This document shows positions 1 through 64,000 of a stretch of DNA of 64,000 bases, piece after piece; position 1 is the first letter of the stretch; each line of letters starts with the position of its first letter. The notes below the pieces were generated by a model. That model was given only the letters and a program-made list of their open reading frames with translations, was not told where the DNA came from and did not search any database. Position numbers and translations under genes: made by a program. The DNA comes from Actinomycetota bacterium. Lineage in GTDB: Bacteria > Actinomycetota > UBA4738 > HRBIN12. The DNA is taken from contig JBBECT010000004.1 in the NCBI GenBank assembly GCA_040881665.1, positions 117,782 to 181,781 of the forward strand. The letters are read 5' to 3'.

Positions 1-88
1 TCGCGGATCAGACCTCGTGTCTGGCGGGGCGGGTAAAGATCTCTGCCTCGATTCTCAGGACGGCGTCGCCGGTAACGACAGCATTCGC

Positions 89-124
89 GGCGGGTCCGGT
101 CGGGATGGGTTCTCCGCGGACCCG
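89..124 (-). terminator. GC-rich hairpin (GCGGGTCCG...CGGACCCGC, 9-bp stem with 18-nt loop) about 36 nt downstream of the metF stop, possible end of the long minus-strand chain
   Basis: Inverted repeat read from the sequence. No U-tract, as is common for actinobacterial terminators. Confidence 0.25.
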
Positions 125-159
125 CGAGACAGCGTGAAGGATGCGGAACTGACCGGTTG

Positions 160-1038
160 TTAGCGTGCCTGGATCGACAGCTCCTCCAGCATCCGGCGCT
201 GCCAGTCGACGGTGCGCTCGACCTGGTTGAAGGTGAACAGGTGGAGCGCCCGCACGTCGGCGTTCGCGTCGGCCAAGACCGGAGCGAGATCCTCCAGCAG
301 ACCGTCGGGGCGGTAGCCACCTTTCCGAACGAGGCGGCCGACCGCCCGACGGTTCTTGGACAGGTACCGGGCCGAGCCTCCGACGCCGATCTTCGTCGCG
401 ATCGACAGCAGCTTCGTCAGGTCGGCGACACCGGGCGTCCCCAGGTGCACGGGGAGCGCGATGCCCGAGGCCCGCAACCACTGGACCCACGACGCGATCG
501 CGGTCGGATCCAAACAGAGCTGGGTGGCGATGTAGTCCGCGTGCACCGACTTGTCGCGCAGCGCGGTGCCGAGCACGACCGCATCGATGTCCACGTGCCC
601 CTCGGGATAGCCGGGGATCCCGATCTCGCTCGGTCGCGGACCGGTCTCCTCGATCGCGCGCAGCAGGGCCAGCCCGTCGGGGAACCCGTCGGCGTCGATC
701 GGGTCCCCGCCGACGACGAAGACCGACGTGAGGCCGGCGACCGCGAGTCGCTGCAGCAGCTCGGCCAGATGCGCGCGATCGCGGATCATCCGGGCGGACA
801 GGTGCGGGATCGCGGGGTGGCCGACGGCGGCCATCTTCTCGGCCAGCTCGATCGTGGCCTCGATCCCTTTCGCCGGCGAGGCCGTCACCGTGACCGTGAC
901 GCCCGGGGGAAGGAACGCCGCCTGCTCACCGACGTCGGAGAGCGGGATCAGCTCGAACTTCGGATCCTCGATCAGGCGTCGCAGCGCCACACGTTCGACC
1001 TCGGAGAGCTTCGCGATCCGGGAGCGGCGCAGAGCCAT
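160..1038 (-). CDS. metF: 5,10-methylenetetrahydrofolate reductase (MetF family), 292 aa
   Basis: C-terminal 292 aa of track ORF 160..1944 reads as MTHFR. ATG (CAT on + strand) verified at 1036-1038. The stop abuts the start region of the upstream MttB-family gene, so this is the last gene of the minus-strand chain. Confidence 0.85.
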   Translation of the reverse strand: MALRRSRIAKLSEVERVALRRLIEDPKFELIPLSDVGEQAAFLPPGVTVTVTASPAKGIEATIELAEKMAAVGHPAIPHLSARMIRDRAHLAELLQRLAVAGLTSVFVVGGDPIDADGFPDGLALLRAIEETGPRPSEIGIPGYPEGHVDIDAVVLGTALRDKSVHADYIATQLCLDPTAIASWVQWLRASGIALPVHLGTPGVADLTKLLSIATKIGVGGSARYLSKNRRAVGRLVRKGGYRPDGLLEDLAPVLADANADVRALHLFTFNQVERTVDWQRRMLEELSIQAR

Positions 1039-2579
1039 CAGACGTTCGAGTCCGGGAAGCTCGCCTTCTTCTTCTCGATCCACTCGAGCAGCTCGCCGTC
1101 CTTCGCTTCGTCGATCGGCGGCGGCTCGTACTCGGCAAGCGTCTTCTTCCACAGTGCATTGGCACGCTCGGCGGCGTCCTTGGAGCCCTCGGCCTCCCAC
1201 TGCTCGAAGGAGTTGTTGTCGGCCACCCCCGAGCGGAAGAAAGCCGACTCGAAGTTCGCGAGCGTGTGCGCCGTCCCGAGGAAGTGCTGCCCGGGCCCGT
1301 TCTCGAGGATCGCGTCGATCGCCTGACCGTTCGGCGACAGGTCGACGCCGTTGGCGAACGCCGCCGCCATCCCGCACTGATCGTGGTCGAGCACGAACTT
1401 CTCGTACCCCATCGCGAGCCCGCCCTCGAGCCACCCGGCGGCGTGCAGCACGAAGTTCACCCCGCCGAGCATCGTGGGCTGAAACGTGTTCGCCGACTCG
1501 TAGGCAGCCTGCGCGTCGGGGAGCTTGGAGGCCGTGAGCGACCCTCCGCTGCGGAACGGTACGCCGAGGCGTCGGGCGAGCGCCGCCAGCGAATAGAGCA
1601 CGAGCGCGGGCTCGGGCGTTCCGAACGTCGGCGCGCCCGATTGCATCGACATCGACGACGCGAACGAGCCCATCACGACCGGCGCCCCCGGACGGAGGAG
1701 TTGGACGTAGGTCATCCCGGCCATCGCCTCGGCGAGCGTCTGGGCGACCGCGCCCGCGACGGTCGCGGGACTCATCGCGCCGGCGAGGATGAACGGGGTC
1801 ATGATCAGCGCCTGGTTCGCCTCGGCGTACGCCTTCGCCGCGCCGAGCATCGTCGAGTCCCACACGAGTGGCGAGTTCGCGTTCACCAGGCTCATGACGA
1901 CCGGATGATCCTCGAGGTACGCCGCGCCGAACAGGATCCTGCACATCTCCACGGTGTCCTGCGCGCGAAGGGGGTGGGTCACCGAGCCCATGAACGCCTT
2001 GTCCGAGTAGCGCATGTGCGCGTACACCATGTCGTAGTGGCGCTTGTTGACGGGCAGGTCCACGGGCTCGCAGACCGTCCCGCCCGAGTGGTGCAGGAAC
2101 GGCGCGGCGTACGCGAGCTTCACGAAGTTGCCGAAGTCCTCGATCGTTCCGTACCGGCGTCCCTGGTCAAGATCGTGCACGAACGGCGAGCCGTAGGCCG
2201 GAGCGAGCACGGTGTGCCTCCCGCCGACCTCCACGTTGTGCTCGGGGTTGCGCGCGTACTGCGTGAAGCTCGACGGTGCCGACGCCCGGATCGTCTCCCG
2301 GCACATCCCGGACGGGAAGCGGACACGTTCCCCGTCGACGTCGGCTCCCGCGCCCTTCAGCAGCTCCAGCGCATCGGGCGACTCACGGAACTCGATCCCC
2401 ACCTGTTCCAGGATCGTGTCGGCGTTGTGCTCCATCAGCTCGAGGCCCTCGGTGTCGAGCACCTCGAGCGGCTTGAGCGTTCGCGTGATGTAGGGGATCC
2501 GCTCGGCGGTGGTCGCCGCCCGCGCCGCTTGCCGTGCCGCCCGTCCTCCGCCGCGCCTTCGTCCGGTCGTCTCGCTCAT
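1038..2579 (-). CDS. MttB-superfamily methyltransferase without in-frame amber codon (non-pyrrolysine; glycine betaine/quaternary amine:corrinoid methyltransferase, MtgB-like), 513 aa
   Basis: C-terminal 513 aa of track ORF 1038..4499. ATG verified at 2577-2579. Uninterrupted reading frame with the TIM-barrel MttB fold. The start overlaps the upstream activase stop by 4 nt (ATGA). Confidence 0.8.
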   Translation of the reverse strand: MSETTGRRRGGGRAARQAARAATTAERIPYITRTLKPLEVLDTEGLELMEHNADTILEQVGIEFRESPDALELLKGAGADVDGERVRFPSGMCRETIRASAPSSFTQYARNPEHNVEVGGRHTVLAPAYGSPFVHDLDQGRRYGTIEDFGNFVKLAYAAPFLHHSGGTVCEPVDLPVNKRHYDMVYAHMRYSDKAFMGSVTHPLRAQDTVEMCRILFGAAYLEDHPVVMSLVNANSPLVWDSTMLGAAKAYAEANQALIMTPFILAGAMSPATVAGAVAQTLAEAMAGMTYVQLLRPGAPVVMGSFASSMSMQSGAPTFGTPEPALVLYSLAALARRLGVPFRSGGSLTASKLPDAQAAYESANTFQPTMLGGVNFVLHAAGWLEGGLAMGYEKFVLDHDQCGMAAAFANGVDLSPNGQAIDAILENGPGQHFLGTAHTLANFESAFFRSGVADNNSFEQWEAEGSKDAAERANALWKKTLAEYEPPPIDEAKDGELLEWIEKKKASFPDSNV

Positions 2580-4615
2580 GCGGTCTCGTCCTTTCCAGAG
2601 GTCGCATCGTCGGAGGCGGCGCGGCGCCGGGAGCGCCCACGTCGACCTCGGTCCGTCGTGGCACCCGTTGCGGTCCGCTCGGGCAAGGACACCGCGGTCC
2701 CCAAGCGCGCGTACGGATCGGTCGCGTGCGGGATGCCCATCGCGTTCACGAAATGCTCCTGGAACCTTGGTTCCACCGCCGTCTCGATCTTCTCGATCCG
2801 GCGGACGACGTCTTCGATCTCGGTCCGCGCCGAGCGGTTGAGCAACGCGATCCGCGCTCCCGTCCCGGCGGCGTTCCCCGCGGCGGTGACCCCGGACGGG
2901 TCGCAATCCGGAACCATCCCGAGGACCAGCGCATGCACCGGATCGATGTGCGCTCCGAACGCGCCCGCCAGCCGGATCCGGTCGACGGTTTCGATCTGCA
3001 GATGATCCATCAGCAGGCGGCACCCGGCCTCGAGCGCGGCCTTCGCGAGCTGGATCGCGCGCACGTCGTTCTGGGTGATCACCAACCGCGGCTCGCCGTC
3101 GTGGAGCACGTAGGAGAACGTCCGTCCGTCCGGGACGATCCGCTCCGAACGCCCGGCGAGCGCGCCGTCGATCGTCCCGTCCGCGGTGAGGATCCGCGCG
3201 AGGAACATCTCGGCCATCACCTCGATGATCCCCGACCCGCACACGCCGGTCACCGACGCGCCCTTGAAGCCCGGCTCGTCCGACCAAGCGTTGCGACCGA
3301 TCACGCGGAACCGCGGCTCGAGCGTCTCGGGATCGATCCGGACCCGCTCGACCGCGCCGGGCGCGGCGCGCTGGCCGCAGCTGATCTGCGCTCCTTCGAA
3401 CGCGGGACCGGTCGGGCTCGATGCGGCGAGCAGTCGGTCGCGGTTGCCGAGCACGATCTCGGCGTTCGTCCCGACGTCGACGAGCAGCTCGACCCCCGCC
3501 CGGAGGTACGGACCTTCGGAGAGCACCATGCCCGCCGTGTCCGCGCCCACGTGCCCGGCGATGCACGGCAGGACGTAGACGCGGGCGCCGGGGTGGACCG
3601 CAAGGTCGAGCTCCTCGGCCCGCAGCCGCACCGCCTCGTCGACGGCGAGCGCGAACGGCGCTCCGCCCAGCTCGGTCGGATCGAGGCCGAGCAGCAGATG
3701 GTGCATGATCGGGTTCCCGACGATCGTGAGCTCCAGGATGTCGGTCCCGTCGATCTCCGCGGTGGCCGCGAGCTCGGCGAGGAGCTGGTTGAGGCACTCC
3801 CGGACGACGGCCGTCAGGTCGGCCTCCGAACCGGGGTTCATCATCACGTACGACACCCGGCTCATCAGATCCTCGCCGAAGCGGATCTGCGGGTTCATCG
3901 ATCCCGCCGATGCGAGCACCTCGCCGGTCGTCAGGTCGCACAGGTGCCCCGCAACCGTCGTCGAACCGACGTCGAACGCGACGCCGACCGCACGGTCGTG
4001 GAAACCCGGCCAGATCCCGGTGATCGTCGCCCCGTCGTGGACGGCGACCGTCACGGCCCACTTCCCCTCGCGCAGCGTGCGTTGGAGGTCGCGGAGCACC
4101 TGGAGATCGGCGGTGAGCCCGGTGAGCGCCCACTCCGTCTCGAGCGCCTCCTCGAGCCGCCGCAGATCGCCGGAGGACTCTCCGAGGTCGGGTTCCCGGA
4201 CCTCGACGTAGTACAGGCGCACGACCGGGTCGATCTCGATCGGGTGCGCGTCCGCCTCCTTGCGCACGACCTGGCGATGGACCTGGCTGTCGGCGGGAAC
4301 GTCGACCACGACGTCGCCGAGCACCTCGCAGGCGCACCCGAGCCGGCGGCCGGACGCGAGCCCCTGCTCCCGCGCGTAGGTCTCCTCGGTCCGCGTGAAC
4401 GCGTTCAAGTGATCGGCGGCGGAGGTGATCTGGTGCTTCGCGTGCTCCCCTTCGCTCACCGTGATCTGGCACCGGCCGCAGATCCCCCGTCCGCCGCACA
4501 CCGAGTCGAGGTCGACCCCGAGCGAACGGGCCGCATCGAGGAGGTTCGTCCCCGCCGGGAACCGGCCCCGCTTGCCCGACGGGGTGAAGACGACGAGCGG
4601 CTCGGCCGTGCTCAC
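2576..4615 (-). CDS. RACE/RamA-type ATP-dependent reductive activase of corrinoid proteins (N-terminal plant-type 2Fe-2S ferredoxin + ASKHA ATPase, COG3894/DUF4445-like), about 680 aa
   Basis: A CGGRGICGRCQ 2Fe-2S motif lies near the N-terminus and a long ASKHA-like ATPase body follows. Proposed start is GTG at 4613-4615 (VSTAEPLVVF...), which overlaps the stop of the upstream pterin-binding gene by 4 nt. The alternative start is the upstream ATG at 4717. Confidence 0.75.
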   Translation of the reverse strand: MSTAEPLVVFTPSGKRGRFPAGTNLLDAARSLGVDLDSVCGGRGICGRCQITVSEGEHAKHQITSAADHLNAFTRTEETYAREQGLASGRRLGCACEVLGDVVVDVPADSQVHRQVVRKEADAHPIEIDPVVRLYYVEVREPDLGESSGDLRRLEEALETEWALTGLTADLQVLRDLQRTLREGKWAVTVAVHDGATITGIWPGFHDRAVGVAFDVGSTTVAGHLCDLTTGEVLASAGSMNPQIRFGEDLMSRVSYVMMNPGSEADLTAVVRECLNQLLAELAATAEIDGTDILELTIVGNPIMHHLLLGLDPTELGGAPFALAVDEAVRLRAEELDLAVHPGARVYVLPCIAGHVGADTAGMVLSEGPYLRAGVELLVDVGTNAEIVLGNRDRLLAASSPTGPAFEGAQISCGQRAAPGAVERVRIDPETLEPRFRVIGRNAWSDEPGFKGASVTGVCGSGIIEVMAEMFLARILTADGTIDGALAGRSERIVPDGRTFSYVLHDGEPRLVITQNDVRAIQLAKAALEAGCRLLMDHLQIETVDRIRLAGAFGAHIDPVHALVLGMVPDCDPSGVTAAGNAAGTGARIALLNRSARTEIEDVVRRIEKIETAVEPRFQEHFVNAMGIPHATDPYARLGTAVSLPERTATGATTDRGRRGRSRRRAASDDATSGKDETA

Positions 4616-5535
4616 GGTGGCGCCGGGTCGGTACCCGCTCCCCGGGCGCGCCGGCGAGCGCCGCGCTCCCGACGACCGCCGCCGTCCGCCGAGGGCTCCC
4701 GGTAGGTGCGGATCCACGCGATGCAGTCGGCGTCGTTGCCCATCATCACGTCGGCGGCCATCACGGCCTGGCGGATCTCTGGATGCAGGGGACTCGTGAT
4801 CGCCGAGGTCAGCCCCGAAGCGATCGCCATCGACAGGAACGCCGCGTTCAGACCACCACGGTTCGGCAGGCCGAAGCTGACGTTCGACGCACCGCAGGTG
4901 GAGTTCACGCCGAGCTCGGTCCGCAACCGCCGGACGAGCTCGAACACCTGCCGGCCCGCGGTGCGCATCGCCCCGATCGGCATCACGAGAGGGTCGACGA
5001 CGATGTCCTCGCGGCCGATGCCGTGATCGGCGGCACGCTCGACGATCCGCTTCGCGACGGCGAATCGCTCGTTCGGGTCCTGGGAGATGCCGGTCTCGTC
5101 GTTCGTGATCGCGACGACGGCCGCCCCGTGTCTCGCCACGAGCGGCAGGACGGCCTCGAGACGCTCTTCCTCGCCCGTCACCGAGTTCACGAGCGCCTTG
5201 CCCTGATAGGCGGACAGGCCGGCCTCGAGCGCAGCGACGATCGACGAGTCGATCGAGAGCGGGACGTCGGTCAGGGACTGCACGAGCTTGATCGTCTCCG
5301 CCAGGATCGCCGGCTCGTCCGCGAGCGGGATCCCCGCGTTGACGTCGAGCATCTGCGCGCCCGCCTCGACCTGGGCGTTCGTGTCGACGATCACGGTGGA
5401 GAAGTCGCCGGCCTTCATCTGCTCGGCGAGCGTCTTGCGGCCGGTCGGGTTGATCCGCTCCCCGATCACCACGAACGGACGGTCGAACCCCAGGACGACC
5501 TCCTTCGTCGCCGAGCTGAGGACGGTCTCGGTCAT
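4612..5535 (-). CDS. pterin-binding methyltransferase (methylcorrinoid:tetrahydrofolate methyltransferase, MtgA/MtrH/AcsE-like), 307 aa
   Basis: Pterin-binding (DHPS-like) domain. ATG verified at 5533-5535, with a GGAGG ribosome-binding site 5-9 nt upstream on the minus strand. Start M is residue 129 of track ORF 4612..5919. Confidence 0.8.
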   Translation of the reverse strand: MTETVLSSATKEVVLGFDRPFVVIGERINPTGRKTLAEQMKAGDFSTVIVDTNAQVEAGAQMLDVNAGIPLADEPAILAETIKLVQSLTDVPLSIDSSIVAALEAGLSAYQGKALVNSVTGEEERLEAVLPLVARHGAAVVAITNDETGISQDPNERFAVAKRIVERAADHGIGREDIVVDPLVMPIGAMRTAGRQVFELVRRLRTELGVNSTCGASNVSFGLPNRGGLNAAFLSMAIASGLTSAITSPLHPEIRQAVMAADVMMGNDADCIAWIRTYREPSADGGGRRERGARRRARGAGTDPAPP

Positions 5536-5843
5536 GCGGGGCCTCCGTCGGCGCGCCGGCCGCCGCTGCGGATCAGGGCGCGCAGCGCCTCGTCGGGATG
5601 CGCGGCCTCGATCCGTTCCGCCTCCGCATGCGCCTCGGCCTCGAGGTCGTCTCCGCACGGGCGGGCGTCGCGCGCCCACTCGGCCAGATACTCGTCGGTG
5701 CCGATCAGTCCGATGCTCGTCGCGGCGGCGTCGATCGCCTCCTGGAACCGGTCGGTCAACTGGACCCGCGCCGACTCCCTCCCCTGCTTTGCCGTGACCT
5801 GCGCGGGGATGTCGCGCCAGCGGATCACCGTGAGCTCGGCCAT
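5532..5843 (-). CDS. hypothetical protein, 103 aa, acidic and soluble, translationally coupled between the corrinoid protein and the pterin methyltransferase
   Basis: Normal amino-acid composition, not Arg/Pro-rich. It starts 5 nt after the corrinoid-protein stop and its stop overlaps the start of the downstream gene by 4 nt. No recognisable motif. Confidence 0.55.
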   Translation of the reverse strand: MAELTVIRWRDIPAQVTAKQGRESARVQLTDRFQEAIDAAATSIGLIGTDEYLAEWARDARPCGDDLEAEAHAEAERIEAAHPDEALRALIRSGGRRADGGPA

Positions 5844-5848
5844 CGCGA

Positions 5849-6547
5849 TCAGGCCCCCGCCGCCGCGCGGCGCGCGAGCACGAGCGCCTGCGCCGTCTCG
5901 GCGGCGATCGCGGCGTCACGGCAGTAGGCGTCGGCGCCCACGGTCTTGCCGAACTCCTCGTTCAGCGGCGCGCCACCCACCAGAACGATGTAGTCCTCGC
6001 GGAGGCCCTTGTCGACGAGCTCGTCGATCACGACCTTCATATACGGCATCGTCGTCGTCAGCAGCGCCGACATCCCGAGGATGTCGGGCTCGTGTTCCTC
6101 GAGCGCCTCGAGGTAGTTCTCCACCGGATTGTTGATGCCGAGATCGACGACCTCGAACCCGGCGCCTTCGAGCATCATCGACACGAGGTTCTTCCCGATG
6201 TCGTGGATGTCGCCCTTGACGGTGCCGATCACGACCTTGCCGACCCGTTCCACACCGGTCTCGGCGAGCAGCGGCCGGAGGATCTCCATCCCGGCCTTCA
6301 TCGCGTTCGCGGCCAGCAGCACCTCCGGGACGAACAGGATGCCGTCGCGGAAGTCGATCCCGACGATCCGCATCCCATCGACCAGGGCGTCGTTCAGCAC
6401 CCGGTCGGCCGCCCATCCGCGACCCAGGAGGATGTTCGTTCCCTCGACGATCTCGTCGGCCATGCCGTCGTAGAGATCGTCGTGCATCTGCTTGGTGAGC
6501 TCGTCGTCGGGGAGGGTCGACAGGTCCAGTTCCTGCTCGTCGCTCAT
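5849..6547 (-). CDS. cobalamin (B12)-binding corrinoid protein (MtgC/MtbC/MtmC-like), 232 aa
   Basis: The B12-binding DxHxxG motif is present as DIHDIGKN, with a Rossmann-like B12-binding domain and an N-terminal cap helix domain. Confidence 0.85.
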   Translation of the reverse strand: MSDEQELDLSTLPDDELTKQMHDDLYDGMADEIVEGTNILLGRGWAADRVLNDALVDGMRIVGIDFRDGILFVPEVLLAANAMKAGMEILRPLLAETGVERVGKVVIGTVKGDIHDIGKNLVSMMLEGAGFEVVDLGINNPVENYLEALEEHEPDILGMSALLTTTMPYMKVVIDELVDKGLREDYIVLVGGAPLNEEFGKTVGADAYCRDAAIAAETAQALVLARRAAAGA

Positions 6548-6556
6548 CGGGCGCTC

Positions 6557-9016
6557 CTAGCTCCTCGGGCGTTCGTTCTTGGGGTCGAACAAGGGATCGG
6601 CCGCGACCGTCGCGGCATACCGCTCGTCGAAGTACTCGATCCGGACGGGGGTTCCCTCGACGGCCAGCTCGACCGGCAGGTACCCGTAGGCGATCCCTCG
6701 ACCGATCGAGTAGCCGTGGTTGGCCGAGGTGACGTAGGAGACCACCGCTCCCTGTGCGTCGCGGATCGGCTCCTTGCCGAGCACGACCGCGGACGGATCG
6801 TCGAGGGTCATACACGCGAGCTTGTGGCTCGAGCCACCTCGGGCGATCCGCTCGAGCGCGTCGCGGCCCTGGAACCCGCCCTTGTCCATCCGCACCGCGA
6901 ACCCGAGGCCGGCCTCGAACGGATCGTGCTCGGTGTGGATGTCCTGACCCCAGAGGCGGTAGCCCTTCTCCAGGCGCAGGGAGTCGAACGCCCCGAGGCC
7001 CGCCGCCACGATCCCGTGCTCACGCCCCGCGTCGAAGAGCAGCTCCCAGGCCCGCGCGCCCATCTCGAACGGGCCGTACACCTCCCATCCGAGCTCACCG
7101 ACGTAGGAGATCCGCTGGGCGAACACGGGCACCTCGCCCAGGTGGATCGGCCGTCCGGTGAGGTACCCGAACGCCTCGTTCGACACGTCGTCGGTCGTCA
7201 CCGCCGACAGCACGTCGCGTGCACGCGGCCCCCAGAGTCCGAAGCAGAACGAGCTCGTCGTGCGATCGACGATCCCGACCCGCTCACCGTCGCGGGCCTG
7301 CGCGCGCAGCCACGCGAGGTCGTGCATCGCCGATCCGCCACCGGTCACGACCTGGAACAGGTCCTCGGCCAGCCGCGTCACGGTCAGGTCGCACCGGATG
7401 CCACCCCGGGGCGTGAGCATCGCCGTGTAGATCACCGACCCGACGGCCCGGTCGATCCGGTTCGCGCAGATCCGCTCCAGGAATGCGAGCGCGCCGGCAC
7501 CACCGACCGCGAACTTTGCGAACGGCGTGATGTCGAACAGCGCGACACGTTCGCGGGTCGCCAGGTGTTCGGCGCCCTCGATCGGCGACCAGTGCTGCGC
7601 TGCCCATCCCGATCGCCGCTCCCACGGGTCGCCACGGAGCAGGTCCCCGTTGGACGCGAACCATTGGGGGCGCTCCCACCCCGCTCCCACCACGAACTCC
7701 GCGTCGAGCGCGGCGTGCGCCTCGTAGGCGGGGGTCAGGCGGAGCCTGCGTGGGCGCTCCATCTGCTGGCGGGGATGGATGATGTCGTAGACCTCGCGGT
7801 AGTTCTGCGCACCGCGTTCGCGGACGTACGGCGGGGTCGTCATGTACGGGTAGAACCGGTTCGCGTCGGCCTCGGCGAGGTCCATGCTCGGCTCGCCGGT
7901 CGCGATCCACTCGGCGACCTGACGGCCCATGCCGCCTCCCTGCGTGACCCAGACCGCTTCGCAGATCCAGAATCCGCGCACGTCGGTCGACTCGCCGACG
8001 ATCGAGCCCATGTCGGGCGTGAACGAGAACATCCCGTTGATCGCGGTGGACAGGTCGATCCGATCCGTCAGGGCCGGCATGATCCGGGTCGATTCGCGTT
8101 CGCACTCGGAGAAGTGCTCCGGCGTGAACGGCATCACCGACGGCATAGGACCGGGCTCGGACGGGTGGCGGATGTCTTCCGGGTCGGTGAGCACGGGTTC
8201 GTGGCGATAGTTGCCCAGCGCGTAGCGGTCCTCGCGCTGGCGGTAGTACAGCGAGACGTCCTGGTGACGCAGGATCGGGTGAGCAATCTCGTCTGTCTGA
8301 CCCGCGAGCTCGGGGAGCGGCTCGGTCCACACGAGCTGGTGTTGCACGGCCGCGAGCGGGATCGGCACCCCCGCCATCGCCCCGAGCCGCGGCCCCCAGA
8401 TCCCCGCGCACACGAGCACCTGCTCGCACTCGACGTCGCCCCGGTCGGTCCGCACACCGTGGACGTGTCCCTCTCGGATGTCGAACCCGGTGACCGTCAC
8501 GCCACCCTCGAACGCGGCGCCCCTGGCCTCCGCCTTCCGCGCGTACGCGGCGGCGAGACGAACGGCCTTCGCAGCTCCGTCGGAGGGGACGAAGAGCGAG
8601 CCGTGGATCGTCGACGGGTCGAGCAGAGGGATCTTCGCGGCGGTCTCGCCGGGGTCCAACAGCTCGGCACCCTCGATCCCGTAGGCGCGGGCGAACCCGA
8701 GACGGCGCTTCAGCTCCTCCATGCGCTCGTGTGTAGTCGCGATCTCGATCCCGCCGACGCCGTACCAGCCCGGCTGCCCGTCGAGAGCGAGCTCGGCGTA
8801 CTGGGCGACCGTGTCCTGCGCGATCCGGCACATCGTCCGGGATCCGTTCGTCTGGAACACCAGTCCCGGGGCGTGTGAGGTCGACCCGCCGGTCTCGAAA
8901 AGCGGTCCCTGATCGAGAACGAGGACATCCGTCACGCCGAGTTCGGCCAGGTGGCGGGCGGCGCTCGTGCCCACGATCCCCGCTCCCACGATCACCAGTT
9001 GGGCCCGATCGCGCAT
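6557..9016 (-). CDS. dimethylglycine oxidase/dehydrogenase (FAD-dependent oxidase domain fused to a GcvT-like folate-binding aminomethyltransferase domain), 820 aa
   Basis: N-terminal dinucleotide-binding motif VIVGAGIVGTSAARHLAELG and a C-terminal GcvT-like domain. ATG verified at 9014-9016. Start M is residue 39 of track ORF 6557..9130. Confidence 0.8.
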   Translation of the reverse strand: MRDRAQLVIVGAGIVGTSAARHLAELGVTDVLVLDQGPLFETGGSTSHAPGLVFQTNGSRTMCRIAQDTVAQYAELALDGQPGWYGVGGIEIATTHERMEELKRRLGFARAYGIEGAELLDPGETAAKIPLLDPSTIHGSLFVPSDGAAKAVRLAAAYARKAEARGAAFEGGVTVTGFDIREGHVHGVRTDRGDVECEQVLVCAGIWGPRLGAMAGVPIPLAAVQHQLVWTEPLPELAGQTDEIAHPILRHQDVSLYYRQREDRYALGNYRHEPVLTDPEDIRHPSEPGPMPSVMPFTPEHFSECERESTRIMPALTDRIDLSTAINGMFSFTPDMGSIVGESTDVRGFWICEAVWVTQGGGMGRQVAEWIATGEPSMDLAEADANRFYPYMTTPPYVRERGAQNYREVYDIIHPRQQMERPRRLRLTPAYEAHAALDAEFVVGAGWERPQWFASNGDLLRGDPWERRSGWAAQHWSPIEGAEHLATRERVALFDITPFAKFAVGGAGALAFLERICANRIDRAVGSVIYTAMLTPRGGIRCDLTVTRLAEDLFQVVTGGGSAMHDLAWLRAQARDGERVGIVDRTTSSFCFGLWGPRARDVLSAVTTDDVSNEAFGYLTGRPIHLGEVPVFAQRISYVGELGWEVYGPFEMGARAWELLFDAGREHGIVAAGLGAFDSLRLEKGYRLWGQDIHTEHDPFEAGLGFAVRMDKGGFQGRDALERIARGGSSHKLACMTLDDPSAVVLGKEPIRDAQGAVVSYVTSANHGYSIGRGIAYGYLPVELAVEGTPVRIEYFDERYAATVAADPLFDPKNERPRS

Positions 9017-9050
9017 CCGGTTCCCCGCGCTCCTTAAGCTTCTCGCCCGT

Positions 9051-9070
9051 GCGACGGCGTACGCCGTCGC
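9051..9070. promoter_or_regulatory. 20-bp perfect palindrome GCGACGGCGTACGCCGTCGC in the ALDH-DMG oxidase intercistronic gap
   Basis: Seen in the sequence. On the minus-strand transcript it would form an 8-9 bp GC stem, but no U-tract follows, so it is more likely an operator or an RNA processing/stability hairpin than an intrinsic terminator. Confidence 0.35.
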
Positions 9071-9131
9071 CGGCACCGATGGTCGGCCCGCGTGGTTGCG
9101 CTGACAACCCACCGGTTGCGACCTCAGCAAC

Positions 9132-10586
9132 TCAGCTCTCGCCGAGGTTGAGCACCACGGTCTTGAGCTCGGTCAGGCGCTCCATCGAGTAGCGCCCTCC
9201 GACACGGCCGATACCGCTCTTGGAGCCCGCGCCGCCGCCGAAGGGAAGGTGGGACTCCCAGTAGTTGGTGCCCTCGTTCACGTTCACCCACCCGGTGCGC
9301 ACCCGCTCGGCAAACCGTAGCCCCCGCGCCAGGTCGGCGGTGAAGATCGCCGACAGCAGCCCGTACTCCGAGTCGTCGACGAGCGCCACCGCCTCGTCCT
9401 CGCTGCGGATCGTCGAGACCGGAACAACCGGACCGAACGTCTCCTCGCGCGCCACCTGCATCCGGTCGGTCACGCCGTCGAGGACCGTCGCCTCGAAGAA
9501 CAGCTCGCTGCCGTGCTCGGGCGCACGACGGCCGCCGGTGACGACGGAGGCACCTGCCTCGACCGCTTCGGCCACGTGCCGCTCGGTCTTGTCGGCGACA
9601 CCGGCGTTGTTCACCGGACCCATCGTGGTCGCGTCGTCCAAGGGATCGCCGAGGTGGATCTTCTCCGCGACGGCGGCGGAAAGCTTGCCGACGTACACGT
9701 CGTGGACGGTTTCGTGGACGAGGATCCGTTCACCCGCCGTGCAGCTCTGTCCGGCGTTCAGGAAGCACGCCGTCAGCGTCGCCTCGACCGCCGCGTCGAT
9801 GTCGCCGTCCTCCATCACGACGAGCGGTCCGTTGCCACCCATCTCCAGCAGCAGATCCTTGCCGGCCGCGCGCTCCGCGACGCGATGACCGGTCGCGATC
9901 GAGCCGATGAACCCGATCGCGCTCGTCCCGGGATTCGCGGCGACCTCGTCGCCGACGACCGCGCCCTCGCCGGTCACCATGTTGAAGACGCCCGCCGGCA
10001 GGTCGGCCTCGACGATGCACTCGGCGAAGCGAACGGCGCACACCGACGTCGAGGGCGCGGGCACCCAGACGATCGCGTTCCCGTAGGCGAGCGCCGGGGC
10101 CAGGATCTCCCCCGGCATGGTGTACGGCCAGTTCCACGGACTGATGATCCCGACGACGCCGCGCGGCACGCGGTAGAGCAGCACGCGCTTGTTCGCATCG
10201 AACGACGGCGGCATGATCCCGTCCATTCGGATCGCGTCGGCCGCGGCCATCTCGAAGTAGCCGAGTAGTTCCTCGACCTCGTCGTTGGCCTCGGCGGCCA
10301 GGGGCTTGCCCTGATCGATCGCGAGCGTGCGCGCGAGCTCGATGCGGTTGGCGTCGATCGCCGCGGCGATCCGTCGCATCCCTGCCGCCCGGTCGAAGGC
10401 CGACATCCCGGCCCACCCACGACGCGCACGCTGGGCAGCGCCGATCGCGCGCTGCACGTCCCCGCGCGTGCCGCTGGGCACGGTTGCGACCACCTCGCCC
10501 GAGCGCGGGCTCGTCGCTTCGAGCGTCGCGCCGTCGGACGCGTCGGCCCACGTTCCGTCGATGTACAGCTTCAGGTTCTCGCTCAT
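9132..10586 (-). CDS. NAD(P)-dependent aldehyde dehydrogenase, candidate betaine-aldehyde dehydrogenase by context, 484 aa
   Basis: ALDH superfamily with catalytic Cys in QSCTAG and an ELGGNGP motif. ATG verified at 10584-10586, with GGGGAG upstream. Confidence 0.85.
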   Translation of the reverse strand: MSENLKLYIDGTWADASDGATLEATSPRSGEVVATVPSGTRGDVQRAIGAAQRARRGWAGMSAFDRAAGMRRIAAAIDANRIELARTLAIDQGKPLAAEANDEVEELLGYFEMAAADAIRMDGIMPPSFDANKRVLLYRVPRGVVGIISPWNWPYTMPGEILAPALAYGNAIVWVPAPSTSVCAVRFAECIVEADLPAGVFNMVTGEGAVVGDEVAANPGTSAIGFIGSIATGHRVAERAAGKDLLLEMGGNGPLVVMEDGDIDAAVEATLTACFLNAGQSCTAGERILVHETVHDVYVGKLSAAVAEKIHLGDPLDDATTMGPVNNAGVADKTERHVAEAVEAGASVVTGGRRAPEHGSELFFEATVLDGVTDRMQVAREETFGPVVPVSTIRSEDEAVALVDDSEYGLLSAIFTADLARGLRFAERVRTGWVNVNEGTNYWESHLPFGGGAGSKSGIGRVGGRYSMERLTELKTVVLNLGES

Positions 10587-10679
10587 CGCTCCCCGTCCCC
10601 GCAACGGCGACGGGGGCGGCCCATGGACCGCCCCCGTCTCACCGCCGTGCTTCCCGTGTTCGGACCGTCCTGTTCGTGC

Positions 10680-11690
10680 TCAGGCCGCCGGCATCCAGGA
10701 GTCGACGACGTCCTGGTTGGCGTCGATCCAGGTCTGCGCGGCCTCCTCGGGATCCGCTCCCTCCTGCAGCTCGAGGGCGACCGAGTTCTGGTCCTCTTCG
10801 GTCCACTGGAAGTTGGAGAGGAACTCGAACGCCGCCGGGTCCTTCTCCGCGAAGTCCACGCTGAACGCCTTGTAGAGCACGTCGTCGGCGTAGTCGCAGT
10901 CATAGCCCGCCGCCTCGTCCGGATCGTCGAGCGCGATCTGCTCGCACTCCTCATCGAACTCCGGCAACTCGACCTCGACGAGGTCGTACTTCGCATTGGC
11001 CCACTGCGGGGTCCACCAGTACATGACGATCGGCTCTTCGTTCTTCACGGCGTTGTCGAGCGCCGACAGCGACGCGGTCTCCGATCCGGAGTACACGACC
11101 TCGAGGTCCAGTCCCAGACTCTCGATGATCGCCTCGTCGAAGATCGAGTACGTCGTGTCCGCACCGAGGAAGCGGCCCTTGTCGCCCGTCTCCGCCGTTG
11201 AGAACGCGTCGGCCTCGGTGAAGCCCTCGTACGTGGCGTACTCGGGGGTATCCTCGACGACGTAGGACGGCACGAACCATCCGATGTTGCCGGTGATGCC
11301 GAGCTCGCCTCCGTCGACGACGGTGCCGGCCTTCTCGATGTACTGCGACCGGTCCTTCGCATGGCCGGAGGGCCAGACCTCGAGCGTCGCGTCGACATCA
11401 CCCGAGGCCATCGCGGGGAACTGCGCGGATTCGTTGATCTCCTGGAGCTCGACCTCGCAACCCATCTCCTCCTGCATCACCTGTTGGACGACGACCGCGT
11501 TCGCCTCGGCCCCGATCCACGGGTTCACGGCGATCACGATCGGGTCGTCGGTGGAGCACTGCGCGACGCTCGCCGTGTCGCCGTCGCCTCCGGTGTCCTC
11601 GGGTGTGTCCTCGACGTCGCTACACGCGGCGCCCACGAGCGCGAGTCCCGCCACGCAGGCGACGAGCGTCAGCCACTTCGAACCCTTCAT
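10680..11690 (-). CDS. glycine betaine/proline betaine ABC transporter substrate-binding lipoprotein (OpuAC/ProX family)
   Basis: Signal peptide with a lipobox (LVGAAC S) followed by an OpuAC-like body. ATG verified at 11688-11690, with a GGAGGGAGG ribosome-binding site. Confidence 0.8.
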   Translation of the reverse strand: MKGSKWLTLVACVAGLALVGAACSDVEDTPEDTGGDGDTASVAQCSTDDPIVIAVNPWIGAEANAVVVQQVMQEEMGCEVELQEINESAQFPAMASGDVDATLEVWPSGHAKDRSQYIEKAGTVVDGGELGITGNIGWFVPSYVVEDTPEYATYEGFTEADAFSTAETGDKGRFLGADTTYSIFDEAIIESLGLDLEVVYSGSETASLSALDNAVKNEEPIVMYWWTPQWANAKYDLVEVELPEFDEECEQIALDDPDEAAGYDCDYADDVLYKAFSVDFAEKDPAAFEFLSNFQWTEEDQNSVALELQEGADPEEAAQTWIDANQDVVDSWMPAA

Positions 11691-11787
11691 GCGTCCTCCC
11701 TCCGTCGGCACGGCCGCTGCCGCTGCCGCTGCCTCACCCCGGCCGTCGCCACCGCTCCGGCCGCTGCTTCCTGGTACGCCATTCGAG

Positions 11788-13878
11788 TCATCTCGAGCTC
11801 TGATCGCCCGATCCGCCCGATCCGCCCGATCCGTTCGCTCCGTTCGCTCCGCCCACGATCGCGCGCAGCTTGGTCCACGGCGCGAACCCCATCTCCCCGA
11901 CCGGCCCGCGCAGGGTGCGCGGCGCCGATCCCATCGCCTGCGTGATGCGATCGAGCACGATCGCCAGCAGCAGGATGCACGTACCGGCGACCACCCCGCG
12001 GCCGATCTGCTGCTTGCCGAGCGCGAACACCACCTCTTGTCCCAGCCCGGCCGCGCCGATCAGCCCGGCGATGATCACGACGGACAGGACCATCATGATC
12101 GTCTGGTTGATCCCGAGCAGGATCGTCGGTCGCGCGAGCGGCAGTTCGACCTTCGCGAGCATCTGCTTCGAGGTCGCACCGTACGAGCGACCGGCCTCGG
12201 TGATCTCGGCCGGAACCTGGCGGATCCCGAGGTTGGTCAGCCGCACGCCCACGGGCAGCGCGTAGATCAGCGACGCGATGATCGCCGGGACGCGTCCGGG
12301 CTCGAAGAGGAGCAGCACCGGCACCAGGTAGACGAATGCGGGCATCGTCTGCATCGCGTCGAGCACGGGCCGTGACCACCGCTCGAACCGGTCGCTGCGC
12401 GCGGCGAGGATGCCGAGCGGGATCGCGAACGCCGCGGTGATCGCGACCGCGACGAGCACCTGGGTAAGGGTCCCCATCGACAGATCCCACATCCCGAGGA
12501 ACCCGAGCGCGGCGATGCACGCGAAGCACCCGATCGCGAGCTTGATCCCGGACACCCGCCACGCGAGCAGGGCGAACGCACCCGCGACCATCCACCACGG
12601 GACGCCGACGAACAGCGCCTCCAGCGGATCGAGGACGTAGATGATGAGGAAGTCGTTGATCGCGCCCGTGACCCCGGCAAGGTTGGTCTGGGACCACTCG
12701 ACGATCGCGTTCGCCGGCGTGGCGACCGAGGTCTCGAGCGCCTCGGGGAACACCTGCTGGCGGAGCACCTCCCGGCCGATCAGCACCGCCGCGACGGTCA
12801 CCACGACCGCTGCCACCACTTGCATCCGCCGGGTCACCACGAGTCCGCCGATCCGCAGGGGGGGCGTCGTGCGGCGATCCCGGTCGCTCCAGGCGGTCGT
12901 CACGCGATCGAGCACGATCGCCATCACGACGATCGCGATCCCGCCGTTGAGCGCCTCCCCGACGTTGAAGTCCTGGAGACCCTCGATCACCGCCTGACCG
13001 AGTCCCCCGGCGCCGATGAACGCGGCGATCACGACGAGGCCGAGCGCCATCATGATCGTCTGGTTCACCCCGAGCATGATCGAGGGCTTGGCCATCGGGA
13101 TCTGCACCGACCGCAGCTTCTGCCGTTCGGTCGCACCGAAGGAATCGGCCACCTCGAGCGAGGTCTCCGGAACGTTGCGGATCCCGAGCGCGGTCAGCCG
13201 GATCGCGGGCGGCAGGGCGAACGCGAGCGTGGCGAGCAACGCCGGCGGGGCCCCGACCCCGAACAGCAGCACGAACGGCAACAGGTAGGAGTAGGCGGGA
13301 ATCGTCTGCATCGCGTCGAGGATCGGCCGGAGGGCCCGCTCGACGCGGGGACGCCGCCCCGCCCAGATCCCCAACGGGATCCCGACCAGTACGGCGAGTG
13401 AGACCGACACGATGATCAGGGCGAGCGTCTCGAGGCTCGCCTCCCACACGCCGAGCAGCCCGAAGCTCGCGACGCCGAGGCCGGCGAGCAGCGCCATCTT
13501 CCAGCCCGCGAGCACCCCCGCGAGCGCTCCCGCCCCGACCACGAGGCCGAGCCAGGTCATCCGCTCCAACGCGGCCACCGTGCTGTCGATCGCCGCCTCG
13601 ACCGCGTCCGAGATCGGCGTCAGGAACAGCGTGAACAACGGGCTGGTGCGGGAGTTCTCCACCGTCCAGTCGCGGAACGCATCCAGTGGAGCGGTGACGT
13701 CGATCACCAACGACTCGGGGAACCCCGCGCGCAGCCATACGAGCCCGATCACCGCGACCACGACGGCGACCACCGCCCAAGCGATGCGACGCGGCCAGGG
13801 GCTCGCCGCTCGATGGAACACCGCCGGCGCGACCTCGCCCACCACGGGGGACGGCGTCCGCGGCGGAGCGATCGCCAT
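11788..13878 (-). CDS. glycine betaine ABC transporter permease, tandem-fused double ProW/OpuAB domain, 696 aa
   Basis: Two consecutive ABC-2 type permease domains each carrying the EAA-like loop. The C-terminal low-complexity tail [17 protein letters not shown] is encoded by tandem 9-nt repeats. Confidence 0.85.
11802..11855 (-). repeat. in-frame degenerate 9-nt tandem repeats (about 6 units: gatcgcccg atccgcccg atccgcccg atccgttcg ctccgttcg ctccgccca) encoding the [15 protein letters not shown] tail of the fused ProW permease
   Basis: Seen in the sequence at the 3' end of CDS 11788-13878. Confidence 0.5.
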
Positions 13879-13881
13879 CCG

Positions 13882-14895
13882 CTAGCGCTCCTCGACCATC
13901 GCGCCGAGCACCCGCGACCGATCCACGATGCCGAGCACCCGCTCGTCCTCGACCACGCGCAGCGTGAGGTCTTCGTCGACGACGAGCGGCAGCAGCTCCT
14001 GCACGACGGTCGTGGGTGCGACATCCGGTCCGTAGCGGCGTCCGTCCGTTGACGGCGGCGCCACCATGATCGAACGGGCCGTGAGCACGTGGGCGCGCGG
14101 AACGTCGCGGACGAAGTCGGCAACGTAGTCGTCGGCGGGAGCGGACACGACCTCCTCGGGGGTTCCGACCTGGACGAACCCGCCGTCTTTCATGATCGCG
14201 ATCCGGTCGCCGAGCTTCAGCGCCTCCATCAGGTCGTGGGTGATGAAGACCATCGTCTTGCGGAGCTCGCGCTGCAGGCGGATCACCTCCTCCTGCATGT
14301 CGCGGCGGATCAGCGGATCCAGGGCACTGAACGGCTCGTCGAACAGCATGATCTCCGGATCGGTCGCGAGCGCTCGGGCGAGCCCGACGCGCTGCTGCAT
14401 CCCACCGGAGAGCTCGTCGGGGTAGGACTCGCCCCAGCCTCCGAGTCCGACCACCTCGAGAACCTCGTTCGCGCGCGCGGTGCGGGCGTCTTTGTCCACC
14501 CCTTGCACCTCGAGGCCGAACGCGGCGTTGTCGACGATCCGCCGGTGCGGGAACAGACCGAAGTGCTGGAACACCATGCTGACCCTCGTCCGGCGGAGCT
14601 CCCGCAGACGATCTGCGCTCAGCTGCAGGATGTCGTCGCCGTCGATCGCCACGCTGCCGGCGGTCGGCTCGATCAGCCGTGAGATGCATCGCACGAGCGT
14701 GGACTTCCCGGAGCCCGACAGCCCCATCACGACGAAGACCTCGCCGGTCCCGACGTCGAACGAGACGTCCCGGACGGCGGCGACACAGCCGGTCTTCTCC
14801 AGCAGTTCGGCGCGGGCGAGGTTCGCGTCCGGCGAGCCGATGATCCGTTCGGCCTTCGGACCGTAGACCTTCCACACGTCACGACACGACAGCAT
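13882..14895 (-). CDS. glycine betaine/proline ABC transporter ATP-binding protein (ProV/OpuAA) with C-terminal CBS domains
   Basis: Walker A motif GLSGSGKST and signature LSGGMQQRV. The N-terminus VWKVYG aligns with ProV LYKIFG when the start is ATG at 14893-14895. The track's alternative start is GTG at 14961. Confidence 0.85.
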
Positions 14896-15036
14896 CAGGT
14901 CGGCAGGGGGATCGGTCCGTTCGTTCCCGCTAGACACCCTGGTCGAAGATACTGGGAGCACCTCCTCCCGTGCGCAAGGCAGGGGTTGCGGTCATCGCAA
15001 CCATCCGCGCACTCGTCAACCGGACGCCGCGGCCAG

Positions 15037-16701
15037 TCACGAGGCCTGCTGATGCCGGTAGAACCCGACCTCCTCCGGGGGAAGGGGTGTGTTGCCGAGC
15101 AGCAGGTCGGCGGCCTTCTCCGCGACCATCATCACGGGGGCGTAGATGTTGCCGTTCGTGACGTAGGGCATCACCGAGGCGTCGACCACCGACAGACCCT
15201 CGGTGCCCCGAACCCGCATCGTCAGCGGATCGACGACGGCGAGCTCGTCGGTTCCCATCTTCGCCGTGCACGAAGGGTGCAACGCCGTCTCGCCCTCCCG
15301 CGCCACCCACTCGAGGATCTGCTCGTCGGTCTCGACCGCCGGCCCCGGCGACAGCTCGCCGCCGTCGAACGGAGCGAACGCCGGGCGGCCCAGGATGTCG
15401 CGCGCGACGTCGATCGCCTCGACCCACTCGCGGCGATCCTGGTCGGTCGACAGGTAGTTGAACCGGAGCGCCGGATGCGTCCACGGATCACGGCTGGTGA
15501 TCTTCACCGTCCCCCGCGCATCGGAGTACATCGGGCCGATGTGCACCTGGTAGCCGTGGTCCCCGGCGGGAGCCGACCCGTCGTAGCGAACCGCGACCGG
15601 GAGGAAGTGGAACATCAGGTTTGGGTAGGCCACCTCGTCGTTGCTCCGTACGAACCCTCCGGCCTCGAAGTGGTTCGTCGCGCCGAGACCCGAGCGGAAC
15701 ACGAGCCACTGGAACCCGATCCACGGGCGGTTGCGCCACTTCAGACCCGGTGCGACCGACACCGGCTGGGTACAGGCGTGCTGGATGTAGACCTCGAGGT
15801 GGTCCTGAAGGTTCTCCCCGACGCCCGGCAGGTCCGCGACCATGTCGACCCCGAGCGCGCCGAGCTCGTCCGCTGCGCCGATCCCCGACAACTGCAGCAG
15901 CTGTGGCGAGTTGATCGCCCCTCCGCACAGCACGACCTCCCCGGCGCGAACCCGCTTCGGCGAGGTCCCCAACCCGTGGACGTATTCGACGCCGACGGCA
16001 CGCGACCCCTCGAACAGGATCCGTGTGACGAACGCACGGGTGCTGACCTCGAGGTTGGGACGATGCCGGACCGGGTGGAGGTAGGCGCGTGCGGCCGAGA
16101 GACGACGGCCATGGTGCACGTTCCGGTCGAAGGGCGCGAACCCCTCCTGGCGGTAGCCGTTGACGTCCTCGGTCAGGGGATACCCCGCCTGCTGCACGGC
16201 CTCGAAGAACGCCCCGAACAGGGGGCTCGTCGCCGGACCGCGCTCGAGCGCGAGCGGGCCCGCGTGGCCGCGGAACGGATCCTCGAGCTCGGCCGCGAGG
16301 CAGGACTCCATCCGCTTGAAGTACGGCAGGCAGTGCGCGTAGTCCCATGTCTCCATCCCCGGATCCGCGGCCCACCGCTGATAGTCCAACGGGTTCCCGC
16401 GCTGGAAGATCATGCCGTTGATGCTGCTCGAGCCGCCGAGAACCTTCCCCCGCGCGTGGTAGATCCGGCGCCCGTTCATGCGTGGCTCGGGCTCGGACTC
16501 GTACTTCCAGTCGTAGAACCGGCTCCCGATCGGGAACGTGAGCGCCGCGGGCATATGGATGAAGACGTCCCAGAGATAGTCGGGCCGGCCCGCTTCGAGC
16601 ACCAACACCCGGTTCGAGGCGTCGGCGCTCAGTCGGTTCCCGAGCGCGCTCCCCGCCGAGCCGCCGCCCACGATCACGAAGTCGTACTGCGTCGCAGTCA
16701 C
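15037..16701 (-). CDS. betA: choline dehydrogenase (GMC oxidoreductase)
   Basis: FAD motif [18 protein letters not shown] and extensive collinear similarity to E. coli BetA along the whole length. GTG start at 16701 with a GGAAGGGG ribosome-binding site 5 nt upstream. Confidence 0.9.
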
Positions 16702-16727
16702 CTGCGCCCCTTCCGGTGATGCATGTC

Positions 16728-16757
16728 TCCGACGCCTCGGAGCGTTCCGACGCCCGG
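16728..16757. promoter_or_regulatory. direct repeat TCCGACGCC(T/C)GG x2 at 18-nt spacing upstream of betA
   Basis: tccgacgcctcgg at 16728-16740 and tccgacgcccgg at 16746-16757, 27-45 nt upstream (minus strand) of the betA GTG start. No regulator gene is visible inside the operon. Confidence 0.3.
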
Positions 16758-16823
16758 CGCCGGAGGCCGAACGCGGGCGATGCTACAGGAGGGCCGGCGA
16801 GCGCGGGACCGGCCGGTTGCGCA

Positions 16824-17765
16824 TCACGCGCCACCGATACCGAGCAGGATGAGCCCGACGACCACGAGCCCGATGCCCGCGTACTGGTTCGGCGCGGGGC
16901 GCTCCCGGAACAGGGTCACGCCGCCGAGGACCGGGATCAATGTGAAGGTTGCCGACACGGCCGCCGTGATCGATACGAGCCCCAGCTCGCTGCCGCGGGC
17001 GTACGCCCAGATGCCGAACACGTCGGCGATCCCGACGGCGATCGCGAGCACCACGTTGCGGCGCGTCGTCCCCGATGGCGCGAGGATCCGCTCCGCGCGC
17101 GATCGATCCCGCCCGGGAGCCTCGGAGGCCAGCATCTCGTCGACCACGCCGTGCTCGACGACGGGGGTCGCCCGGCGCCGCACCGTCAGGACGACCGCGA
17201 TCAGCACGAGCGAGCCGATCCGCGACACGATCGTCGGCGGGAACACGCCGTAGTCCTGCGCGTAGCCGCCCGTCGCGAAGGCGCCGACCCCGAACCCGAT
17301 CATCGCCGCCACGGCGTACGGGATCCCTCGGCGGCTCCCGGCTTCCGCGACGCCGAGACGCCGGATGTCGGTCGAGGTCAGCACGACCCCGACCAACGTG
17401 GCCACGATCCCGGCGATCTCGAGCCCGCCCAGCGACTCTCCGAGGACGGTCACCGCGAGGAGCACCGTGACGACGCCGAAAGCCGAGGCGATCGGCGAGA
17501 CGAGGGCGATCGGCCCCAGCTCCAGCCCGCGGTAGAGGCCGAAATAGGCGACCCCCGCGCACAACCCCGTCCCGAACAACACGAGCGTGCCGCCTGCGGG
17601 GAGGTCCCACGGCGGGGAGAGCACCGCGAAGAGCAGGAGGAACCCGGCGACGCCGGTCAGCTGGGCGATGACGGTGACCGGACGGCTGCCCATCCGGCGC
17701 GAGGCGATCGCGGCAGAGAGGTCGGAGACGCCCCATCCGAGTGCGGCGAGCAGCCCGAAGAACAT
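16824..17765 (-). CDS. EamA/DMT-family membrane transporter
   Basis: About ten predicted transmembrane helices arranged as a duplicated EamA-like domain. Confidence 0.75.
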   Translation of the reverse strand: MFFGLLAALGWGVSDLSAAIASRRMGSRPVTVIAQLTGVAGFLLLFAVLSPPWDLPAGGTLVLFGTGLCAGVAYFGLYRGLELGPIALVSPIASAFGVVTVLLAVTVLGESLGGLEIAGIVATLVGVVLTSTDIRRLGVAEAGSRRGIPYAVAAMIGFGVGAFATGGYAQDYGVFPPTIVSRIGSLVLIAVVLTVRRRATPVVEHGVVDEMLASEAPGRDRSRAERILAPSGTTRRNVVLAIAVGIADVFGIWAYARGSELGLVSITAAVSATFTLIPVLGGVTLFRERPAPNQYAGIGLVVVGLILLGIGGA

Positions 17766-17804
17766 CTGCCGTGGCCGCCTACCGGCCGCCGCACCGTGTC
17801 GGGA

Positions 17805-19907
17805 TCACTCGGGGGCGCGCGCCTCCGCGAGCGCGTCCACCGCCACGGCCCCACGCGCCCCCACCAGGAGCGGGTTCGCCTCGAGGGAGGTCAGCCGGCC
17901 GCGCAGATCGTGGGCGGCACGCGCGATCGCTTCTACGGCCTTCGCGACGGCCTTCAGATCGTGCTCCTCGGCGTCGAGCCCACACCGGGATGCTTGTTCG
18001 TCCACGTAGCGTTGCGCTTGCTTGGGCGAGAGCGGCGCCGGGACGAACACGGCCTCGCCCATCTCGGCCCGCCCCCCGCCGGGACGCATCGTGATGCACG
18101 CACCGAAACGCTCGTCGATCACCGCGCCGACCAGCACCTCGTGGCCACGCACCATCTGCTGCACGATCACCTTCGGAGCCTTGGCGCCCGCGCGTTCCGC
18201 CGCCGTGAGGACCTCCCCGGCCGCCTCCGCCACCTCGGTCGGATCCTTCAGCCCGAGCCGGACGCCACCGAGCTTCGCCTTGTGCGGGATCTCCGGCGCG
18301 AGCGCCTTCACGGCGACCTGGCCCCCGATCGCCCGCGCCGCCTTGGCTGCCTGCTCCGGGGTCGTGACGACGTGCTCCTTCGGCCGCTTCACCCCGTAGA
18401 GCTCGAGCAACGCCGCCCCCTGTTCCTCGTCGAGCGCGCCCTCGAGTCCACGCAGCAGCCGCATCGCCTTCGTCCGCGCCGGGTGCGCCTCGAGATCGGG
18501 CACACGACGCTCCTTCGCCGACTGCAGGTCGACGAGTGCCTTGATCGCACCGGCGGCGGCACGATGTCCCTGCAGGAACGGGATCTGCGCGTCGTCCACG
18601 AAGATCTTCGCGGCCTTCGGGTACGACAGCGGGCTCATCGCCACCGATGCGAACACGGTCTTCGTCTCCTTCTGCAGCTCGCGCACCCGTTGGAGCACCG
18701 GTTCGGCCCAGCTGTCCTCACCCTCGAGCCGGGGAGGGAACGCGTCGAACGCGACGAAGCCGACGTTCGGATCGTTGGCGAGCGCCTCGAGGGCGCCGAC
18801 GAACATGTGGGTCTCGACCGCGGCCTGTCCGGTCACGTCGAGCGGGTTGTTGAGGTTCGCGAACGACGGAAGGGTCGCGCGTAGCTTCTTCGCCGTCGCC
18901 TTCTCGAACTCCGGAAGGTCGAGCCCGGCCGCACCGGCCGCCTCCGCGTAGAGTGTGCAGGCCCCGCCGGACTGCAGCGCAGCCGAGACGCCGGTCGTCG
19001 TGAGCTTGCGGTGGTAGCTGAGCAACAGGGCGGCCTCGAACATCTCGACCGGGTCGGCGACCAGCGTCGCACCAAGCCCGCGGAGCCACGCGTCGCGCAG
19101 GTCCGTATCGCCGGCGAGGGCGCCCGTGTGTGCGACGATCGACCGCCGGGCGGCCTCGCTCTTGCCACCCGGAGCGCACACGAGGATCGGCTTCCTCGCG
19201 TCGGCGAGGGCGCGCAGGCCGCGCTCGATCCCCTCGACGTCGCGCATCGTCTCGATGTAGGTCGTGACAACGCTCGTGTGCGGATCGTCGGCGGCCCACT
19301 CGAACATGTCGCCGAGCCCGAGCACCGCCTCGTTCCCGACGCCGAGGATGATCCGTAGGCCGACCCCGCGGTCCGAGGCGATCTGGTTCATCGTCCACGC
19401 GACCGTTCCCGACTGGGAGAGCACACTGATCGAGCCCGGGATCGGATCGGGTGGCGGCGTCGTGCCGTACGCGGCAACGCGATCGACGTAGTTGATGAAC
19501 CCTTCGACGTTCGGCCCGAGGACCGGCATCTTGTGGTTCGCGGCCACCTCCTGGAGCTGGCGCTGGAGCTCGCGACCTTCGTCCCCCGCCTCGGCGAATC
19601 CAGACGACACCACCATCGCCGAGCGCACGCCTGCTGCACCCGCCTCGTCGACCGCGCGCACCGCGACCTTCGCGGGAACGACGCACACGAGCAGATCCAC
19701 GCCCTTCGGCAGGTCTCCGGCCGAGGCGTAGCAGCGCCGTCCCCACACCTGTTCGTATTTAGGGTTCACCGGGAGGATCTCCCCGGAGAACCCGACGTGC
19801 TGCAGGCTCCGGAAGATCTCCGGCGCCCACGAGTCCGGCGACTCCGAGGCACCGACGATCGCGATCGATCTCGGTGCGAGCAGCGGCTCGAGCTTCGACG
19901 GCTTCAC
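17805..19907 (-). CDS. acetate--CoA ligase (ADP-forming) / NDP-forming acyl-CoA synthetase, fused alpha-beta, 700 aa
   Basis: CoA-binding N-terminal domain, succinyl-CoA synthetase-like ligase domain and ATP-grasp C-terminal domain. The start overlaps the stop of the upstream enoyl-CoA hydratase. Confidence 0.85.
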   Translation of the reverse strand: MKPSKLEPLLAPRSIAIVGASESPDSWAPEIFRSLQHVGFSGEILPVNPKYEQVWGRRCYASAGDLPKGVDLLVCVVPAKVAVRAVDEAGAAGVRSAMVVSSGFAEAGDEGRELQRQLQEVAANHKMPVLGPNVEGFINYVDRVAAYGTTPPPDPIPGSISVLSQSGTVAWTMNQIASDRGVGLRIILGVGNEAVLGLGDMFEWAADDPHTSVVTTYIETMRDVEGIERGLRALADARKPILVCAPGGKSEAARRSIVAHTGALAGDTDLRDAWLRGLGATLVADPVEMFEAALLLSYHRKLTTTGVSAALQSGGACTLYAEAAGAAGLDLPEFEKATAKKLRATLPSFANLNNPLDVTGQAAVETHMFVGALEALANDPNVGFVAFDAFPPRLEGEDSWAEPVLQRVRELQKETKTVFASVAMSPLSYPKAAKIFVDDAQIPFLQGHRAAAGAIKALVDLQSAKERRVPDLEAHPARTKAMRLLRGLEGALDEEQGAALLELYGVKRPKEHVVTTPEQAAKAARAIGGQVAVKALAPEIPHKAKLGGVRLGLKDPTEVAEAAGEVLTAAERAGAKAPKVIVQQMVRGHEVLVGAVIDERFGACITMRPGGGRAEMGEAVFVPAPLSPKQAQRYVDEQASRCGLDAEEHDLKAVAKAVEAIARAAHDLRGRLTSLEANPLLVGARGAVAVDALAEARAPE

Positions 19908-20767
19908 GCGTCACCGCCGCCGTGCTGCTCGCGGAAGCGCGCGTCGCGCCAGGCGATCGCTTCCTTCAGTCCCTTCTCGAGCGTGATCGAGCGGAACTCC
20001 TCGCGCTCGGGGAGGTCCGCCGTCTCGATCAGGGTGTCGAGCGCGACGTTCGCATCGATCGCCTCGCGGAACCCCTGCACCTCCCACATCTTGTTGATCG
20101 CCTTCTTCTGGAGTGAGATCGCGAACGGATCGTTCTTCGCGATCTCGTTCGCGAGTTCGAGTGTCGCGTCGTCGAGGTTCTCGCGCGGCACCACGCGGTT
20201 CACGAGCCCGATCGCCTTCGCCTCCTCCGCCGAGATGCGGTCCTCGCCGGTGAACAGCAGCTCCTTCGACTTGCGGGAACCGATCACCCACGGCATCACC
20301 ATCGTGACGACGCCGGACCCGAACCGGATCTCCGGCTCGCCGAACCGCGCGTCATCCGACGCCACACACAGGTCGCACACCATCATCAGGTCGCAACCGC
20401 CTGCGAGGCAGTAGGAGTGCACCTGGGCGATCACCGGCTTGGGATGGTCGAAGAACGCGAGCATGTCGTCGGCCGAATGCTTCAACTCCTCGTACCAGCC
20501 GGCGGAGTCCTTCGTGCCGGCGTTCGCGTCCTCGTTGAGGTCGTAGCCGGAGCAGAACGCTCGGCCCTCCCCGCGAAGGACCAAGACGCGAACCGTGTCG
20601 TCGTCCGCCGCCGACGCGAGCGCCTGCTGCATCGCGCCGAGCAAGGTGCCATTGAGCGCATTCAACGCTTTCGGTCGGTTCATCGTCAGCCGGCGAACGG
20701 GACCGATGTTCTCGACGAGCAGGACGGGGCCGGTGTTCTCGGGGGTGCTGATGCTCTCACTCCTCAC
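19904..20767 (-). CDS. enoyl-CoA hydratase/isomerase (crotonase family)
   Basis: Crotonase fold; the region around LTMNRPKALNALN matches the family. Proposed GTG start at 20765-20767 has AGGTGGGGA 10 nt upstream. The track ORF extends further upstream, to 21271, but that part is Arg/Gly-rich. Confidence 0.75.
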   Translation of the reverse strand: MRSESISTPENTGPVLLVENIGPVRRLTMNRPKALNALNGTLLGAMQQALASAADDDTVRVLVLRGEGRAFCSGYDLNEDANAGTKDSAGWYEELKHSADDMLAFFDHPKPVIAQVHSYCLAGGCDLMMVCDLCVASDDARFGEPEIRFGSGVVTMVMPWVIGSRKSKELLFTGEDRISAEEAKAIGLVNRVVPRENLDDATLELANEIAKNDPFAISLQKKAINKMWEVQGFREAIDANVALDTLIETADLPEREEFRSITLEKGLKEAIAWRDARFREQHGGGDA

Positions 20768-20935
20768 CGCGTGACGGTCCCCACCTGCGCGCGGGAACCG
20801 GGCCGCCGCATCATACAAGAGCAGGTCAGGGCACCGATCCATGCCCGACGCGGGCTCCTCGCGCCGGCCGATCGACCCGAAGGAGCATCCGCGCGTGCAT
20901 TGCCGAAGGGCGGGACCGTGGCCCAGGATGGACGG

Positions 20936-22228
20936 ATGCCGCCCCGACACGACCGCGCGCGCACCCGCATCGACCGCCGGACGTTCCTGCACGCTTCGCT
21001 GGCGGCGACCGCCGGGATCGCGACAGCCGGTCTGGTCGCCGGCTGCCGCAAGACTGCCGCCTCCGGGCCCGCGGGTCCGACGACCGGCGTGCTGCTCGAT
21101 CCCGGAAGGCCGAGCGTGTGGCCGATCGACGAACGCGCGGCGCCGATCCCCGGCGGGCTCACCCCCGAGCGCGGCGCCACTCTGCGCGTGTACCAGTGGC
21201 GCGACTACCTCTACGACGATGTGCTCGAGTCGTTCGCCCGCCGCCACGCGCGCTACGGCGTCGACGTCCACGTGGAGAGCTTCACCACGATGGAGGAGGC
21301 GATCGCCCGGCTCCGCCGCCCGGGGGCGTCCTTCGACGTATTCTTCCCCACGATCGACGCGCTGCCCGACCTGGTCCTATCGGGGATGCTCCGGCCCCTC
21401 AACCACGCCTACCTGCCGAACGTGGCGAACCTGTGGCCCTGGTTCCGCGGGTCCTCGCGTCCCTTCTACGACGCCGGGCAGCGCTTCACCGTGCCATACA
21501 CGGTGTATTCGAGCGGGATCGCCTACAACCGCGACCTCGTCCGCGACGTCGACGCTCCTCCGACGGCCGGGTTCGACCTGTTGTGGAACGAGCGGTACGC
21601 CGGGGCGACGGCCTTCTACGACCAGTACCGCGAGGCGATCGCCCTGTCGCTGCTGCGCGACGGCCTCGACGATCCGATGCGCGCGAGCGACGTCGAGATC
21701 GAACGGGCAGCGTCCTCGCTCGTCGATGCGGTCGGAGGTCTGGACGCGCGTCTGGCAACCGACGCGGCCTACAGGGACGTTCCGGCGGGGCGCCTCGCCG
21801 CGGCGCAGGCGTGGTCGGGCGACGTGGTCTCGGCCGTTCGCCACGGCCGCGGCGGGCCGCGGGCCGCGGACCGTTTGGGCTACTGGTGGCCGATGACCGG
21901 AGGCGTCGTCGGCATCGATCTCACGGCCGTGCTCATCCAAGGCCGCAACCCCGTCCTCGCGCACGCGTTCCTCGATCACCTGCTCGACGAGCGCGTCGCG
22001 ATCGAGAATTACTCCTGGAACGGATACCAACCGCCCGTCGCCGCGCTCGACCGAGCATCGCTCTCGTCGCCCGGTTCGCCGTGGACCGGGATGCTGCCCG
22101 ATCACCTGCTGCATTGCGGCGTGCTGACCCAGCGCGAGTTGGAGCAGGGACGGTTCCTCGTGCGGCCGGCGCCCTCGGCCGACGGGACGTGGTTGCGAGC
22201 GTGGCAGCGCGTGGTCGCAGCGACCTGA
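20936..22228 (+). CDS. spermidine/putrescine-type ABC transporter substrate-binding protein (PotD/PotF family), TAT-signal lipoprotein
   Basis: RRTFLHASLAATAG TAT motif followed by a Cys lipobox and a PotD-like body. ATG verified at 20936. Confidence 0.75.
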   Translation: MPPRHDRARTRIDRRTFLHASLAATAGIATAGLVAGCRKTAASGPAGPTTGVLLDPGRPSVWPIDERAAPIPGGLTPERGATLRVYQWRDYLYDDVLESFARRHARYGVDVHVESFTTMEEAIARLRRPGASFDVFFPTIDALPDLVLSGMLRPLNHAYLPNVANLWPWFRGSSRPFYDAGQRFTVPYTVYSSGIAYNRDLVRDVDAPPTAGFDLLWNERYAGATAFYDQYREAIALSLLRDGLDDPMRASDVEIERAASSLVDAVGGLDARLATDAAYRDVPAGRLAAAQAWSGDVVSAVRHGRGGPRAADRLGYWWPMTGGVVGIDLTAVLIQGRNPVLAHAFLDHLLDERVAIENYSWNGYQPPVAALDRASLSSPGSPWTGMLPDHLLHCGVLTQRELEQGRFLVRPAPSADGTWLRAWQRVVAAT

Positions 22229-22238
22229 CCCGCCGCGG

Positions 22239-22742
22239 TCAGATCGTCGATCCGGCCCGGGCGAGCGCGAAGGTCACGTCCGGGTCGTAGCCGCGGGTGC
22301 GCAGCACGCTGTCGCCTGTCGTCGCGTCGATCATCTCGAACCACAGGTTCCGGTCGTCGCAGATGCCCTGGCGGTTCGGGTGGCGGCTCGCCTGAACCAG
22401 CTCGCCCTTGAAATCGGAGATACAGATCCCCCGGGTAAGGACCACCCACGCCGTGGCATCCGTCCCCTCGAACCGGTCGTGGACCGTGGCCAGCGACAGC
22501 ACCGCGGTGCGACGTGCGCGGTCGCCGTAGGTGCCCTGGGTCCGAGCGGCCTCGGGATCGATCGCAGGCACGAATCCGTCCGGCGGGGGGCGGAGCTCGA
22601 AGCCGAGGGACCCCGGCAGCTCCTGGACGCCCGTCTGTCGCAGGGTCGCGTAGGCGTCCGGTCCCCCACGGAACGCGAGGAGCGCGGCAACCGCCGCACC
22701 GACCGCCGCGAGGCCGGCCACTCCGATCATCCACTTGCGCAC
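22239..22742 (-). CDS. hypothetical exported/membrane-anchored protein, 167 aa
   Basis: N-terminal hydrophobic segment and ordinary composition; no recognisable domain. Confidence 0.4.
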   Translation of the reverse strand: MRKWMIGVAGLAAVGAAVAALLAFRGGPDAYATLRQTGVQELPGSLGFELRPPPDGFVPAIDPEAARTQGTYGDRARRTAVLSLATVHDRFEGTDATAWVVLTRGICISDFKGELVQASRHPNRQGICDDRNLWFEMIDATTGDSVLRTRGYDPDVTFALARAGSTI

Positions 22743-22808
22743 CGTTCGAGGACCTCCCTACCCGGAAGGTCCACGCTACCCGCGTGAACCAACGAACCGC
22801 CAGGCAGC

Positions 22809-24062
22809 TCAGACCAGCAGCTCGATGAGCAGCTGCGCGGCGTGACGACCGGAGCGCAGCGCCCCCTCCATCGTTCCCACATGATCTGGGTCGGCGACAT
22901 GCTCCCCGGCGAACGCGACCGATCCCCATCGCTCCTGCAGCAGGGGCAACCGATCCCGTCCCGGAGCGTCGAGGGCCGAGTACGCGCCGCGAGCGAAGGG
23001 CTCGTCGGCCCACACCTGCAGCCGCGCGCGGCCCTCGAGCGCAACGTCGGGAACCAGTTCGCGCAGGCGCTCGAGCCACACGGTCGGATCACCCCCCGCG
23101 ACCTTCAGGGCCCGCACCGCCGCGGGGGAGCCGCAGAACGAGGTCAGCGTCGGCCGGGTTCGGCCGTCGGCACCCGCGGCGATCCAGCACCACATCGGGA
23201 TCCGCGCGCTCTGGACGGACCGGGGACGCGCTCCCGGTTCGATCGCCACCGCGAGCTTGGCGGCGACCCCCATCGGACGCTCGCGCAGCGCCGCCGAGAC
23301 TCCGACGGGCAGGGGTGGTTCGAACGCGATCTCCGGGACGATCGTGACCGGCACCGCGATCACGGCCGCCGTCCCGGACACCGTCACCTCCCGGCCGTCG
23401 GCCCGCTCGGCGAACACCCGCACCGAGCCCTCCTCCTGCCGGACCCGCGTGACGCGGTGGCGCAGGCGCACATCGGCCAAGGAATCGGCGATCGCGACGG
23501 CGACGGACTGGTTGCCCTCCTCGCAGCGGAGGTACTCGGCACGATCGAGCGAGAGGTCGCCCGGTTCGAGGCTCGCGAGCGGGACCCGCGCCAGGTCCAC
23601 CGCGCAGGTTCCCTGCAGCCGCATGCGCAGCGTCGCGACCGCGCCGGGATCCGTATCGATCCCGTCGAGGAAGTCGGCGATCGAAGCCGCGTCCACCGTG
23701 CCCACATCCAGCGTCGCGAGACGGGTCGCGGCGGAGGCGACGGCGGACTCGAACGCCGCGAGGGACGGCGCCCCAGGCCCGGCGGGCGTCCGTCGCCGGT
23801 AGTCCGTTCGGGTGGGCGCCAAGGCGAGACCGAACCGATCGCACAGGGTCCGGATCTCGGCGTCGCCGGGCATGATCCACTCGCCCCCGAGCTCGATCAC
23901 CGACCCGTTCGGCAGGCGGGACGATCGAACCCTGCCCCCCGGCTCGAATCGCGCGTCCAGCACGGTCGTCGCGACTCCCCGGTCCTGCAGAGCACGCGCG
24001 GCCGAGAGCCCGGCGAAACCGGCCCCAACCACGACGACCCTCGGCGACGTATCTCTCAACAT
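22809..24062 (-). CDS. flavin-containing amine oxidase (polyamine/monoamine oxidase family)
   Basis: N-terminal VVVVGAGFAGLSAARAL dinucleotide-binding motif and an amine-oxidase-like body. Confidence 0.8.
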   Translation of the reverse strand: MLRDTSPRVVVVGAGFAGLSAARALQDRGVATTVLDARFEPGGRVRSSRLPNGSVIELGGEWIMPGDAEIRTLCDRFGLALAPTRTDYRRRTPAGPGAPSLAAFESAVASAATRLATLDVGTVDAASIADFLDGIDTDPGAVATLRMRLQGTCAVDLARVPLASLEPGDLSLDRAEYLRCEEGNQSVAVAIADSLADVRLRHRVTRVRQEEGSVRVFAERADGREVTVSGTAAVIAVPVTIVPEIAFEPPLPVGVSAALRERPMGVAAKLAVAIEPGARPRSVQSARIPMWCWIAAGADGRTRPTLTSFCGSPAAVRALKVAGGDPTVWLERLRELVPDVALEGRARLQVWADEPFARGAYSALDAPGRDRLPLLQERWGSVAFAGEHVADPDHVGTMEGALRSGRHAAQLLIELLV

Positions 24063-24097
24063 ACGGTCACGCCCGGTCGACGCGGTGGAAGGCTTGC

Positions 24098-24113
24098 GTA
24101 GTCCGGTCGGACT
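24098..24113. promoter_or_regulatory. 16-bp perfect palindrome TAGTCCGGTCGGACTA in the divergent amine oxidase / polyamine binding-protein intergenic region, candidate operator
   Basis: Seen in the sequence between the minus-strand amine oxidase start (24062) and the + strand binding-protein start (24195). Confidence 0.4.
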
Positions 24114-24194
24114 ATGGTACTCACCCGCCTGAACCGCGAGTCAGACCCCGGGGCGGTCCCGGAGGTGGCTCGCCTGGCATCGCAAGGAGGGCCG

Positions 24195-25481
24195 ATGCTG
24201 CGTCACCCACGAGACCGATCGAGCTCCATCAGCCGTCGCGAGTTCCTTCGGCGCGCCGCGGCTGCCGGCATCGCGCTCCCCAGTGCCGCGGCGATCCTCG
24301 CCGCCTGCCAGGGCGGCGACGACACCACGACCACCTCGGACACCGGCGTCGGCTTCAACCTCACGCCGTCACCGGACGACCCCGTCACGATGCCGATCTA
24401 CGACGACAACCCGGCGATCGCCTCGAACCTGGAGCCGGAGACCGACACGGTCTTCAAGGTCTTCAACTGGACCGACTACTACTGGAAGAAGAAGCTCGAG
24501 GAGTTCGGTGCGATGTACGACGTCGAGGTCGAGTACACGAACTTCTACAACATGGAGCAGGCCGTCGAGCGGCTGCGCACCGGTGACCTGGACGCCGATG
24601 TGTTCTTCCCGACGATCGATCAGCTCGGGCGTCTCGTGGCCGGCAAGCTGCTGCAGCCCATCAATCATGACTACGTCGGCACCTTCGACAACGTCTGGGC
24701 CGAACTCCAGAGCCCCTTCTACGACCAGGAATCGCGCTACTCGGTCCCGTACGTGATCTATACGACGGGGGTCGGGTTCCTGCGTACCGCGATCGACCCG
24801 GACGAGGTCTTCGCGATGGAGAACCCGTACGAGATCCTCTGGGACGAGAGGTTCGCCGGGAAGGTCGGTGTCTACGACGACTTCCGCGAGGCGATCGCGA
24901 TGTCGCTGCTGAAGAACGGCATCGCCGATGTCAACACGGAGGATCCCGCCGACATCGACGTGGCGAAGAATGATCTGATCGAGATGGTGAACACCGTCGA
25001 CGCGCGGTTCTCGATCAACGGCGCCTACGCGAAGCTGCCGCAGGGTGTGTTCGACGTCCACCAGGCGTGGTCGGGAGATATGATCGGTGCCCAGTACTAC
25101 ACGGGCAACGACGTCACCGCGGAAGACCTCGCCTTCTGGTTCCCGGAGGAAGGTGGCGGGGTGATCGGCAACGACCTCATGGCGATCCCCGCCACGGCGA
25201 ACAACCCGGTCCTCGCCCACCTGTTCCTCGATTTCAGCCTCGATGCGAAGCACGGGCTCGAGAACTTCAGCTGGGTCGGCTACCAGCCGCCGCTGAAGTC
25301 GATGGAGGCCGACACGCTGGTCGCCGATGGGTACGTGCACGAGAGCGTGGCCAATGCCGTGGTCGGGCAGGGACAGTTCAAGGACAACGTCCGATACCTG
25401 GCCCTCTCGGCCGAGGGCGAACAGCTCTGGCTCGAGGCATGGGAGGAGATCAGCTCGGGCGCCTCGCAGGGCGACAGTTGA
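24195..25481 (+). CDS. spermidine/putrescine-type ABC transporter substrate-binding protein (PotD/PotF family), TAT-signal lipoprotein
   Basis: RREFLRRAAAAGIALPSAAAILAAC TAT-lipobox signal. ATG verified at 24195 with an AAGGAGG ribosome-binding site. Paralogous to the binding protein at 20936-22228. Confidence 0.8.
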   Translation: MLRHPRDRSSSISRREFLRRAAAAGIALPSAAAILAACQGGDDTTTTSDTGVGFNLTPSPDDPVTMPIYDDNPAIASNLEPETDTVFKVFNWTDYYWKKKLEEFGAMYDVEVEYTNFYNMEQAVERLRTGDLDADVFFPTIDQLGRLVAGKLLQPINHDYVGTFDNVWAELQSPFYDQESRYSVPYVIYTTGVGFLRTAIDPDEVFAMENPYEILWDERFAGKVGVYDDFREAIAMSLLKNGIADVNTEDPADIDVAKNDLIEMVNTVDARFSINGAYAKLPQGVFDVHQAWSGDMIGAQYYTGNDVTAEDLAFWFPEEGGGVIGNDLMAIPATANNPVLAHLFLDFSLDAKHGLENFSWVGYQPPLKSMEADTLVADGYVHESVANAVVGQGQFKDNVRYLALSAEGEQLWLEAWEEISSGASQGDS

Positions 25482-25552
25482 TCGACCCGGCGCGGGCCAC
25501 CCCCTCCATCGGTACGATGCCGATGGAGGGGCACCGAGTGGGAGGCAGCTAG

Positions 25553-26581
25553 GTGGGTCGATCGACCACCGACACCGCACGCACCGCAACGGCGCTCGAC
25601 CGACTGCCCGGGGGCGGAGACGGCGCACCGGAGCCGGACGGGTCGAAGCGTCGGCGGAGGGGCCGGACGAGGGTCGTAGCACGAGGCGTCGGCCTGCCCA
25701 CCTGGTTCTGGAAGGCGTTCTCCGCTCCCGGTCTCCTCTGGCTGGTCGTCCTGTTCCTCGTACCCTTCTACACGGTGTTCGCCGTAGCGCTCGGGGGCCG
25801 GGATCCGATCTTCCTGAGCCCGGTCCCGGTCTACAACCCGATCGCGTGGAACCCGACCGAGTTCCAGAGCGTGGCGAGCCAGATCTTCGGCGGGGGTCCG
25901 CTCCAGGTCGTCCTGCTGCGTACCTTCGGGTATGTCGCGGTGGCCGCGGCGCTGTGTCTGATGATCGGCTACCCGGTCGCGTACTACATCTCGCGTCACG
26001 CGCGGAGAACCAAGGCTTTGCTGCTGGTCGCGCTGATCGCGCCCTTCTGGATCAGCTACCTGATGCGCATGCTGGCGTGGGTGAACCTGCTCGAAGAGAA
26101 CGGGATCGTGAACAGGTTCCTGCAACAGATGGGCCTGATCGGGCAGCCGATCAACTTTCTGAACGGGAGGCCGTCGACCGTCATCCTCGGGCTGGTGTAC
26201 GGCTACATCCCGTTCTTCATCCTGCCGCTGTACGCCTCGCTCGACCGGATCGGTCCGAGCATGCTCGAAGCGTCCCGTGACCTCGGCGCGAGTCCGCGGC
26301 GGACGTTCTTCCGGGTGACCTTGCCCCTGTCGCGACAGGGGATCCTCGCCGCGGGCGTGATCATCCTGCTCCCGATGTTCGGCGACTACTACACGAACAC
26401 CCTGCTGTCGGGGAACCCGAAGACGAACATGTTCGCGAACCTGATCGACCAGCAGCTGCACTCACGCACAGGACACGCCCGCGGAGCGTCGATGGTGATC
26501 ATCCTGTCGGCGCTGCTCCTCGTGTTCATGGGCTACTACCTCTGGAGCACCACCCGCGCGGCGAAGGAATACGAAGCATGA
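25553..26581 (+). CDS. polyamine ABC transporter permease (PotB/PotH-like)
   Basis: Six-helix ABC permease with an EAA loop. GTG verified at 25553 with a GGGAGG ribosome-binding site 7 nt upstream and an in-frame TAG just before it. Confidence 0.85.
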   Translation: MGRSTTDTARTATALDRLPGGGDGAPEPDGSKRRRRGRTRVVARGVGLPTWFWKAFSAPGLLWLVVLFLVPFYTVFAVALGGRDPIFLSPVPVYNPIAWNPTEFQSVASQIFGGGPLQVVLLRTFGYVAVAAALCLMIGYPVAYYISRHARRTKALLLVALIAPFWISYLMRMLAWVNLLEENGIVNRFLQQMGLIGQPINFLNGRPSTVILGLVYGYIPFFILPLYASLDRIGPSMLEASRDLGASPRRTFFRVTLPLSRQGILAAGVIILLPMFGDYYTNTLLSGNPKTNMFANLIDQQLHSRTGHARGASMVIILSALLLVFMGYYLWSTTRAAKEYEA

Positions 26582-27516
26582 GCGCGGCCGCACCCCCCCT
26601 CGACCAGCACGGACGGATCCGGACCTGGTTCGCGAACCCGTGGGGCAAACCGCGGTTCTTGGCCGTCCTGACCTGGGGATTCGTGCTCTGGTCGATCGTG
26701 CCGGTCGTCATCGCGGTGCTGATCTCGTTCAACTCGAACCGCTCGACATCCACGTTCACGGGACCGTCGTTGTTGTGGTGGACCGGCGGCGAGCTCGGCA
26801 CCACCGGTGAGGAGGTCCTCGGTGTCTTCACGGACCCCGACCTGCGCGGCGCCGTGGCACAGACCCTGAAGCTCGCGTTCGCCGACATGCTGATCGCGAC
26901 ACCGATCGGCGTCGCGTTGGCGCTCGGTCTGGCGCGTTGGCGCGGGCGCGGATCGGGGAGTGCGAACTTCCTGATGCTGTTCCCGCTCGTGACGCCGGAA
27001 CTGGTCATGGGAACCGCGCTGTTCCTGGTCTTCATCAACCTGTACGACTTCGTGAGCATGGGAACGCCCGCCCAGATCCTCGGACACGTGACGTTCTCCA
27101 TCTCCTACGTCGTGATCGTGGTGCGCGGGCGGCTGTTCACGATCGGTCGGGAGCAAGAGGAAGCCGCGATGGACCTCGGCGCCTCGCCCTTCGGCGCCCT
27201 GCGCCGCGTTCTGCTCCCGCTGCTGGCGCCCGCGATCTTCGCTTCGGCCATGATCGTGTTCGCGATCTCGATCGACGACTTCGTGATCACGAGCTACCTG
27301 CTCGGCGGACAAGACTCGACGACCGTGCCGGTGTTGATTTATCAAACGGCCCGAGCCGGCCCTACGCCGGCCTTGAACGGCGTCGCAACGCTGATGCTCG
27401 TGGGTTCTCTGGTCGCGATCACCTTGGGCGTGCTCGTCCAGCGTCGCGTGAACAGGCGGCGCGAGGGCGATCGGCGTGGGTCGGCGGTCGAGGATTTCGC
27501 GCGCTTCGAGCTGTAG
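26578..27516 (+). CDS. polyamine ABC transporter permease (PotC/PotI-like)
   Basis: ABC permease. ATG at 26578 overlaps the PotB stop (ATGA). Confidence 0.85.
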   Translation: MSAAAPPLDQHGRIRTWFANPWGKPRFLAVLTWGFVLWSIVPVVIAVLISFNSNRSTSTFTGPSLLWWTGGELGTTGEEVLGVFTDPDLRGAVAQTLKLAFADMLIATPIGVALALGLARWRGRGSGSANFLMLFPLVTPELVMGTALFLVFINLYDFVSMGTPAQILGHVTFSISYVVIVVRGRLFTIGREQEEAAMDLGASPFGALRRVLLPLLAPAIFASAMIVFAISIDDFVITSYLLGGQDSTTVPVLIYQTARAGPTPALNGVATLMLVGSLVAITLGVLVQRRVNRRREGDRRGSAVEDFARFEL

Positions 27517-27568
27517 CGATCCCGAGAAGTCGCAAGGGGGGCCTCCCCCAGGAGATGCGGCGGTCGGG

Positions 27569-28693
27569 TCAGGCGGTGCGCGCTTGCAGATCCGCTTGCA
27601 GCTCGGACTCCGGAGTGGCGTCCTGCAGCACGCGGAGCGCTTCGGGCGGGAAGTGCACCGACACGGGAGTCCCCGCCTCGTACGGGAAGGCCTCCGAGCC
27701 GTCGTTGGTGACCCATGCCTGCAGCTTCTGCCCGTCGGCGAGCGTCACGAGCCCGTGGATCACCGAACCGACGTAGACCTTGCGCTCGACCAGACCCGGC
27801 AGGCGGTTCTCACCGGCCGCCCCCTGAGGTTCGACGTCGACCCGCTCGGGACGGATGCACAGCTTGACCGCCCCGGTCGCGTCGATGTCGCCCTGGCCCG
27901 CCTCGACGGTGACGTCCCCGAGCTTGACGCGGCAGCGCTGACCCGTGGTGCCCTCGGCGGAGCCGTCCATCAGGTTCGAAACGCCGAGGAAGTCTGCGAC
28001 GTAGGCGGTCGCCGGCTGCTCGTAGATCTCCGCCGGGGGGCCGATCTGCTCGACCCGGCCGTTCGACATGACCGCGATGCGGTCCGACATCGTCAGTGCC
28101 TCTTCCTGGTCGTGGGTCACGTAGATGAACGTGATCCCGACCTCTTCCTGGAGGGCCTTCAGCTCGACCTGCAAGGCCTTGCGCAGCTTGGCGTCGAGCG
28201 CCCCGAGCGGCTCGTCGAGCAACAGGACCGACGGGTTGAGGATCAACGCGCGAGCGAGCGCGACGCGCTGCTGCTGGCCGCCCGAGAGCTGCGTCGGCCG
28301 GCGCTCGCCGAAACCGGCGAGCTGCACGAGCTCGAGAGCCTCCCCGACCCGCCGGTTGGTCTCCTCCTTCGAGGCGTCCTGGTACTTCAACCCGAACGCC
28401 ACGTTCTGCTCGACCGTGAGGTGGGGGAACAGCGCGTAGTTCTGGAAGACCGTGTTCACGTTCCGCTTGTGCGGTGGGATCTGCCCCACGTCCACGCCGT
28501 CGAGCAGGATCTGCCCCTCGGTCGGTCGCTCGAAGCCCGCGATCATCCGGAGCGTCGTGGTCTTGCCGCATCCGGAGGGGCCGAGCATCGAGAAGAACTC
28601 CCCGGTCGGCATCCGAAGGTTGACGCCGTCGACGGCGACGACGTCGCCGAAGCGCTTCACCAGGTCGACGAGTTGGACCTCTCCCCCAGCCAT
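27569..28693 (-). CDS. polyamine ABC transporter ATP-binding protein (PotA/PotG-like) with a C-terminal TOBE domain
   Basis: Walker [19 protein letters not shown] signature and Walker B LLLDEP. It is convergent with the permease genes. Confidence 0.85.
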
Positions 28694-28763
28694 GACTGGC
28701 GGAGTCTATACCATTCCCTTCGGCGGTCGGTACCCCCGACCGGCATGGCATGCTGTCGCGTCC

Positions 28764-29987
28764 ATGGACGAGTTGGGACCCCAACACAGCCCCGGCGGAT
28801 CGGTCACCCCGAGCTCGCTGGCGAACCGTCGTGGTCCCTCGGGCGTGCTCGTGCTGCTGGCGGGTTACGCAGCGTTCGGGATGTACTGGGGCGTCTGGGT
28901 GGTCATCCAGCTCGATTTCCTCCGCGAGAACCACATGAGCGAGGGCGCCCTCGGGTTGCTGTTCTCGGGATTGTCCGTCGTCTCGATCGCGACGATGACG
29001 CTGCTGACCCCTCGGATCCAGCAGCGACCGCTCGCGATGACCATCGCGATCGGACTCATAACGATGGCAGGGGGTGGCGCCCTGATCGCGATCGGCGCGG
29101 GTCCGATCCTCCTGGCCGGCTTCGTGGTCCTCGGCGTGGGCAACGGTCTGATCGACGTGTTCTCGAACATCGCCGCCCAGGGGGTCGAGGCCCGCGAGCG
29201 CCGGCCGGTCCTCCAATGGTTGCACGCCTCGTACAGCGTGGGCGGCATCGTGGGGGCGATCGGAGCCGGAGCGGCGATCGAAGCAGGCGTGTCGTTCACG
29301 ACGGTCATGCTCGTGGAGATGCTGGCACTCGTCGCGGCGGCGACGTGGACGATCACCTCACCGCGGCTCCGCCGGCTCCCGCGCCCGGCCGCGGCGCAGA
29401 GCGGGTTCTCGCTCGGCGTCCTGCGCCGCGCTCCGAGGTTGCTGCTCCCCGCCCTCGTGATCATGTTCGCCTTCTTCGTCGAAGGCTCGATGGACGTGTG
29501 GTCGGGCACCTACGTGCGCAAGACCCTGGGATCGACGGCGTTCGTCGCCGGGGCCGCCTTCGCCGCCTTCAGCCTCGCGATCGCCGTGGGCAGGCTCACC
29601 GCGGGCAAGCTGCTCTTCGGACTCGGCTACGACCGCACGATCCTCGTGTCCGGCGCCGGCGCCTTCGTCGGAGGCGTGATCGCGACCCTCACCTCGAGCC
29701 CGCTCGTGGCGGCGATCGGGTTCCTGATCCTCGGGTTCTTCATCTCCGCCGCGGCGCCGGCCGCGTTCGGACTCGCGGACCGGACCGACCAGGATCCGGC
29801 GAGCGCCGTGGCTGGCATGAGCACCGTCGGCTACACGGGGTTCGTGATCGGACCGCCGATCATGGGCCTGCTCGCCGAGAGCAGCGGTCTGCGCCTGACG
29901 ATGGGCGTGATCGCGATGAGCACGCTCGGGGTCGCCGCCTGCGGCATCCTGGATCGCCTCCGTCACGGCGCCTCGGTCCGCACGTGA
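28764..29987 (+). CDS. MFS transporter, 407 aa
   Basis: Twelve-helix hydrophobic profile. The in-frame ATG at 28764 lies after the convergent ATPase start region; the track ORF begins earlier, at 28452, but that stretch overlaps the ATPase. Confidence 0.7.
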   Translation: MDELGPQHSPGGSVTPSSLANRRGPSGVLVLLAGYAAFGMYWGVWVVIQLDFLRENHMSEGALGLLFSGLSVVSIATMTLLTPRIQQRPLAMTIAIGLITMAGGGALIAIGAGPILLAGFVVLGVGNGLIDVFSNIAAQGVEARERRPVLQWLHASYSVGGIVGAIGAGAAIEAGVSFTTVMLVEMLALVAAATWTITSPRLRRLPRPAAAQSGFSLGVLRRAPRLLLPALVIMFAFFVEGSMDVWSGTYVRKTLGSTAFVAGAAFAAFSLAIAVGRLTAGKLLFGLGYDRTILVSGAGAFVGGVIATLTSSPLVAAIGFLILGFFISAAAPAAFGLADRTDQDPASAVAGMSTVGYTGFVIGPPIMGLLAESSGLRLTMGVIAMSTLGVAACGILDRLRHGASVRT

Positions 29988-30042
29988 ACGGGGCCGGCCG
30001 CCCCTTCCCAGGTCCCCGGCGGCCGGTGTATCCTGCACGAAC

Positions 30043-30060
30043 TTAGAATGACTGTTCTAA
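30043..30060. promoter_or_regulatory. AT-rich perfect inverted repeat TTAGAA-tgactg-TTCTAA, candidate operator upstream of the Rieske oxygenase gene
   Basis: 6-6-6 palindrome in a locally AT-rich patch of a 70% GC genome, 100 nt upstream of ATG 30159. Confidence 0.45.
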
Positions 30061-30080
30061 TCTTGCCGAGCGCGTTCTCG

Positions 30081-30116
30081 CACGCACCGTCGCACGCACC
30101 GTCGTGCGCACCGTCG
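30081..30116. repeat. 3 x 12-nt perfect/near-perfect tandem direct repeat (cacgcaccgtcg cacgcaccgtcg tgcgcaccgtcg) in the promoter region of the Rieske oxygenase gene
   Basis: Read directly from the sequence: two identical copies and a third differing at two of its first three positions. It lies 43 nt upstream of the oxygenase ATG and is followed by a 5-codon mini-ORF (ATG AAG CAG GCA AGC TGA). Confidence 0.6.
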
Positions 30117-30158
30117 TGAGATGAAGCAGGCAAGCTGAACGGACGAGGAGGCACCCGG

Positions 30159-31307
30159 ATGTTGGACCAGCATGACGACCGGATCCGCTACGACGAGGAC
30201 GACTGGACCCCCCGTCCCACGCTCGGCGCCGAGGACTACCGGAGCGAGGACATCTGGCAGGCCGAGCGCGAGAAGATCTGGTGGGGTGACTGGGTCTGCT
30301 TCGGCCGCAGCGAGGAGGTCGCCAACCCCGGCGACTACCTCGTCCGCGACCTCGCCGGCGAGTCGATCTTTATCGCCCGCAACCGCGAGGGAGTCCTGCA
30401 CGGCTTCTACAACGTGTGCAGCCACCGAGGGACGAAGTTCCTCGACGAGGGGTGCGGCGCGGTCAAGAAGGCCTTCAAGTGCCCCTACCACGCGTGGACC
30501 TACGATCTCGACGGGAACCTGATCGGCACGCCGAACGTGCAGGAGGACGAATCCTTCGACCGGTCGCGCTACCCGCTGCACGGCTTCGCGGTCGAGGAGT
30601 ACGCGGGGTTCCTGTGGGTCAGCCTCGCGGAGCAGCCGCGCCCGCTGATGGACGCGCTCACCCACGGCGCCGAATCGATCACCGCGTTCGAGCGCTTCAA
30701 GATGGAGGAGTTGCGGATCGGCGCGCGGATCGTTTACGAGGTCGCAGCGAACTGGAAGATCGTCGTCGAGAACTACAACGAGTGCCTCCACTGTCCCACC
30801 GTTCACCCCGAGCTCGTGCAGGTGGTTCCCCTGTTCCGCTTCGGCGAAGTGTGGGATGGCGAGACCCGCGACGATGGCAACTGGATGATGGAGGGCGCGA
30901 CCAGCTTCACCGCGACGGGCGAGAGCGCGTTGCCCAAGCTGCCGGACCTGCTCGAGGACGACTACAAGATGTACTACGGCTCCTACGAGTTCCCGAACCT
31001 GATGCTGAACCTGCACCCGGACTGCGTGATGTACTACATCGGCTATCCGACCGGACCCAACCACACGACGGTCGTGTCCGAGTTCCTGTTCCGCCCCGAG
31101 ACGATCGCCGACCCGAACTTCACGCCCGAGCCGGTCGTCGAGTTCTGGGACCTGATCTCCAAGCAGGACTGGGGCATCGTCGAGCGCGCACAGACCGGCG
31201 TCGGTTCGCGGGCGTTCAAGCAGGGCGTCTACCCGCGCCAGGACCGCTTCCTCTACAACTTCAACGAGGAGTGGCGCCAGGTGATGGGCCGGCAGCTCGG
31301 CGGCTAG
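30159..31307 (+). CDS. Rieske [2Fe-2S] non-heme iron oxygenase alpha subunit (GbcA/Stc2/CntA-like quaternary-amine demethylase/oxygenase family)
   Basis: Rieske motif CSHRGTKF...CPYHAW and a mononuclear-iron catalytic domain. GAGGAGG ribosome-binding site 8 nt upstream of ATG 30159. Confidence 0.85.
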   Translation: MLDQHDDRIRYDEDDWTPRPTLGAEDYRSEDIWQAEREKIWWGDWVCFGRSEEVANPGDYLVRDLAGESIFIARNREGVLHGFYNVCSHRGTKFLDEGCGAVKKAFKCPYHAWTYDLDGNLIGTPNVQEDESFDRSRYPLHGFAVEEYAGFLWVSLAEQPRPLMDALTHGAESITAFERFKMEELRIGARIVYEVAANWKIVVENYNECLHCPTVHPELVQVVPLFRFGEVWDGETRDDGNWMMEGATSFTATGESALPKLPDLLEDDYKMYYGSYEFPNLMLNLHPDCVMYYIGYPTGPNHTTVVSEFLFRPETIADPNFTPEPVVEFWDLISKQDWGIVERAQTGVGSRAFKQGVYPRQDRFLYNFNEEWRQVMGRQLGG

Positions 31308-31918
31308 GTTCCGGCGGCGCCGGGAGCCACGCCCAGCCGTTCCGAGGCGGCGCGCAAGCATACCGACACCGCGTGCGCCCGTGGGTAGCCGGGCATCCCC
31401 GCCGTGATCTGCACGGCGTAGCCGGTCACGAGCATCGAGACCCACTCGACGAAACCCTCGACGTCGACCTCGCGGAACGCGCCGACCCCGATCCCTTCCC
31501 GGACGATCGTCGCGAGCGCGGCGTTCCAGTGGGCGTCGCGCTCCTCGAGACGCGCGACGATCGACGGATCGTGGACCGCCCGCGCCCAGAGCTCTAGCCA
31601 CAGGGTCCATTGCTCGTCACCCGCCCCCACGGGCATCGAGAGCTCCAGGAACCGGGCCAACCGCGCGGGGGGGTCGGACGAGCGGTCGAGCTCGGCGGCC
31701 AGGGTCGCGTAGAACTGCGAGTCCTCGCTCCACCGAAGCGCCTCGAGGAGCAGCTCCTCCTTCGAGGAGAAGTAGTACATCACGTGCCCGGGGCTCATCC
31801 CGGCGCGGTCGGCGATGTCGGCGATCCGCGTCTCGGCGAAGCCTCGCTCAGCCATCGCGGCCGCAGCAGCGCGCAACACGCGCTCGCGCCGCTCCGGGTT
31901 GGTACCCCGGCTCTCCAC
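31304..31918 (-). CDS. TetR-family transcriptional regulator
   Basis: HTH region RERVLRAAAAAMAERGFAETRIADIADRAGMSPGHVMYYF. GTG start proposed at 31916-31918, 8 nt after the upstream ALDH stop. The track ORF's 5' extension to 32086 is Arg/Ser-rich and overlaps the ALDH. Confidence 0.7.
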   Translation of the reverse strand: MESRGTNPERRERVLRAAAAAMAERGFAETRIADIADRAGMSPGHVMYYFSSKEELLLEALRWSEDSQFYATLAAELDRSSDPPARLARFLELSMPVGAGDEQWTLWLELWARAVHDPSIVARLEERDAHWNAALATIVREGIGVGAFREVDVEGFVEWVSMLVTGYAVQITAGMPGYPRAHAVSVCLRAASERLGVAPGAAGT

Positions 31919-31925
31919 CCGTCCC

Positions 31926-33383
31926 TTAGGCGTCCTCGGCGAGGTTGAAGTAGATGTGCTTCTCCTCCATGTAGTCCGAGACGCCCTCCTTGCCCAGCTC
32001 GCGGCCGATCCCCGACTGCTTGTAGCCGCCCCACGGAGCTTCCGTCGGGGCCGGCTGCGTGTCGTTGATCCACACGATGCCGGCACGGAGCGAGCGCGCG
32101 GTGTTGATCGCCTTCTTCACGTCGGAGGTCCACACGGCGGCGGCGAGCCCGTACGGGTTGTCGTTCGACAGCTCGATCACCTGCTGGGTCGTCTCGAACG
32201 GGATCACCGTCATCACCGGACCGAAGATCTCCTCTTGCGCGATCGTCGCGGAGTTCTCGACGTCGGCGAAGATCGTCGGCGGAACGAAGTACCCCGCCGC
32301 GAGCTTTCCGTCGCCGGGCACGGTTCCCTGGGCGGCGAGCTTCGCCTCCTTCTGTCCGATGTCGATGAAGTGCTGCACCCGCTCCTGCTGCTCCTTCGAT
32401 ACGAGCGGACCCATCGTCGTGTCGGGATCGGCCCCGTCACCGACCTTCACCGCGTTCGCCCTGTCCACGAGCGCGCTGAGGGCGTCGTCGTAGATCTCCT
32501 TCTGGATGAAAACGCGCGAGCCCGCCGAGCAGATCTCGCCCTGGTTCCAGAAGATCCCGTTCGCCGATCCCTCGATCGCCGCGTCGAAGTCGGCGTCGGC
32601 GAACACGATGTTGGGCGACTTGCCCCCGAGCTCGAGCGTGACGCGCTTCAGCGTGTCCGCACCGGAACGCATGATGATCTTGCCGACATCGCGCGAGCCC
32701 GTGAACCCGACCTTGTCGACGCGCGGATCGGTGACCAACGGGGCGCCTGCCGTCTCCCCGAATCCGGTGATCACCTGCAGCACGCCGGGCGGCAGCCCGG
32801 CCTCCTCGAGGATCTTCGGGATCTCGAGGGCGGTCAGCGGCGTCTGCTCGGCGGGTTTGAGGATGAACACGCACCCGGCGGCGATCGCCGGAGCGATCTT
32901 CTGCACCGCCATCGGCATAGGGTAGTTCCACGGGGTGATCCCGACCGCGACACCGGTCGGCTCCTTCACGACGAGCGAGAGGGCATCGGGACCGACCGGC
33001 GGGATGTAGCCGTCGATCTTCGTCGCCCAGCCCCCGTAGTACTCGAACATGAAGGCAACCTCTTCGAGGTCGTCGCGCGCCTCGCCGATCGGCTTGCCGC
33101 AATCGATCGTCTCGAGCTCGGCGAGTCGCTCGAGCTCCCGGCGCATGATCTCGGCGGCGCGCAGGAGGATCCGCCCGCGGTCGCGCTCGGAGGTCCGGGG
33201 CCACCACGCTCCGTCGTCGAACACCGAGCGCGCGAACCCGACGGCTCGGTCCACGTCGGCCGGCTGGGCGTCGGGGACGGTAGCGACGACCTCGCCGGTC
33301 GCGGGGTTGAACACGTCGAACCGCTTGCCGTCGAGCGCATCGGTCCACTCGCCGGCGATCGACATCTTCAGCTCCTCGGCCAT
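31926..33383 (-). CDS. NAD-dependent aldehyde dehydrogenase (betaine-aldehyde/aminobutyraldehyde dehydrogenase-like), 485 aa
   Basis: ELGGKSP and EICSAGSR catalytic motifs. ATG verified at 33381-33383 with a GAGGAGG ribosome-binding site 7 nt upstream. Confidence 0.85.
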   Translation of the reverse strand: MAEELKMSIAGEWTDALDGKRFDVFNPATGEVVATVPDAQPADVDRAVGFARSVFDDGAWWPRTSERDRGRILLRAAEIMRRELERLAELETIDCGKPIGEARDDLEEVAFMFEYYGGWATKIDGYIPPVGPDALSLVVKEPTGVAVGITPWNYPMPMAVQKIAPAIAAGCVFILKPAEQTPLTALEIPKILEEAGLPPGVLQVITGFGETAGAPLVTDPRVDKVGFTGSRDVGKIIMRSGADTLKRVTLELGGKSPNIVFADADFDAAIEGSANGIFWNQGEICSAGSRVFIQKEIYDDALSALVDRANAVKVGDGADPDTTMGPLVSKEQQERVQHFIDIGQKEAKLAAQGTVPGDGKLAAGYFVPPTIFADVENSATIAQEEIFGPVMTVIPFETTQQVIELSNDNPYGLAAAVWTSDVKKAINTARSLRAGIVWINDTQPAPTEAPWGGYKQSGIGRELGKEGVSDYMEEKHIYFNLAEDA

Positions 33384-33444
33384 CGGGGTGCCTCCTCTTG
33401 GTCTGGTTCCCACGGCGTTCTTCCGCACTCCGAGACTCCAAAGC

Positions 33445-34278
33445 CTACCCGTCCGGCACGGGAGGGGAGAAGCCCAGTCCCCACGCGTCGGCGCCGCCGT
33501 CGATCATGACGGTCGTACCGGTGATGTACCCGGCTGCATCGGTCGACAGGAACGCGATCGCGGCCGCGACCTCGTCGACCGAGCCTGCGCGGCCGAGCGG
33601 AACCTGGGACGCCCATTCCTTAACGACCTCCGAACCCCCGTACCCCTCGAGTCCTTCGCTGGCGATCAGCCCGCAGGCGATGCAGATCGCGCGGACCCCG
33701 AAGCGGCTCCACTCCAGGGACAGGCCCGACGCGAGGGTCTCGAGCGCGGACCGTGCCATCGACGAGTGCACCATCTGCGGGATCCCGCGCCGAGGACTGA
33801 ACCCGATCGCGAAGATCACGCCGCGACGCCGAGGGATCATCCATCGGTTCGCGACTTTCGTCGTCACGTCCCAGACGGCGTCCACGTTCAGCCGGTGCAC
33901 CGCGCGCATGCCCTTCGTCGAGGTCTCCTCGGCCGCCGCGGCGAACTGCCCGCCGGCGTTGTTCACCAGGATGTCGACACGACCGAACCGCTCATCGACA
34001 GCATCGAGCAACGCGTCGACCTGTTCGGATTCCCGGACATCGGTCGCCAGGGCGAGGCAAGCCGTCCCCGCAGCCGTCAGCTCGCGCTCGACCTCCCGGA
34101 TCGGTTCCTCACGACGCCCACAGATCGCGACGGACGCGCCCGCACGCGCGAGCGCACTGGCGGTGGCCCGACCGATCCCCGTTCCGCCACCGGTGACGAT
34201 CGCGATCCGACCGCCGAGAACACCGCTCGCGATCGGATCGGCGAACGGGAGGTCGCGTGGAGCCGCCGGTTCCTCCAT
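33445..34278 (-). CDS. SDR-family short-chain dehydrogenase/reductase
   Basis: TGGGTGIGRATA cofactor motif and an NNAG motif. Confidence 0.8.
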   Translation of the reverse strand: MEEPAAPRDLPFADPIASGVLGGRIAIVTGGGTGIGRATASALARAGASVAICGRREEPIREVERELTAAGTACLALATDVRESEQVDALLDAVDERFGRVDILVNNAGGQFAAAAEETSTKGMRAVHRLNVDAVWDVTTKVANRWMIPRRRGVIFAIGFSPRRGIPQMVHSSMARSALETLASGLSLEWSRFGVRAICIACGLIASEGLEGYGGSEVVKEWASQVPLGRAGSVDEVAAAIAFLSTDAAGYITGTTVMIDGGADAWGLGFSPPVPDG

Positions 34279-34376
34279 GGCGGGGAGTATGCCGCAGGCA
34301 CCCGCGCCGGTCGAAATCGGATACCGCCCGATCCGGGCGCAACCACGGTTCTCACGCTCGGCGGTAGGATCGGTCC

Positions 34377-34652
34377 GTGCTCCTGTTCATCGTCGTGCTG
34401 TTGCTGCTCGCCGCGATCTTCGGCGTGCTCGGAACCGTCCTCAAGGTCGCCTTCGTGCTGGTCCTGGGCGCGGTCCTCGCCGTCGCCACGATCGCGCTGC
34501 TGGGCTACTACTGGTTCCGCTACCGGCTCCGCGAGTATCAGCGCCGGACGCAGCAGGTGGGCCCGGGGGGAAATCCTCACGTGCCGCCGGTCACGCCCTC
34601 GAGCACGATCGACGTGGGTGAGCCGGTCCGCGACGAGCTCACGGACGACTGA
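34377..34652 (+). CDS. small hydrophobic membrane protein, 91 aa
   Basis: GTG at 34377 with a GGTAGGA ribosome-binding site 7 nt upstream. Two predicted transmembrane helices then a polar tail. Its 3' end overlaps the convergent oxidoreductase stop by 14 nt. Confidence 0.45.
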   Translation: MLLFIVVLLLLAAIFGVLGTVLKVAFVLVLGAVLAVATIALLGYYWFRYRLREYQRRTQQVGPGGNPHVPPVTPSSTIDVGEPVRDELTDD

Positions 34653-36108
34653 CCCGATCCCGCCCGCGTCGCCGCCGGGCGATCAGGGCCTCGCGGTAGG
34701 CCAGCGGTGCAACCTGGAGCGCCCGGGCGACCGGCCCGCGCCCCCGCCCGCGCTCGTCCGCCCGATCGCCGGACTCCATCCCCCAGACGGCCAGCCGGAC
34801 GAGCGGCCAACGCAGTGGTTCGGGCGGTGCCGTCCCGATCGGCGCACCGACGACGGGCATCGTCGACCACCGGTCCTGCGAACCGAGGACGAGCGAGGCG
34901 AGGATCCGCCCGCCGAGCTTGGTCTGGGCGAGCCCGTGACCGGAGAACCCGAGCCCCGCGTGCACGTTGCCGGATGCGCGCGTATGGAAGAACGGAACGA
35001 ACGTGGGCGTCATGTCGATCGGTCCACCCCACGCGTGCGTGCAGCGAACGCCCTCCAACTGCGGGAACAACCACACGAGACCCCGTGCCGCCTGCTGGGC
35101 GACGCGACGATCGTGGGTCGCCCGGCGGCCGATCGAACCGCCCCACACGACCCCCGTGGATCCGCCACCGATCGCGAGCCGTCCATCGTCGGTCCGCCGC
35201 AGGTAGTAGAGGAGATCCCGGCCGTCGGCGAGACCCGTCCAGCTGGTCCAGCCCAGGTCGTCCCGGATCCGATCGGGGATCGGTTCGGTGACGACCATGT
35301 AGTCGGCGATGTTGCCGAACGCGGTCCGATACCCGGGCCAGGCAGCCGCCCAGGCTCCGATCGTCAGCACGACGTGATCGGCACGCACCGCTCCGCGCTC
35401 GGCGCGAACGATCGTCGGCGTGCCCTCCTCGAGCGAGATCGCGCGCGTTCCCTCGAAGATCGCGACGCCACGCTCGAGCAGCACACGACGGAGTCCGCGC
35501 GCGAGCCGTGCCGGCTGGCAGATCGCATTCGCGGGAGTGAACGTCGCGCTCGTGATCCTCGGGGAATCGGCGATCGCTCGCGCCTGCGGGAGGGTCAGAG
35601 GCCGGATCGCGTCCGGCCGGCCGTTGCGAACGGCGAACGCGGCCGGACCCTGGTCCGGGTCGCCCTCCTGCCACGAGCCGGTGCGGACGGCCATGACGCC
35701 CTCCGCGTGGAACCACGCATCGATCCCGTGCCGGTCGAGCCATCTCCCGACCTCGTCCACCTCTTCCGCGAGCGCCGTCGCGTACCGCCTGCCCTCCTCC
35801 AGCCCGAACAGGCCGCACAGTTCCGGGAACTCATGCCATGACGAGGAGAAGAACCCCCCGTTGCGTCCGCTGGCTCCCCCACCGCAGATGTCCTGCTCGA
35901 GCAGAACGATACGCAGCCCGGGCTCCCGCTCGGTCAGCTCGTAGGCCGCCCACATGCCGGCGAAACCACCGCCGAGGACACAGACGTCCGCGCCGATCCG
36001 CCTCTCGAGGGGGGGACACGGCGCACCACGATCGGCGGCGAGCGCCTCCTCGAGCCAGAAGCTGCGCCGATCCCCGGGGGGCGGCGCCTCGATCCAAGAG
36101 GTCGTCAT
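34639..36108 (-). CDS. FAD-dependent oxidoreductase (DAO family; gamma-glutamylputrescine oxidase/PuuB-like)
   Basis: VCVLGGGFAGMWAAYEL dinucleotide motif. ATG verified at 36106-36108. Confidence 0.75.
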   Translation of the reverse strand: MTTSWIEAPPPGDRRSFWLEEALAADRGAPCPPLERRIGADVCVLGGGFAGMWAAYELTEREPGLRIVLLEQDICGGGASGRNGGFFSSSWHEFPELCGLFGLEEGRRYATALAEEVDEVGRWLDRHGIDAWFHAEGVMAVRTGSWQEGDPDQGPAAFAVRNGRPDAIRPLTLPQARAIADSPRITSATFTPANAICQPARLARGLRRVLLERGVAIFEGTRAISLEEGTPTIVRAERGAVRADHVVLTIGAWAAAWPGYRTAFGNIADYMVVTEPIPDRIRDDLGWTSWTGLADGRDLLYYLRRTDDGRLAIGGGSTGVVWGGSIGRRATHDRRVAQQAARGLVWLFPQLEGVRCTHAWGGPIDMTPTFVPFFHTRASGNVHAGLGFSGHGLAQTKLGGRILASLVLGSQDRWSTMPVVGAPIGTAPPEPLRWPLVRLAVWGMESGDRADERGRGRGPVARALQVAPLAYREALIARRRRGRDRVSRP

Positions 36109-36117
36109 GGAACGGAC

Positions 36118-36549
36118 CTACGCGGCCCCGGCCGAGTCCGAGCGACGGCGCGGACGCCGGACCCCTGGGATCGCAGCCAGCAGGCGCCATCCCATGAGGA
36201 GCACGCCCGTCATCGCGAGGGTCACGGCGAGGAAGACCACGAGGTCGGTGCCCGAGGGATGTCCGAGCACCAGCGTGCGGACCGCAACCGCGACCGGCAC
36301 GCTCACCGCCCACGTCAACACGAGCGTGCGCCTCCCGGGCTGCCGGTAGGTTCCGGCGACGAGGGCGATCGCGAACCATGCGCCGACCAGGGGGACCGCC
36401 GTACGGGCAACGGCGGCGGCCGTCGAGCTGGCGTCGTGGCTGCGCAGTCCCAGCAGGACGAACGCGATCAGTGCCAGAGCATCGCCCACGGCGAGCACCG
36501 GGACCTTCACGGCGGGACGATCGAGCGGACCGCGTGCCATGAGGAGCAT
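36118..36549 (-). CDS. small integral membrane protein (DUF3054-like), about 140 aa
   Basis: Four hydrophobic segments. Sits immediately downstream of the FAD oxidoreductase on the same strand. Confidence 0.5.
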   Translation of the reverse strand: MLLMARGPLDRPAVKVPVLAVGDALALIAFVLLGLRSHDASSTAAAVARTAVPLVGAWFAIALVAGTYRQPGRRTLVLTWAVSVPVAVAVRTLVLGHPSGTDLVVFLAVTLAMTGVLLMGWRLLAAIPGVRRPRRRSDSAGAA

Positions 36550-36619
36550 GGTCCCATACGGGCCCGATCACACGGCCGCCGGAGGGAACCGGCGGCGGGT
36601 GGTTGACGTCTCGGGGAAG

Positions 36620-37714
36620 ATGGACCGGCACCCTCCCATGGCCATGGCCGACACGAAGACACCTCGTCGAGCGTTGCTCGTCGGCGTGCCGCTGCTCGCG
36701 CTCGCGATCGCGGCCGTCGTCGCCTTCGTCGTATTCCGTGGGCCGCCCCCGGTCCCGATCCGGGTCGACGGGCAGCAGATGCTCGTCGACGAGGGAACGA
36801 CGTTCGGCTCGCTGCTCGCGAGCGAACACCTCGAGGCACGGAACGGGCGGCTGCTCGACGTCGATGGCGGGATCCTGCAGCGACGGCACGACCCGGGACG
36901 GATCCTCCTGAACGGGCTCGAACCGCCCTCGCGTGGGGTCCTGCTCGCCGACGGTGATCGGATCGACGTCCTCGACGGCAAGGACGAGACCGAACCCACG
37001 GTCCGCACGACCCGCCGTCTCGGAACGCTCCAGGCACCCAACCCCGCCCGCACACTCGGTCGCGGACCGTCCGACATCACCACCGTTCGCGGGCAGCTCT
37101 CGAACCTGCTCGTTCGCTCGACGATCCGGCGGGTCGGCCCGATCGAGCAACCGAACGCGGTCGCGCTCACCTTCGACGACGGACCGTGGCCGAACCACAC
37201 CGCGAAGATCCTCTCGATCCTCGAGCGCATGAAGGTGAAGGCGACCTTCTTCGTCGTCGGTTCCTGGGCCGAGCGCTACCCGATGCTCGTCCGCCGTGCG
37301 CGGGCGATGGGCATGCAGATCGGCAGCCATTCCTGGTCGCATCCCTACGATCCCCCGTTCGACTCCCTGCCGACCCAGAAGGTGGAACGCGAGATCGCCG
37401 ACACCGATGCACTCCTGGACCGGCTCGGGATCCACACGGGCCTGTTCCGGCCACCGGGCGGAAGCTGGGACGCCGAGGTTCGCGACATCGCCCGGTCGTA
37501 CGGGATGCGCCTGGTCCTGTGGGACGTCGATCCGCACGACTGGATGGCGAAGACCTCCCCGAAGGAGCTGGTGAAGACCGTGCTCGCCCGGGTGCGGCCG
37601 GGATCGGTGATCCTGCTGCACGACGGCGGTGGAGATGCAGCCACCACGATCGAGGCGCTCCCCGAGATCATCGCGGGCATCCGCAAGAAGGGACTGGGGT
37701 TCACAACCCTGTAG
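36620..37714 (+). CDS. polysaccharide deacetylase (NodB-homology domain) with an N-terminal transmembrane anchor
   Basis: NodB motifs TFDDGP and HSWSHP. In-frame ATG at 36620; alternative starts at 36539 or 36638. Confidence 0.7.
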   Translation: MDRHPPMAMADTKTPRRALLVGVPLLALAIAAVVAFVVFRGPPPVPIRVDGQQMLVDEGTTFGSLLASEHLEARNGRLLDVDGGILQRRHDPGRILLNGLEPPSRGVLLADGDRIDVLDGKDETEPTVRTTRRLGTLQAPNPARTLGRGPSDITTVRGQLSNLLVRSTIRRVGPIEQPNAVALTFDDGPWPNHTAKILSILERMKVKATFFVVGSWAERYPMLVRRARAMGMQIGSHSWSHPYDPPFDSLPTQKVEREIADTDALLDRLGIHTGLFRPPGGSWDAEVRDIARSYGMRLVLWDVDPHDWMAKTSPKELVKTVLARVRPGSVILLHDGGGDAATTIEALPEIIAGIRKKGLGFTTL

Positions 37715-37771
37715 CCGGTCCCGCTGCACGTGCGGGCGTCGGGTTCTTTCGCGGACGGTAGCATCGCCACC

Positions 37772-38203
37772 ATGGGAACCGAGCGCGCGGACGCGGAGAG
37801 ACCCGAACGGCTGGTCATGCTCTACGACGAGGACTGCGGGCTCTGCCGGTGGATCACCGATCGCGTCCTCGACTGGGATCGTCGCGGGCGCGTCCGGGCC
37901 GCGCCGATCCAAGGGGCCGAAGGGGATCGGCTGCTGGCTGCGATCCCGCCGGAGCGACGCATCGGATCGATGCATGCGGTGAGGACCGACGGGACGCTGA
38001 CCTCGGCCGGACGCGCGGTCGCCTCGGTGCTCCACGAGGTTCCCCTCGGCGAGCCGTTCGCGTGGCTCGCCGATCGCGCGCCGTCGCTCACCGAACGGCT
38101 CTACCGTCTCGCAGCCGACCACCGCACGTGTCTCGGCGGCGTCGTCGGTGCCGAGGCGTGCGCCGTCGATCCTCAGCGCCGCCGCACCCCACCCCCCGCA
38201 TAG
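37772..38203 (+). CDS. thiol-disulfide oxidoreductase, DCC family (DUF393)
   Basis: YDEDCGLCRW motif. ATG at 37772; the track ORF starts at 37730. Confidence 0.6.
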   Translation: MGTERADAERPERLVMLYDEDCGLCRWITDRVLDWDRRGRVRAAPIQGAEGDRLLAAIPPERRIGSMHAVRTDGTLTSAGRAVASVLHEVPLGEPFAWLADRAPSLTERLYRLAADHRTCLGGVVGAEACAVDPQRRRTPPPA

Positions 38204-38221
38204 CTGCGCGACGAAGCGCGC

Positions 38222-39157
38222 TCATCGGAGCGCGGCGAACACCTCCGCGAGGACGTCGAGCCGCACCGTCGCACCGTCCTCGTCCTCGATCACCTGCACG
38301 CAGACGTGATCGGCACCCGCGTCCAGATGGGCTCGGACGCGCTCGACGATCGCGTCGACCCCACCCCACGCCATCGTCGCTTCCAGGAGTCGGTCACTCC
38401 CCGGGGAACGCACGTCGTCGTCGCTGAAGCCGAGCCGTCGCAGGTTGTCGGCGTAGTTCGGCAACTCCAAGTAGTGGCGCGCCCACGATCGGGCGACCTC
38501 CAGCGCTCGATCCCCGTCCGCCAGCGGGATCACCGTCTGCTCGACCGCCAGGAACGGATCGGGGCCCAGCGCCCGACGAGCGACCTCTGTGTGCGCGACG
38601 GGAACGAAGTAGGAATGCGCTCCCGCGGTCTGTGCAGCCGCCAGCCCGAGCATGCGGGGACCGAGCGCGGCGAGCAGCAGGGGGACGGGCGGCTCGGGTT
38701 GCGGACCCCCGTAGGGTGCCTCGGCGATCGCCTCAACGTACCCGGCCATGCGGGTGAAGGGCCGCTCCCAGGTGGAACCACGCGGCGCCGCGGAGTAACC
38801 GTGACCGGCGCCGACCCCGAGGATGAAGCGGCCCGGGTAGGCCTCGCCCAGGGTGCGCGCACCGCTCGCCGCCGCCTGGGGATCGCGGGCCCACATGTTC
38901 GCGATCCCCGTCGCGACGACCAGCCGGTCGGTCGAACTGAGCAGGTGGCCGGCGTGTGCGAGCGCCTCCTTGCTCCCAGAGCCCTCGGGGATCCACAGCA
39001 CGGGGAACCCCTGGTCTTCGATCGCCCGTGCCGTCGCCGCCTCGTCATCCGCGGACATCACGTCGAACGCGAAGCTCCACACGCCGATCGGACCGATCGT
39101 CCGCCGCAGACGACCGCGGGCCGCCTCGAGTTCCGGGTCGGAGAGCACCTGCCCCAT
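38222..39157 (-). CDS. LLM-class F420-dependent oxidoreductase (luciferase-like monooxygenase family)
   Basis: TIM-barrel LLM signature regions. Start M is residue 9 of track ORF 38222..39181. Confidence 0.75.
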   Translation of the reverse strand: MGQVLSDPELEAARGRLRRTIGPIGVWSFAFDVMSADDEAATARAIEDQGFPVLWIPEGSGSKEALAHAGHLLSSTDRLVVATGIANMWARDPQAAASGARTLGEAYPGRFILGVGAGHGYSAAPRGSTWERPFTRMAGYVEAIAEAPYGGPQPEPPVPLLLAALGPRMLGLAAAQTAGAHSYFVPVAHTEVARRALGPDPFLAVEQTVIPLADGDRALEVARSWARHYLELPNYADNLRRLGFSDDDVRSPGSDRLLEATMAWGGVDAIVERVRAHLDAGADHVCVQVIEDEDGATVRLDVLAEVFAALR

Positions 39158-39208
39158 CGGCCCCGACCCTATCGTCCTCACGATCGCGGCGCGTGAACCG
39201 CGCGCCCC

Positions 39209-41548
39209 CTAGACCCGGTCGTCGGTCTTCACGGCCCGTTCCGCCTGACCGTTGCCGGCCCGATCCGGCCCCCCACCGGTGACGGTGGGGGGCAGGGTGG
39301 GCTCGTGGCCCTCGACGCTCACCGTGGGGATCCACTCGAGCCAGCGCGGGAAGTACCAGTTGCGGTCCCCGAGGAGCTTCATGCTCGCCGGCACGAGGAC
39401 CGATCGAACGATCGTCGCATCCATGAAGACCGCGACCGCGAGCCCGAACCCCATCTGCTGGAGCGGTACGAGCCGGCCCGCCGCGAACGCGGTGAACACC
39501 ACGACCATGATCAGCGCGGCTCCGGTGATGATGCCGGCCGTCGTCCGCAAACCGTAGGCGACCGCCTCGTCGTTGTCGCCGGTCTTGTCGTACTCCTCCC
39601 GGATCCGGCTCAGCAGGAACACGTGATAGTCCATCGACAGACCGAACAGGATCGAGAACAGCAGCAGCGGGATCCAGGCCTCGATCGCCTCGACCTGCTG
39701 GAACTGGAACCCGATCGCGTTGAACGCGCCGATACCGAATCCGTGCTGGAACACGAGCACGATCGCGCCGTAGGCTGCACCGACCGACAGCAGGTTCATG
39801 ATGACGGCCTTGATCGGCACGACGATCGAGCGGAACACGACCATCAGCAACAGGAAAGACATCCCGAGGACGAACGCGAGCACGATCGGTTGATAGGAGT
39901 CGGCCACCGAGAGGAAGTCCGCGAAGAACGCCGGGGTTCCGCCGACGAGCACGAGCGTTCCCGTATCGCCGAACGCCGCCGGCACGGCACGATCGCGGAG
40001 GTCCGACACGGCCTCGAACGTCTCGAGCGCGAAGGCGTCCCCGGCCGGGATCGCCTGGACGACCGCCGCCTGCCCGTCGTCGGCGGGAACGACCTCGCTG
40101 CCCTCGGCGAAAGCATCGATGCCGGCGATCTCCTCCTGGAGGGCGGCGATCGACTCCGCGATCGCAGGGTCCTGCACATCGCCCTCGACGTAGATCTGCA
40201 CGGGGTCGGTCCGGCCGCCCGCGGAGAACTCCTGCGAGAGAACCTGGAACGCGCGCTTGGATTCGACGTCGTCCGGCAACGACGCGGCGCTCTGCGTCGT
40301 TCCCTCGTCGATCGTGAAGTAGATCGCTCCGAGACCGCCGAGGATCGCGACCGAGACCACGAGGCTGAGGACCGGCGCGCGCATCACCCCGCGGGTGAAG
40401 CGGTCCCAGAAGCCACCCTGGGGATCGGGGTCACCGAGCTGGCGCGATCGCCGGGTCAGGCGCGGCCAGTTGATCCGGTCCTTGAGCAGGGACAACATCG
40501 CCGGGAGCAGCGTCAGCGACGCGAGCATCGAAGCGAGGACGACGAGGATCGCACCGGCCGCCATGCTGCGGAAGATCGTGGTCGGGATCAGGAACATGCC
40601 GAGCAGCGCGAACACGACCGTGAGTCCGCTGAAGAAGACCGCGCGGCTCGCGGTTGCCCCCGTCGCGCCGATCGCACCCATCGGATCGAACCCCTTGCGA
40701 CGCTCCTCGCGATAGCGCGCGACGATGAACAGGGAATAGTCGATCCCGACCGCCAGACCGATCATCGTCGCCATGTTCTGCGTGAAGATGTTGAACTCGA
40801 ACAGTTGCCCGATCAGTGCGACGGCACCGAGGGCCATCGGGATCGAGACGAACGCGATCGAGATCGGGAGCAGCGCGGCGAGCAGGGCGCCGAAGACCAC
40901 GATCAGCACGAGCAGGGCGAACAGCAGCCCGATGCCCTCTCCCTTGCGCAGGTCCTCCTCCGCGATCTCGGTCGTGTCGGCGTTCAGGGTCGCGGGGCCC
41001 GCGAGCAGCAGTTCGAACCCCGCCTGCTCGTGCTCCTCGATCACGCCCTTGAGCGCGTCGACGACCTCCGCCGTGTTGTCGGCGATCGGCACGAGGATCA
41101 GCGTTCCGTCCCCACCGGTCGAGACCAGGCTCGCCGCACGTTGCTCGAGCGCCTGCGCCTCTTGCGGTGTCGCAGCCTGTTGGGCGGCACCCTGCAGGTC
41201 GTAGACCGTCACGACGTCGCCGCCGACAACCTCGTCGCCGAGGGCGCCGATCGAGGTCTGCACGTCGGACACGTACGAGGTGAACGTGGGGTCATCGACC
41301 GGGGTGCCGTTGCCGAGGACGACGAAGAACTCGGTGTCCTGTTCCTCCCCGGTCACGTTGGCTTCGATCAGCTCGCCCGCGCGAACCGACTCGGGGTCGT
41401 TCGTGAACTCGATGTCCGGCGTGAGCACGTCGCCGAGCAGGGCGGAGGACGCAGTGCCGAATGCAACGACCGCGACCACCCAGATCGTGATCGTTCGCCA
41501 GGGGTGTCGCGCGCTCGCGCGCGCCATCGTCTCGGGGTTCAGGCGCAT
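39209..41548 (-). CDS. MMPL-family RND-superfamily transporter, about 770 aa
   Basis: Two transmembrane bundles (2 x 6 helices) separated by soluble domains. Divergent from a TetR regulator. Confidence 0.85.
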   Translation of the reverse strand: MRLNPETMARASARHPWRTITIWVVAVVAFGTASSALLGDVLTPDIEFTNDPESVRAGELIEANVTGEEQDTEFFVVLGNGTPVDDPTFTSYVSDVQTSIGALGDEVVGGDVVTVYDLQGAAQQAATPQEAQALEQRAASLVSTGGDGTLILVPIADNTAEVVDALKGVIEEHEQAGFELLLAGPATLNADTTEIAEEDLRKGEGIGLLFALLVLIVVFGALLAALLPISIAFVSIPMALGAVALIGQLFEFNIFTQNMATMIGLAVGIDYSLFIVARYREERRKGFDPMGAIGATGATASRAVFFSGLTVVFALLGMFLIPTTIFRSMAAGAILVVLASMLASLTLLPAMLSLLKDRINWPRLTRRSRQLGDPDPQGGFWDRFTRGVMRAPVLSLVVSVAILGGLGAIYFTIDEGTTQSAASLPDDVESKRAFQVLSQEFSAGGRTDPVQIYVEGDVQDPAIAESIAALQEEIAGIDAFAEGSEVVPADDGQAAVVQAIPAGDAFALETFEAVSDLRDRAVPAAFGDTGTLVLVGGTPAFFADFLSVADSYQPIVLAFVLGMSFLLLMVVFRSIVVPIKAVIMNLLSVGAAYGAIVLVFQHGFGIGAFNAIGFQFQQVEAIEAWIPLLLFSILFGLSMDYHVFLLSRIREEYDKTGDNDEAVAYGLRTTAGIITGAALIMVVVFTAFAAGRLVPLQQMGFGLAVAVFMDATIVRSVLVPASMKLLGDRNWYFPRWLEWIPTVSVEGHEPTLPPTVTGGGPDRAGNGQAERAVKTDDRV

Positions 41549-41591
41549 CCGGTTCCTCTCCTTCGGTGATCGACGTGCAGGAACGTACGCG

Positions 41592-41601
41592 GTAAGCTTA
41601 C
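41592..41601. promoter_or_regulatory. palindrome GTAAGCTTAC (with a second cgtaagct half-copy 26 nt downstream) in the MMPL/TetR divergent intergenic region, candidate TetR operator
   Basis: Perfect 10-bp palindrome at 41592-41601 and a repeated CGTAAGCT at about 41626-41633. This is the classic position for a TetR autoregulatory operator. Confidence 0.4.
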
Positions 41602-41615
41602 GGTGTCAGTCAGTA

Positions 41616-41621
41616 TAGGCT
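41616..41621 (+). promoter_or_regulatory. candidate -10 element TAGGCT (GTATAGGCTGAC) upstream of the TetR gene at 41660/41681
   Basis: Recurring motif, embedded in the palindromic operator region. Confidence 0.3.
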
Positions 41622-41680
41622 GACGACGTAAGCTGTCAAACACGCTGCAGCACTGGCTGTTGGGAACGAGAGGCGACCCC

Positions 41681-42373
41681 GTGACCGACCGACCCGCGAC
41701 GATCGCTGAAGAAGCGGCCCCGAGGGCACCGCTGACCCGGGAGCGGATCGTGATCGCCGGACTCTACGTCATGAACACCGAAGGACTCGAGGCGGTAACG
41801 ATGCGCCGGCTCGGACGCCGGCTCAGCGTCGAGGCGATGTCCCTGTACCACCATGTGCAGGACAAGGACGATCTGCTCACCGCGATGAGCGAGCAGATCC
41901 TCCGCGAGATGGACGTTCCACAGGATCCGGGCGGAGATCCCCTCGAGCAGCTGCGCGTCCTCTCCCAGAGCTTTCGGCGGGTCCTGCTCGCCTACCCGGA
42001 GGGAGTCAAGCTGTTCACGGCCAGCCGCGCCCCGTTCCGGAGTCCCGAGGCGCTGCGGCCGATTGACCGGACGCTGGCCGTGCTCCAACGTACGGGACTG
42101 TCGGATCAGGACGTGGTCAACGCCTACTGCCTGTTCGTGGGCTACACGCTGGGCTTCGTGACCAACGAGGTCAGCGGATTCCTGTCGAGCGAAGCACAGA
42201 CGCGGAAGGCCGCCACGACCGAAGACGTGCTCGCTGCGATGTCCGAGGCGTTCCCCTCGCTCGCGAGGTTCCTTCCCTCGATGGCCGATCGTGACCCCGA
42301 GGCGAACTTCGCGTTCGGGCTCGAGGTGATCCTCGGCGGGATCGCCGAGCGTGTGGCCCGTTCCGACGGATGA
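41681..42373 (+). CDS. TetR-family transcriptional regulator
   Basis: HTH region RERIVIAGLYVMNTEGLEAVTMRRLGRRLSV. GTG at 41681 with a GAGAGG ribosome-binding site 7 nt upstream; the alternative start is TTG at 41660. Confidence 0.7.
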   Translation: MTDRPATIAEEAAPRAPLTRERIVIAGLYVMNTEGLEAVTMRRLGRRLSVEAMSLYHHVQDKDDLLTAMSEQILREMDVPQDPGGDPLEQLRVLSQSFRRVLLAYPEGVKLFTASRAPFRSPEALRPIDRTLAVLQRTGLSDQDVVNAYCLFVGYTLGFVTNEVSGFLSSEAQTRKAATTEDVLAAMSEAFPSLARFLPSMADRDPEANFAFGLEVILGGIAERVARSDG

Positions 42374-42422
42374 GCGCCAGGTGACGGGAACCGGGTCGGG
42401 TCCCCGTCTCGTCCAACGACCC

Positions 42423-43280
42423 ATGCGCCCGACCATACGCATCCTCCCGGTCCTGATCGCCGGTGCGCTCGTGCTGGCCGCCTGTGGTTCCGTCCCGACC
42501 GGGGACGGTGGCACGGAGACGATCGACCATCCGACGGGCGCCGGCGACCTCGTGCTCCGGGTGAGCACCGAGGGCGGGTTCGTCCCTGTGGACTACGCGC
42601 TCTCGGCGGTGCCGGGTTTCTCCTTGATGGGCGACGGAACGATGATCGTCACCGGTCCGCAGATCGAGATCTACCCCCCACCGGCGATGACGCCTCTCGT
42701 GCAGCGATCGATCGACGAGGCGGGGGTGCAGGCGATCCTGCAGCGAGCCGAGGCGGCCGGACTGCTCGGACAGGATCGCTCGTACACCTCGATGCAGGTG
42801 ACCGACGCCCCCACCACGACCTTCACCGTCGTCGCCGGTGGAAAGGCCCACGTCGTCTCGGTCTACGCGCTCGGCATCGGCGACGACGCATCGGGCATGT
42901 CCGAGAGCGAGCGGCGGGACCGGCGTGCCCTCGGCGACCTCCAGAACGACCTGTTCGACCTGCAGCGTTGGTTGCCCGACGGCTCGATCGGTCCCGAGGT
43001 CCCCTTCACGCCGGCGGCCGTCCGCCTGTTCGTCGGGCGCTACCGGGGCGACGCCCAGGTCCCACAAGAATCGGTGCCCTGGCCCCTCGACGAGCCGCTG
43101 TCGGAGATCGCGGTCACCCCCGTTCCCGGCGGGTTCTCCTGCGGGGTCGTCGAGGGCGCGAACCTCGAAGCCGTTCTGCCCGAGCTCGACCGGGCGACGA
43201 CGCTCACCCCCTGGGTCAGTGACGGAAGGCGCTCCGCGCTGATCCCACGGCCGATGCTTCCCGACGAGCGCGGCTGCTAG
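42423..43280 (+). CDS. hypothetical lipoprotein, 285 aa
   Basis: LVLAAC lipobox after a hydrophobic signal. ATG at 42423. Confidence 0.55.
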   Translation: MRPTIRILPVLIAGALVLAACGSVPTGDGGTETIDHPTGAGDLVLRVSTEGGFVPVDYALSAVPGFSLMGDGTMIVTGPQIEIYPPPAMTPLVQRSIDEAGVQAILQRAEAAGLLGQDRSYTSMQVTDAPTTTFTVVAGGKAHVVSVYALGIGDDASGMSESERRDRRALGDLQNDLFDLQRWLPDGSIGPEVPFTPAAVRLFVGRYRGDAQVPQESVPWPLDEPLSEIAVTPVPGGFSCGVVEGANLEAVLPELDRATTLTPWVSDGRRSALIPRPMLPDERGC

Positions 43281-43530
43281 TCCCGCGCGGACGCGTTCGC
43301 GCAGGTCACGTCCGTTGCTTCGGCCGGGGGTCCCGCGGGCAGGAGAGGTGCGCAGGTCGAACGGTCTCCCCCGGCTCCGCCCGAACCGCTAGGCCGCCTC
43401 ACCTGCACAAACCCCCCGCTCACCCCTGAACGGCCCGTCAAGGCGGGCTCGGAGGGGGCCGATACGAATCACAGCACGCACGAGGCGTCGTGTGCGCTGC
43501 GACGTACCGGAAGAGGGAAAAGGCGACTGC

Positions 43531-45789
43531 ATGGCGGCGGAGATGCCCGAACCCGGCGCAGCCGGAGATCCACAGATCGACATCGTGTCGCTCCCGATCG
43601 GGGGGCCGGCGCTGGAGCCCGTGAGTGCGGAGACCTCGCCGCAGGAGCTCACCGACCTCGTCGCCACGCTCCAGCAGCGCTACCGAGCACTGGCTGAGCG
43701 CCTGCCCGCGATCGTCTACGTCGACGAGATCAACGACATCTCCTCGAACCTCTACACGAGTCCTCAGACACTCGAGGTGCTCGGGATCACCCAGCACGAG
43801 TGGATGTCGGACCCCGACCTGTGGTTGAACATGCTCCACGACGACGATCGCCCCCGGGTGATCGTTGAGCACGAGCGTTCGAACGCGACGGGCGAGGACT
43901 TCGCTATCGAGTACCGGCTCCGGGCACGCGACGGCCATTGGGTCTGGATCCGCGATCACGCGGTGCAGATCCGAGACACCACGGGCCGGGCGAAGTACTG
44001 GCAGGGCGTGATGCTCGACGTGACCGACCTGAAGGAGGCGCAGCGCCAGCTCGCCGAGACTCAGAAGAAGTACAAGGCGATCGTGGAGGACATCCCCGCG
44101 ATCGTCTACATCGACGAGATCGACGATGCGATGACGACCTCGTTCGTGAGTCCCCAGATCGAGGAGCTGCTGGGGGTGACGCCCCGGGAGTACACCGACG
44201 ATCCGGAGCTCTGGTTCCGGATGCTGCATCCCGACGACCGTGACGAGACGTTGGCGCGCTACGTGGCGGGTCGTGACTCGGGCGAGAGCTTCGAGTTCGA
44301 GTACCGGCTGATCGGCCGCGAGGGACAGATCGTGTGGTTCCGCGACTCCGCGGTCGTGATCCGCGACGAGAACGGAGCTCCCGCGCAGGTCCAGGGCGTG
44401 ATGCTGGACATGACCGAGCGCAAGGAGGCCGAGGACAAGGCCGCCTTCCTCGCCTACCACGACAAGCTCACGGGCCTGCCGAACCGGGTCATGTTCGAGG
44501 AGCTCCTCGAGCTCGCGATCGCCCGTGCCCGCCGGCACGAGGCTGCGGTCGCCGTGGTGACGACCGACCTGGACGACTTCAAGCTCGTGAACGACTCACT
44601 GGGCCACGAGGCGGGCGACGAGCTGCTCCGCCAGCTCGCGGATCGTCTGCGTGAGGCCACCCGCGAGACCGACCTCGTCGCCCGTCAGGGTGGAGACGAA
44701 TTCCTCCTGCTCCTGTCCGACCTCGACCGGACGCCCGATGGGGTCGCGGAGATCGGCGACAGCGCCACGATCGTCGCAGAATCGGTCGCTGCGCGCGTGC
44801 AGCAAGCCTTGGACGACCCGTTCCTGCTCGACGGCACGGAGGTCTACGTCTCGGCGAGCGTGGGGGTGAGCCTGTTCCCGGCAGATGCCCAGGACGCAGG
44901 GACCCTGCTGAAGCACGCCGACCAAGCGATGCACCAAAGCAAGCGCATCGGCCCGGGCGGGATGTCGTTCCACACCGAGGACGAGGGCGACGCGATGACC
45001 CGCCTGTCGCTGACCACGCGTCTGCGCAAGGCCGTCGAGCAACAGGACTGGGAGCTGCATTATCAGCCGATCGTCGATCTGGACCGAGCGGAGATGGTCG
45101 GCGTCGAGGCCCTGATCCGCTGGCCCGATCCGAACGGCGGCCTGATCCCGCCCGGCGAGTTCATCCCGCTCGCCGAGGAGATGGGTCTGATCGAGGCGAT
45201 CGGTGACTGGGTCGTCGAGGAGGTGGCGCGCCAGGACACGATCTGGCGCGACCACGACCTTCGGCTCGAGCTCGGATTCAACCTCTCGCCGCGGCAGATG
45301 TGGCAGCCCGACCTCGCCGAGAAGATCATGAACCGCCTCGAGGCCACCGGTGTCGAGCCCGGCAACGTGGTCGTGGAGATCACCGAGTCGACGGCGATGA
45401 TCGACCCGGACCGGACGCAGCGGATCCTCAACGAGTTGCACGACCGCGGGCTACGCCTCGCGATCGACGACTTCGGTACGGGCTACTCGTCCCTGTCACG
45501 GCTGAAGCACCTGCCGGTCGACATCCTGAAGATCGACCGCGCGTTCGTGCGGGACGTCGACAAGGATCGCAACGCGGGGAGCATGGTCTCGGCGATGATC
45601 GCGCTGGCCGGCTCCCTGGGGATGACCCCGCTCGCCGAGGGCATCGAGACCGAGGAGGAATGGAAGTTCCTGCTCGACCACGGCTGCCTGCTCGGACAGG
45701 GCTTCTACTTCTCCAAGCCCGTCCCGGCCGAGGACATCACCGCTCGCCACCGGCGCCAGGGGATGCGCGTCGTCGACGCGACCGCCTGA
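43531..45789 (+). CDS. PAS-PAS-GGDEF-EAL signalling protein (diguanylate cyclase/phosphodiesterase)
   Basis: Two PAS/PAC units, an intact GGDEF motif (RQGGDEFLLL) and an EAL motif (EALIRWP). ATG at 43531 with AAGAGGGAAAAGG upstream. Confidence 0.85.
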   Translation: MAAEMPEPGAAGDPQIDIVSLPIGGPALEPVSAETSPQELTDLVATLQQRYRALAERLPAIVYVDEINDISSNLYTSPQTLEVLGITQHEWMSDPDLWLNMLHDDDRPRVIVEHERSNATGEDFAIEYRLRARDGHWVWIRDHAVQIRDTTGRAKYWQGVMLDVTDLKEAQRQLAETQKKYKAIVEDIPAIVYIDEIDDAMTTSFVSPQIEELLGVTPREYTDDPELWFRMLHPDDRDETLARYVAGRDSGESFEFEYRLIGREGQIVWFRDSAVVIRDENGAPAQVQGVMLDMTERKEAEDKAAFLAYHDKLTGLPNRVMFEELLELAIARARRHEAAVAVVTTDLDDFKLVNDSLGHEAGDELLRQLADRLREATRETDLVARQGGDEFLLLLSDLDRTPDGVAEIGDSATIVAESVAARVQQALDDPFLLDGTEVYVSASVGVSLFPADAQDAGTLLKHADQAMHQSKRIGPGGMSFHTEDEGDAMTRLSLTTRLRKAVEQQDWELHYQPIVDLDRAEMVGVEALIRWPDPNGGLIPPGEFIPLAEEMGLIEAIGDWVVEEVARQDTIWRDHDLRLELGFNLSPRQMWQPDLAEKIMNRLEATGVEPGNVVVEITESTAMIDPDRTQRILNELHDRGLRLAIDDFGTGYSSLSRLKHLPVDILKIDRAFVRDVDKDRNAGSMVSAMIALAGSLGMTPLAEGIETEEEWKFLLDHGCLLGQGFYFSKPVPAEDITARHRRQGMRVVDATA

Positions 45790-45840
45790 GGTCGTTCCCG
45801 ACCTACCGGACCCGACCGCCTCCCGCGTACGCTACGGGGC

Positions 45841-47139
45841 ATGCCGATCGCCTACGAACAGATCGAGGCGGAGAACCGGATCCTGCACCGTGTGATCGAG
45901 ACGATCTCGTCCAGCCTCGACCTCGATATCGTGCTCGACGAGACGATCGACCTCGTGATGGCCGCCACGCGCGGCGACGCCTGCTTCCTCCATCTCTACG
46001 ACGAGCAGCGGCAGGTGCTCACGCTGCGCGCCGCCTCGGAAGGCTTCCGGGGTGCGGTCGACCAGGTCGTGCTCGGGATCGGCGAAGGCGTCGCGGGCTG
46101 GGTCGCCGAGCACCGCGAGGTCGTGATCATCCCGGAGAACAAGTTCTCCGACCCGCGCTACAAATACATCCCCGAGTTGCGGGGTGAGCAGTTCACCTCC
46201 CTGTTGTCGGTGCCGCTCGTCTCCCGCAGCGGCTCGCTCGTCGGCGCGTTCAACGTCCATGCACGGGAGCGTCGCGACTTCTCCGACCGGGACGTCGAGT
46301 TCCTCCGTTCGACCTCCTCGCTCGTCGCCGCCGCGATCGAGCACGCGAACGTGTTCCGAGCTCTCGAGGAGAAGGAGGGAGCACTCGCAGACCTCGTCCG
46401 GCGAACGATCGAAACGCAGGAAGAGGAGCGGCGGCGGCTCGCCAGCGAGATCCACGACGGCGTGACCCAGCAGCTCGTTTCCGCCTGGTACCGGCTCCAG
46501 GCGCTTCGCCGCCACATGGGCGACCCCGAACGCGCCGAGACCGAGCTCGCACGAGCCCAGGAGATGGTCGACGCGGCGCTCGAGGAGGCGCGGTGGGCGA
46601 TCCAGGACCTGCGTCCGACCACGCTGGACGACCTCGGCCTCGGGCCGGCGCTCAAGGCACTCGTCGCGCGCTCGCTCGAGGACGAGACCGCGTTCGAGCT
46701 CGACGTCGACGACGCGATCACGCTCCCGAACCACCACGAGGTCGCCGTCTATCGGATCTGCCAGGAGGCGCTGAACAACGTGTGGAAGCACGCGGACGCC
46801 TCGCACGTCGCGGTCACCCTGACGGTCGAGAACGAACAGGTGCTGCTGCGCGTGACCGACGACGGAACGGGATTCGACGTTCGCGACTATCGGTCGAGGC
46901 GCCCCGAGACGTCGTTCGGTCTGCTCGGCATGTCCGAACGCGCCGACCTGATCGGCGGACGCATCGACGTCCGCAGCCGCCCGGGGGACGGAACCATCCT
47001 CGAGCTCCGCGTCCCGCAGCCACCGCCTGCCGATCCGCCGCCGGCATCCGGGCGACGGTCCCCCGCCGAGCACCCACAGCGACCCGGCCGGTCGCGCGAG
47101 GACGGGCGGAGCGAAGTGCAGGGGTGGAACGCGACATGA
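45841..47139 (+). CDS. GAF-domain sensor histidine kinase (HisKA_3/NarX-family)
   Basis: GAF domain, then the H-box EIHDGVTQ, then the HATPase_c domain (GFDVRDYRSRRPETSFGLLGMSERADLIGG). Confidence 0.85.
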   Translation: MPIAYEQIEAENRILHRVIETISSSLDLDIVLDETIDLVMAATRGDACFLHLYDEQRQVLTLRAASEGFRGAVDQVVLGIGEGVAGWVAEHREVVIIPENKFSDPRYKYIPELRGEQFTSLLSVPLVSRSGSLVGAFNVHARERRDFSDRDVEFLRSTSSLVAAAIEHANVFRALEEKEGALADLVRRTIETQEEERRRLASEIHDGVTQQLVSAWYRLQALRRHMGDPERAETELARAQEMVDAALEEARWAIQDLRPTTLDDLGLGPALKALVARSLEDETAFELDVDDAITLPNHHEVAVYRICQEALNNVWKHADASHVAVTLTVENEQVLLRVTDDGTGFDVRDYRSRRPETSFGLLGMSERADLIGGRIDVRSRPGDGTILELRVPQPPPADPPPASGRRSPAEHPQRPGRSREDGRSEVQGWNAT

Positions 47140-47792
47140 GCGACGACCCGATCTCGCTCGTGATCGTCGACGACCACCGGGTCGTGCGCGAAGGCCTGCG
47201 CGCGATGCTGGACGGGATCGAGGAGGTGCGCATCGTCGGCGAGGCCGAGGACGGAGCGGGCGCATTCGCCGAGATCGAACGGGAGCAGCCCCAGGTCGTC
47301 CTTCTCGACCTCCGGCTCCAGAAGGAGAGCGGGCTCGACATCTGCCGTGCGATCGGAGAGCGGTTCCCCGACGTGCACGTCGTGTTCCTCACGGTCTACG
47401 AGGACGAGCAGTACGTGTTCGAAGCGCTCCGTGCCGGCGCCCGCGGCTACATGCTGAAGAAAGCGAGTCCGGAGGACCTCGTTCGGATCCTCGGCAGCGT
47501 CCAGGCGGGTGAGGTCGTGATCGATCCCTCCCTCGGCGGGCAGATCGCGCTCCGCGCCGCATCGATGCGCACGGGCGACTCGTGGCCTGGCGTGCACGAA
47601 GGACTCACCCGCCGAGAGGGCGACGTGCTCGAGCAGCTCGTGAAGGGGTTGAACAACCGCGAGATCGCCGGGGCACTGTTCATCAGCGAGGACACCGTGA
47701 AGACGCACGTGCGGGGGGTGCTTCGCAAGCTCGGGGTGAAAGACCGCGCGCAGGCGGTCAGCTACGCGCTCCGCAACGGCCTGGCTACCTGA
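47136..47792 (+). CDS. NarL/LuxR-family response regulator
   Basis: Receiver domain (LVIVDDH..., VVLLDLRL) plus a LuxR HTH. ATG at 47136 overlaps the kinase stop (ATGA). Confidence 0.9.
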   Translation: MSDDPISLVIVDDHRVVREGLRAMLDGIEEVRIVGEAEDGAGAFAEIEREQPQVVLLDLRLQKESGLDICRAIGERFPDVHVVFLTVYEDEQYVFEALRAGARGYMLKKASPEDLVRILGSVQAGEVVIDPSLGGQIALRAASMRTGDSWPGVHEGLTRREGDVLEQLVKGLNNREIAGALFISEDTVKTHVRGVLRKLGVKDRAQAVSYALRNGLAT

Positions 47793-47793
47793 C

Positions 47794-47809
47794 GAGCGGC
47801 CGGGCTCGC
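47794..47809. terminator. short GC hairpin (CGAGC-ggccgg-GCTCG) between the convergent response-regulator and helicase stops, possible bidirectional terminator
   Basis: 5-bp stem only, no U-tract, 18-nt gap between convergent stop codons. Confidence 0.2.
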
Positions 47810-47810
47810 G

Positions 47811-49016
47811 TCAGAACTTGCGGCGGGTCGGCTTGCGCAGGCCCGAACGGCGACCGCGGGTGCTGCCGGAGAACACGACACGCGGAGGAGCGACCTTCAT
47901 GCCTTCCTCCTCGAACTCGCTGTGGAGGTCGAGGCGTGCCGCGACACGGCTGACGTCGCCCTGCTGCTCCGGTGTCACAAGGGTGATGCCGCTGCCCGAA
48001 CGTCCCGCTCGCGCCGTGCGACCGACGCGGTGGACATAGCCCTTGTCGTCTTCGGGCGGGTCGAAGTTGATCACGTGTGAGATGTCGTCGAGGTCGAGAC
48101 CGCGAGCGGCGACGTCGGTCGCGATCAGGACGTCGATCTTGCCGGCCTCGAACTGCTGCAGCGTGCGTTCGCGCACCGGCTGGCTCAGATCGCCATGCAG
48201 TGCAGCGACCTTGAGCCCTTTCGCCTTGAGCTTGCCGACGAGCCGGTCGGCCCCGCGCTTGGTTCGGACGAACACGAGCGCGAGCTTGCGGTCGTCTCCG
48301 GACAAGACCTCGAGCAGCGCGTCGACCTTGTCGTGGGTGCCGACGGGGATGAAGCGGTGATCGGCGGCCTCGACCGTCTGCTTCGGCGCCTCGATCTCGT
48401 GCAGACGCGCGTCGCGTGTGTAGGCGCTCGCCATGCGCCCGACCGCACCGTCGAGCGTCGCGGAGAAGAACATCGTCTGACGCCTCTTCGGGAGCTGCCG
48501 AACGATCCGATCGACCTGCGGTTGGAACCCCATGTCGAGCATCCGGTCGGCCTCGTCGAGGACGAGGGTCGAGATGCTGTCCAGCTTGATGAACCTGCGC
48601 TCGGCGAGGTCGAGCAACCGGCCGGGGGTGGCGATCACGATCTGCGAGGAACCGGCGCGCTTGCCCTGGTCGTTCACGCGGGTTCCGCCGTAGGCCAGCG
48701 CGACCTGGAGTCCGCGCGCGCCGGCGATCCCCTCGAATTCCTCCGCGACCTGGACGGCCAGCTCACGGGTCGGGACGAGCACGAGCGCGGACGGCGTCGG
48801 CGAGTCGGGCGTCAACCGCTGCACGATCGGGATCGCGAACCCGAGCGTCTTGCCCGAGCCGGTCTGCGACTTCGCGAGCACGTCGTAGCCGGCCGTGGCG
48901 TCCGGAAGGACCTCGGCTTGGATCGGGAAGGGTGCGACGGCACCGCGCTGGGCGAGGGCCTCGATCACGGCGTCGTCCACGTCGAATTCGCGGAACGAAG
49001 GTGTGGTGGTGGTCAT
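47811..49016 (-). CDS. DEAD-box ATP-dependent RNA helicase
   Basis: Q motif, Walker A SQTGSGKT, DEAD box (VLDEADRM), SAT and HRVGRTAR motifs. ATG verified at 49014-49016 with an AGGAGAA ribosome-binding site. Confidence 0.9.
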   Translation of the reverse strand: MTTTTPSFREFDVDDAVIEALAQRGAVAPFPIQAEVLPDATAGYDVLAKSQTGSGKTLGFAIPIVQRLTPDSPTPSALVLVPTRELAVQVAEEFEGIAGARGLQVALAYGGTRVNDQGKRAGSSQIVIATPGRLLDLAERRFIKLDSISTLVLDEADRMLDMGFQPQVDRIVRQLPKRRQTMFFSATLDGAVGRMASAYTRDARLHEIEAPKQTVEAADHRFIPVGTHDKVDALLEVLSGDDRKLALVFVRTKRGADRLVGKLKAKGLKVAALHGDLSQPVRERTLQQFEAGKIDVLIATDVAARGLDLDDISHVINFDPPEDDKGYVHRVGRTARAGRSGSGITLVTPEQQGDVSRVAARLDLHSEFEEEGMKVAPPRVVFSGSTRGRRSGLRKPTRRKF

Positions 49017-49179
49017 CCGGTTCTCCTGCTCTGGGGGCTGCGTGGCCGCGATCATCGACGTCACGGCGGGTCCGAAGTCCGACCCTTCGCGCACAGGAGC
49101 ACCGGAGAGGCGAACTTCACAGGAACGGCGCTCGCCGGTCCTTGTCAACGAGTCTACCAGGCACGACGGAGCGGCCGGG

Positions 49180-49185
49180 TAGGCT
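49180..49185 (+). promoter_or_regulatory. candidate -10 element TAGGCT (context GGGTAGGCTGGG) 7 nt upstream of the adenine deaminase ATG, implying a leaderless transcript
   Basis: Fits the actinobacterial -10 consensus TAnnnT. The same GGTAGGCTG core recurs at 54484, 58956 and (as TATAGGCT) 41616, each time upstream of a + strand gene. Confidence 0.3.
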
Positions 49186-49192
49186 GGGAGAG

Positions 49193-50959
49193 ATGCTCCC
49201 GGGACCGACGCACGAGCCGGGCACCCGCCGTGCTCGCACCGAAGAGCTGTCGCGACGGCTCGCGGTGGCGCGGGGCGAGGAGGCCGCGGACCTGGTCCTG
49301 ACCGGAGGCCGCGTCTTCTCCGTCTTCACGAACGAGTTCCTCGAGGTCGACGTCGCGATCTCGGGAGGACACGTCGCGGGCCTCGGGCGGTACGAGGGAA
49401 CCGAAACCGTGGATGTCGAGGGCGGGATCCTCGTGCCCGGTTTCATCGACGGACACCTGCACGTCGAGTCCACCAAGCTCGTGCCGGATCAGTTCGCGCG
49501 CGCCGTCCTGCCCCACGGGACGACGACAGCGGTCATCGATCCGCACGAGATCGCGAACGTCCTCGGCCTGGCCGGGGTCCGGGAACTCCTCCGGCGGATC
49601 GATGACGTACCGATCGACGTCTTCGTGATGGTCTCCAGCTGCGTGCCGGCGAGCCGATTCGAGTCCAGTGGGGCAACCGTCACCCCCGAGGAGATCGCCG
49701 CCTTCCTCCGTGAGGAGCCGCGAGCGCTCGGTGTTGCCGAGATGATGGACTTCCCCGGGGTGGCTCGGGGCGACCCGGTCGCCCTCGCGAAGATCGAGGC
49801 GGCCTACGACGCAGGAGACCGGCACATCGACGGTCACGCGCCGGGGCTGTCGGGCCCCGCCCTGAACGCCTACGTGGCGGCGGGCCCGGCGAGCGACCAC
49901 GAGTGCACGACGCAGGAGGAGGCGCTCGAGAAGCGTCGTCTCGGGATGTGGATCATGCTCCGAGAGGGATCCGCTGCCCGCAACCTCGAGGCGCTCCTGC
50001 CGCTCGTCCGCGATCACGGCCCTCGGAACTGCCTGCTGTGCACCGATGATCGAGAACCCAACGACCTCCGCGACGAGGGACACATGGACGCGGTGCTGCG
50101 ACGAGCCGTCGCCCTCGGCTGCCCCGCGGAGGACGCCCTCGTGATGGCCACGCTGCACGCCGCCCGGTACCACCGCCTGCATCGCTACGGTGCGATCGCT
50201 CCGGGCTCGCTCGCCGACATCGTGTTGCTCGATGACCTCCAGCGGTTCGCGCCCGCGCGTGTCTGGAAGCGCGGCCTGCTGGTCGCGGAGGACGGACGGG
50301 CGCTCGAGATCGGGTCACCTCCCCCGATGCCGGACTGGATGCGAGGTACCGTGCACGTGCCTGAGCTCACGACCGAGGACTTCGCGGTTCCCGCCGCGGA
50401 TCGCGTTCGCGTGATCGGCGTCCGCCCGGGTCAGATCGTGACGGATGCGCTCGAGGACGACGCGCTGGTACGCGGCGGGCGCAGCGTCGCCGACCCGGAT
50501 CGCGATCTCGCCAAGCTCGCGGTCGTCGAACGGCACGCGAAGACGGGGAGGATCGGTGTCGGGTTCGCACGGGGGTTCGGGATCCGGCGCGGCGCGCTCG
50601 CCTCGACGCACGCACACGACGCGCACAACATCGTGGCGCTCGGCGTCGACGACGAGGACATGGCCGTGGCCGTCCGACGGCTCGCGGAGATCGGTGGAGG
50701 ACAGGTCGCCGTCGCGCACGGCGACGTGCTCGCGGAACTCCCGTGCCCGATCGGCGGCTTGCTCACGGAGCTGGTCTTCGAGGAGGTTGCCGACCGGTTC
50801 GACCTGCTCGAGTCCTCGGCGCGCGAGCTGGGCGTCACGCTGCGAGCCCCGTTCATGGCGATGTCGTTCCTCGCGCTGTCGGTGATCGGTGATCTGAAGC
50901 TGACCGATCACGGCCTGCTCGACACGGTTCGGTTCGAACTCGTTCCGGTCGTGCTCTGA
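49193..50959 (+). CDS. adenine deaminase (amidohydrolase superfamily)
   Basis: VPGFIDGHLHVES metal-binding motif and the overall Ade architecture. ATG at 49193 lies only about 7 nt downstream of a TAGGCT hexamer. Confidence 0.85.
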   Translation: MLPGPTHEPGTRRARTEELSRRLAVARGEEAADLVLTGGRVFSVFTNEFLEVDVAISGGHVAGLGRYEGTETVDVEGGILVPGFIDGHLHVESTKLVPDQFARAVLPHGTTTAVIDPHEIANVLGLAGVRELLRRIDDVPIDVFVMVSSCVPASRFESSGATVTPEEIAAFLREEPRALGVAEMMDFPGVARGDPVALAKIEAAYDAGDRHIDGHAPGLSGPALNAYVAAGPASDHECTTQEEALEKRRLGMWIMLREGSAARNLEALLPLVRDHGPRNCLLCTDDREPNDLRDEGHMDAVLRRAVALGCPAEDALVMATLHAARYHRLHRYGAIAPGSLADIVLLDDLQRFAPARVWKRGLLVAEDGRALEIGSPPPMPDWMRGTVHVPELTTEDFAVPAADRVRVIGVRPGQIVTDALEDDALVRGGRSVADPDRDLAKLAVVERHAKTGRIGVGFARGFGIRRGALASTHAHDAHNIVALGVDDEDMAVAVRRLAEIGGGQVAVAHGDVLAELPCPIGGLLTELVFEEVADRFDLLESSARELGVTLRAPFMAMSFLALSVIGDLKLTDHGLLDTVRFELVPVVL

Positions 50960-50972
50960 CGCCGCCCGATCC

Positions 50973-52145
50973 TCAGTCTCGACGCAGACCGTGGCGTTCG
51001 GGCCCCGCATGCTCCACATCGGGATGAGCCTCGAGCCATGTGCGCAGCGACGCCCGCCACAGCGCCCGCTCGTGGAACTCCCCCGCTCGCCGAAGGCCTC
51101 CGACACCACCCCGCTGGAACAACGTGCGCAGCAGAGGAGCGAGCTGATCTCCGTAGAGCTGCATGCAGTCCTGCGGATGGACACCCGGCCAGGAGTAGCA
51201 GGACACGACCCAGCGACGGATCGCGTGCGGGATCTCGTCGGGCACCTCCTCCCACGCGGGATCGTCGGGAGCGAGCTTCCAACCGTCGAGATCTCCTTGG
51301 GGGATGCCCTCGATGCTCCGCACGGTCGGCGGATCGGCCTCGATCAGGTACGGATCGACGTTGCAGTCGCACACGACGGCGTGCTCGGGAAGCCACGCGA
51401 GCTGGTCGTTCGTGATGACGGGAAGGCTCGGATCGGAGCGCTGCGTGGTATCGACGAGGACGTCGGTCGCCGCCAGCCGGTTGCGCAGATAGTCCGCGTC
51501 GGCGGTCATGTTCCGCCCGAGCGTCACGACCTCCACTCCGCGCAGCCCTGCCAGTCGCTCCGCCCTGGTCGGGTCACCGTACTTCGTCGCCGCCTCGACG
51601 GCGTGCTTGCCGATCGCGCCGGCGCCGAGCACCGTGACGCGGACGGGGCCGCGCTCCGGGTCGCGGAGCCGCGGCCAATGGTCCTCCAACACCTCGAACG
51701 CGGCTTCGAGTCCGTTCCAGGCCACGGCGCGGCTGTTCACGACCAGGCGACGGCCCCGATCGTCGGCGATCGAATCGATCGAGATCGCTTCGAGCCCGAG
51801 TCGCTCGAGCCGTGCGACGCGGCGTGGCCGGGTCGGGTAGTGCAGCATCGAGATCAGTGTGGCACCGGGCTTCAACAGGTCGTACCGATCGTCGGGTGAT
51901 CGCAGCACGAGCACGACGTCCTGTGCGGCCGCCTCCTCGTTCGACCCGGGGCGTACGCCCGGTCCGACGGCCATGTAATCGGCATCGGTCAGCCCCATCC
52001 CCGAACCGATCCCCGTCTCGACGACGATCTCGACCCCGAGATCGGAGACCGCCTCGACGAGATCCGGGAGGAAGTCGCGGAGCTCGCCACGCTCCTTGTG
52101 CATGCGGGGCAGACCGAGCGAACGGGCGCGTCCTGCCTCGCTCAT
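50973..52145 (-). CDS. AlaDH/PNT-family NAD(P)-dependent dehydrogenase (saccharopine/opine dehydrogenase- or carboxyethylornithine synthase-like), 390 aa
   Basis: Rossmann VLGAGAIGKHAV around residue 172 and a conserved N-terminal LGLPRMHKERGE block. ATG verified at 52143-52145. The track ORF 5' extension to 53033 is Arg-rich artefact. Confidence 0.7.
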   Translation of the reverse strand: MSEAGRARSLGLPRMHKERGELRDFLPDLVEAVSDLGVEIVVETGIGSGMGLTDADYMAVGPGVRPGSNEEAAAQDVVLVLRSPDDRYDLLKPGATLISMLHYPTRPRRVARLERLGLEAISIDSIADDRGRRLVVNSRAVAWNGLEAAFEVLEDHWPRLRDPERGPVRVTVLGAGAIGKHAVEAATKYGDPTRAERLAGLRGVEVVTLGRNMTADADYLRNRLAATDVLVDTTQRSDPSLPVITNDQLAWLPEHAVVCDCNVDPYLIEADPPTVRSIEGIPQGDLDGWKLAPDDPAWEEVPDEIPHAIRRWVVSCYSWPGVHPQDCMQLYGDQLAPLLRTLFQRGGVGGLRRAGEFHERALWRASLRTWLEAHPDVEHAGPERHGLRRD

Positions 52146-53305
52146 CCGTGACGCTCCAGCCATCCATGCAGTTCCGCCCGCGCGACGGCCCGCTCCCAGA
52201 AGCTCACACCGTCCTCGCTCCACTGGTCCACCGGCCGATGCAGGATGAAGCGGAGGACCGGCTCGAGCTGCTCGCCGTACACGTCCATGCACCGGCGCGG
52301 CGACAGGCCCGGCCAGGCGGAGCACGAGAGAGTCCGGCGCCGGTTCGTCCGGTCGATCCGCGGGTCGAGGTCGTCGAACGCGGGGTCGTCGGGTTCGAAT
52401 ACCCACCGATCGAGATCTCCGTGCGGGATCCCCTCGATCCCCTTGATCAGCGGTGGATCGTGGGCCAGGTCGTATGGATCCACGGAGAGATCCAGCACGA
52501 GCGCATCCGCCGGCAACCGTGCGAGCCACCGGTTCGGTATCACGGCGCGCGTCGGATCGGGCCGCTGGGTCGCATCGACGAGCAGGTCGGTCTTCGCGAG
52601 CCGGTCGAGCATGTACTGCTCGTGCGAGGTGAGGTCGTAGTCGACGACGGTCACCTCGACGCCGGGAACCCCGCCGGCCGCCAGCCGGTCGCGCACCCCG
52701 GTATCGCCGTACCGCGTCGCGGCGTGGATCGCGTGGCTCGCCACGTGGCCCGACCCGAGCACGGTCACGCGAACGGAACCCCGCGCCGGATCGTCGAACC
52801 CTTCCTGCCGGCGCTCGAGCTGCTCGAAGGCGGCGCGCACGCCGTTCCATCCCACGGATTCGAGGTTCTCGATCAACCGCCTCCCCAGATCGTCGGCGAT
52901 CGAGTCGAGCGAGACCGCTCCGAGCCCCTGGGCGGCGATCATCGCTGTGCGGTTGGGGCGCGTCGGGTAGTGGAGCATCGACACGAGCAGGGCACCCGGA
53001 CGCATCCTCCCGATCGCCTCGTCGTCGGGGCACCGGATAACGACGACCACGTCCTGTCGCAACGCGTCCTCGTACGAGGAGAACCGGACCTCCGGGGCGA
53101 ACGCCCGATAATCCTCCTCGGACGCGTCGATCCCCGATCCGTACCCCTCTTCGAGCACGATGTCCGAGCAGGAGGGCTCCGCCGCGAGCGATGCGACGAG
53201 ATCGGGGAGGAAGTCGCGGCGCTCGCCGGCCTCCTTGTGCATCCGAGGGAACCCCAGCGTCAACCGCCGATCCGGAGGTGCAGGAGGTATCGCTCTTCCG
53301 ATCAC
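52142..53305 (-). CDS. AlaDH/PNT-family NAD(P)-dependent dehydrogenase, tandem paralog of the downstream gene
   Basis: Collinear similarity to the gene at 50973-52145 throughout (PRMHKEAGERRDFLPDLV..., VLGSGHVASHAI). Its stop overlaps the downstream start by 4 nt. Track start at 53305; the codon was not verified. Confidence 0.7.
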   Translation of the reverse strand: MIGRAIPPAPPDRRLTLGFPRMHKEAGERRDFLPDLVASLAAEPSCSDIVLEEGYGSGIDASEEDYRAFAPEVRFSSYEDALRQDVVVVIRCPDDEAIGRMRPGALLVSMLHYPTRPNRTAMIAAQGLGAVSLDSIADDLGRRLIENLESVGWNGVRAAFEQLERRQEGFDDPARGSVRVTVLGSGHVASHAIHAATRYGDTGVRDRLAAGGVPGVEVTVVDYDLTSHEQYMLDRLAKTDLLVDATQRPDPTRAVIPNRWLARLPADALVLDLSVDPYDLAHDPPLIKGIEGIPHGDLDRWVFEPDDPAFDDLDPRIDRTNRRRTLSCSAWPGLSPRRCMDVYGEQLEPVLRFILHRPVDQWSEDGVSFWERAVARAELHGWLERHG

Positions 53306-53371
53306 GCCCGGGACGCTAGCGCGAGCGGCGCCATGCGACCAGCGTCACCGTCGCCCGATCGCGGGACCGGT

Positions 53372-54355
53372 TCAGAGGTCGAGCGCGCCGCGCAGGGAGC
53401 CGCTGAGGTGGGCCACGATCAGCAACTGGGTAAGCGCCAGCGCCTCGCTCCTGCGCCGGTCGCCGCTCGGATGCTCGTAGCGCCCGATGTTCGTCCGGTG
53501 CAGCCCCGGTCTGCCCAGTCGCGTCCAGATCGCCTGTTCGATCGCGGCGCCGGCCACGGCGGGGCAGTCCCCGTCGATCTCGACGACCTGCACCGGCGTG
53601 CCGAGCGAGCGGTCGCGGGCCAGTCGCACCGGTTCTCGCCGACCCCCACCCGGGATCCCCCGCACGACGTTCGCGAGCTCGGAGCTCAGCAGCGAGGGAC
53701 GCAACGCGATCCGCGCACCGAGGTTCGCGTACGCGTCGGGGTTCGTGCGCCGGAGGAACGAGACGACGACGTCGGCGTGCTCTGCCTGTGGACGGACATA
53801 CAGGGCCGAGTCTCGTTCCCGCCGGCGGAGGTCGGCGACGACCTGGGCGATCTCGTACCCGCGCTCCTCGCAGTCGCGGGCGATCTTCCATCGGTGTCGC
53901 AGCTCCTCCTCGGGCTCGAGGTAGACGGACACATCGAAGCAGTCGCGGAGGCCCCGCGTTCCGAGCGCGAGCAGTCCCTCGACGATCACGACCTCCTTCG
54001 GCTCAACCATGACGGGGTCGGTGTGTCTGCCGGTCGCGTGGTCGTACACGGGCTTGTCCACCGCATCGCCTCGGGCGAGCGCGCGGAGGTGGCGCTCGAT
54101 CGCCGGCAGATCGTTCGCCTCGGGATGCAGCGGCGTGATGCCGAGGCGCTCGCGTTCCGACCGGTCATGCCGGTGGTAGTCGTCGACACAGATCCGCGTC
54201 ACCCGGTGTTCGCCCAGGAGCGCCCGGATCCCCTCGGCGAGCGTCGTCTTGCCAGATGCGCTGTCGCCGGCGACCGCGAGCATCACCGGTCGCGGCCCGG
54301 CGTGGGCGGCCCCGGCCACCCGGAGATCGATCACGCGCTCTGCGGTTTGCACCAT
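53372..54355 (-). CDS. phosphoribulokinase/uridine kinase-family protein
   Basis: Walker A GDSASGKTT and PRK-like body. Start region ATG 54353-54355 or GTG 54350-54352, with AGGAG just upstream. Confidence 0.7.
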   Translation of the reverse strand: MVQTAERVIDLRVAGAAHAGPRPVMLAVAGDSASGKTTLAEGIRALLGEHRVTRICVDDYHRHDRSERERLGITPLHPEANDLPAIERHLRALARGDAVDKPVYDHATGRHTDPVMVEPKEVVIVEGLLALGTRGLRDCFDVSVYLEPEEELRHRWKIARDCEERGYEIAQVVADLRRRERDSALYVRPQAEHADVVVSFLRRTNPDAYANLGARIALRPSLLSSELANVVRGIPGGGRREPVRLARDRSLGTPVQVVEIDGDCPAVAGAAIEQAIWTRLGRPGLHRTNIGRYEHPSGDRRRSEALALTQLLIVAHLSGSLRGALDL

Positions 54356-54483
54356 GCTCCTGATGGTAAGAAGCGGCAGGTCAGACCCACAGCCCCCTGG
54401 GGGTGGAGCCGGGGGTGAACCCGCCCTCACCCGCCGGGGTGAGCCGCTCCGGTTCCGCGGCCCTCGCGCGCACGACGCGGCGG

Positions 54484-54489
54484 TAGGCT
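54484..54489 (+). promoter_or_regulatory. candidate -10 element TAGGCT (CGGTAGGCTGG) 44 nt upstream of the transketolase ATG
   Basis: Recurring motif. A leader with a GGAGGGG ribosome-binding site follows. Confidence 0.3.
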
Positions 54490-54533
54490 GGCGGCCCCGC
54501 GGCAACGCGGCCGGAAGGCGGAGGGGTGAGGGC

Positions 54534-56366
54534 ATGGAGAAGGTCCAGGAGTGGAACGAGCTGGCGGCCCAGCTCGCGATCGACAGCATCCGGTGCTCGA
54601 CGGCCGCCGGATCGGGCCACCCGACCTCGTCGATGTCCGCCGCGCACCTGCTCGCCGTCCTGTATTCCGACCACCTGCGCTACGACGTCGCCGAGCCGCG
54701 ACACCCGGGAGGCGACCGATTCGTGCTCTCCAAGGGGCACGCCTCGCCACTGATGTTCTCCACGCTGAAGGCGATCGGCGCGATCACCGACGAACAGCTG
54801 CTGACGTTCCGGACCTTCGGCAGCCCGGTCGAGGGGCATCCGGTGCCGCTTCCCGACATGCCGTGGATCGACGTGGCGACGGGCTCCCTCGGACAGGGCC
54901 TGCCGATCGGTCTGGGTATGGCGCTCGGTCTGCGGATCCTCGAACGTCCCGGCCGAGTGTGGGTCTTGATGGGGGACTCGGAGGTCACCGAGGGTTCAGT
55001 CTGGGAAGCGATGGAGAACGCGAGCTACCACGGCCTCGACAACCTGATCGGGATCCTCGACATGAATCGGCTCGGACAGCGCGGTCCGACGATGCTCCAG
55101 TGGGACGGCGAGGCCTACGCCCGGCGCGCCGAGGCCTTCGGCTGGCACGCGCGGGTGATCGACGGGCACGACGTCGCCGCGATCACCGACGCCTACCGGG
55201 AGGCCGAGGAGACGGTGGGTCCGAGTCTGATCGTGGCGAAGACCGAGAAGGGACACGGTGTCTCGTTCCTCGCGAACAAGGAAGGCTGGCACGGGAAGGT
55301 GCTGAGCGCCGAGCAGGCCACGCAGGCGATCGAGGAGCTGGGTGGCGAGCGGGCGATCGCGATCACCCCCGCGAAGCCCGAGCAGATCGACTCCCCCGAG
55401 CCGGCGCGCCGCACCCTCGAACTGCCCGTGTTCGACGATGCGATCGCGACCCGGAGGGCGTTCGGCGACACCCTCGCCGCGCTCGCGTCGGCACGCGGAG
55501 ACGTGGTCGCGCTCGACGCGGAGGTCGGCAACTCCACGTACACCGAGGAGGTCGAACAGGCCGAACCCGCCCGGTTCGCACAGATGTTCATCGCGGAGCA
55601 GGCGATGCTCGGGGCGTCGGTGGGACTCCAAGCGGTCGGACTCACTCCGTTCGCCGCGACCTTCGGGGCGTTCCTCTCGCGTGCGTACGATTTCGCGCGC
55701 ATGGCGGCGATCAGCCGCGCGCACATCCGGTTGTGCGGCTCGCACGCCGGGGTGTCGATCGGCGAGGACGGTCCGTCTCAGATGGCTCTGGAGGACCTGG
55801 CCTCGTTCCGCGCGATCAACGGGTCGACGGTGATCTACCCGGCGGACGGAACCTCCACCGCCGCACTCGTCGCGACGATGGCCGACTGGGACGGCGTGGC
55901 GTTCATGCGGACGACCCGGGAGGCGACGCCGAAGCTGTACGCCGACGGTGAGGCGTTCCCGATCGGCGGCAGCAAGGTGCACGACGCGTCCGCCGACGAC
56001 CACGCGACGATCGTCGGCGCCGGGATCACCCTCGTCGAAGGCCTGGCGGCCGCCGAGTTGCTCCGGGCCGAAGGAACGCCCGTGCGCGTTATCGATGTCT
56101 ACTCGGTCAAGCCGATCGACGGCGCCACCCTTCGGCAGGCGATGGAGGAGACCGGCCTGCTCGTCGTCGTCGAGGACCACCGGACCGAGGGCGGGATCGG
56201 TGAGGCGGTGCTGGAGGCACTGGCCGAAGACGGGCGCGCGCTGTCGGGGAAGGTCGTGAAGCTCGCCGTGACGAAGATGCCGATGTCCGGATCGCCCACC
56301 GAGCTCCGCGACTGGGCGGGGATAAGCGCGTCGAAGATCGCAGACGCGGTGCGGGCGAAGCTCTAG
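54534..56366 (+). CDS. tkt: transketolase (single-chain; TPP-binding N-terminal, pyrimidine-binding middle and C-terminal domains), 610 aa
   Basis: TPP-binding region GDRFVLSKGHASP...GSLGQGL...LMGDSEVTEGSVWEA and a C-terminal transketolase domain. GGAGGGG ribosome-binding site 7 nt before ATG 54534. Confidence 0.8.
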   Translation: MEKVQEWNELAAQLAIDSIRCSTAAGSGHPTSSMSAAHLLAVLYSDHLRYDVAEPRHPGGDRFVLSKGHASPLMFSTLKAIGAITDEQLLTFRTFGSPVEGHPVPLPDMPWIDVATGSLGQGLPIGLGMALGLRILERPGRVWVLMGDSEVTEGSVWEAMENASYHGLDNLIGILDMNRLGQRGPTMLQWDGEAYARRAEAFGWHARVIDGHDVAAITDAYREAEETVGPSLIVAKTEKGHGVSFLANKEGWHGKVLSAEQATQAIEELGGERAIAITPAKPEQIDSPEPARRTLELPVFDDAIATRRAFGDTLAALASARGDVVALDAEVGNSTYTEEVEQAEPARFAQMFIAEQAMLGASVGLQAVGLTPFAATFGAFLSRAYDFARMAAISRAHIRLCGSHAGVSIGEDGPSQMALEDLASFRAINGSTVIYPADGTSTAALVATMADWDGVAFMRTTREATPKLYADGEAFPIGGSKVHDASADDHATIVGAGITLVEGLAAAELLRAEGTPVRVIDVYSVKPIDGATLRQAMEETGLLVVVEDHRTEGGIGEAVLEALAEDGRALSGKVVKLAVTKMPMSGSPTELRDWAGISASKIADAVRAKL

Positions 56367-58873
56367 GCGATCGAGATCGTCTCGCCCGGCGCCGCGCCGT
56401 CGACGACCAGTTCCCCAGCCCGGATCTTCTCGGTGAGTTCGTCCGCGGGGATCGGACGCGAGAAGTAGTAACCCTGGCCGAGCTGGCAGCCCTGCCCCGC
56501 GAGGTACTGCCACTCATTCTCGGTCTCGATGCCTTCGGCGAGGGTTTTCATCCCCAGGCCCCGGCCGAGCTCGATCACGGCGGTCACGATGCTCGCCGCC
56601 TCTTGATCGCGGTGCACCGCGCTGACGAACGCGCGGTCGATCTTCAGCACGTCGATCGGCAGGAACCGGAGCCGCGACAACGAGGAGTATCCGGTTCCGA
56701 AGTCGTCCAGTGCCAGCGTGAGTCCGCGTGAATGCAACTCGCTGAGCACATAGAGCCAGCGGTCGAAGTCCTTGACCGCCGAGGACTCCGTGATCTCCAC
56801 GACGATCCGGCTCGGGTCCACCCCGCCCGCGTCGAGGCGGTCGAGGATGCGCGAGGAGATGTCGGGCTGCCACAACTGCCGAGGCGAGAGATTGAAGCCG
56901 ATCTCGAGCGGGATCTCAGCCTGCCGCCACACCGCGTCCTGCCGGGCGATCTCCTCGACGACCCAATCGCCGATCGTCTCGATCAGGCCGAGCTCTTCGG
57001 ACAGCGTGATGAAGTCGTTGGGGGGAACGAGGTTCCCGTCAGGCTCGCGCCAGCGCAGCAGCGCTTCGACCCCGATCATGCCGCCGCTGCCCAAGTCGAC
57101 CACCGGCTGGTAATGCAGTTCCCACTGCTCGTGCTCGACGGCCTTGCGCAGCCGCGTGACGAAGGAGAGCTTCGCGATCGAGTCGACACCCACGGACGAG
57201 GCGAGCACGTAGCCTCCGACGCCGCCCTTCTTCGCCTCGGCCATGGCCGCCTCCGCCCCGAGGAGGAGGTCCTTGCGCGTCGCCGCGTGCTGGGGGAACA
57301 AAGAGATCCCGAGGCTCGCCGAGAGGTAGAGCTCGGTGCCGGCGACGGTGAACGGCTCCCGGAGGGAGTCGTGGATCCGTCCCGCCACACCCTCGGCGGT
57401 GACGATGGCCGCATCGAGCTCGCCCATCTCCTCGGTCTCGAGGTCGGCGAGCAGCAGGAGGAACTGGTCCCCACTCATGCGTGCGACGAGATCGGTCTCC
57501 CGGGTCGCCTCCCGCAGACGTTCCGCCAGCTGCCCCAACACCTCGTCCCCCGCCTCGTGGCCGAGGGAATCGTTCACGAGCTTGAAGTCGTCGATGTCGA
57601 GGACGAGCACCGCGACCGAACCGTCGTGGCGCCCCGCCCGCGCCATCGCCAGATCGAGGAACTCGTCGAACATCGCACGGTTCGGCAGGCCGGTTCGCTC
57701 GTCGTGGTAGGCGAGGAAGGCCGCCTCCTCCTCCGCGTGCTTCTGTGCGGTGATGTCCTGCATGAAGCCCTGGGAGATCACCGGCGTGCCCCACTCGTCA
57801 TGGACGATCTTCGCGACGTCGCGAACCCAGACGACGCTGCCGTCCTTGTGGATCATCCGGTACTCGACGTCGAACACCTCACCCGTCGTGTTGTGACGGC
57901 TGTTCTCCGCGACGGCGCGATCGCGGTCGTCCGGGTGCAACACCTCGATCCACACGTCGTCGCTCGCGGTGAACTCTTCGACGGTGTAGCCGAGGAGCTC
58001 TTCGATCTGCGGGCTGATGTAGGCGGTCGTTGCCTCATCGTTGAGCTCGTCGGCGTAGGTGACCGCGGGGATGTTCTCCACGAGCGCCCGGTAGCGCGCC
58101 TCGGCGCTGCGCCGAGCGTCGTCGGCGACCTGGCGGCCGATCGCGGTGCCGAGGTGGGACGCCATCACGCGGAGCATGTCGAGTTCGACCTCGTCCCAGA
58201 CGCGTTCCCGGACGCAGTCGTCGAATCCCATGAAACCCCACCAGCGCTCGCCGGCGAAGATCGGAACGAAGCAGTAGGAGTGGATCCCCTCGCTGACCAT
58301 GTCCTCGCGCTCGTTGCCCGACACGCTCGACCGCCCTCGTTGGATGATCTCGCCGGCAGGCATCCGCTCGAGCCAGTCCGCGTAGCCGTCCTCGTAGGGC
58401 CAGTCGTGGTTGTCGGGGAGCGGCAGCGTGGCCGGGACCTGGTCCGCGCACCACTCGAAGCGCTGATCCATCAGGACGCGACCGTCGCCGTCGGTCCCGT
58501 TCTCGAACACGTAGGCGCGGCTGGCCTCCGCCGCGGTCCCGAGCTCGGCGAGCACGACTTCGATCGACCGCTCCCACGAGCCGCTGCGCAGGAAATGCTC
58601 CGTCGCGAACGAGACCGATTGCAGGATCGTCTCGCGGCGCTGCAGGACGCGCTGCTGCTCTCCGACGCGCCGTGCCATCACCAAGAGGTAGCCGAGGAAC
58701 AGCCCGGCCATCCCGAGCAGGGACGCCCGCAGGATCAGGGCCGCTGTGCTCGCCGCGGGCACGACGAGGAAGGCCGCCGCGACCGCGGCAGCGAACAGCG
58801 CGATGGCGACGGCCTCGGTCAAGCGCCGTGCGCCCGCGCGGGAACCCGCAGGATCTCGTTGTGCTCTCCCCAT
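56363..58873 (-). CDS. membrane-anchored GAF-PAS-GGDEF(degenerate)-EAL signalling protein, about 836 aa
   Basis: Two N-terminal transmembrane helices, then a GAF-like region, a PAS domain, a degenerate GGDEF-family domain (RMSGDQFLLL) and an intact EAL (EALLRWR). ATG at 58871-58873; the track ORF 5' extension to 59752 overlaps a + strand gene and is Arg/Gly-rich. Confidence 0.75.
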   Translation of the reverse strand: MGRAQRDPAGSRAGARRLTEAVAIALFAAAVAAAFLVVPAASTAALILRASLLGMAGLFLGYLLVMARRVGEQQRVLQRRETILQSVSFATEHFLRSGSWERSIEVVLAELGTAAEASRAYVFENGTDGDGRVLMDQRFEWCADQVPATLPLPDNHDWPYEDGYADWLERMPAGEIIQRGRSSVSGNEREDMVSEGIHSYCFVPIFAGERWWGFMGFDDCVRERVWDEVELDMLRVMASHLGTAIGRQVADDARRSAEARYRALVENIPAVTYADELNDEATTAYISPQIEELLGYTVEEFTASDDVWIEVLHPDDRDRAVAENSRHNTTGEVFDVEYRMIHKDGSVVWVRDVAKIVHDEWGTPVISQGFMQDITAQKHAEEEAAFLAYHDERTGLPNRAMFDEFLDLAMARAGRHDGSVAVLVLDIDDFKLVNDSLGHEAGDEVLGQLAERLREATRETDLVARMSGDQFLLLLADLETEEMGELDAAIVTAEGVAGRIHDSLREPFTVAGTELYLSASLGISLFPQHAATRKDLLLGAEAAMAEAKKGGVGGYVLASSVGVDSIAKLSFVTRLRKAVEHEQWELHYQPVVDLGSGGMIGVEALLRWREPDGNLVPPNDFITLSEELGLIETIGDWVVEEIARQDAVWRQAEIPLEIGFNLSPRQLWQPDISSRILDRLDAGGVDPSRIVVEITESSAVKDFDRWLYVLSELHSRGLTLALDDFGTGYSSLSRLRFLPIDVLKIDRAFVSAVHRDQEAASIVTAVIELGRGLGMKTLAEGIETENEWQYLAGQGCQLGQGYYFSRPIPADELTEKIRAGELVVDGAAPGETISIA

Positions 58874-58955
58874 ACCCTGGAGGGGGTATCGGGTGGTCGC
58901 GAGACCGACTGTAGGGGAGCGGCCGTGCCCACGTGGGTGGCGGATCGGCCGCTGG

Positions 58956-58961
58956 TAGGCT
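58956..58961 (+). promoter_or_regulatory. candidate -10 element TAGGCT (CTGGTAGGCTGAGG) 8 nt upstream of the ATG of the RGG-tail hypothetical gene, implying a leaderless transcript
   Basis: Recurring motif. Confidence 0.3.
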
Positions 58962-58969
58962 GAGGCGCC

Positions 58970-59428
58970 ATGGCCGACTATCGCCAAGTGATCCACGAGC
59001 GTCTGTACGTCAGGACACCGGGATCCGACAAGCTCCGCAAGACTGCCGAGGGGCGCCTCAAGCGCCTGGCCACCGACGGCTGGCGCGAGCTCGAGCGCTG
59101 GCAACGAGCCGACCACATCGAGGTCAAGCTCGAGCGGACCGGCGTGGTGCCGATGACGGCCCGACGGCCCCGCCCTGCCCCGGAGCAGAAGTTCGAGCGC
59201 AGGCGGGGTGGATTCGGTCGTGGCGGGTTCGGCGGCGGCGGTCGTGGCGGTGGAGGCGGTCGTGGCGGCGGGAACCGCGGGGGCGGACGAGGCGCCCCGC
59301 GCCAGACCGCACCTTCCCAGCAGGCGGCGCAGGCACCCGCGGCCACGCCCGAGACTCCGGCTCCCGCGGCCCCTGCTCCCGCTTCTCCCGCCGCGCCGGC
59401 TCCCGCGCCGGAACAGACCCCTTCCTGA
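58970..59428 (+). CDS. hypothetical protein with an Arg/Gly-rich (RGG-like) and Ala/Pro-rich disordered C-terminus, 152 aa
   Basis: ATG at 58970 lies 8 nt after a TAGGCT hexamer. The N-terminal 80 aa are globular-looking and the C-terminal GRGG repeats are low complexity. Confidence 0.5.
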   Translation: MADYRQVIHERLYVRTPGSDKLRKTAEGRLKRLATDGWRELERWQRADHIEVKLERTGVVPMTARRPRPAPEQKFERRRGGFGRGGFGGGGRGGGGGRGGGNRGGGRGAPRQTAPSQQAAQAPAATPETPAPAAPAPASPAAPAPAPEQTPS

Positions 59429-59654
59429 CCCGCGGCCACGACGGCCGCTCGATCCAGTCTCTTTAGCTCTCGTCGACCCGTTGACCCGGGGTTCGAGGAG
59501 CCGAACATCCTTCGGTCTGACGGGTTTCCGCACCAGATTCTTCCGGGTATCATGGGCTTTCCCGAACGTATCGACGATGTGCGGCCTGAACGACGAGTGA
59601 ACGCGGGGACCCAGCCGACCGAACGGCGATCGAGACCGGCGAGGAGGTCGAGTG

Positions 59655-61070
59655 ATGACCGAGCAGAGCCAGCACGACGCGACGACGGCGCGCCCCGGCC
59701 ATCGTGAGGCACGCGCCCATGCCGCGGAGCAACCCTTCGAGTACCCGCTCAAGCGTGCATACGTGGAGCCGGACTGGACCCGTCTCCCGGGCTACGCGGG
59801 CGTCACGAAGCAGCAATGGGAGGACGCCCAGTGGCAGCGCGCCCACACCGTGAAGAACCTCAAGCAGTTCAAGGACGCGCTCGGTGATCTGATCTCCGAC
59901 GACCTCATGGCCGATATCGAGCGTGACCAGGCCGAGCGCGCGACGATGTCGATGCTGATCCCGCCTCAGATGCTGAACACGATGGACACCGAGGACCTCT
60001 GGCGCGACCCGATCCGCCTGTACATGGCTCCGGCGCTCTCCGACCGCGACCAGGAATGGCCGAGCCACCCGATGTCCTCACGCGACTCGCTCCACGAAGC
60101 CGAGATGTGGGCGGTCGAGGGGCTCACGCACCGCTACCCCACGAAGGTGCTCGCGGAGCTGATCCCCACCTGTCCGCAGTACTGCGGACACTGCACCCGG
60201 ATGGATCTGGTCGGCAACGACACCCTCCAGGTGCTCAAGTACAAGTTCGAGATCAAGCAGAACGACCGTTGGGAGATGATGCTCGACTACCTGCGTAAGA
60301 CTCCCGTGGTCCGCGACGTCGTGGTGTCCGGCGGCGACATGGCGAACGTCCCGATCAAGCGGCTCGAGGATTTCGTGATGCAGCTGCTCGAGATCGAGAA
60401 CATCCGGGACATCCGCCTGGCCACGAAGGGCCTGATGGGGATCCCGCAGCACTTCCTCCAGGACGACGTGAAGGCGTCGGCCGAGCGGATGGCGACGCGG
60501 GCACGTGAGCGGGGCGTCGACATCGCCGTGCACACGCACGTGAACAATGCCCAGCAGGTGACACCGCTCGTCGGCGACGCGGCGAAGGTGTTCCTCAACG
60601 CCGGGTTCCGCGACGTGCGGAACCAGGGTGTGCTGCTCCGCGGTGTGAACACGACTCCCCAGCAGCTGCTCGAGCTGTGCTTCATGCTGCTGGATCACGC
60701 GAAGATCATGCCCTACTACTTCTACACCTGCGACATGATCCCCAACTCCGAGCACTGGCGAACCGCCGTCTGGGAGACGCAGGAGCTGCAGTTCGCGTTG
60801 CTCGGCTACCTGCCCGGGTTCGCGACGCCGCGCATGATCGTCGACGTCCCGTTCGTCGGGAAGCGCTGGACGCACATGCTCACCAACTACGACCGGACGA
60901 AGGGCATCTCGTACTGGAAGAAGAACTACCGCACGGGGATCGAGTACGACGACCCCGAGGCGCTCGAGCGCGAGTACCCCTACTACGACCCGGTCAACAC
61001 GCTGCCCGAGGAGGGAAAGCGATGGTGGCGTGAGCAGTCCGCGAGCGCTACCGAGCTGCAGCCCGTCTGA
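59655..61070 (+). CDS. lysine 2,3-aminomutase (KamA-family radical SAM enzyme)
   Basis: Radical SAM CxxxCxxC present as CPQYCGHCTR. Full KamA length (471 aa) rather than the shorter EpmB. GAGGAGG ribosome-binding site 7 nt upstream of ATG 59655. Confidence 0.85.
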   Translation: MTEQSQHDATTARPGHREARAHAAEQPFEYPLKRAYVEPDWTRLPGYAGVTKQQWEDAQWQRAHTVKNLKQFKDALGDLISDDLMADIERDQAERATMSMLIPPQMLNTMDTEDLWRDPIRLYMAPALSDRDQEWPSHPMSSRDSLHEAEMWAVEGLTHRYPTKVLAELIPTCPQYCGHCTRMDLVGNDTLQVLKYKFEIKQNDRWEMMLDYLRKTPVVRDVVVSGGDMANVPIKRLEDFVMQLLEIENIRDIRLATKGLMGIPQHFLQDDVKASAERMATRARERGVDIAVHTHVNNAQQVTPLVGDAAKVFLNAGFRDVRNQGVLLRGVNTTPQQLLELCFMLLDHAKIMPYYFYTCDMIPNSEHWRTAVWETQELQFALLGYLPGFATPRMIVDVPFVGKRWTHMLTNYDRTKGISYWKKNYRTGIEYDDPEALEREYPYYDPVNTLPEEGKRWWREQSASATELQPV

Positions 61071-61082
61071 GATCGAGCCGCG

Positions 61083-62315
61083 TCAGGACTGCACCACGTC
61101 CAAGAACAGCTCGTTGTAGGCGTCGAATTCGTCACCCTCCAAAGCCTTGTAGGTGTGGAGGTTCGCCGAGGCCAGGTCGGCCGGAGGGAACAGCAGCGGG
61201 CTGTCCGCGAGCGTTTCGTAGTACCGGCGATCGGCGCCGGACGCGTCCTTCGCCTTCTCGCGCATCAGGGCTTGCACCCCATCGACCGGCGTCATGTACA
61301 GGACCCAGTCCGTGACCATCGCGGCGATCTCCGGGCGGTAGTAGAAGTCCATGAACGCGTGCGCGTCTGCCGGGTGTTCCGCGAGCGCGGGGATCTCCAG
61401 CGGGGTCGTCCACAACAGGCCGCCTTCGTCGGGGACGATGAACTCGAGCCCGTCGGCGCCGCCCAGGTACTTGTAGTAGAAGATGTCGCCGGACCAGGCC
61501 ATCGAGGCCCACGTGTTCTGGTTCACGAGGTCGTCGATATAGCCCTGTCCGACGTACTGACGGACGATGCCGGCGTCGCGCTGTTCCTGGAGACGCTCCG
61601 CCGCGCGAGCCGCGTCGTCCAGCGTCGCCCGTTGCGGATCGACACCGAGCGAGAGCAGGGTAAGGCTCATCGTGTCGACCATCTCGGTCATCATCCCGAC
61701 GTGCCCGGCGAGCCGCTCGTCCCAGAGATCGGAGAACGCGGCGATCTGACCCCCGGGCACGAGCTCGGGCCAGTACGCGATCCCCGTCACGCCCCCCTGC
61801 CAGGGAACGCTGTGCGCGTTCTGGGGGTCGTAGGCGGGATCGCGGAAGGCCGGCAACATGTTGGCCTCGACGGTCGGAAGCGCCGTCCAGTCCAACTGCT
61901 CGATCCACCCCTGGCCGCGCATCAGGTTGACGACCCAGTCCGAGAGTGCGATCAGGTCGTATCCCGTAGCTTGTCCGCTCTCGAACATCGGTGTGAGCTT
62001 CGCGAAGAACGCCTGATTGTCGGTGATCGCTTCGTCGTAGGTGACATCGATGCCCGTTTCGGCCATGAACGCCTCCAGGGACGGACGCTCGCCTTTCGCT
62101 CGATCGATGTAGAGAGGCCACTGGGCGACCGAGAGCTCACCGGCCGGTGCTGGAAGCCCTCCGGGTGTCGAAGTCGCACGGGGGGCGGCATCGTCGCCCC
62201 CGCACGCGGCCAGGAACGCGAGGGCCGTCGCGCCGACACCCGCCGCGCCCGCGCTGCGCAGGAACTCCCTCCGGGACCATTCCCGCCGCCGTTCGTCGCC
62301 CCCCGCGTTCCGCAT
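61083..62315 (-). CDS. spermidine/putrescine-type ABC transporter substrate-binding protein (PotD/PotF family), TAT-signal lipoprotein, orphan
   Basis: RREFLRSAGAAGVGATALAFLAAC TAT-lipobox. ATG verified at 62313-62315 with an AAGGAGAG ribosome-binding site. Confidence 0.8.
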   Translation of the reverse strand: MRNAGGDERRREWSRREFLRSAGAAGVGATALAFLAACGGDDAAPRATSTPGGLPAPAGELSVAQWPLYIDRAKGERPSLEAFMAETGIDVTYDEAITDNQAFFAKLTPMFESGQATGYDLIALSDWVVNLMRGQGWIEQLDWTALPTVEANMLPAFRDPAYDPQNAHSVPWQGGVTGIAYWPELVPGGQIAAFSDLWDERLAGHVGMMTEMVDTMSLTLLSLGVDPQRATLDDAARAAERLQEQRDAGIVRQYVGQGYIDDLVNQNTWASMAWSGDIFYYKYLGGADGLEFIVPDEGGLLWTTPLEIPALAEHPADAHAFMDFYYRPEIAAMVTDWVLYMTPVDGVQALMREKAKDASGADRRYYETLADSPLLFPPADLASANLHTYKALEGDEFDAYNELFLDVVQS

Positions 62316-62439
62316 CGGTCTCTCCTTCGGTCGCCCGCCGACGGCCCGGCTCCTCACGACCGCCGACCCTCGATCGGCAGGATGATGTCACTGACCGAGC
62401 GCTTGGTCAACATCCGGGCCGCGTGCTAGCGTCGCCCGC

Positions 62440-63303
62440 GTGAGCCGCCCGGTAACCTTCGCGAGCCTCCAGCTCCGACCCATACCGTTCGACGTCGAAG
62501 CGACCGTCGACAAGCTGGAGCGCGAGGCGCGGCGGCTCGTGGCCTCGTTCCCCCAGATCGATCTGCTGCTGTTCCCGGAGCTGTACCCGACAGGGGAGGA
62601 CCCGTTCGGCCCGGGGGAACCTCCGGGGTTCACCGAGCGGGTCGCCGAGCCGGTTCCGGGGCCCCTGAGCGAGCGTCTGGGCCGGCTTGCCGCCGGCATC
62701 GGCCGCTATCTGGTCCCCGGGTCGGTCCTCGAGCGGGGAACGAGCGGAGCGATCCACAACACCGCGATCGTCCTGGGACCCGACGGCCGGCTCCTGACCT
62801 CGTACCGGAAGCTGTTCCCGTGGCGCCCCCACGAACGAACGGTACCCGGCGACGGAACCGGGCGCGTGATCGACCTTCCCGGGCTCGGCCGTGTCGGCCT
62901 GCTGATCTGCTACGACGGGTGGTTCCCGGAGGTCGCGCGCGGACTCGCGCTCGACGGAGCGGAGGTGCTCCTGCAGCCCACGCTCACGACGACGGCAGAT
63001 CGTGAGGAGGAGATCGTGCTCGCGCGGGCGAACGCGATCGTGAACCAGTGCTACGTGGTGAACGTCAACGCCCTGGGCTCGCGCGGAGGGGGGCGCAGCG
63101 TCACCGTCGATCCGGACGGGCACGTGCTGACCGAGCTCGGCACGCAGGAGACGTTCTCGATCGACGTCGTGGACCTCGATCGGGTCGCGCAGGTACGGGA
63201 ACGCGGACTCCGCGGGGTCTCGCGACCCTGGCGACAGCTGCTGGACGAAGCTCCGGCGGCCGCCTTCGAGCCCTATCGCCGGTTCCTGTCCTCCGCGCCC
63301 TGA
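62440..63303 (+). CDS. carbon-nitrogen hydrolase (nitrilase/amidase superfamily)
   Basis: E-K-C triad context with catalytic Cys in LLICYDGWFPE. Start codon at the track start, possibly GTG one base off. Confidence 0.8.
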   Translation: MSRPVTFASLQLRPIPFDVEATVDKLEREARRLVASFPQIDLLLFPELYPTGEDPFGPGEPPGFTERVAEPVPGPLSERLGRLAAGIGRYLVPGSVLERGTSGAIHNTAIVLGPDGRLLTSYRKLFPWRPHERTVPGDGTGRVIDLPGLGRVGLLICYDGWFPEVARGLALDGAEVLLQPTLTTTADREEEIVLARANAIVNQCYVVNVNALGSRGGGRSVTVDPDGHVLTELGTQETFSIDVVDLDRVAQVRERGLRGVSRPWRQLLDEAPAAAFEPYRRFLSSAP

Positions 63304-63935
63304 CCTCCCTCGCCCGGGACGAGCCGATCGTAGAGCGCGGTGAGGATCCTGTCGGTGGGGAGCTCGGGATCGAACACCTGCTGCTGCACGAGCCCGTCGG
63401 CGGCGGTCGCGAACGCGTCCCCGAGCGCGTGGGCGTCGAACGTCTGCGCTCGCTCGTCGCCGAGCTGACGGAACAGGACCGTGAACGGGGCGCGCCACCG
63501 CGCGTACTCGGCGGCGACCCGCTCGCGGATCCGGTCGTCGTCCAGCGCAGAGACGTAGAGGCCCAGGTGCACCCGCAGGGTGTCCCGGGTCGCGGGCTGG
63601 GCGATCCAATCGATCACCGCACGCATCCGCTCGTCGGCGGTTCCCGGACCGTCGACGAGCTCCTCCAGTGGCTCGACCCAGTCGCGCCGCGCGTGGACGA
63701 CGAGGGCGAGGATCAGGTCGCGTTTGTCGTGGAAGTGGTAGTGCACCATCCCGTGGGAGACCTCGGCGATCCCGGCGACCCGTCGTGTCGTGAACCCGGC
63801 GATGCCCTGCTCCGCGAGCACTCGGCGCGCGGCGTCGAGGATCCGCCCGCGGGTTCGCGACGCGCGAGCGGCACGTGCCGTGGTCGTCTCCGATCCGGGG
63901 TCGGGAGCGGGTCGTTCCGTTCGTTCACGCGCCAT
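63273..63935 (-). CDS. TetR-family transcriptional regulator
   Basis: HTH region RGRILDAARRVLAEQGIAGFTTRRVAGIAEVSHGMVHYHF. Its stop region overlaps the convergent hydrolase 3' end by about 30 nt. Confidence 0.75.
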   Translation of the reverse strand: MARERTERPAPDPGSETTTARAARASRTRGRILDAARRVLAEQGIAGFTTRRVAGIAEVSHGMVHYHFHDKRDLILALVVHARRDWVEPLEELVDGPGTADERMRAVIDWIAQPATRDTLRVHLGLYVSALDDDRIRERVAAEYARWRAPFTVLFRQLGDERAQTFDAHALGDAFATAADGLVQQQVFDPELPTDRILTALYDRLVPGEGGQGAEDRNRR

Positions 63936-64000
63936 GTGGAGACATCATGCCGGAAACGACGAGCGGACCGCCGGAATGGACCGCCCCGCTACACTTCCTC

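Follow-up and report, generated by a model that had tools for sequence, protein, structure and literature searches.

Two hybrid GGDEF-EAL proteins, P1 and P2, are encoded 10 kb apart in the window, that is the whole 64,000-nucleotide stretch of actinomycetotal DNA analysed here (Table 1). An earlier sequence-only reading had described both open reading frames; each was found, and the peptides it quoted were present in the translations. No third GGDEF or EAL gene was found within the window. P1 is identical to a protein (P0121) annotated in Actinomycetota MAGs as 'EAL domain-containing protein', and P2 matched another protein (P0001) at 100% identity (rounded) over 98% of the query, with one residue different.

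Table 1. Genes, domains and motifs at the P1/P2 locus (positions in the window).
Feature	Position	Strand	Evidence
Hypothetical protein, ~300 aa, upstream of P1	42351..43280	+	sub-threshold DUF6438 match only
P1, soluble PAS-PAS-GGDEF-EAL protein, 752 aa, clade A	43531..45789	+	ORF, translation, Pfam
P1 tandem PAS, aa 61-164 and 195-299	43711..44427	+	Pfam PAS_3 x2, E = 2.3e-45
P1 GGDEF domain, aa 308-474	44452..44952	+	Pfam GGDEF, E = 2.8e-43
P1 I-site and A-site, RETDLVARQGGDEF	44662-44703	+	motif translation
P1 EAL domain, aa 497-730	45019..45720	+	Pfam EAL, E = 1.6e-73; residue table
DEAD-box helicase	47811..49016	-	Pfam, synteny
Transketolase, convergent with P2, stop codons overlapping	54534..56366	+	Pfam, gene calls, synteny
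P2, 2TM-GAF-PAS-GGDEF(SGDQF)-EAL protein, 836 aa, clade B, subclade B9	56363..58873	-	ORF, Pfam
P2 EAL domain, aa 574-807	56453..57154	-	Pfam EAL, E = 3.4e-71; residue table
P2 GGDEF-like domain, aa 388-551	57221..57712	-	Pfam GGDEF, E = 2.3e-41
P2 motif RETDLVARMSGDQF	57461-57502	-	translation; SGDQF at 57461-57475
P2 PAS, aa 260-376	57746..58096	-	Pfam PAS_3, E = 4.2e-24, also PAS
P2 GAF, aa 103-245, 'WWGFxGFDD' type	58139..58567	-	Pfam GAF, E = 3.1e-10
P2 hydrophobic hairpin, 2 predicted TM helices, ~aa 21-43 and 47-67	58673..58813	-	Kyte-Doolittle

The EAL domains of P1 and P2 both carry the complete set of catalytic signature residues, namely EAL-R, N, E-x-x-E, the DDFG(T/A)GYSS loop 6, K, E and Q, and these are invariant or nearly so across 226 family members. 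The intact EAL domain that had been claimed for P2 was thus borne out. The solved structures nearest to the GGDEF-EAL part of P2 were the tandems of MucR (5M3C, E = 4e-94) and MorA (4RNH/4RNF, 2e-93), followed by DosP (1.7e-68). Neither protein reached the cut-off of the NCBIfam equivalogs compared (DibA, PdeR/PRK10060, DosP and others); the best of them, DibA, gave 470 bits for P1 and 417 bits for P2 against a cut-off of 980, and the NCBIfam models that were passed were domain-level only. Since all scores lay under the cut-offs, assignment to a named equivalog family was dropped.

Two orthologue families with conserved gene order

The BLASTP alignment of P1 with P2 spans 617 aa at 55% identity (663 bits, E = 0.0); in P1 it runs from the second PAS through to the C-terminus. 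This is far beyond chance similarity and upholds the earlier view of the two as collinear PAS-GGDEF-EAL paralogues. The first PAS of P1 is 44% identical to the sole PAS of P2, and the two genes are about 70% identical at the DNA level over 1689 nt. In the NJ tree two orthologue families were separated, clade A (116 sequences, with P1) and clade B (110 sequences, with P2), the latter being divided into subclades B88 (88), B9 (9) and B13 (13). The orthologues of either protein form a family of their own, with members in many uncultured Actinomycetota. The identity between A and B proteins was 0.55 within a genome and 0.56 across genomes, and the longest DNA stretch shared exactly by the P1 and P2 genes measured 23 nt, which rules out a recent duplication or gene conversion. 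Because the clades are separate, share their synteny and show equal A-B identity within and across genomes, the duplication, on these sequence comparisons, is ancient, neither recent nor local.

Across many uncultured Actinomycetota that are only distantly related, the genes of clades A and B keep their syntenic positions. The order B> <transketolase, DEAD helicase> <A was conserved in at least 16 species representatives, counting only loci in which the GAF protein is a GGDEF-EAL protein and is followed by transketolase. Transketolase is the conserved neighbour of clade B genes, the DEAD-box helicase separates the two paralogues elsewhere too, and the hypothetical protein of about 300 aa adjoins clade A genes in L004-L006, L021, L025 and others (BLASTP). 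Genes for a solute-binding protein, a CN-hydrolase, TetR, phosphoesterases and a 472-aa hypothetical protein are collinear as well. A specific functional tie to transketolase or the DEAD helicase was dropped since such unrelated flanking genes are equally collinear, and because the whole region is collinear the linkage of A and B need not be functional either. The P1 orthologue has been lost in two species (L020 and L030), in which the B gene is kept.

The start codon of P2 was placed at the ATG at 58873 (836 aa), whereas in a near-identical gene NCBI uses the TTG corresponding to 58822 (819 aa). The ATG is at least as plausible, because it keeps the 'ARR' before the first TM helix, which is conserved in orthologues. 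The hydropathy maximum of P2 (Kyte-Doolittle, aa 21-39) lies at the N-terminus, and the hydrophobic stretch itself is predicted to consist of two segments. Two separate N-terminal segments were resolved by the same method in seven of the nine B9 proteins, which are the closest orthologues of P2, and in all 13 proteins of B13, while no N-terminal hydrophobic hairpin was found in the 88 soluble GGDQF proteins of B88. The predicted helices of P2 are joined by a loop of few residues, so a sizeable extracytoplasmic domain is not expected.

The AF2 model of the P2 GAF domain has a pLDDT of 90.5. Its top matches in the fold search were GAF domains of cyanobacteriochromes and phytochromes, and a GAF profile search matched the same PDB entries. 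The canonical chromophore Cys-His pair was not found in the GAF family aligned with 6OAP, where the consensus has Glu-Arg; a bilin-binding photoreceptor was dropped for lack of this pair. The GAF subfamily of P2 is spread over 392 species representatives, and the genome-wide GAF profile scan returned mostly unrelated GAF proteins of other phyla.

The GAF domain is a trait of the whole P2 family, while the two-TM hairpin is confined to two subclades of clade B. Both had been described as gained by P2. Their presence is clear, but the gain of the GAF is not established, because a GAF (PF01590) is also present in outgroup relatives, next to multiple PAS domains and an unaltered QGGDEF, and the WWGFMGFDD motif occurs in at least one of them. 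The GAF may equally well have been lost in the P1 line as gained in the P2 line.

The GGDEF-like domain of P2

Translation of the motifs, with A-site and I-site scored, confirmed GGDEF in P1 (GGT GGA GAC GAA TTC) against SGDQF in P2 (AGT GGG GAC CAG TTC), as the sequence-only reading had it. Judged from the codons AGT and CAG against GGT and GAA, one base accounts for each substitution. P1 has the A-site form GG(D/E)EF of competent diguanylate cyclases and P2 does not. Both domains cover positions 1-158 of the 161 in the Pfam GGDEF model and both match TIGR00254; the P2 region is therefore a true GGDEF homologue, and its non-homology, which had been proposed as a refutation, does not hold.

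By counts over alignment columns, 112 of the 116 clade A proteins retain GGDEF. The fourth motif position is Gln in 83 of 88 proteins of B88 and in all nine of B9, that is 92/97 proteins in two of the three subclades. B9 is further marked by Ser at the first motif position (9/9) and by Met or Leu before the motif, where the rest of the P2 family has Arg or Lys. Subclade B13, whose members are syntenic P2 orthologues (e.g. L010), has kept GGDEF or GGDDF, and Gln is thus dispensable for the role of the P2 family. Gln may have arisen once with a reversal, or twice; the internal branches of the NJ tree are short. As for the proposed duplication followed by sub-functionalisation, the paralogy stands, but sub-functionalisation was not obligatory, given GGDEF in B13 and the species without a P1 orthologue.

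Most other catalytic positions are kept. P1 and P2 both have the equivalents of PleD D327, N335, D344 and K442, which hardly vary across clades A and B, and that of H340 is also kept in P2. An RxxD motif (RETD) lies five residues upstream of the A-site in both proteins, with its Arg and Asp invariant in all clades. At the position of PleD R446, P2 has Val, 7/9 B9 proteins have Arg, and Pro is found in B88, in B13, in P1 and in 112/116 clade A proteins, so neither P1 nor P2 has the basic residue. In the known enzymes the two acidic motif residues, Asp and Glu, coordinate the catalytic Mg ions, the beta and gamma phosphates are bound through K442 and R446, and D327, N335 and D344 are essential (PMC3509222, PMC7288161). 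Pro at the R446 position could be a functional change in P1. Likewise, Val in P2 or Pro in most of its relatives could weaken GTP binding, and hence GTP sensing.

The Gln-bearing domain has not decayed. Among the 12 genomes with both genes (the truncated orthologue L008_A being left out), the identity of orthologous GGDEF domains was 74.3% in clade B versus 69.5% in clade A, and of the 66 genome pairs 55 had clade B at least as conserved as clade A; the PAS and EAL domains were more conserved in clade A. Relaxed selection on a degenerate GGDEF was ruled out by these values. The Gln-bearing domain, better conserved than its canonical counterpart in the P1 family, therefore appears to be functional.

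Proposed role of P2 and comparison with known systems

From its intact signature motifs P1 is probably bifunctional, a label that the sequence-only reading had given it from the motif. It would be a soluble double-PAS enzyme that makes and breaks c-di-GMP, with the PAS domains setting the balance.

For P2, we consider it likely that the protein is a membrane-tethered phosphodiesterase controlled by GAF and PAS, that its GGDEF-like domain serves as a nucleotide-binding regulator, and that P1 and P2 are ancient syntenic paralogues. We infer the activities and the regulatory role from the observed domain content, homology, motif states, conservation and synteny. The two-helix hairpin would tether P2 to the cytoplasmic membrane without a real domain outside, GAF and PAS would sense a cytoplasmic signal, and the intact EAL would mainly hydrolyse c-di-GMP. 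The GGDEF-like domain most likely would synthesize little or no c-di-GMP, because Gln replaces the Glu of the fourth position. It would act as a regulatory or relay module, with GTP at the half-active site and c-di-GMP at the I-site, coupling the sensors to the EAL. Such a role is suggested by the retained guanine-binding Asn and Asp, metal Asp, Lys and RxxD together with purifying selection, and the sequence prerequisites of a GTP-activated phosphodiesterase (degenerate A-site, guanine ligands and intact EAL) are present in P2. This mode would be that of Caulobacter crescentus PdeA (CC3396), and it fits RgsP, which has the GGDQF that also occurs in the P2 family. One lineage of uncultured Actinomycetota from soil and sediment would have retained P1 and P2 as syntenic partners. 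Among hybrid proteins, those with only the EAL intact and a sensor partner form one of two predominant classes, while an I-site kept beside a degenerate A-site is found in a minority (PMC2952852). This minority status counts against the proposal and makes the ligands assigned here to the P2 domain tentative.

RgsP (SMc00074) of Sinorhizobium meliloti was shown to act as a c-di-GMP phosphodiesterase and to have no cyclase activity (PMC6107284). Like P2, it is a PAS-GGDEF-EAL membrane protein with Gln at the A-site and intact RxxD and EAL. It differs in its 7TMR-type receptor N-terminus, the lack of GAF, its alphaproteobacterial origin and its tie to polar growth, whereas P2 has a two-TM hairpin, a GAF and Ser at the first motif position. 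PdeA, with the degenerate motif GEDEF, shares the PAS-GGDEF(degenerate)-EAL order with P2, whose mechanism is proposed by analogy; PdeA is soluble and without GAF, and in P2 the phosphate ligand equivalent to R446 is missing. That the degenerate GGDEF of PdeA binds GTP and controls the EAL is summarised in PMC2952852. MucR and MorA of Pseudomonas aeruginosa and DosP of E. coli share the GGDEF-EAL tandem but have other sensor modules, and in MucR and MorA the alignments show the GGDEF to be canonical and R446 to be matched by Arg or Lys. Within the phylum, DcpA/MSDGC-1 of M. smegmatis and Rv1354c of M. tuberculosis are GAF-GGDEF-EAL proteins, RmdA of Streptomyces is PAS-GGDEF-EAL, and RmdA/RmdB are actinobacterial GGDEF-EAL proteins. 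Compared by description of architecture, P2 differs from these in its TM hairpin, the PAS between GAF and GGDEF, and the Gln substitution. MSDGC-1 is cited as bifunctional in PMC2952852.

The inactivity that had been predicted for the P2 cyclase is likely in view of RgsP but not safe, because the GGDQF proteins ZMO1055 and RSp0334 are reported as active; Gln is no proof of inactivity when cyclase activity is reported for ZMO1055 of Zymomonas mobilis (PMC12900916). Both are proteobacterial GGDEF-EAL hybrids with Gln at the fourth position (RSp0334 being PAS-PAC-GGDQF-EAL), as in P2, but with other flanking residues. Active enzymes with SGDEF are known. The Gly-to-Ser change alone is also not expected to inactivate, since the AGDEF protein VCA0965 is active (PMC3974145). 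P2 might accordingly still be bifunctional, with a weak or conditional cyclase at SGDQF, and the paralogues would then differ only in sensors and location; from the residues we regard this as unlikely. Tolerance of a changed first Gly in VCA0965, the cyclase activity reported for ZMO1055 and for ZMO0401 (GNDEF) (PMC12900916), and the conservation of the remaining checked GTP and metal ligands and of the whole domain speak for it, but the catalytic metals are coordinated by both Asp and Glu of the motif, P2 departs from the consensus at three positions at once (Ser1, Gln4, and Val where PleD has R446), and RgsP is without cyclase activity in vitro (PMC6107284).

By analogy with RSp0334 of Ralstonia solanacearum, for which synthesis of 2',3'-c-di-GMP from 2',3'-cGMP is reported (PMC10667535), a non-canonical activity of the GGDQF-type domain would be conceivable, and we think it hardly to be expected at all. 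The determinants in the LLARLGGDQF of RSp0334 are L542, L545 and D548, and Q549 is dispensable, hence Gln is not diagnostic (PMC10667535). In LVARMSGDQF of P2 both equivalent positions are hydrophobic and the Asp is kept, Met or Leu precedes the motif in B9, and the domain is under strong purifying selection; yet of L, L, D, both P2 (V, M, D) and P1 (V, Q, D) share just the Asp, the large subclade B88 has Arg or Lys before the motif, and a single supporting study was found.

A mainly non-enzymatic P2, serving as a sensor or 'trigger' that binds c-di-GMP at the I-site or EAL and signals through protein contacts, with P1 as a possible heteromer partner, is also very unlikely on the residues retained. 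Trigger phosphodiesterases are an established concept (title of PMC5052742), RxxD is invariant in clades A and B, the A-B pair is linked in many genomes, and the 55% identical PAS-GGDEF-EAL core makes mixed dimers conceivable. The (nearly) invariant EAL catalytic residues argue for real hydrolysis, however, the linkage need not be functional, as the whole region is collinear, and two species have B without A. A further reading, in which the Gln domain has a distinct activity or ligand, the GAF is a Cys-less cyanobacteriochrome-like domain and P1/P2 form a conserved two-enzyme module, would be quite improbable from the sequence data. Candidates for a distinct role of the domain are an RSp0334-like cyclic nucleotide reaction or a dedicated GTP/c-di-GMP switch.

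In conclusion, the arrangement of P1 and P2 is of an old and well-known kind, neither a recent nor an unusual event. It brings no new principle, because the hybrid class has been known since at least 2010 (PMC2952852) and the GGDQF motif is already familiar from work on RgsP, RSp0334 and ZMO1055. What it brings is detail of annotation for an uncultured actinomycete lineage, and the GAF subfamily concerned is widespread. P1 and P2 provide a genome-matched natural comparison between a canonical and a Gln-substituted GGDEF in which the degenerate one is the more constrained, and the syntenic B13 orthologues with GGDEF are a potential natural control for the effect of Glu to Gln.

A related PAS-GGDEF-EAL pair on opposite strands

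Both open reading frames of the sequence-only reading, P1 and P2, were found in the window (G+C about 70%), and all of their Pfam domain matches were far over thresholds. In BLASTP, residues 149-752 of P1 and 218-828 of P2 shared 55% identity (663 bits), while the single PAS of P2 was 44% identical to the first PAS of P1. Translation of the motif stretch gave RETDLVARQGGDEF in P1 and RETDLVARMSGDQF in P2, confirming an intact GGDEF in the former and a degenerate SGDQF in the latter, each substitution being a single-base change. The SGDQF region itself matched Pfam GGDEF and is thus homologous to these domains, so the condition named beforehand as refuting the reading does not hold. Public annotation already calls each protein 'EAL domain-containing protein', neither reached an NCBIfam equivalog cut-off, and the nearest solved structures to the GGDEF-EAL region of P2 were the tandems of MucR and MorA.

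The N-terminus of P2 was strongly hydrophobic in the hydropathy analysis, with Arg-rich stretches on either side, and we interpret it as a pair of segments with a very short loop between them, a predicted hairpin anchor without an outside domain. The NCBI start of P2 is a TTG at 58822 (819 aa); the alternative upstream ATG at 58873 keeps the Arg-rich 'ARR' stretch, which is conserved among orthologues just before TM1.

A profile of the GAF region of the P2 orthologue family (clade B) best matched cyanobacteriochrome and phytochrome GAF domains (6OAP, E = 6e-14), and the AlphaFold model of the P2 GAF (pLDDT 90.5) returned the same top fold matches. Since the chromophore Cys-His of bilin-binding GAFs aligns with Glu-Arg in this family, bilin binding was set aside and is not proposed for P2. 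The WWGFxGFDD signature of this GAF was carried by 392 GTDB species representatives with varied outputs from many phyla, including Chloroflexota, Acidobacteriota and Desulfobacterota, and one record was titled Methanosarcinales.

Features of the P1/P2 region, with positions in the window
Feature	Position	Strand	Details
P1	43531-45789	+	752 aa; PAS_3 x2, GGDEF, EAL (Pfam)
R446-equivalent site of P1	44953-44970		aa 475
GAF-HisKA_3-HATPase histidine kinase, then NarL/GerE-type response regulator	45841-47792	+	51-nt gap after P1
Adenine deaminase (+), two adjacent AlaDh_PNT_N-domain proteins (-), PRK-family kinase	48932-54355		between P1 and P2
P2	56363-58873	-	836 aa; GAF, one PAS, GGDEF, EAL (Pfam)
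R446-equivalent site of P2	about 57230-57250
P2 GAF domain, WWGFxGFDD subfamily	58139-58567	-	profile and predicted fold; also in loci L008-L086
Conserved hypothetical protein	58978-59451	-	157 aa; upstream of P2
Conserved hypothetical protein	59652-61070	+	472 aa; upstream of P2; same place in loci L003 and L004

Orthologue clades and gene order

P1 and P2 each drew thousands of relatives in the searches, and nearly all of these belonged to uncultured Actinomycetota. In a neighbour-joining tree of 234 sequences, built on the common PAS-GGDEF-EAL core, there were two clades, A with P1 (n = 116, about 745 aa, PAS-PAS) and B with P2 (n = 110, GAF-PAS). Clade B was made up of three parts, named by size: B88, soluble proteins of about 756 aa (88 members, nearly all GGDQF); B9, which includes P2 (9 members, SGDQF, TM hairpin resolved in 7); and B13 (13 hairpin-bearing proteins keeping GGDEF or GGDDF). 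Eight sequences fell outside both clades (900-1163 aa, two to four PAS copies); they carried an intact QGGDEF like P1, so the Gln of clade B is probably derived. The earlier proposal that P2 had gained a membrane anchor and a GAF was borne out in part: the hairpin is present but is a subclade trait, and the GAF is present, but its gain by P2 is no better supported than its loss by P1, as GAF (PF01590) is listed for seven of the eight outside sequences, at least one of them showing the WWGFMGFDD motif too.

The window was 99.5% identical to contig JBBDOJ010000006.1 of the 'Actinomycetota bacterium' MAG GCA_040877085.1 (75 mismatches over 17.6 kb, one of which changes an amino acid in P2 TM2), and so belongs to another assembly or strain of that species. 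The entire region was collinear in an 81%-identical relative. In more distant genomes the order was B> <transketolase (PRK>) DEAD-helicase> <A <~300-aa hypothetical, with A and B converging in every case at a spacing of only 4-6 kb. Among loci from GTDB species representatives retrieved with the GAF profile, at least 16 kept the B/transketolase/helicase/A order, and one full-order locus carried a B gene with intact GGDEF. Two further representatives (L020 and L030) retained B, transketolase, DEAD helicase and the hypothetical gene with A missing between the last two, a sign that the canonical paralogue has been lost. In the window, a GAF-HisKA_3 kinase, a NarL-type regulator, adenine deaminase and two AlaDh_PNT_N proteins additionally lie between P1 and P2; a kinase occupied the equivalent place in L008 and L010 and was absent from L004-L006, which makes it a lineage-specific insertion into a conserved block. 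The PRK-family kinase (phosphoribulokinase/uridine kinase family) adjoins the transketolase in the window, and relatives were found with and without it. P2 and transketolase are transcribed towards each other, their stop codons overlapping by 4 nt at 56363-56366, and the P2-type gene abuts transketolase likewise in distant relatives (L004-L006 and others). Pfam gave zero matches for the 472-aa and 157-aa hypothetical proteins upstream of P2. Since unrelated flanking genes were also collinear between genomes, the A-B linkage was taken to reflect synteny across the lineage, which does not prove that the two are functionally coupled.

Identity of P1 to the P2 encoded in the same genome was 0.55, on a par with its 0.56 to the P2 orthologue in a related MAG. 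With the two orthologue clades and the conserved synteny, these values point to a duplication that is ancient, syntenic and family-wide. Recent gene conversion was ruled out, because the two genes share no exact DNA match longer than 23 nt.

Catalytic sites and constraint on the degenerate domain

The EAL signature residues checked were all present in P1 and P2, and were invariant or nearly so across the 226 clade members. Within GGDEF, residues equivalent to PleD D327, N335, H340, D344 and K442, together with the RxxD I-site, were conserved in both clades, while motif position 4 was Glu in 116/116 clade A proteins and Gln in 83/88 of B88 and 9/9 of B9. PleD R446 is a beta/gamma-phosphate ligand (PMC3509222, PMC7288161). 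Its equivalent was Pro in P1 (112/116 of clade A, 87/88 of B88, 13/13 of B13) and Val in P2 (Arg in 7/9 of B9). At the same site MucR and MorA carry a basic residue, Arg or Lys. With Pro there, the intact GGDEF motif alone does not ensure good cyclase function in P1, and this residue puts the cyclase competence of the 'intact' paralogue in question.

Pairwise orthologue identity was compared in 12 genomes carrying both genes (66 genome pairs). The GGDEF domain was 74.3% identical in clade B versus 69.5% in clade A, and was at least as conserved in B as in A in 55 of the 66 pairs, while PAS and EAL were more conserved in clade A. These values rule out decay of the degenerate GGDEF domain: purifying selection on the domain with Gln is strong, which implies that it has a function; judged by sequence conservation, it is constrained, not dead.

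Proposed role of P2

Active enzymes with SGDEF are known. The AGDEF protein VCA0965 is also an active enzyme, the first-Gly change being tolerated (PMC3974145). Hybrids in which only the EAL is intact, with a sensor partner, form one of the two predominant GGDEF-EAL classes, and GTP control of the EAL via a degenerate GGDEF was confirmed for CC3396 (PMC2952852). RgsP of S. meliloti, which has GGDQF and an intact RxxD in common with the P2 family, degrades c-di-GMP but does not synthesise it (PMC6107284). On the precedents of CC3396 and RgsP, P2 is fairly likely to be a membrane-tethered phosphodiesterase, which its GAF and PAS would regulate and for which the GGDEF-like domain would serve as a nucleotide-binding relay. 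A real caveat to this reading comes from two other GGDQF proteins: ZMO1055 reportedly retains cyclase activity (PMC12900916), and for RSp0334 a conversion of 2',3'-cGMP into 2',3'-c-di-GMP has been reported, for which residues other than the Gln are the determinants (PMC10667535).

In conclusion, P1 and P2 are an ordinary protein pair of an already understood kind, and the observation of the pair was itself correct. It is the evolutionary story that needs correcting, in that the duplication is old and shared by the whole family and the degenerate domain is maintained under constraint.

Follow-up and report, generated by a model that had tools for sequence, protein, structure and literature searches.

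The gene pair and its surroundings

Two genes lie in tandem on the minus strand of the window, by which we mean the whole stretch of 64,000 nucleotides that was analyzed. Gene boundaries were called from a GC3 analysis together with reading of the ORFs. Paralog A (52142-53305, 387 aa, GTG start) is the upstream member of the pair, and paralog B (50973-52145, 390 aa, ATG start) is the downstream one. As read directly from the sequence, the stop codon of A lies over the start codon of B in an ATGA overlap (52142-52145), with a GGAG inside A, 9 nt upstream of the B start, and this overlap appears to be one of translational coupling. The two proteins share 51% identity over 374 aa (E = 2e-120), which is far beyond chance. 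The tandem of paralogs of about 390 aa with a 4-nt overlap, as described in the initial annotation, was thus recovered, and so were the two shared motifs that it had pointed out. The N-terminal block occurs in A as LGFPRMHKEAGERRDFLPDLV (residues 17-37; 53195-53257), where it contains the ExR equivalent of Arg15 of alanine dehydrogenase (AlaDH) and Arg18 of Lys1, and in B as LGLPRMHKERGELRDFLPDLV (residues 10-30; 52056-52118). The Rossmann glycine motifs, GSGHVA in A (residues 184-189; 52739-52756) and GAGAIG in B (residues 174-179; 51609-51626), share the same alignment columns. These motifs, like all those of A and B given below, are on the minus strand.

The flanking genes were also as first described. 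A kinase of the PRK/uridine-kinase family (327 aa; 53372-54355, minus strand; PF00485, 8.7e-39; NF005655, 316.7 bits vs 236) precedes A on the same strand with a gap of 66 nt, and a transketolase of 610 aa (54534-56366, plus strand; NF004559, 842.6 bits) is transcribed divergently from it. On the other side, an adenine deaminase gene (49193-50959, plus strand; TIGR01178, 568 bits) is convergent with B, with 13 nt between the stop codons, and this gene and a DEAD-box helicase gene occupy the stretch from B to the 48-kb mark. A radical-SAM aminomutase gene of the KamA family (59652-61070, plus strand; CPQYCGHC) was found 3.3 kb beyond the transketolase. It had been called a lysine 2,3-aminomutase; the family and the distance of about 3 kb hold, but the lysine specificity is unproven, since the protein scores under every NCBIfam cut-off (TIGR00238, 164 vs 199; lys_2_3_AblA, 185 vs 525). 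The reported absence of RuBisCO was borne out among the coding-like ORFs scanned, which lie at ~2.5-4.7 kb, 5.8 to ~26.6 kb and ~27.5-64 kb of the window.

Many soil bacteria carry the pair as well, as a unit of its own. A is directly upstream of B in 43/43 pair-bearing loci, from Actinomycetota and Myxococcota, and in 33 of 37 pair loci the start of B lies inside the end of A, with 1-25 nt in common. Orthologues of A from different phyla have 57.6% identity to each other, more than the 46% between A and B, and a natural in-frame A-B fusion (P0005) was seen once, on a 2-kb metagenomic contig. The conserved overlap, the coherence of A across phyla and the fusion agree with the earlier suggestion that the paralogs look built as a working pair. 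Chloroflexota carry B alone, without A, which argues that the fold does not need a heteromeric partner in order to function. A census of the neighbours at 80 loci revealed no neighbour family in more than 19 of them. Similarly, a Pfam census of 120 immediate neighbours revealed no family in more than 10, and nothing related to sugar phosphates. The pair is self-contained: no other gene consistently accompanies A and B. This context does not point consistently to any one substrate. Around distant members there is an amino-acid theme, in favour of the oxidoreductase proposed below: an amino-acid ABC transporter, hydantoinase A/B, an aminotransferase and an arginase, elsewhere an Opp transporter, and elsewhere again a peptidase M20 together with an ATP-grasp protein and Aminotran_4.

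Family, predicted active site and cofactor signatures

Both A and B have the complete AlaDH fold with its two domains (AF2 models with pLDDT of 92.5 and 94.3), and hhalign against M. tuberculosis Ald gave 97.8% probability. The Pfam domain AlaDh_PNT_N scored above its cut-off of 30.4 bits in both proteins (A, 43.9; B, 67.7), whereas AlaDh_PNT_C had no match in A and was below cut-off in B. At the level of NCBIfam equivalogs, the scores were roughly 8- to 22-fold under the cut-offs, both for alaDH (TIGR00518, 25.6 and 33.9 bits vs 391.85) and for the pntA models (20.5-49 bits vs 383-444). A and B thus fall outside the bona fide alanine dehydrogenases and PntA subunits, in line with the doubt expressed in the initial annotation. 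Also, only 99 clusters among 1.84e9 representative proteins reach the family at E<=1e-30, and the database names of its members are all generic, mostly 'alanine dehydrogenase'. On the basis of these scores, cluster numbers and names, A and B appear as a clade of their own, uncharacterised, within the superfamily that unites alanine dehydrogenase, transhydrogenase dI and saccharopine dehydrogenase.

In both proteins, the His that serves as general acid/base is retained (H102), as are the arginine of ExR and D264, the Asp of the (V/I)D motif. The catalytic Lys of AlaDH is replaced in both by an invariant Arg (R82), located in VLRSPDD of B (51888-51908; equivalent in A at 53021-53041) by HMMER alignment to 2eez and by hhalign to M. 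tuberculosis Ald and Lys1; some distant family members carry Lys at this position. An extra invariant Arg (R133) is found in DDRGRRL of B (51744-51764; equivalent in A at 52874-52894), where AlaDH has Leu/Pro; it aligns with GRR of Lys1 and GVR of LKR, that is, with their G-x-R arginine. The His, the Asp and about a dozen other polar residues are invariant across phyla in the family.

The active-site residues of A and B are identical, apart from the end of strand beta2. In A, this strand (216-221 in the AF2 model) is followed directly by D222-Y-D224, an acidic, NAD-type end (strand and motif together, 52634-52663). In B, the strand (204-209) is followed directly by G210-R211-N212, which has no acid but an Arg and is of NADP type (strand and motif together, 51510-51539). 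Asp stands at both position 210 and position 212 in 100% of 43 A-type sequences (42 from the loci and A of the window), whereas 83 B-type sequences (82 from the loci and B of the window) have Gly at 210 in 96% of cases and Asn at 212 in 92%. Asp at the beta2 end of A, against Gly-Arg-Asn in B, suggests that A binds NAD(H) and that B prefers NADP(H), an assignment made from three residues and general Rossmann-fold rules rather than from a bound-ligand model.

Possible functions of the pair

We consider the chances somewhat better than even that A and B together make up one NAD(P)-dependent oxidoreductase of two translationally coupled subunits, self-contained and belonging to this distinct clade. 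The subunits would probably assemble as a hetero-oligomer, with NAD(H) bound by A and NADP(H) preferred by B. The cleft holds many invariant arginines, which points to an amino-acid-like substrate with more than one anionic group, and the chemistry would take place at a C-N bond, as oxidative deamination / reductive amination or as opine-type imine reduction.

The same pair could, with low probability, act as a soluble transhydrogenase, either direct or coupled through a substrate, or as a redox-neutral two-step enzyme in which A oxidises a metabolite and B re-reduces it, so that hydride would be moved between two nicotinamide pools, or a stereocentre inverted. The strict complementarity of the beta2-end signatures on an otherwise identical active site would fit such a cycle, as would the obligate pairing with overlap and the place of transhydrogenase domain I in the same superfamily. 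However, the solitary B of Chloroflexota and the lack of a PntB/dIII-like partner argue against it, the conserved cleft of His, Arg and Asp suggests a non-nucleotide substrate, and the cofactor assignment is itself a prediction.

Just as improbable, in our opinion, is a role of A and B as non-catalytic NAD(P)(H)-sensing regulators. The precedent is ADLP of Thermus thermophilus, an AlaDH-like pseudoenzyme which is inactive through loss of the catalytic Lys, binds NAD+ and inhibits a CoA transferase (10.1101/2025.10.31.685773). This Lys is likewise not kept in A and B, so that their catalysis is not assured, and no metabolic partner genes are conserved. Nevertheless, the replacement is a conserved Arg (or Lys, in some distant members) and not Ala, the invariant polar residues exceed the needs of nucleotide binding, and no conserved target gene lies nearby.

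The initial annotation had joined A and B with the kinase, the transketolase and the KamA-family gene nearby in one sugar-phosphate/amine condensation (opine-type) pathway, which we now regard as slightly less probable still. It is true that the kinase, A and B follow each other on one strand in the window, with a 66-nt gap and then the 4-nt overlap, that at locus L078 the transketolase, kinase, A and B are co-directional with the KamA-family gene divergent just upstream (L006 has the same block), and that the arginine motif G-x-R-[LV]-V is common to the A/B family and Lys1/LKR. However, 78 of the 80 related loci lack the kinase and transketolase beside the pair, which adjoin it in only two, and the neighbour census held nothing related to sugar phosphates. 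In two kinase-centred loci from other Actinomycetota (L093, L094), the genes run transketolase<>kinase-DEAD helicase and A/B are missing from between them. The transketolase belongs with the kinase and not with A/B, and the kinase is a local neighbour outside the conserved module. The pair thus stands behind the kinase through insertion into a pre-existing transketolase<>kinase-helicase block, within one lineage, and not as part of a four-gene pathway. The KamA-family gene fares no better as a link, as its proximity is kept only in the one syntenic lineage of L006 and L078, and in the window the transketolase and a GGDEF-EAL gene separate it from the pair.

It is very unlikely that A and B are two diverged L-alanine dehydrogenases (isozymes), even though the source names read 'alanine dehydrogenase', the nearest match among solved folds and profiles is AlaDH, and the equivalents of His95, Asp269 and the ExR arginine are retained. 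The alaDH scores quoted above, an identity to AlaDH of about 18-23%, the absent or sub-threshold AlaDh_PNT_C domain, the change of catalytic Lys to invariant Arg and the change of the hydrophobic GALPLL of AlaDH to GRRLV all oppose this reading. Least credible of all is a partnership with purine deamination, such as handling ammonia or product from an adenine/adenosine deaminase: the window and L006 have an adenine deaminase next to B, L078 has there instead a co-directional adenosine-deaminase-like gene that is not its orthologue, and in a third clade (L007, L008, L010, L011, L013, L024) A_deaminase genes occur at a distance of 1.3-3.5 kb, but about 70 of 80 loci have no nearby deaminase, the third-clade gene is in a convergent, separate operon, and no mechanism links the enzymes.

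Comparison with known systems

The kinase beside the pair resembles the PRK07429-type 'phosphoribulokinase', with NF005655 above cut-off and full-length matches to its best solved relatives 9qkn ('uridine kinase'; 8e-76) and 9qko (2.5e-71; 9QKO/9QKP, 'cyanobacteria specific phosphoribulokinase'), whereas canonical Calvin-cycle PRKs (6GVE, 6KEV, 6HZK, 6H7G) match only its N-terminal ~180 residues.

Among relatives of A and B, Thermus thermophilus ADLP (TT_C1082), compared by description only, has the AlaDH fold and has lost the catalytic Lys; it differs in having Ala and a CoA transferase, where A/B have a conserved Arg, an otherwise invariant cleft and no conserved partner gene. Domain I of proton-translocating transhydrogenase (PntA/PntAA; 1X13, 1F8G, 3P2Y-type) has the same fold and N-terminal domain family, and 3P2Y is the best single-sequence PDB match (2e-10). 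However, A/B are far under the pntA cut-offs, have no pntB or membrane partner beside them, and keep the His that PntA lacks.

Lys1 (saccharopine dehydrogenase, L-lysine-forming, EC 1.5.1.7; 2Q99/2QRJ) and the LKR domain of AASS (8DDA/8E8T) share with A/B the ExR motif, the D-x-G-x-R-[LV]-V arginine and a His at the acid/base position. In Lys1 this arginine is Arg131, in the published structures a ligand of 2-oxoglutarate. A/B nevertheless gave no significant match to Lys1/LKR by sequence or by profile (none at E<=10; hhalign probability of 1.1%), have Arg in place of Lys77, and lie outside any gene context of lysine biosynthesis or degradation. The best profile match (7.9e-21) is with L-alanine dehydrogenase (EC 1.4.1.1; Phormidium lapideum 1PJB, M. 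tuberculosis Rv2780 2VHW/2VHX, Thermus 2EEZ), with which A/B share the arginine of ExR, the (L/M)LH His and the (V/I)D Asp. Besides their low identity and the two arginine replacements, A/B differ from AlaDH by an insert of roughly 15 residues between the glycine motif helix and beta2, by a C-terminal third with SC(Y/S)(S/A)WPG and conserved Cys residues, and by their organization as an overlapping gene pair with differing cofactor signatures.

The overlapping gene pair and its cofactor signatures

Because the window is ~70% G+C, genes were called from third-position GC and frame bias, followed by ORF reading. Paralog A, the upstream member of a pair of AlaDH/PNT-superfamily proteins (52142-53305, minus strand, 387 aa, GTG start), precedes paralog B (50973-52145, minus strand, 390 aa, ATG start). 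The A stop and the B start overlap in a common ATGA tetranucleotide, and a GGAG lies inside A, 9 nt upstream of the B start. The two proteins align over 374 residues with 51% identity (E 2e-120), both contain the block LG(L/F)PRMHKE.GE.RDFLPDLV, and their glycine-rich Rossmann motifs occupy equal alignment columns. Next to A are found a PRK/uridine-kinase-family protein (53372-54355, minus strand, 327 aa) and, divergent from it, a transketolase (54534-56366, plus strand, 610 aa), and no RuBisCO family was matched among the coding-like ORFs scanned, which covered ~2.5-4.7 kb, 5.8 to ~26.6 kb and ~27.5 to 64 kb of the window. The initial annotation had described all these features, namely the paralog pair with its 4-nt overlap, the shared N-terminal block and Rossmann position, the PRK-like kinase and short transketolase, and the absence of RuBisCO, and each was confirmed, the last for the ORFs scanned. 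Scanned against Rfam for a ligand-naming riboswitch, the whole window gave no match, and a promoter and terminator scan of 50700-54700, uninformative at 70% GC, found none.

Pattern scanning across GTDB, with one genome for each species, returned 529 matching stretches, in which A and B of one genome are possibly counted separately, and the best 80 loci were compared. In these 80, an A-type gene lies immediately upstream of a B-type gene in every Actinomycetota (35) and Myxococcota (8) locus, among them that of the cultured Archangium violaceum Cb vi76 (L034). The 40 single-copy genes are all B-type (37 single-copy loci, mostly Chloroflexota, 3 of these with a second B-like copy). Orthologues of A from different phyla are 57.6% identical, versus about 46% for A against B within one genome, which argues from sequence identity that the duplication is old and that both genes are passed on together, by inheritance or transfer. 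Of 37 pairs, 33 show an overlap of 1-25 nt between the end of A and the start of B, which is 4 nt in 15.

At 17 loci (including L014, L015, L016, L023, L034 and L078), the TGA stop of A falls 13-25 nt inside B, in codons of the conserved L-T-(F/L)-G N-terminus of B (CTGACGTTCGG), so that the overlap is constrained by both proteins. Also, a metagenomic fusion protein, P0005 (L086, 1-1902), joins in frame an A-type C-terminal part, a linker of ~25 residues and a complete B-type protein; its single ORF lies on a JGI contig of 2 kb, whose end truncates it. Such fusions are rare, as no full-length A-B fusion (~770 aa) was found among the best-scoring 50%-identity representatives. The clade is compact, since 1.84 billion representative proteins yielded only 99 clusters at E<=1e-30. 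Its hosts are Actinomycetota, Myxococcota and Chloroflexota of soils and sediments. More distant members occur in Firmicutes, CPR bacteria and Bacteroidota; Sedimentibacter, Siminovitchia terrae, Clostridia, Roizmanbacteria and Saprospiraceae contain members at 29-37% identity.

Nine positions distinguish A from B types while being at least 85% conserved within either type. Two of these directly follow Rossmann strand beta2 (residues 204-209 in the B model, 216-221 in the A model), where A types present Asp-(Tyr/Phe)-Asp (D222-Y-D224 in A), both Asp being 100% conserved, and B types Gly-Arg-Asn (G210-R211-N212 in B; Gly 96%, Asn 92%). In Rossmann folds, an acidic residue after beta2 binds the adenine-ribose hydroxyls of NAD, while an Arg without an acid accommodates the 2'-phosphate of NADP. 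From these signatures and this general rule, we infer that A would use NAD(H) and B NADP(H). Neither protein looks like a dead subunit, because all putative catalytic residues are the same in A and B.

On balance, we consider that A and B make up an NAD(P)-dependent oxidoreductase with an AlaDH/SDH fold, which is self-contained and probably hetero-oligomeric. The two proteins would probably assemble into a hetero-oligomer in which the A site would be tied to NAD and the B site to NADP, with oxidoreduction at the C-N bond of an anionic amino-acid-like compound. Should such a heteromer with an NAD site and an NADP site exist, its architecture would be new to a much-studied enzyme superfamily, and it would be a candidate for a role in redox balance or in amino-acid or opine metabolism.

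The complementarity of the two signatures also makes attractive the idea of a metabolite-coupled soluble transhydrogenase, or of a redox-neutral two-step enzyme which oxidises its substrate with one cofactor and re-reduces it with the other. However, B occurs alone in Chloroflexota, and we regard this as unlikely, equally so in the form of an obligate A-B heteromer with near-identical active sites wired to NAD(H) in A and NADP(H) in B. If true, it would be a new way to build such an activity from an alanine-dehydrogenase fold. Similarly doubtful is a role of A and B as non-catalytic nucleotide sensors. The precedent is ADLP, an AlaDH-like NAD+-sensing pseudoenzyme of Thermus thermophilus devoid of the catalytic Lys (10.1101/2025.10.31.685773), but the cleft of A and B seems too conserved for it. 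This preprint was the only relevant item found in the literature on the Pfam name, AlaDH-like proteins, CEOS and the second cyanobacterial PRK.

The kinase, the transketolase and the KamA-family gene

The initial annotation took the neighbouring kinase and transketolase as a hint of a sugar-phosphate/amine condensation pathway, and pointed to a lysine 2,3-aminomutase 3 kb away. The kinase and transketolase flank the pair in 2 of the 80 best loci, L006, a close relative whose B is 82% identical, and L078, whose B is 61% identical. A kinase-centred search in other Actinomycetota (kinase 51-53% identical) gave the divergent transketolase and kinase followed directly by a DEAD-box helicase, without A/B, whereas the window has, in order, the transketolase, the divergent kinase, A, B, the adenine deaminase and the helicase (the 45.8-49.1 kb stretch holds a GAF histidine kinase and the DEAD helicase). 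This comparison of gene orders argues that A/B and the deaminase were inserted into a pre-existing block in the lineage of the window. The pathway link therefore did not hold up: as a four-gene pathway, or a five-gene one with the KamA-family gene, it was rejected on this comparative evidence of a lineage-specific insertion and has, in our judgement, quite a low probability. For the same reason, the adjacency of a PRK-family kinase and a transketolase is not to be read as a Calvin-like or sugar-amine pathway.

The aminomutase gene itself (59652-61070, plus strand) encodes a KamA-family radical-SAM protein with a CPQYCGHC motif. KamA-family models were its best matches, but it had no Pfam match at E<=1e-3 and fell under all NCBIfam cut-offs, and lysine is a putative substrate. 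In L078, the whole block of ~17 kb is syntenic, with a solute-binding protein, a CN-hydrolase and KamA, then transketolase, kinase, A, B, a small ORF, an adenosine-deaminase-like gene, helicase, response regulator and GAF kinase. As KamA belongs to this block, its proximity to the pair is, on gene order, part of the inherited synteny of one lineage and not a general property of the pair. A block of KamA-family aminomutase and CN-hydrolase adjoins the transketolase/kinase pair in the window (59652-63303), in L078 (73-3749) and in L094 (1809-4426), with a PotD-like solute-binding protein in the first two, and may reflect beta-amino-acid or polyamine metabolism.

The kinase passes NF005655 (PRK07429, 'phosphoribulokinase') with 316.7 bits versus 236, residues 21-318 aligning to positions 6-311 of the 326 of the model. 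Among solved structures, 9QKN ('uridine kinase') and 9QKO/9QKP ('cyanobacteria specific phosphoribulokinase') match it best over the full length, with E-values of 8e-76 and 2.5e-71; a search for a paper on these entries found none. Canonical Calvin-cycle PRKs align to it over the N-terminal ~180 residues only, and this, with the lack of RuBisCO in the scanned ORFs, speaks against a functional Calvin-cycle PRK. The full-length PRK07429-type match and the partial canonical alignment together point, by sequence, to membership in a non-canonical subgroup of PRK-family kinases; the gene is paired with that of a short transketolase. The arrangement of transketolase, divergent PRK07429-type kinase and DEAD-box helicase is conserved among several MAGs of Actinomycetota, where no RuBisCO was seen (53372-56366 in the window, 5051-9203 in L093 and 5042-9209 in L094) and looks like a unit of its own.

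Other genes of the region deserve mention. Two large PAS-GGDEF-EAL proteins bracket it (43492-45789, plus strand; 56363-59752, minus strand), the second having a long low-complexity Arg/Gly-rich N-terminal extension which may not be translated, and similar genes flank the L093 kinase block. Also, a large quaternary-amine/osmolyte catabolism island (2576-19907 and 30159-36108) contains a RACo corrinoid activator, a B12-binding corrinoid protein, a DAO+GCV_T dimethylglycine-oxidase-like protein, two aldehyde dehydrogenases, an OpuAC ABC transporter, a GMC (choline-type) oxidoreductase, a Rieske oxygenase and BetI-type TetR regulators.

Family assignment and recurrent neighbours

Pfam AlaDh_PNT_N was matched above its gathering score of 30.4 bits (43.9 for A, 67.7 for B), whereas AlaDh_PNT_C was below it (20.8 bits for B versus 23, no match for A). 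Despite this miss, the two-domain AlaDH fold is present in the AlphaFold models of both proteins (pLDDT 94.3 for A, 92.5 for B). The equivalog model of L-alanine dehydrogenase, TIGR00518, failed by far (25.6 bits for A and 33.9 for B versus a cut-off of 391.85), and so did the PntA models NF006942 and TIGR00561 (29.9-49 and 20.5-37.4 bits versus 383 and 444). No pntAB/pntB membrane and dIII partner genes lie beside A/B, whose neighbours are the PRK-family kinase and the adenine deaminase, and no PNT family was found among 120 immediate neighbours of A/B relatives. PntA was thus rejected on scores and missing partners. That A and B are plain alanine dehydrogenases is very improbable: they keep the fold of that family, but the model scores and the replacement of the catalytic Lys by Arg and of GALPLL by GRRLV stand against it, and this candidate was rejected too. 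The view of the initial annotation that they are not obviously alanine dehydrogenases was well founded.

A sequence search of solved structures matched AlaDH and transhydrogenase domain I alone (single-sequence E ~1e-10 to 1e-6; best family-profile match E 7.9e-21), and Foldseek on the models returned AlaDH and PntA at 17-21% identity. The clade thus combines a familiar fold with failed curated models of AlaDH and PntA, and is without characterised function or specific name. Throughout the clade, distant members included, the names given in databases are 'alanine dehydrogenase' or 'hypothetical'; by three lines of evidence, 'alanine dehydrogenase' is the wrong name for the A/B clade. The clade is a solid lead for enzyme discovery and for the correction of a widespread mis-annotation.

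The neighbour census combined de novo clustering of ~1000 proteins from the 80 loci with Pfam on the 120 immediate neighbours. It revealed no conserved partner of the pair, as no family occurred in more than 19 of 80 loci by clustering or in more than 10 of 120 proteins by Pfam, and the commonest matches (MerR, MFS, MarR, Lactamase_B, Usp) represent clade-local synteny. Near distant single-copy members were found an Opp transporter (a Clostridia MAG), a peptidase M20, an ATP-grasp protein and Aminotran_4 (Roizmanbacteria), and, around the member of Siminovitchia, a polar amino-acid ABC transporter, hydantoinase A/B, an aminotransferase and arginase. Such amino-acid and peptide gene contexts fit an amino-acid-type substrate.

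The Siminovitchia terrae locus (L088, 5583-12980) offers the most pathway-like context of the wider family, its 33%-identical member lying between the polar amino-acid ABC transporter and hydantoinase A/B, with the arginase, an AsnC regulator and the class-III aminotransferase nearby. In the window, a GAF-HisKA_3 sensor kinase and a NarL-type response regulator (45841-47738, plus strand) are found at 3 kb from B. Of the best 80 loci, 19 have a similar regulator and 11 a similar kinase less than 10 kb from the pair. Some loci also contain Usp, PFOR, hydrogenase and WS/DGAT genes, a hint of a regulon responding to hypoxia or redox state.

A purine deaminase of differing family adjoins the pair in three lineages (window 49193-50959, plus strand; L078 9958-10980; L003 10402-11505), with an adenine deaminase in the window and L006 and an A_deaminase-like protein in L078 and in the clade of L007, L008, L010, L011, L013 and L024; this may be non-orthologous replacement at one position. 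A link of the pair with purine deamination, which deaminases of two families in three lineages could suggest, is scarcely credible given ~70 other loci without a deaminase beside the pair.

Active-site residues compared with known enzymes

In alignments by HMMER to Thermus AlaDH and by hhalign, E21-x-R23 (B numbering throughout) stands opposite the ExR arginine of AlaDH, the invariant R23 being the equivalent of Arg15. H102, also invariant, lies opposite the His of the AlaDH (L/M)LH motif (His95/96), and the invariant D264 opposite the Asp of (V/I)D (Asp269/270). The catalytic/substrate Lys74/75 of the AlaDH KVKEP motif is replaced by Arg82, invariant in 115 sequences; more distant members have Arg or Lys there, and the most distant Thr. 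The hydrophobic GALPLL of AlaDH gives way to D-D-x-G-R-R-L-V, in which R133 is invariant, and the 115 sequences have about a dozen other invariant positions with Arg, Asp, Trp or Cys.

The resemblance to saccharopine dehydrogenases proposed in the initial annotation may hold for one motif and fails overall. No family-profile match to saccharopine dehydrogenase (Lys1) or AASS was found among solved structures, even at E<=10, and hhalign gave 97.8% probability (E 8.7e-13) with M. tuberculosis Ald versus 1.1% (E 0.05) with Lys1, the Lys1 query being 100% identical to 2Q99. On these scores, and with Lys77 of Lys1 opposite Arg82 in a weak alignment, a Lys1 orthologue was rejected. By sequence, the family thus lies nearest to AlaDH overall, yet its substrate-domain arginine motif is common with the saccharopine branch, and this combination suggests that the substrate carries an extra anionic group.

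In Lys1, oxo-acid binding and acid/base catalysis are the work of Arg18, Arg131 and the Lys77/His96 pair, as seen in published structures (entries include 2QRJ-L and 3UGK/3UH1/3UHA). R23 and R133 stand opposite its Arg18 and Arg131 in a low-confidence hhalign alignment, and of its acid/base pair, His96 is kept as H102 and Lys77 faces Arg82, in a weak alignment. Where A and B have D-D-x-G-R-R-L-V, Lys1 has N-D-Q-G-R-R-V-A and human LKR D-H-R-G-V-R-V-V, so that the G-x-R-[LV]-V motif is common to LKR and the A/B family. As for ADLP-type pseudoenzymes, the catalytic Lys is lost in A and B, but with a conserved Arg in its place, and the neighbour census gave no conserved partner gene.

Follow-up and report, generated by a model that had tools for sequence, protein, structure and literature searches.

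The window that we have analyzed, a stretch of DNA of 64 kb, carries on its forward strand a small orphan gene followed by the gene of a KamA-family radical-SAM/PLP aminomutase, with a spacer of 226 nt between them (Table 1). Both ORFs (152 and 471 aa) are real and lie where a first-pass annotation of the window had placed them. The same gene pair is called in a near-identical NCBI assembly, and a protein identical to the 471-aa one is already on record; its ORF has an alternative GTG start at 59652. The strong ribosome-binding site reported ahead of the KamA-like gene was found as well, and relatives keep GGAGGTG there. Between the 80 species-level genomes compared, all from abundant, uncultured Actinomycetota of soils, the gene is 74–87% identical, and in 74 of these 80 loci the small gene immediately precedes it in the same orientation, amid flanking genes that vary. 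The length of the spacer is conserved across loci (~140–220 nt) and its sequence is conserved in part. To judge from this comparison, the spacer is cis-regulatory and conserved, and not a plain gap.

Table 1. Positions in the window of the two genes and of the elements located before and between them.
Feature	Position	Strand	Remarks
Extended -10 of small gene, TGGTAGGCT	58954..58962	+	Ends 7 nt before ATG
Small orphan protein gene	58970..59428	+	ORF, 152 aa
GC hairpin GCGGCC-ACGAC-GGCCGC	59432..59448	+	Seen in MFE structure; 3 nt past small-gene stop
Box E1, CCGAACATCCTTCGG	59501..59515	.	Perfect 15-bp palindrome; present in 77/80 loci
Weak -35-like hexamer TTCCGC (inferred)	59526..59531	+	16-nt spacer to -10; conserved TT in alignment A3
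Box E2 position, ACCAGATTCTTCCGG	59532..59546	.	Exactly 31 bp downstream of E1; within -35/-10 spacer
-10 hexamer TATCAT	59548..59553	+	G before, GG after; start predicted near 59560
Predicted 5'UTR	59560..59654	+	~95 nt; variable sequence and length in relatives, without conserved structure
Box-like E3, CCGAACGTATCGACG	59562..59576	.	~+3 to +17; 61 bp past E1; good left half-site
Ribosome-binding site GAGGAGG	59641..59647	+	7 nt 5' of ATG
KamA-family radical-SAM/PLP aminomutase (possibly an uncharacterized subfamily)	59655..61070	+	ORF, 471 aa

The KamA-like enzyme and its small neighbor

The larger protein had been labeled a lysine 2,3-aminomutase. Its membership of the KamA family stands and the lysine-binding Asp residues are kept, but it scores under all the curated cutoffs, with 185 bits against the 525.4 demanded by the AblA/KamA equivalog TIGR03820 and 164.3 against 199.2 for the broader KamA-family model TIGR00238; Pfam gave no match for it. 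The automatic label is therefore based on sub-threshold similarity. The only solved homologue is the KamA of Clostridium subterminale (PDB 2A5H, E 2.9e-39), at ~30% identity. In the alignment of both proteins the motif C-P-Q-Y-C-G-H-C-T-R falls on C125/C129/C132/R134 of 2A5H, Asp360 and Asp397 fall on Asp293 and Asp330, and Lys403 is one residue off the K337 column. We take CxxxCxxC to be the radical-SAM motif of 2A5H, Lys337 its PLP lysine, Arg134 the carboxylate-binding residue and Cys268 a zinc ligand, with Asp293 and Asp330 presumably holding the epsilon-amino group of lysine. The cluster motif, the PLP lysine and the carboxylate-binding Arg were all found in the KamA-like protein. What differs from the clostridial enzyme, besides the low identity, is the inter-subunit zinc site, which was not detected: Thr occupies the Cys268 column and the C-terminal ~60 aa (residues 413–471) have no cysteine. 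The protein is also longer by ~45 aa at its N-terminus and has eight extra residues inserted past the cluster motif. The conversion of L-lysine to beta-lysine is a plausible activity.

As in the ablA-ablB pair, we have here a KamA-family enzyme with beta-lysine as a possible product. However, the score is far under the AblA equivalog cutoff and no ablB-like acetyltransferase (GNAT) is adjacent in the window, as had already been remarked, or appears as a recurrent neighbor in the 80 loci, which leaves the proposed link to the osmolyte N-acetyl-beta-lysine unsupported. We found nothing specific in the literature on this KamA clade in Actinobacteria. There is some chance, although a small one, that the enzyme founds an uncharacterized radical-SAM/PLP subfamily, widespread in soil Actinomycetota, under every curated cutoff, without the zinc site, with a new C-terminal domain and a dedicated Lrp of its own, and with the RG-tail protein as a possible functional partner. 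The substrate or role of such a subfamily may differ from those of the lysine, arginine and glutamate 2,3-aminomutases, and the RG-tail protein might be a target of modification or a cofactor that binds nucleic acid.

The small protein itself belongs to a narrow orphan family. It has a conserved N-terminal domain of ~75 aa, predicted as beta-alpha-beta-beta, and an expanded, disordered tail that is RG-rich at residues ~78–108, in agreement with the GRGG repeats first noticed in it, and P/A-rich afterwards; the RG-rich part is encoded in part by short tandem repeats. The tail bears a resemblance to nucleic-acid-binding domains. A profile search against 1.84 billion representatives gave no informative fusions. 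The motif TGnTAnnnT is conserved before the small gene in nearly all of ~70 loci, and its distance of only 7 nt from the ATG, together with the lack of a Shine-Dalgarno sequence, predicts a leaderless mRNA.

Predicted promoter and palindromic boxes of the spacer

A hexamer TANNNT precedes the KamA-like gene in 77 of 77 loci, at 47 ± 1 nt from box E1 in 75 of them and at 52 nt in the other two. Its T1 and A2 are conserved in at least 90% and T6 is invariant, while positions 3–5 vary. With a fixed TANNNT and a -35 that is merely a weak TTnnnn, the arrangement is that of a sigma-70/sigma-A promoter, and transcription would start near 59560. The scan for E. coli-type promoters gave no match, as expected with such a poor -35. 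The same style of -10 is conserved before the small gene too.

The repeated CCGAAC(A/G)T elements pointed out in the first-pass annotation are present, CCGAACAT at 59501 and CCGAACGT at 59562, and there is a third copy of this type, CCGAACGG, at 59619. The octamer CCGAACRT is not rare, with 11 copies in the window against 6.0 ± 2.4 expected. Its meaning comes only from the comparison of loci, in which 77 share a conserved box whose left half is the first copy. This box, E1, reaches a PWM score of 20.6 in the window, its center is ~52 bp upstream of the predicted transcription start, and its consensus over the 77 loci is CCGRA-N5-TYCGG, read as 6-3-6. The central triplet is ATC in 64 loci and GAT in six, and at least four of these six have a box that, over its full length, is a common variant in reverse complement. 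The second box, E2, is found 31 bp from E1 in nearly all loci and scores at least 8 bits in 52% of them, against 2e-4 in the background; its arms are conserved and its spacer is variable. Taken together, the ATC/GAT swap of E1 and the conserved arms of E2 around a variable spacer are what a symmetric DNA site would show. E1 is kept in loci where the small gene is missing or where a cold-shock gene (csp) is inserted on the opposite strand, which indicates that it belongs to the KamA-like gene.

Within the window, E1 alone is a well-formed box. E2 is degenerate there, with the right arm TCCGG whole, two of five positions of the left arm and a PWM score of -14. E3 contains the second octamer copy and nearly matches CCGAACGGATCGACG, the E1 variant of loci L211–L213; as a third full palindrome it was unsupported by the PWM across loci, and we have retained it as a half-site or variant box. 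At the R/Y positions, G..T exceeds A..C by 13:4 in E1 and 27:4 in E2. Such an excess counts against a DNA site, since it is compatible with RNA pairing, but half-site preference or shared ancestry could also explain it. Further copies of the box were three in the window, all within genes, and nine in the 921 kb flanking the 80 loci, all genic too, so that no local regulon is visible in either. We discarded a LexA/SOS (Cheo) box: CGAAC does occur, yet the boxes have CCGAA/TTCGG arms around N5 instead of GAAC-N4-GTTC, and an SOS-like E3 appears in a few loci only. The spacing of the boxes does not fit ECF-sigma -35 and -10 elements either.

Lrp/AsnC genes beside the aminomutase orthologues

We scanned metagenomes with the bare two-box pattern and obtained 120 matches, most of them unrelated or coding repeats. 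One of them, L162, has an Lrp/AsnC gene that diverges from the gene of a KamA-like orthologue (75% identical), and the boxes are located between the two. The six homologues of this Lrp that we sampled (74–88% identical) all adjoin a KamA-like orthologue divergently, the one of L201 being fragmented. In these sister lineages (L162 and L201–L213) the KamA-like protein is 73–77% identical, the Lrp/AsnC gene is divergent beside it, the same boxes lie between them and the common layout is E1, 16–17 nt, E2 and TANNNT. An Lrp/AsnC gene is also linked to the target in the distant loci L150 and L161, and in an unrelated lineage the same box pair stands before a lysine-fermentation operon, lrp-kdd-kamA. 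The Lrp link and this operon point to amino-acid (lysine) catabolism and not to osmolyte synthesis. On the other hand, no Lrp/AsnC gene was found by tblastn in the 64-kb window or within 6 kb on either side of the 80 closest loci, nor in the next 10 kb beyond the right end of the window, and the regulator for this genome is hypothetical.

The form of the boxes agrees with what is known of this family. Lrp-family sites are 13–15-bp palindromes of the form abcdeWWWedcba, and the preferred site of the lysine sensor FL11 is CCGAAA[AAT/ATT]TTTCGG (PMC2715240); neighboring sites follow one another at two or three helical turns (PMC2995911). E1 has this palindromic form, and the 31 bp between E1 and E2 are three turns. 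The operators of Pyrococcus FL11 and related feast/famine proteins (FFRP) share with our boxes the 15-bp palindrome with CCGAA/TTCGG arms and a short center, several same-face sites three turns apart over the promoter, and lysine as a plausible effector (PMC2715240, PMC2995911). In contrast, the host here is a bacterium of the Actinomycetota and not an archaeon, the center of E1 is ATC or GAT instead of pure A/T, and no regulator gene was detected close to the target in this genome. Another parallel is the Mycobacterium tuberculosis LrpA (Rv3291c)-lat pair, which we take to be a divergent local pair of an Lrp and its target. There, as in the sister lineages, an Lrp/AsnC gene diverges from the gene of an amino-acid-converting enzyme with operators in the shared spacer; unlike there, the target is a radical-SAM aminomutase and not an aminotransferase, and in the lineage of the window the pair is split, with the target now behind an unrelated small gene. 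This LrpA is an Lrp regulator with amino-acid ligands (PMC2175373).

We consider it likely, then, that the KamA-like gene has its own sigma-A-type promoter overlaid by phased palindromic Lrp/AsnC operators. The promoter in the spacer would consist of the -10 and weak -35 of Table 1, and a feast/famine (Lrp/AsnC-family) factor would sit on E1 and, three helical turns downstream, on E2 in the -35/-10 spacer, with the half-site-like E3 directly past the start. The regulator would occupy these sites on one face of the helix as dimers, probably as part of a higher oligomer with the DNA wrapped around it, and transcription of the aminomutase gene would be switched, in one direction or the other, by an amino acid, most plausibly lysine or a basic relative of it. 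In this genome the regulator gene would be located away from its target, and the upstream neighbor would be the unrelated RG-tail gene with a leaderless promoter. Such regulation is of an ordinary kind, a modest result that will not surprise the specialist. What is gained is a regulatory model that can be tested: it specifies the consensus of the boxes, how they are phased and where they sit on the promoter, and it names a candidate family of regulators.

Instead of Lrp, the boxes might bind some other factor. One candidate is the RG-tail protein, which could regulate the gene beside it by binding DNA or RNA. Its persistence directly upstream of the KamA-like gene over changing flanks and the nucleic-acid affinity suggested by its basic tail would fit this role. 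However, the sister loci L162 and L201–L213 keep the boxes and the layout with an Lrp gene in place of the small-gene homologue, loci L069, L070 and L075 have boxes without the small gene, the protein shows no recognizable DNA-binding fold, and no copy of the box was found upstream of the small gene itself. We regard this alternative as improbable.

Folding of the leader

The spacer had first been proposed to be a cis-regulatory RNA, such as a riboswitch or an attenuator, on account of a markedly lower GC content and potential stem-forming segments. The difference in GC was overstated. The spacer has 64.2%, against a mean of 69.2% for the window, 65.2% for the KamA-like CDS and 74.3% for the small gene, which is unremarkable, given that the other intergenic gaps of the window span 57% to 82%. 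Neither is the leader any more stable than its dinucleotide shuffles (MFE of -95.5 kcal/mol vs -95.9 ± 5.3; z = 0.07), and the 71 predicted 5'UTRs gave no stability signal (mean z of -0.09). The leader had no Rfam match even at E ≤ 10, and at that threshold a cmscan of positions 58800–59800 returned three chance-level matches, all far under their gathering scores. RNAalifold on the orthologous leaders of 77 loci recovered a 6-bp hairpin at E1 and nothing else, with a negligible covariation term (-0.29 kcal/mol), and the paired cells of the alignment were 74.4% vs 73.0% once shuffled. An extended E1 stem of 9 bp was tried and rejected, its outer three pairs being unpaired in 40–54 of the 77 sequences. 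Tests for a sequestered ribosome-binding site gave no signal: the partner of the Shine-Dalgarno differs between loci and its probability of being paired in the window leader is 0.21.

A riboswitch, attenuator or thermosensor acting after initiation could still draw on the conserved length and partly conserved sequence of the spacer, on some A-U/G-C exchanges at two pairs of the possible E1 hairpin, and on the semi-conserved E3, which would fall in the 5'UTR. The spacer has in common with the lysine riboswitch (L-box), and with those for other amino acids, a conserved element ahead of a gene of lysine metabolism; unlike the L-box, it has no conserved multi-helix structure and its conserved part is promoter DNA. 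The conserved block occupies the -10 (TANNNT) and the DNA before it, not the interval between the predicted start and the start codon, and is thus outside the predicted transcript of the KamA-like gene. In 12 loci E1 begins 0–9 nt past the preceding stop, with no space for a promoter upstream of it. Besides, a variable E2 'loop' with a 'stem' conserved in sequence is the reverse of the usual RNA pattern. An RNA switch is thus very improbable, and a false riboswitch candidate can be removed. Of the original idea, the cis-regulatory nature of the spacer and the relevance of the CCGAAC repeats are upheld, and the RNA mechanism is what has to be given up.

That E1 is mainly a terminator or 3' stabilizing hairpin of the small gene, the remainder being an unregulated promoter, is hardly credible: E1 does lie 0–92 nt past the small-gene stop where the genes adjoin and is often followed by T and a short T-rich run, but its stem has just 6 bp and a consensus energy of ~-6 kcal/mol, the terminator scan gave no match, the box stays where the upstream gene is absent, on the opposite strand (csp) or a divergent lrp, and the second copy at a fixed distance of 31 bp would be left unexplained. 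Closer to the small gene, the GC hairpin of Table 1, which the aligned relatives lack, may serve that gene as a weak terminator or as a stabilizer.

Conserved putative promoter and paired palindromes in the spacer

We read the spacer between the small RG-tail protein gene and the KamA-like gene, on the comparison of sequences, as most probably a promoter with phased operators of the Lrp/AsnC type (feast/famine, amino-acid-sensing regulators) ahead of an uncharacterised KamA-family aminomutase gene. This would be a known kind of regulation in a new instance. The upstream regions of orthologues were compared for conserved features, starting from one scan of GTDB species genomes that gave more than 589 relatives of the enzyme; the best 80 (74–87% identity), nearly all titled uncultured Actinomycetota or Actinomycetes MAGs, were kept, and E1 and -10 elements were counted over 77 loci. 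The first box, E1, is a 15-bp palindrome (CCGRA-N5-TYCGG), better read as 6-3-6, with the centre triplet ATC in 64 of the 77 loci; six have GAT, and four or more of these carry the entire box as the reverse complement of a common variant. A second copy, E2, starts exactly 31 nt past the E1 start, its arms conserved and its spacer free, and a PWM built from the E1 arms reaches at least 8 bits at +31 in 52% of the loci against a background of 2e-4. A TANNNT hexamer (TATCAT 31 times, TATCCT 13, TATGAT 11) is located 47 ± 1 nt from the E1 start in 75 of 77 loci and 52 nt in the remaining two. T1 and A2 of the hexamer show at least 90% conservation, T6 never varies and positions 3 to 5 differ between loci; a G usually comes before the hexamer and GG after it, a pattern which we take to be that of a sigma-70-type -10 element, resembling the actinobacterial consensus gnTAnnnTgg. 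The conservation of E1, E2 and TANNNT upstream of the orthologues agrees with the first-pass annotation in that the spacer is regulatory and not plain. E2 is degenerate in the window and in L001, the locus of one close orthologue, which may reflect drift in regulation. Simple promoter and terminator scans gave no match for the spacer.

Coordinates of the features (window positions, unless a locus is named)
Feature	Position	Strand	Remark
Small protein gene	58970-59428	+	152 aa
KamA-like gene	59655-61070	+	471 aa; in-frame GTG at 59652
TGnTAnnnT through ATG of small gene	58954-58972
E1	59501-59515		perfect palindrome
-35, TTCCGC	59526-59531		weak, predicted
E2	59532-59546		right arm alone intact
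-10, TATCAT	59548-59553
Start of transcription	about 59560		predicted
E3	59562-59576		half-site-like
Ribosome-binding site GAGGAGG	59641-59647		7 nt upstream of ATG
TetR regulator	31304-31918	-	BetI-type C-terminal domain
TetR regulator	63273-63935	-	BetI-type C-terminal domain
Expanded tail, window	59200-59425
Expanded tail, L001	5296-5760
Expanded tail, L036	5419-5823
Expanded tail, L080	1506-1988
Cold-shock gene, L032	5472-5675	-	CspA-type
lrp/asnC-kdd-kamA, L150	3490-6465		two-box locus
lrp/asnC-kdd-kamA, L161	5977-8943		two-box locus
lrp/asnC-kdd-kamA, L146	2-259		two-box locus
AT-centred pair, L103	188-773		beside Lrp/AsnC gene
AT-centred pair, L137	1977-2615		beside Lrp/AsnC gene
KamA-like fragments, L201	2400-3850		beside Lrp gene

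Both open reading frames stand as first annotated: they are called identically in a near-identical assembly, and the 471-aa protein has an identical record in an NCBI Actinomycetota MAG. The spacer had been described as markedly less GC-rich than its surroundings, but its 64.2% (window 69.2%, small gene 74.3%, KamA-like CDS 65.2%) is ordinary, since the other intergenic gaps of the window span 57% to 82%. The repeated CCGAAC(A/G)T elements are present (CCGAACAT at 59501, CCGAACGT at 59562) and correspond to the left halves of E1 and E3, although the octamer itself is not rare in the window (11 copies vs 6.0 ± 2.4 expected). A third CCGAAC copy, CCGAACGG, is found at 59619-59626, 30 nt upstream of the ribosome-binding site; the 30 nt that hold it (59603-59632) are 70% complementary to 59502-59531, a pairing that would need E1 in the transcript.

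Loci without the small gene (L069, L070, L075) still have E1, about 90–220 nt ahead of the KamA-like start; E1 is also kept where an opposite-strand cold-shock gene splits the two genes (e.g., L013, L014, L032, L037, L051). In 12 loci it starts 0–9 nt past the stop codon of the small gene, leaving no space for a promoter upstream of E1. Outside the module, the 921 kb of flanks contain nine copies of the palindrome, every one genic. By this arrangement, we assign the boxes to the enzyme gene and not to the small gene. The cold-shock gene (CspA-type, 67 aa) adjoins the KamA-like gene on the opposite strand in L007, L013, L014, L032, L037, L051 and L061, in six of these seven between the small and KamA-like genes, and a DEAD-box helicase gene also recurs further upstream there.

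Lrp/AsnC genes beside the same boxes

The sites of Lrp/AsnC proteins are palindromes of the form abcdeWWWedcba, and FL11, a lysine sensor, prefers CCGAAA[AAT/ATT]TTTCGG (PMC2715240). Adjacent sites share one face of the helix at intervals of two or three turns, and the DNA is often wrapped (PMC2995911). E1 and E2 fit both the published form and the spacing. Metagenome contigs scanned with the bare two-box pattern gave 120 stretches, of which about 22 were KamA-like loci of the same type as that of the window and most others unrelated repeats; six contained an Lrp/AsnC gene (L103, L137, L146, L150, L161, L162), directly adjoining the boxes in the four of four inspected (L146, L150, L161, L162). 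In L162 a KamA-like orthologue (75% identical) is divergent from the Lrp/AsnC gene, and the spacer of about 200 nt holds two boxes, in the enzyme orientation box, 16 nt, box, 5 nt, TAGGCT. Close homologues of this Lrp number in the thousands. We checked the genomic context of six (74–88% identical to it) and all six divergently adjoin a KamA-like gene, 73–77% identical to that of the window in five contexts and fragmented in L201, with an E1-like box, a second box 31–32 nt on and TANNNT 47–52 nt from E1. The same box pair precedes an lrp-kdd-kamA operon in an unrelated lineage of about 60% GC (L150, L161), where the Lrp carries the Pfam domains HTH_AsnC and AsnC_trans_reg, kdd encodes the lysine-fermentation enzyme 3,5-diaminohexanoate dehydrogenase (above cutoff) and the KamA-family gene passes the TIGR00238 cutoff. 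We take the boxes to be, very probably, operators of the Lrp/AsnC type. No Lrp gene was found in the window, in the 10 kb that follow it on the right or within 6 kb on either side of any of the 80 loci, and the regulator of this genome, if retained, would be encoded elsewhere.

The L201 gene matches in fragments and in different frames, and is either a pseudogene or the product of a frameshift-rich long-read assembly. AT-centred box pairs (CCGAATATAATTCGG ...) adjoin other Lrp/AsnC genes in L103 and L137, in keeping with autoregulation in other bacteria through sites of this geometry. The unrelated metagenome contigs L082, L097, L105, L109, L122, L174, L197 and L199 share paired palindromes of nearly identical sequence (CCGGATGCAATCCGGG ... 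CCCGGATTGCATCCGGGCTAC), which look like a repetitive extragenic element family.

Tests for a structured RNA in the leader

The spacer had been proposed to act as a cis-regulatory RNA, a riboswitch or attenuator with potential stem-forming segments. Its folding energy does not depart from that of shuffled sequences (-95.5 vs -95.9 ± 5.3 kcal/mol, z = 0.07), and a scan of 58800-59800 against Rfam at permissive settings gave three chance-level matches only, far under gathering scores. RNAalifold on the alignment of 77 upstream regions yielded one 6-bp hairpin, for which the covariation term was -0.29 kcal/mol. When a structure with both palindromes as hairpins and E1 extended was supplied, 74.4% of cells were paired against 73.0% after shuffling, the E1 extension being mostly unpaired. 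The 71 predicted 5'UTRs (44–134 nt) vary in sequence, and their z averages -0.09; the predicted pairing partner of the Shine-Dalgarno sequence varies from locus to locus, and in the window this sequence is predicted to be mostly unpaired. The regulatory role is kept, but a riboswitch mechanism is not supported.

The KamA-like enzyme and the small RG-tail protein

The enzyme is a putative lysine 2,3-aminomutase and falls under every NCBIfam cutoff compared: 185 vs 525 bits for the nearest, AblA/KamA, 164 vs 199 for the general KamA-family model, and also those of the arginine, glutamate and EpmB equivalogs. A Pfam search of the enzyme gave no match. Its sole solved relative is 2A5H (E 2.9e-39), and since the cluster motif, Arg134, Asp293 and Asp330 align, a basic amino-acid substrate is plausible. 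A lysine of the enzyme is adjacent to the column of the PLP lysine, Thr replaces the zinc ligand Cys268, and the C-terminal 60 residues contain no cysteine. The suggested link to osmolytes found no backing in the neighbours of the 80 loci, among which no acetyltransferase, lysine 5,6-aminomutase or EF-P gene recurs; those that do are functionally unrelated (DEAD-box helicase, transketolase-like, GGDEF-EAL, phosphoesterase, sulfatase and molybdenum-cofactor genes). Two TetR regulators are encoded in the window; shortly past the aminomutase gene, the second has genes for a carbon-nitrogen hydrolase and a PotD-like polyamine-binding protein beside it.

The N-terminal domain of the small protein (about 75 aa) is encoded in 74 of 80 loci immediately ahead of the enzyme gene and in the same direction, with outer neighbours that vary. 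The sister loci with an adjacent Lrp gene lack the small gene, which is thus not required for the box and promoter module. A -10 resembling in style that of the enzyme gene, TGnTAnnnT, is conserved 8–9 nt before the ATG of the small gene in about 70 loci, with no Shine-Dalgarno sequence, which implies that its mRNA is probably leaderless. The protein matches no Pfam or NCBIfam family, forms only 62 clusters at 50% identity among 1.84 billion representatives and, where named at all, is a hypothetical protein, bar one stray label. Its typical length is 90–101 aa with a short RG tail at the end. The RG-rich tail, normally about 15 aa, has grown to 60–75 aa rich in RGG and P/A in at least three separate branches (window, L001, L036, L080), in the window partly via 9-nt and 24-nt tandem repeats.
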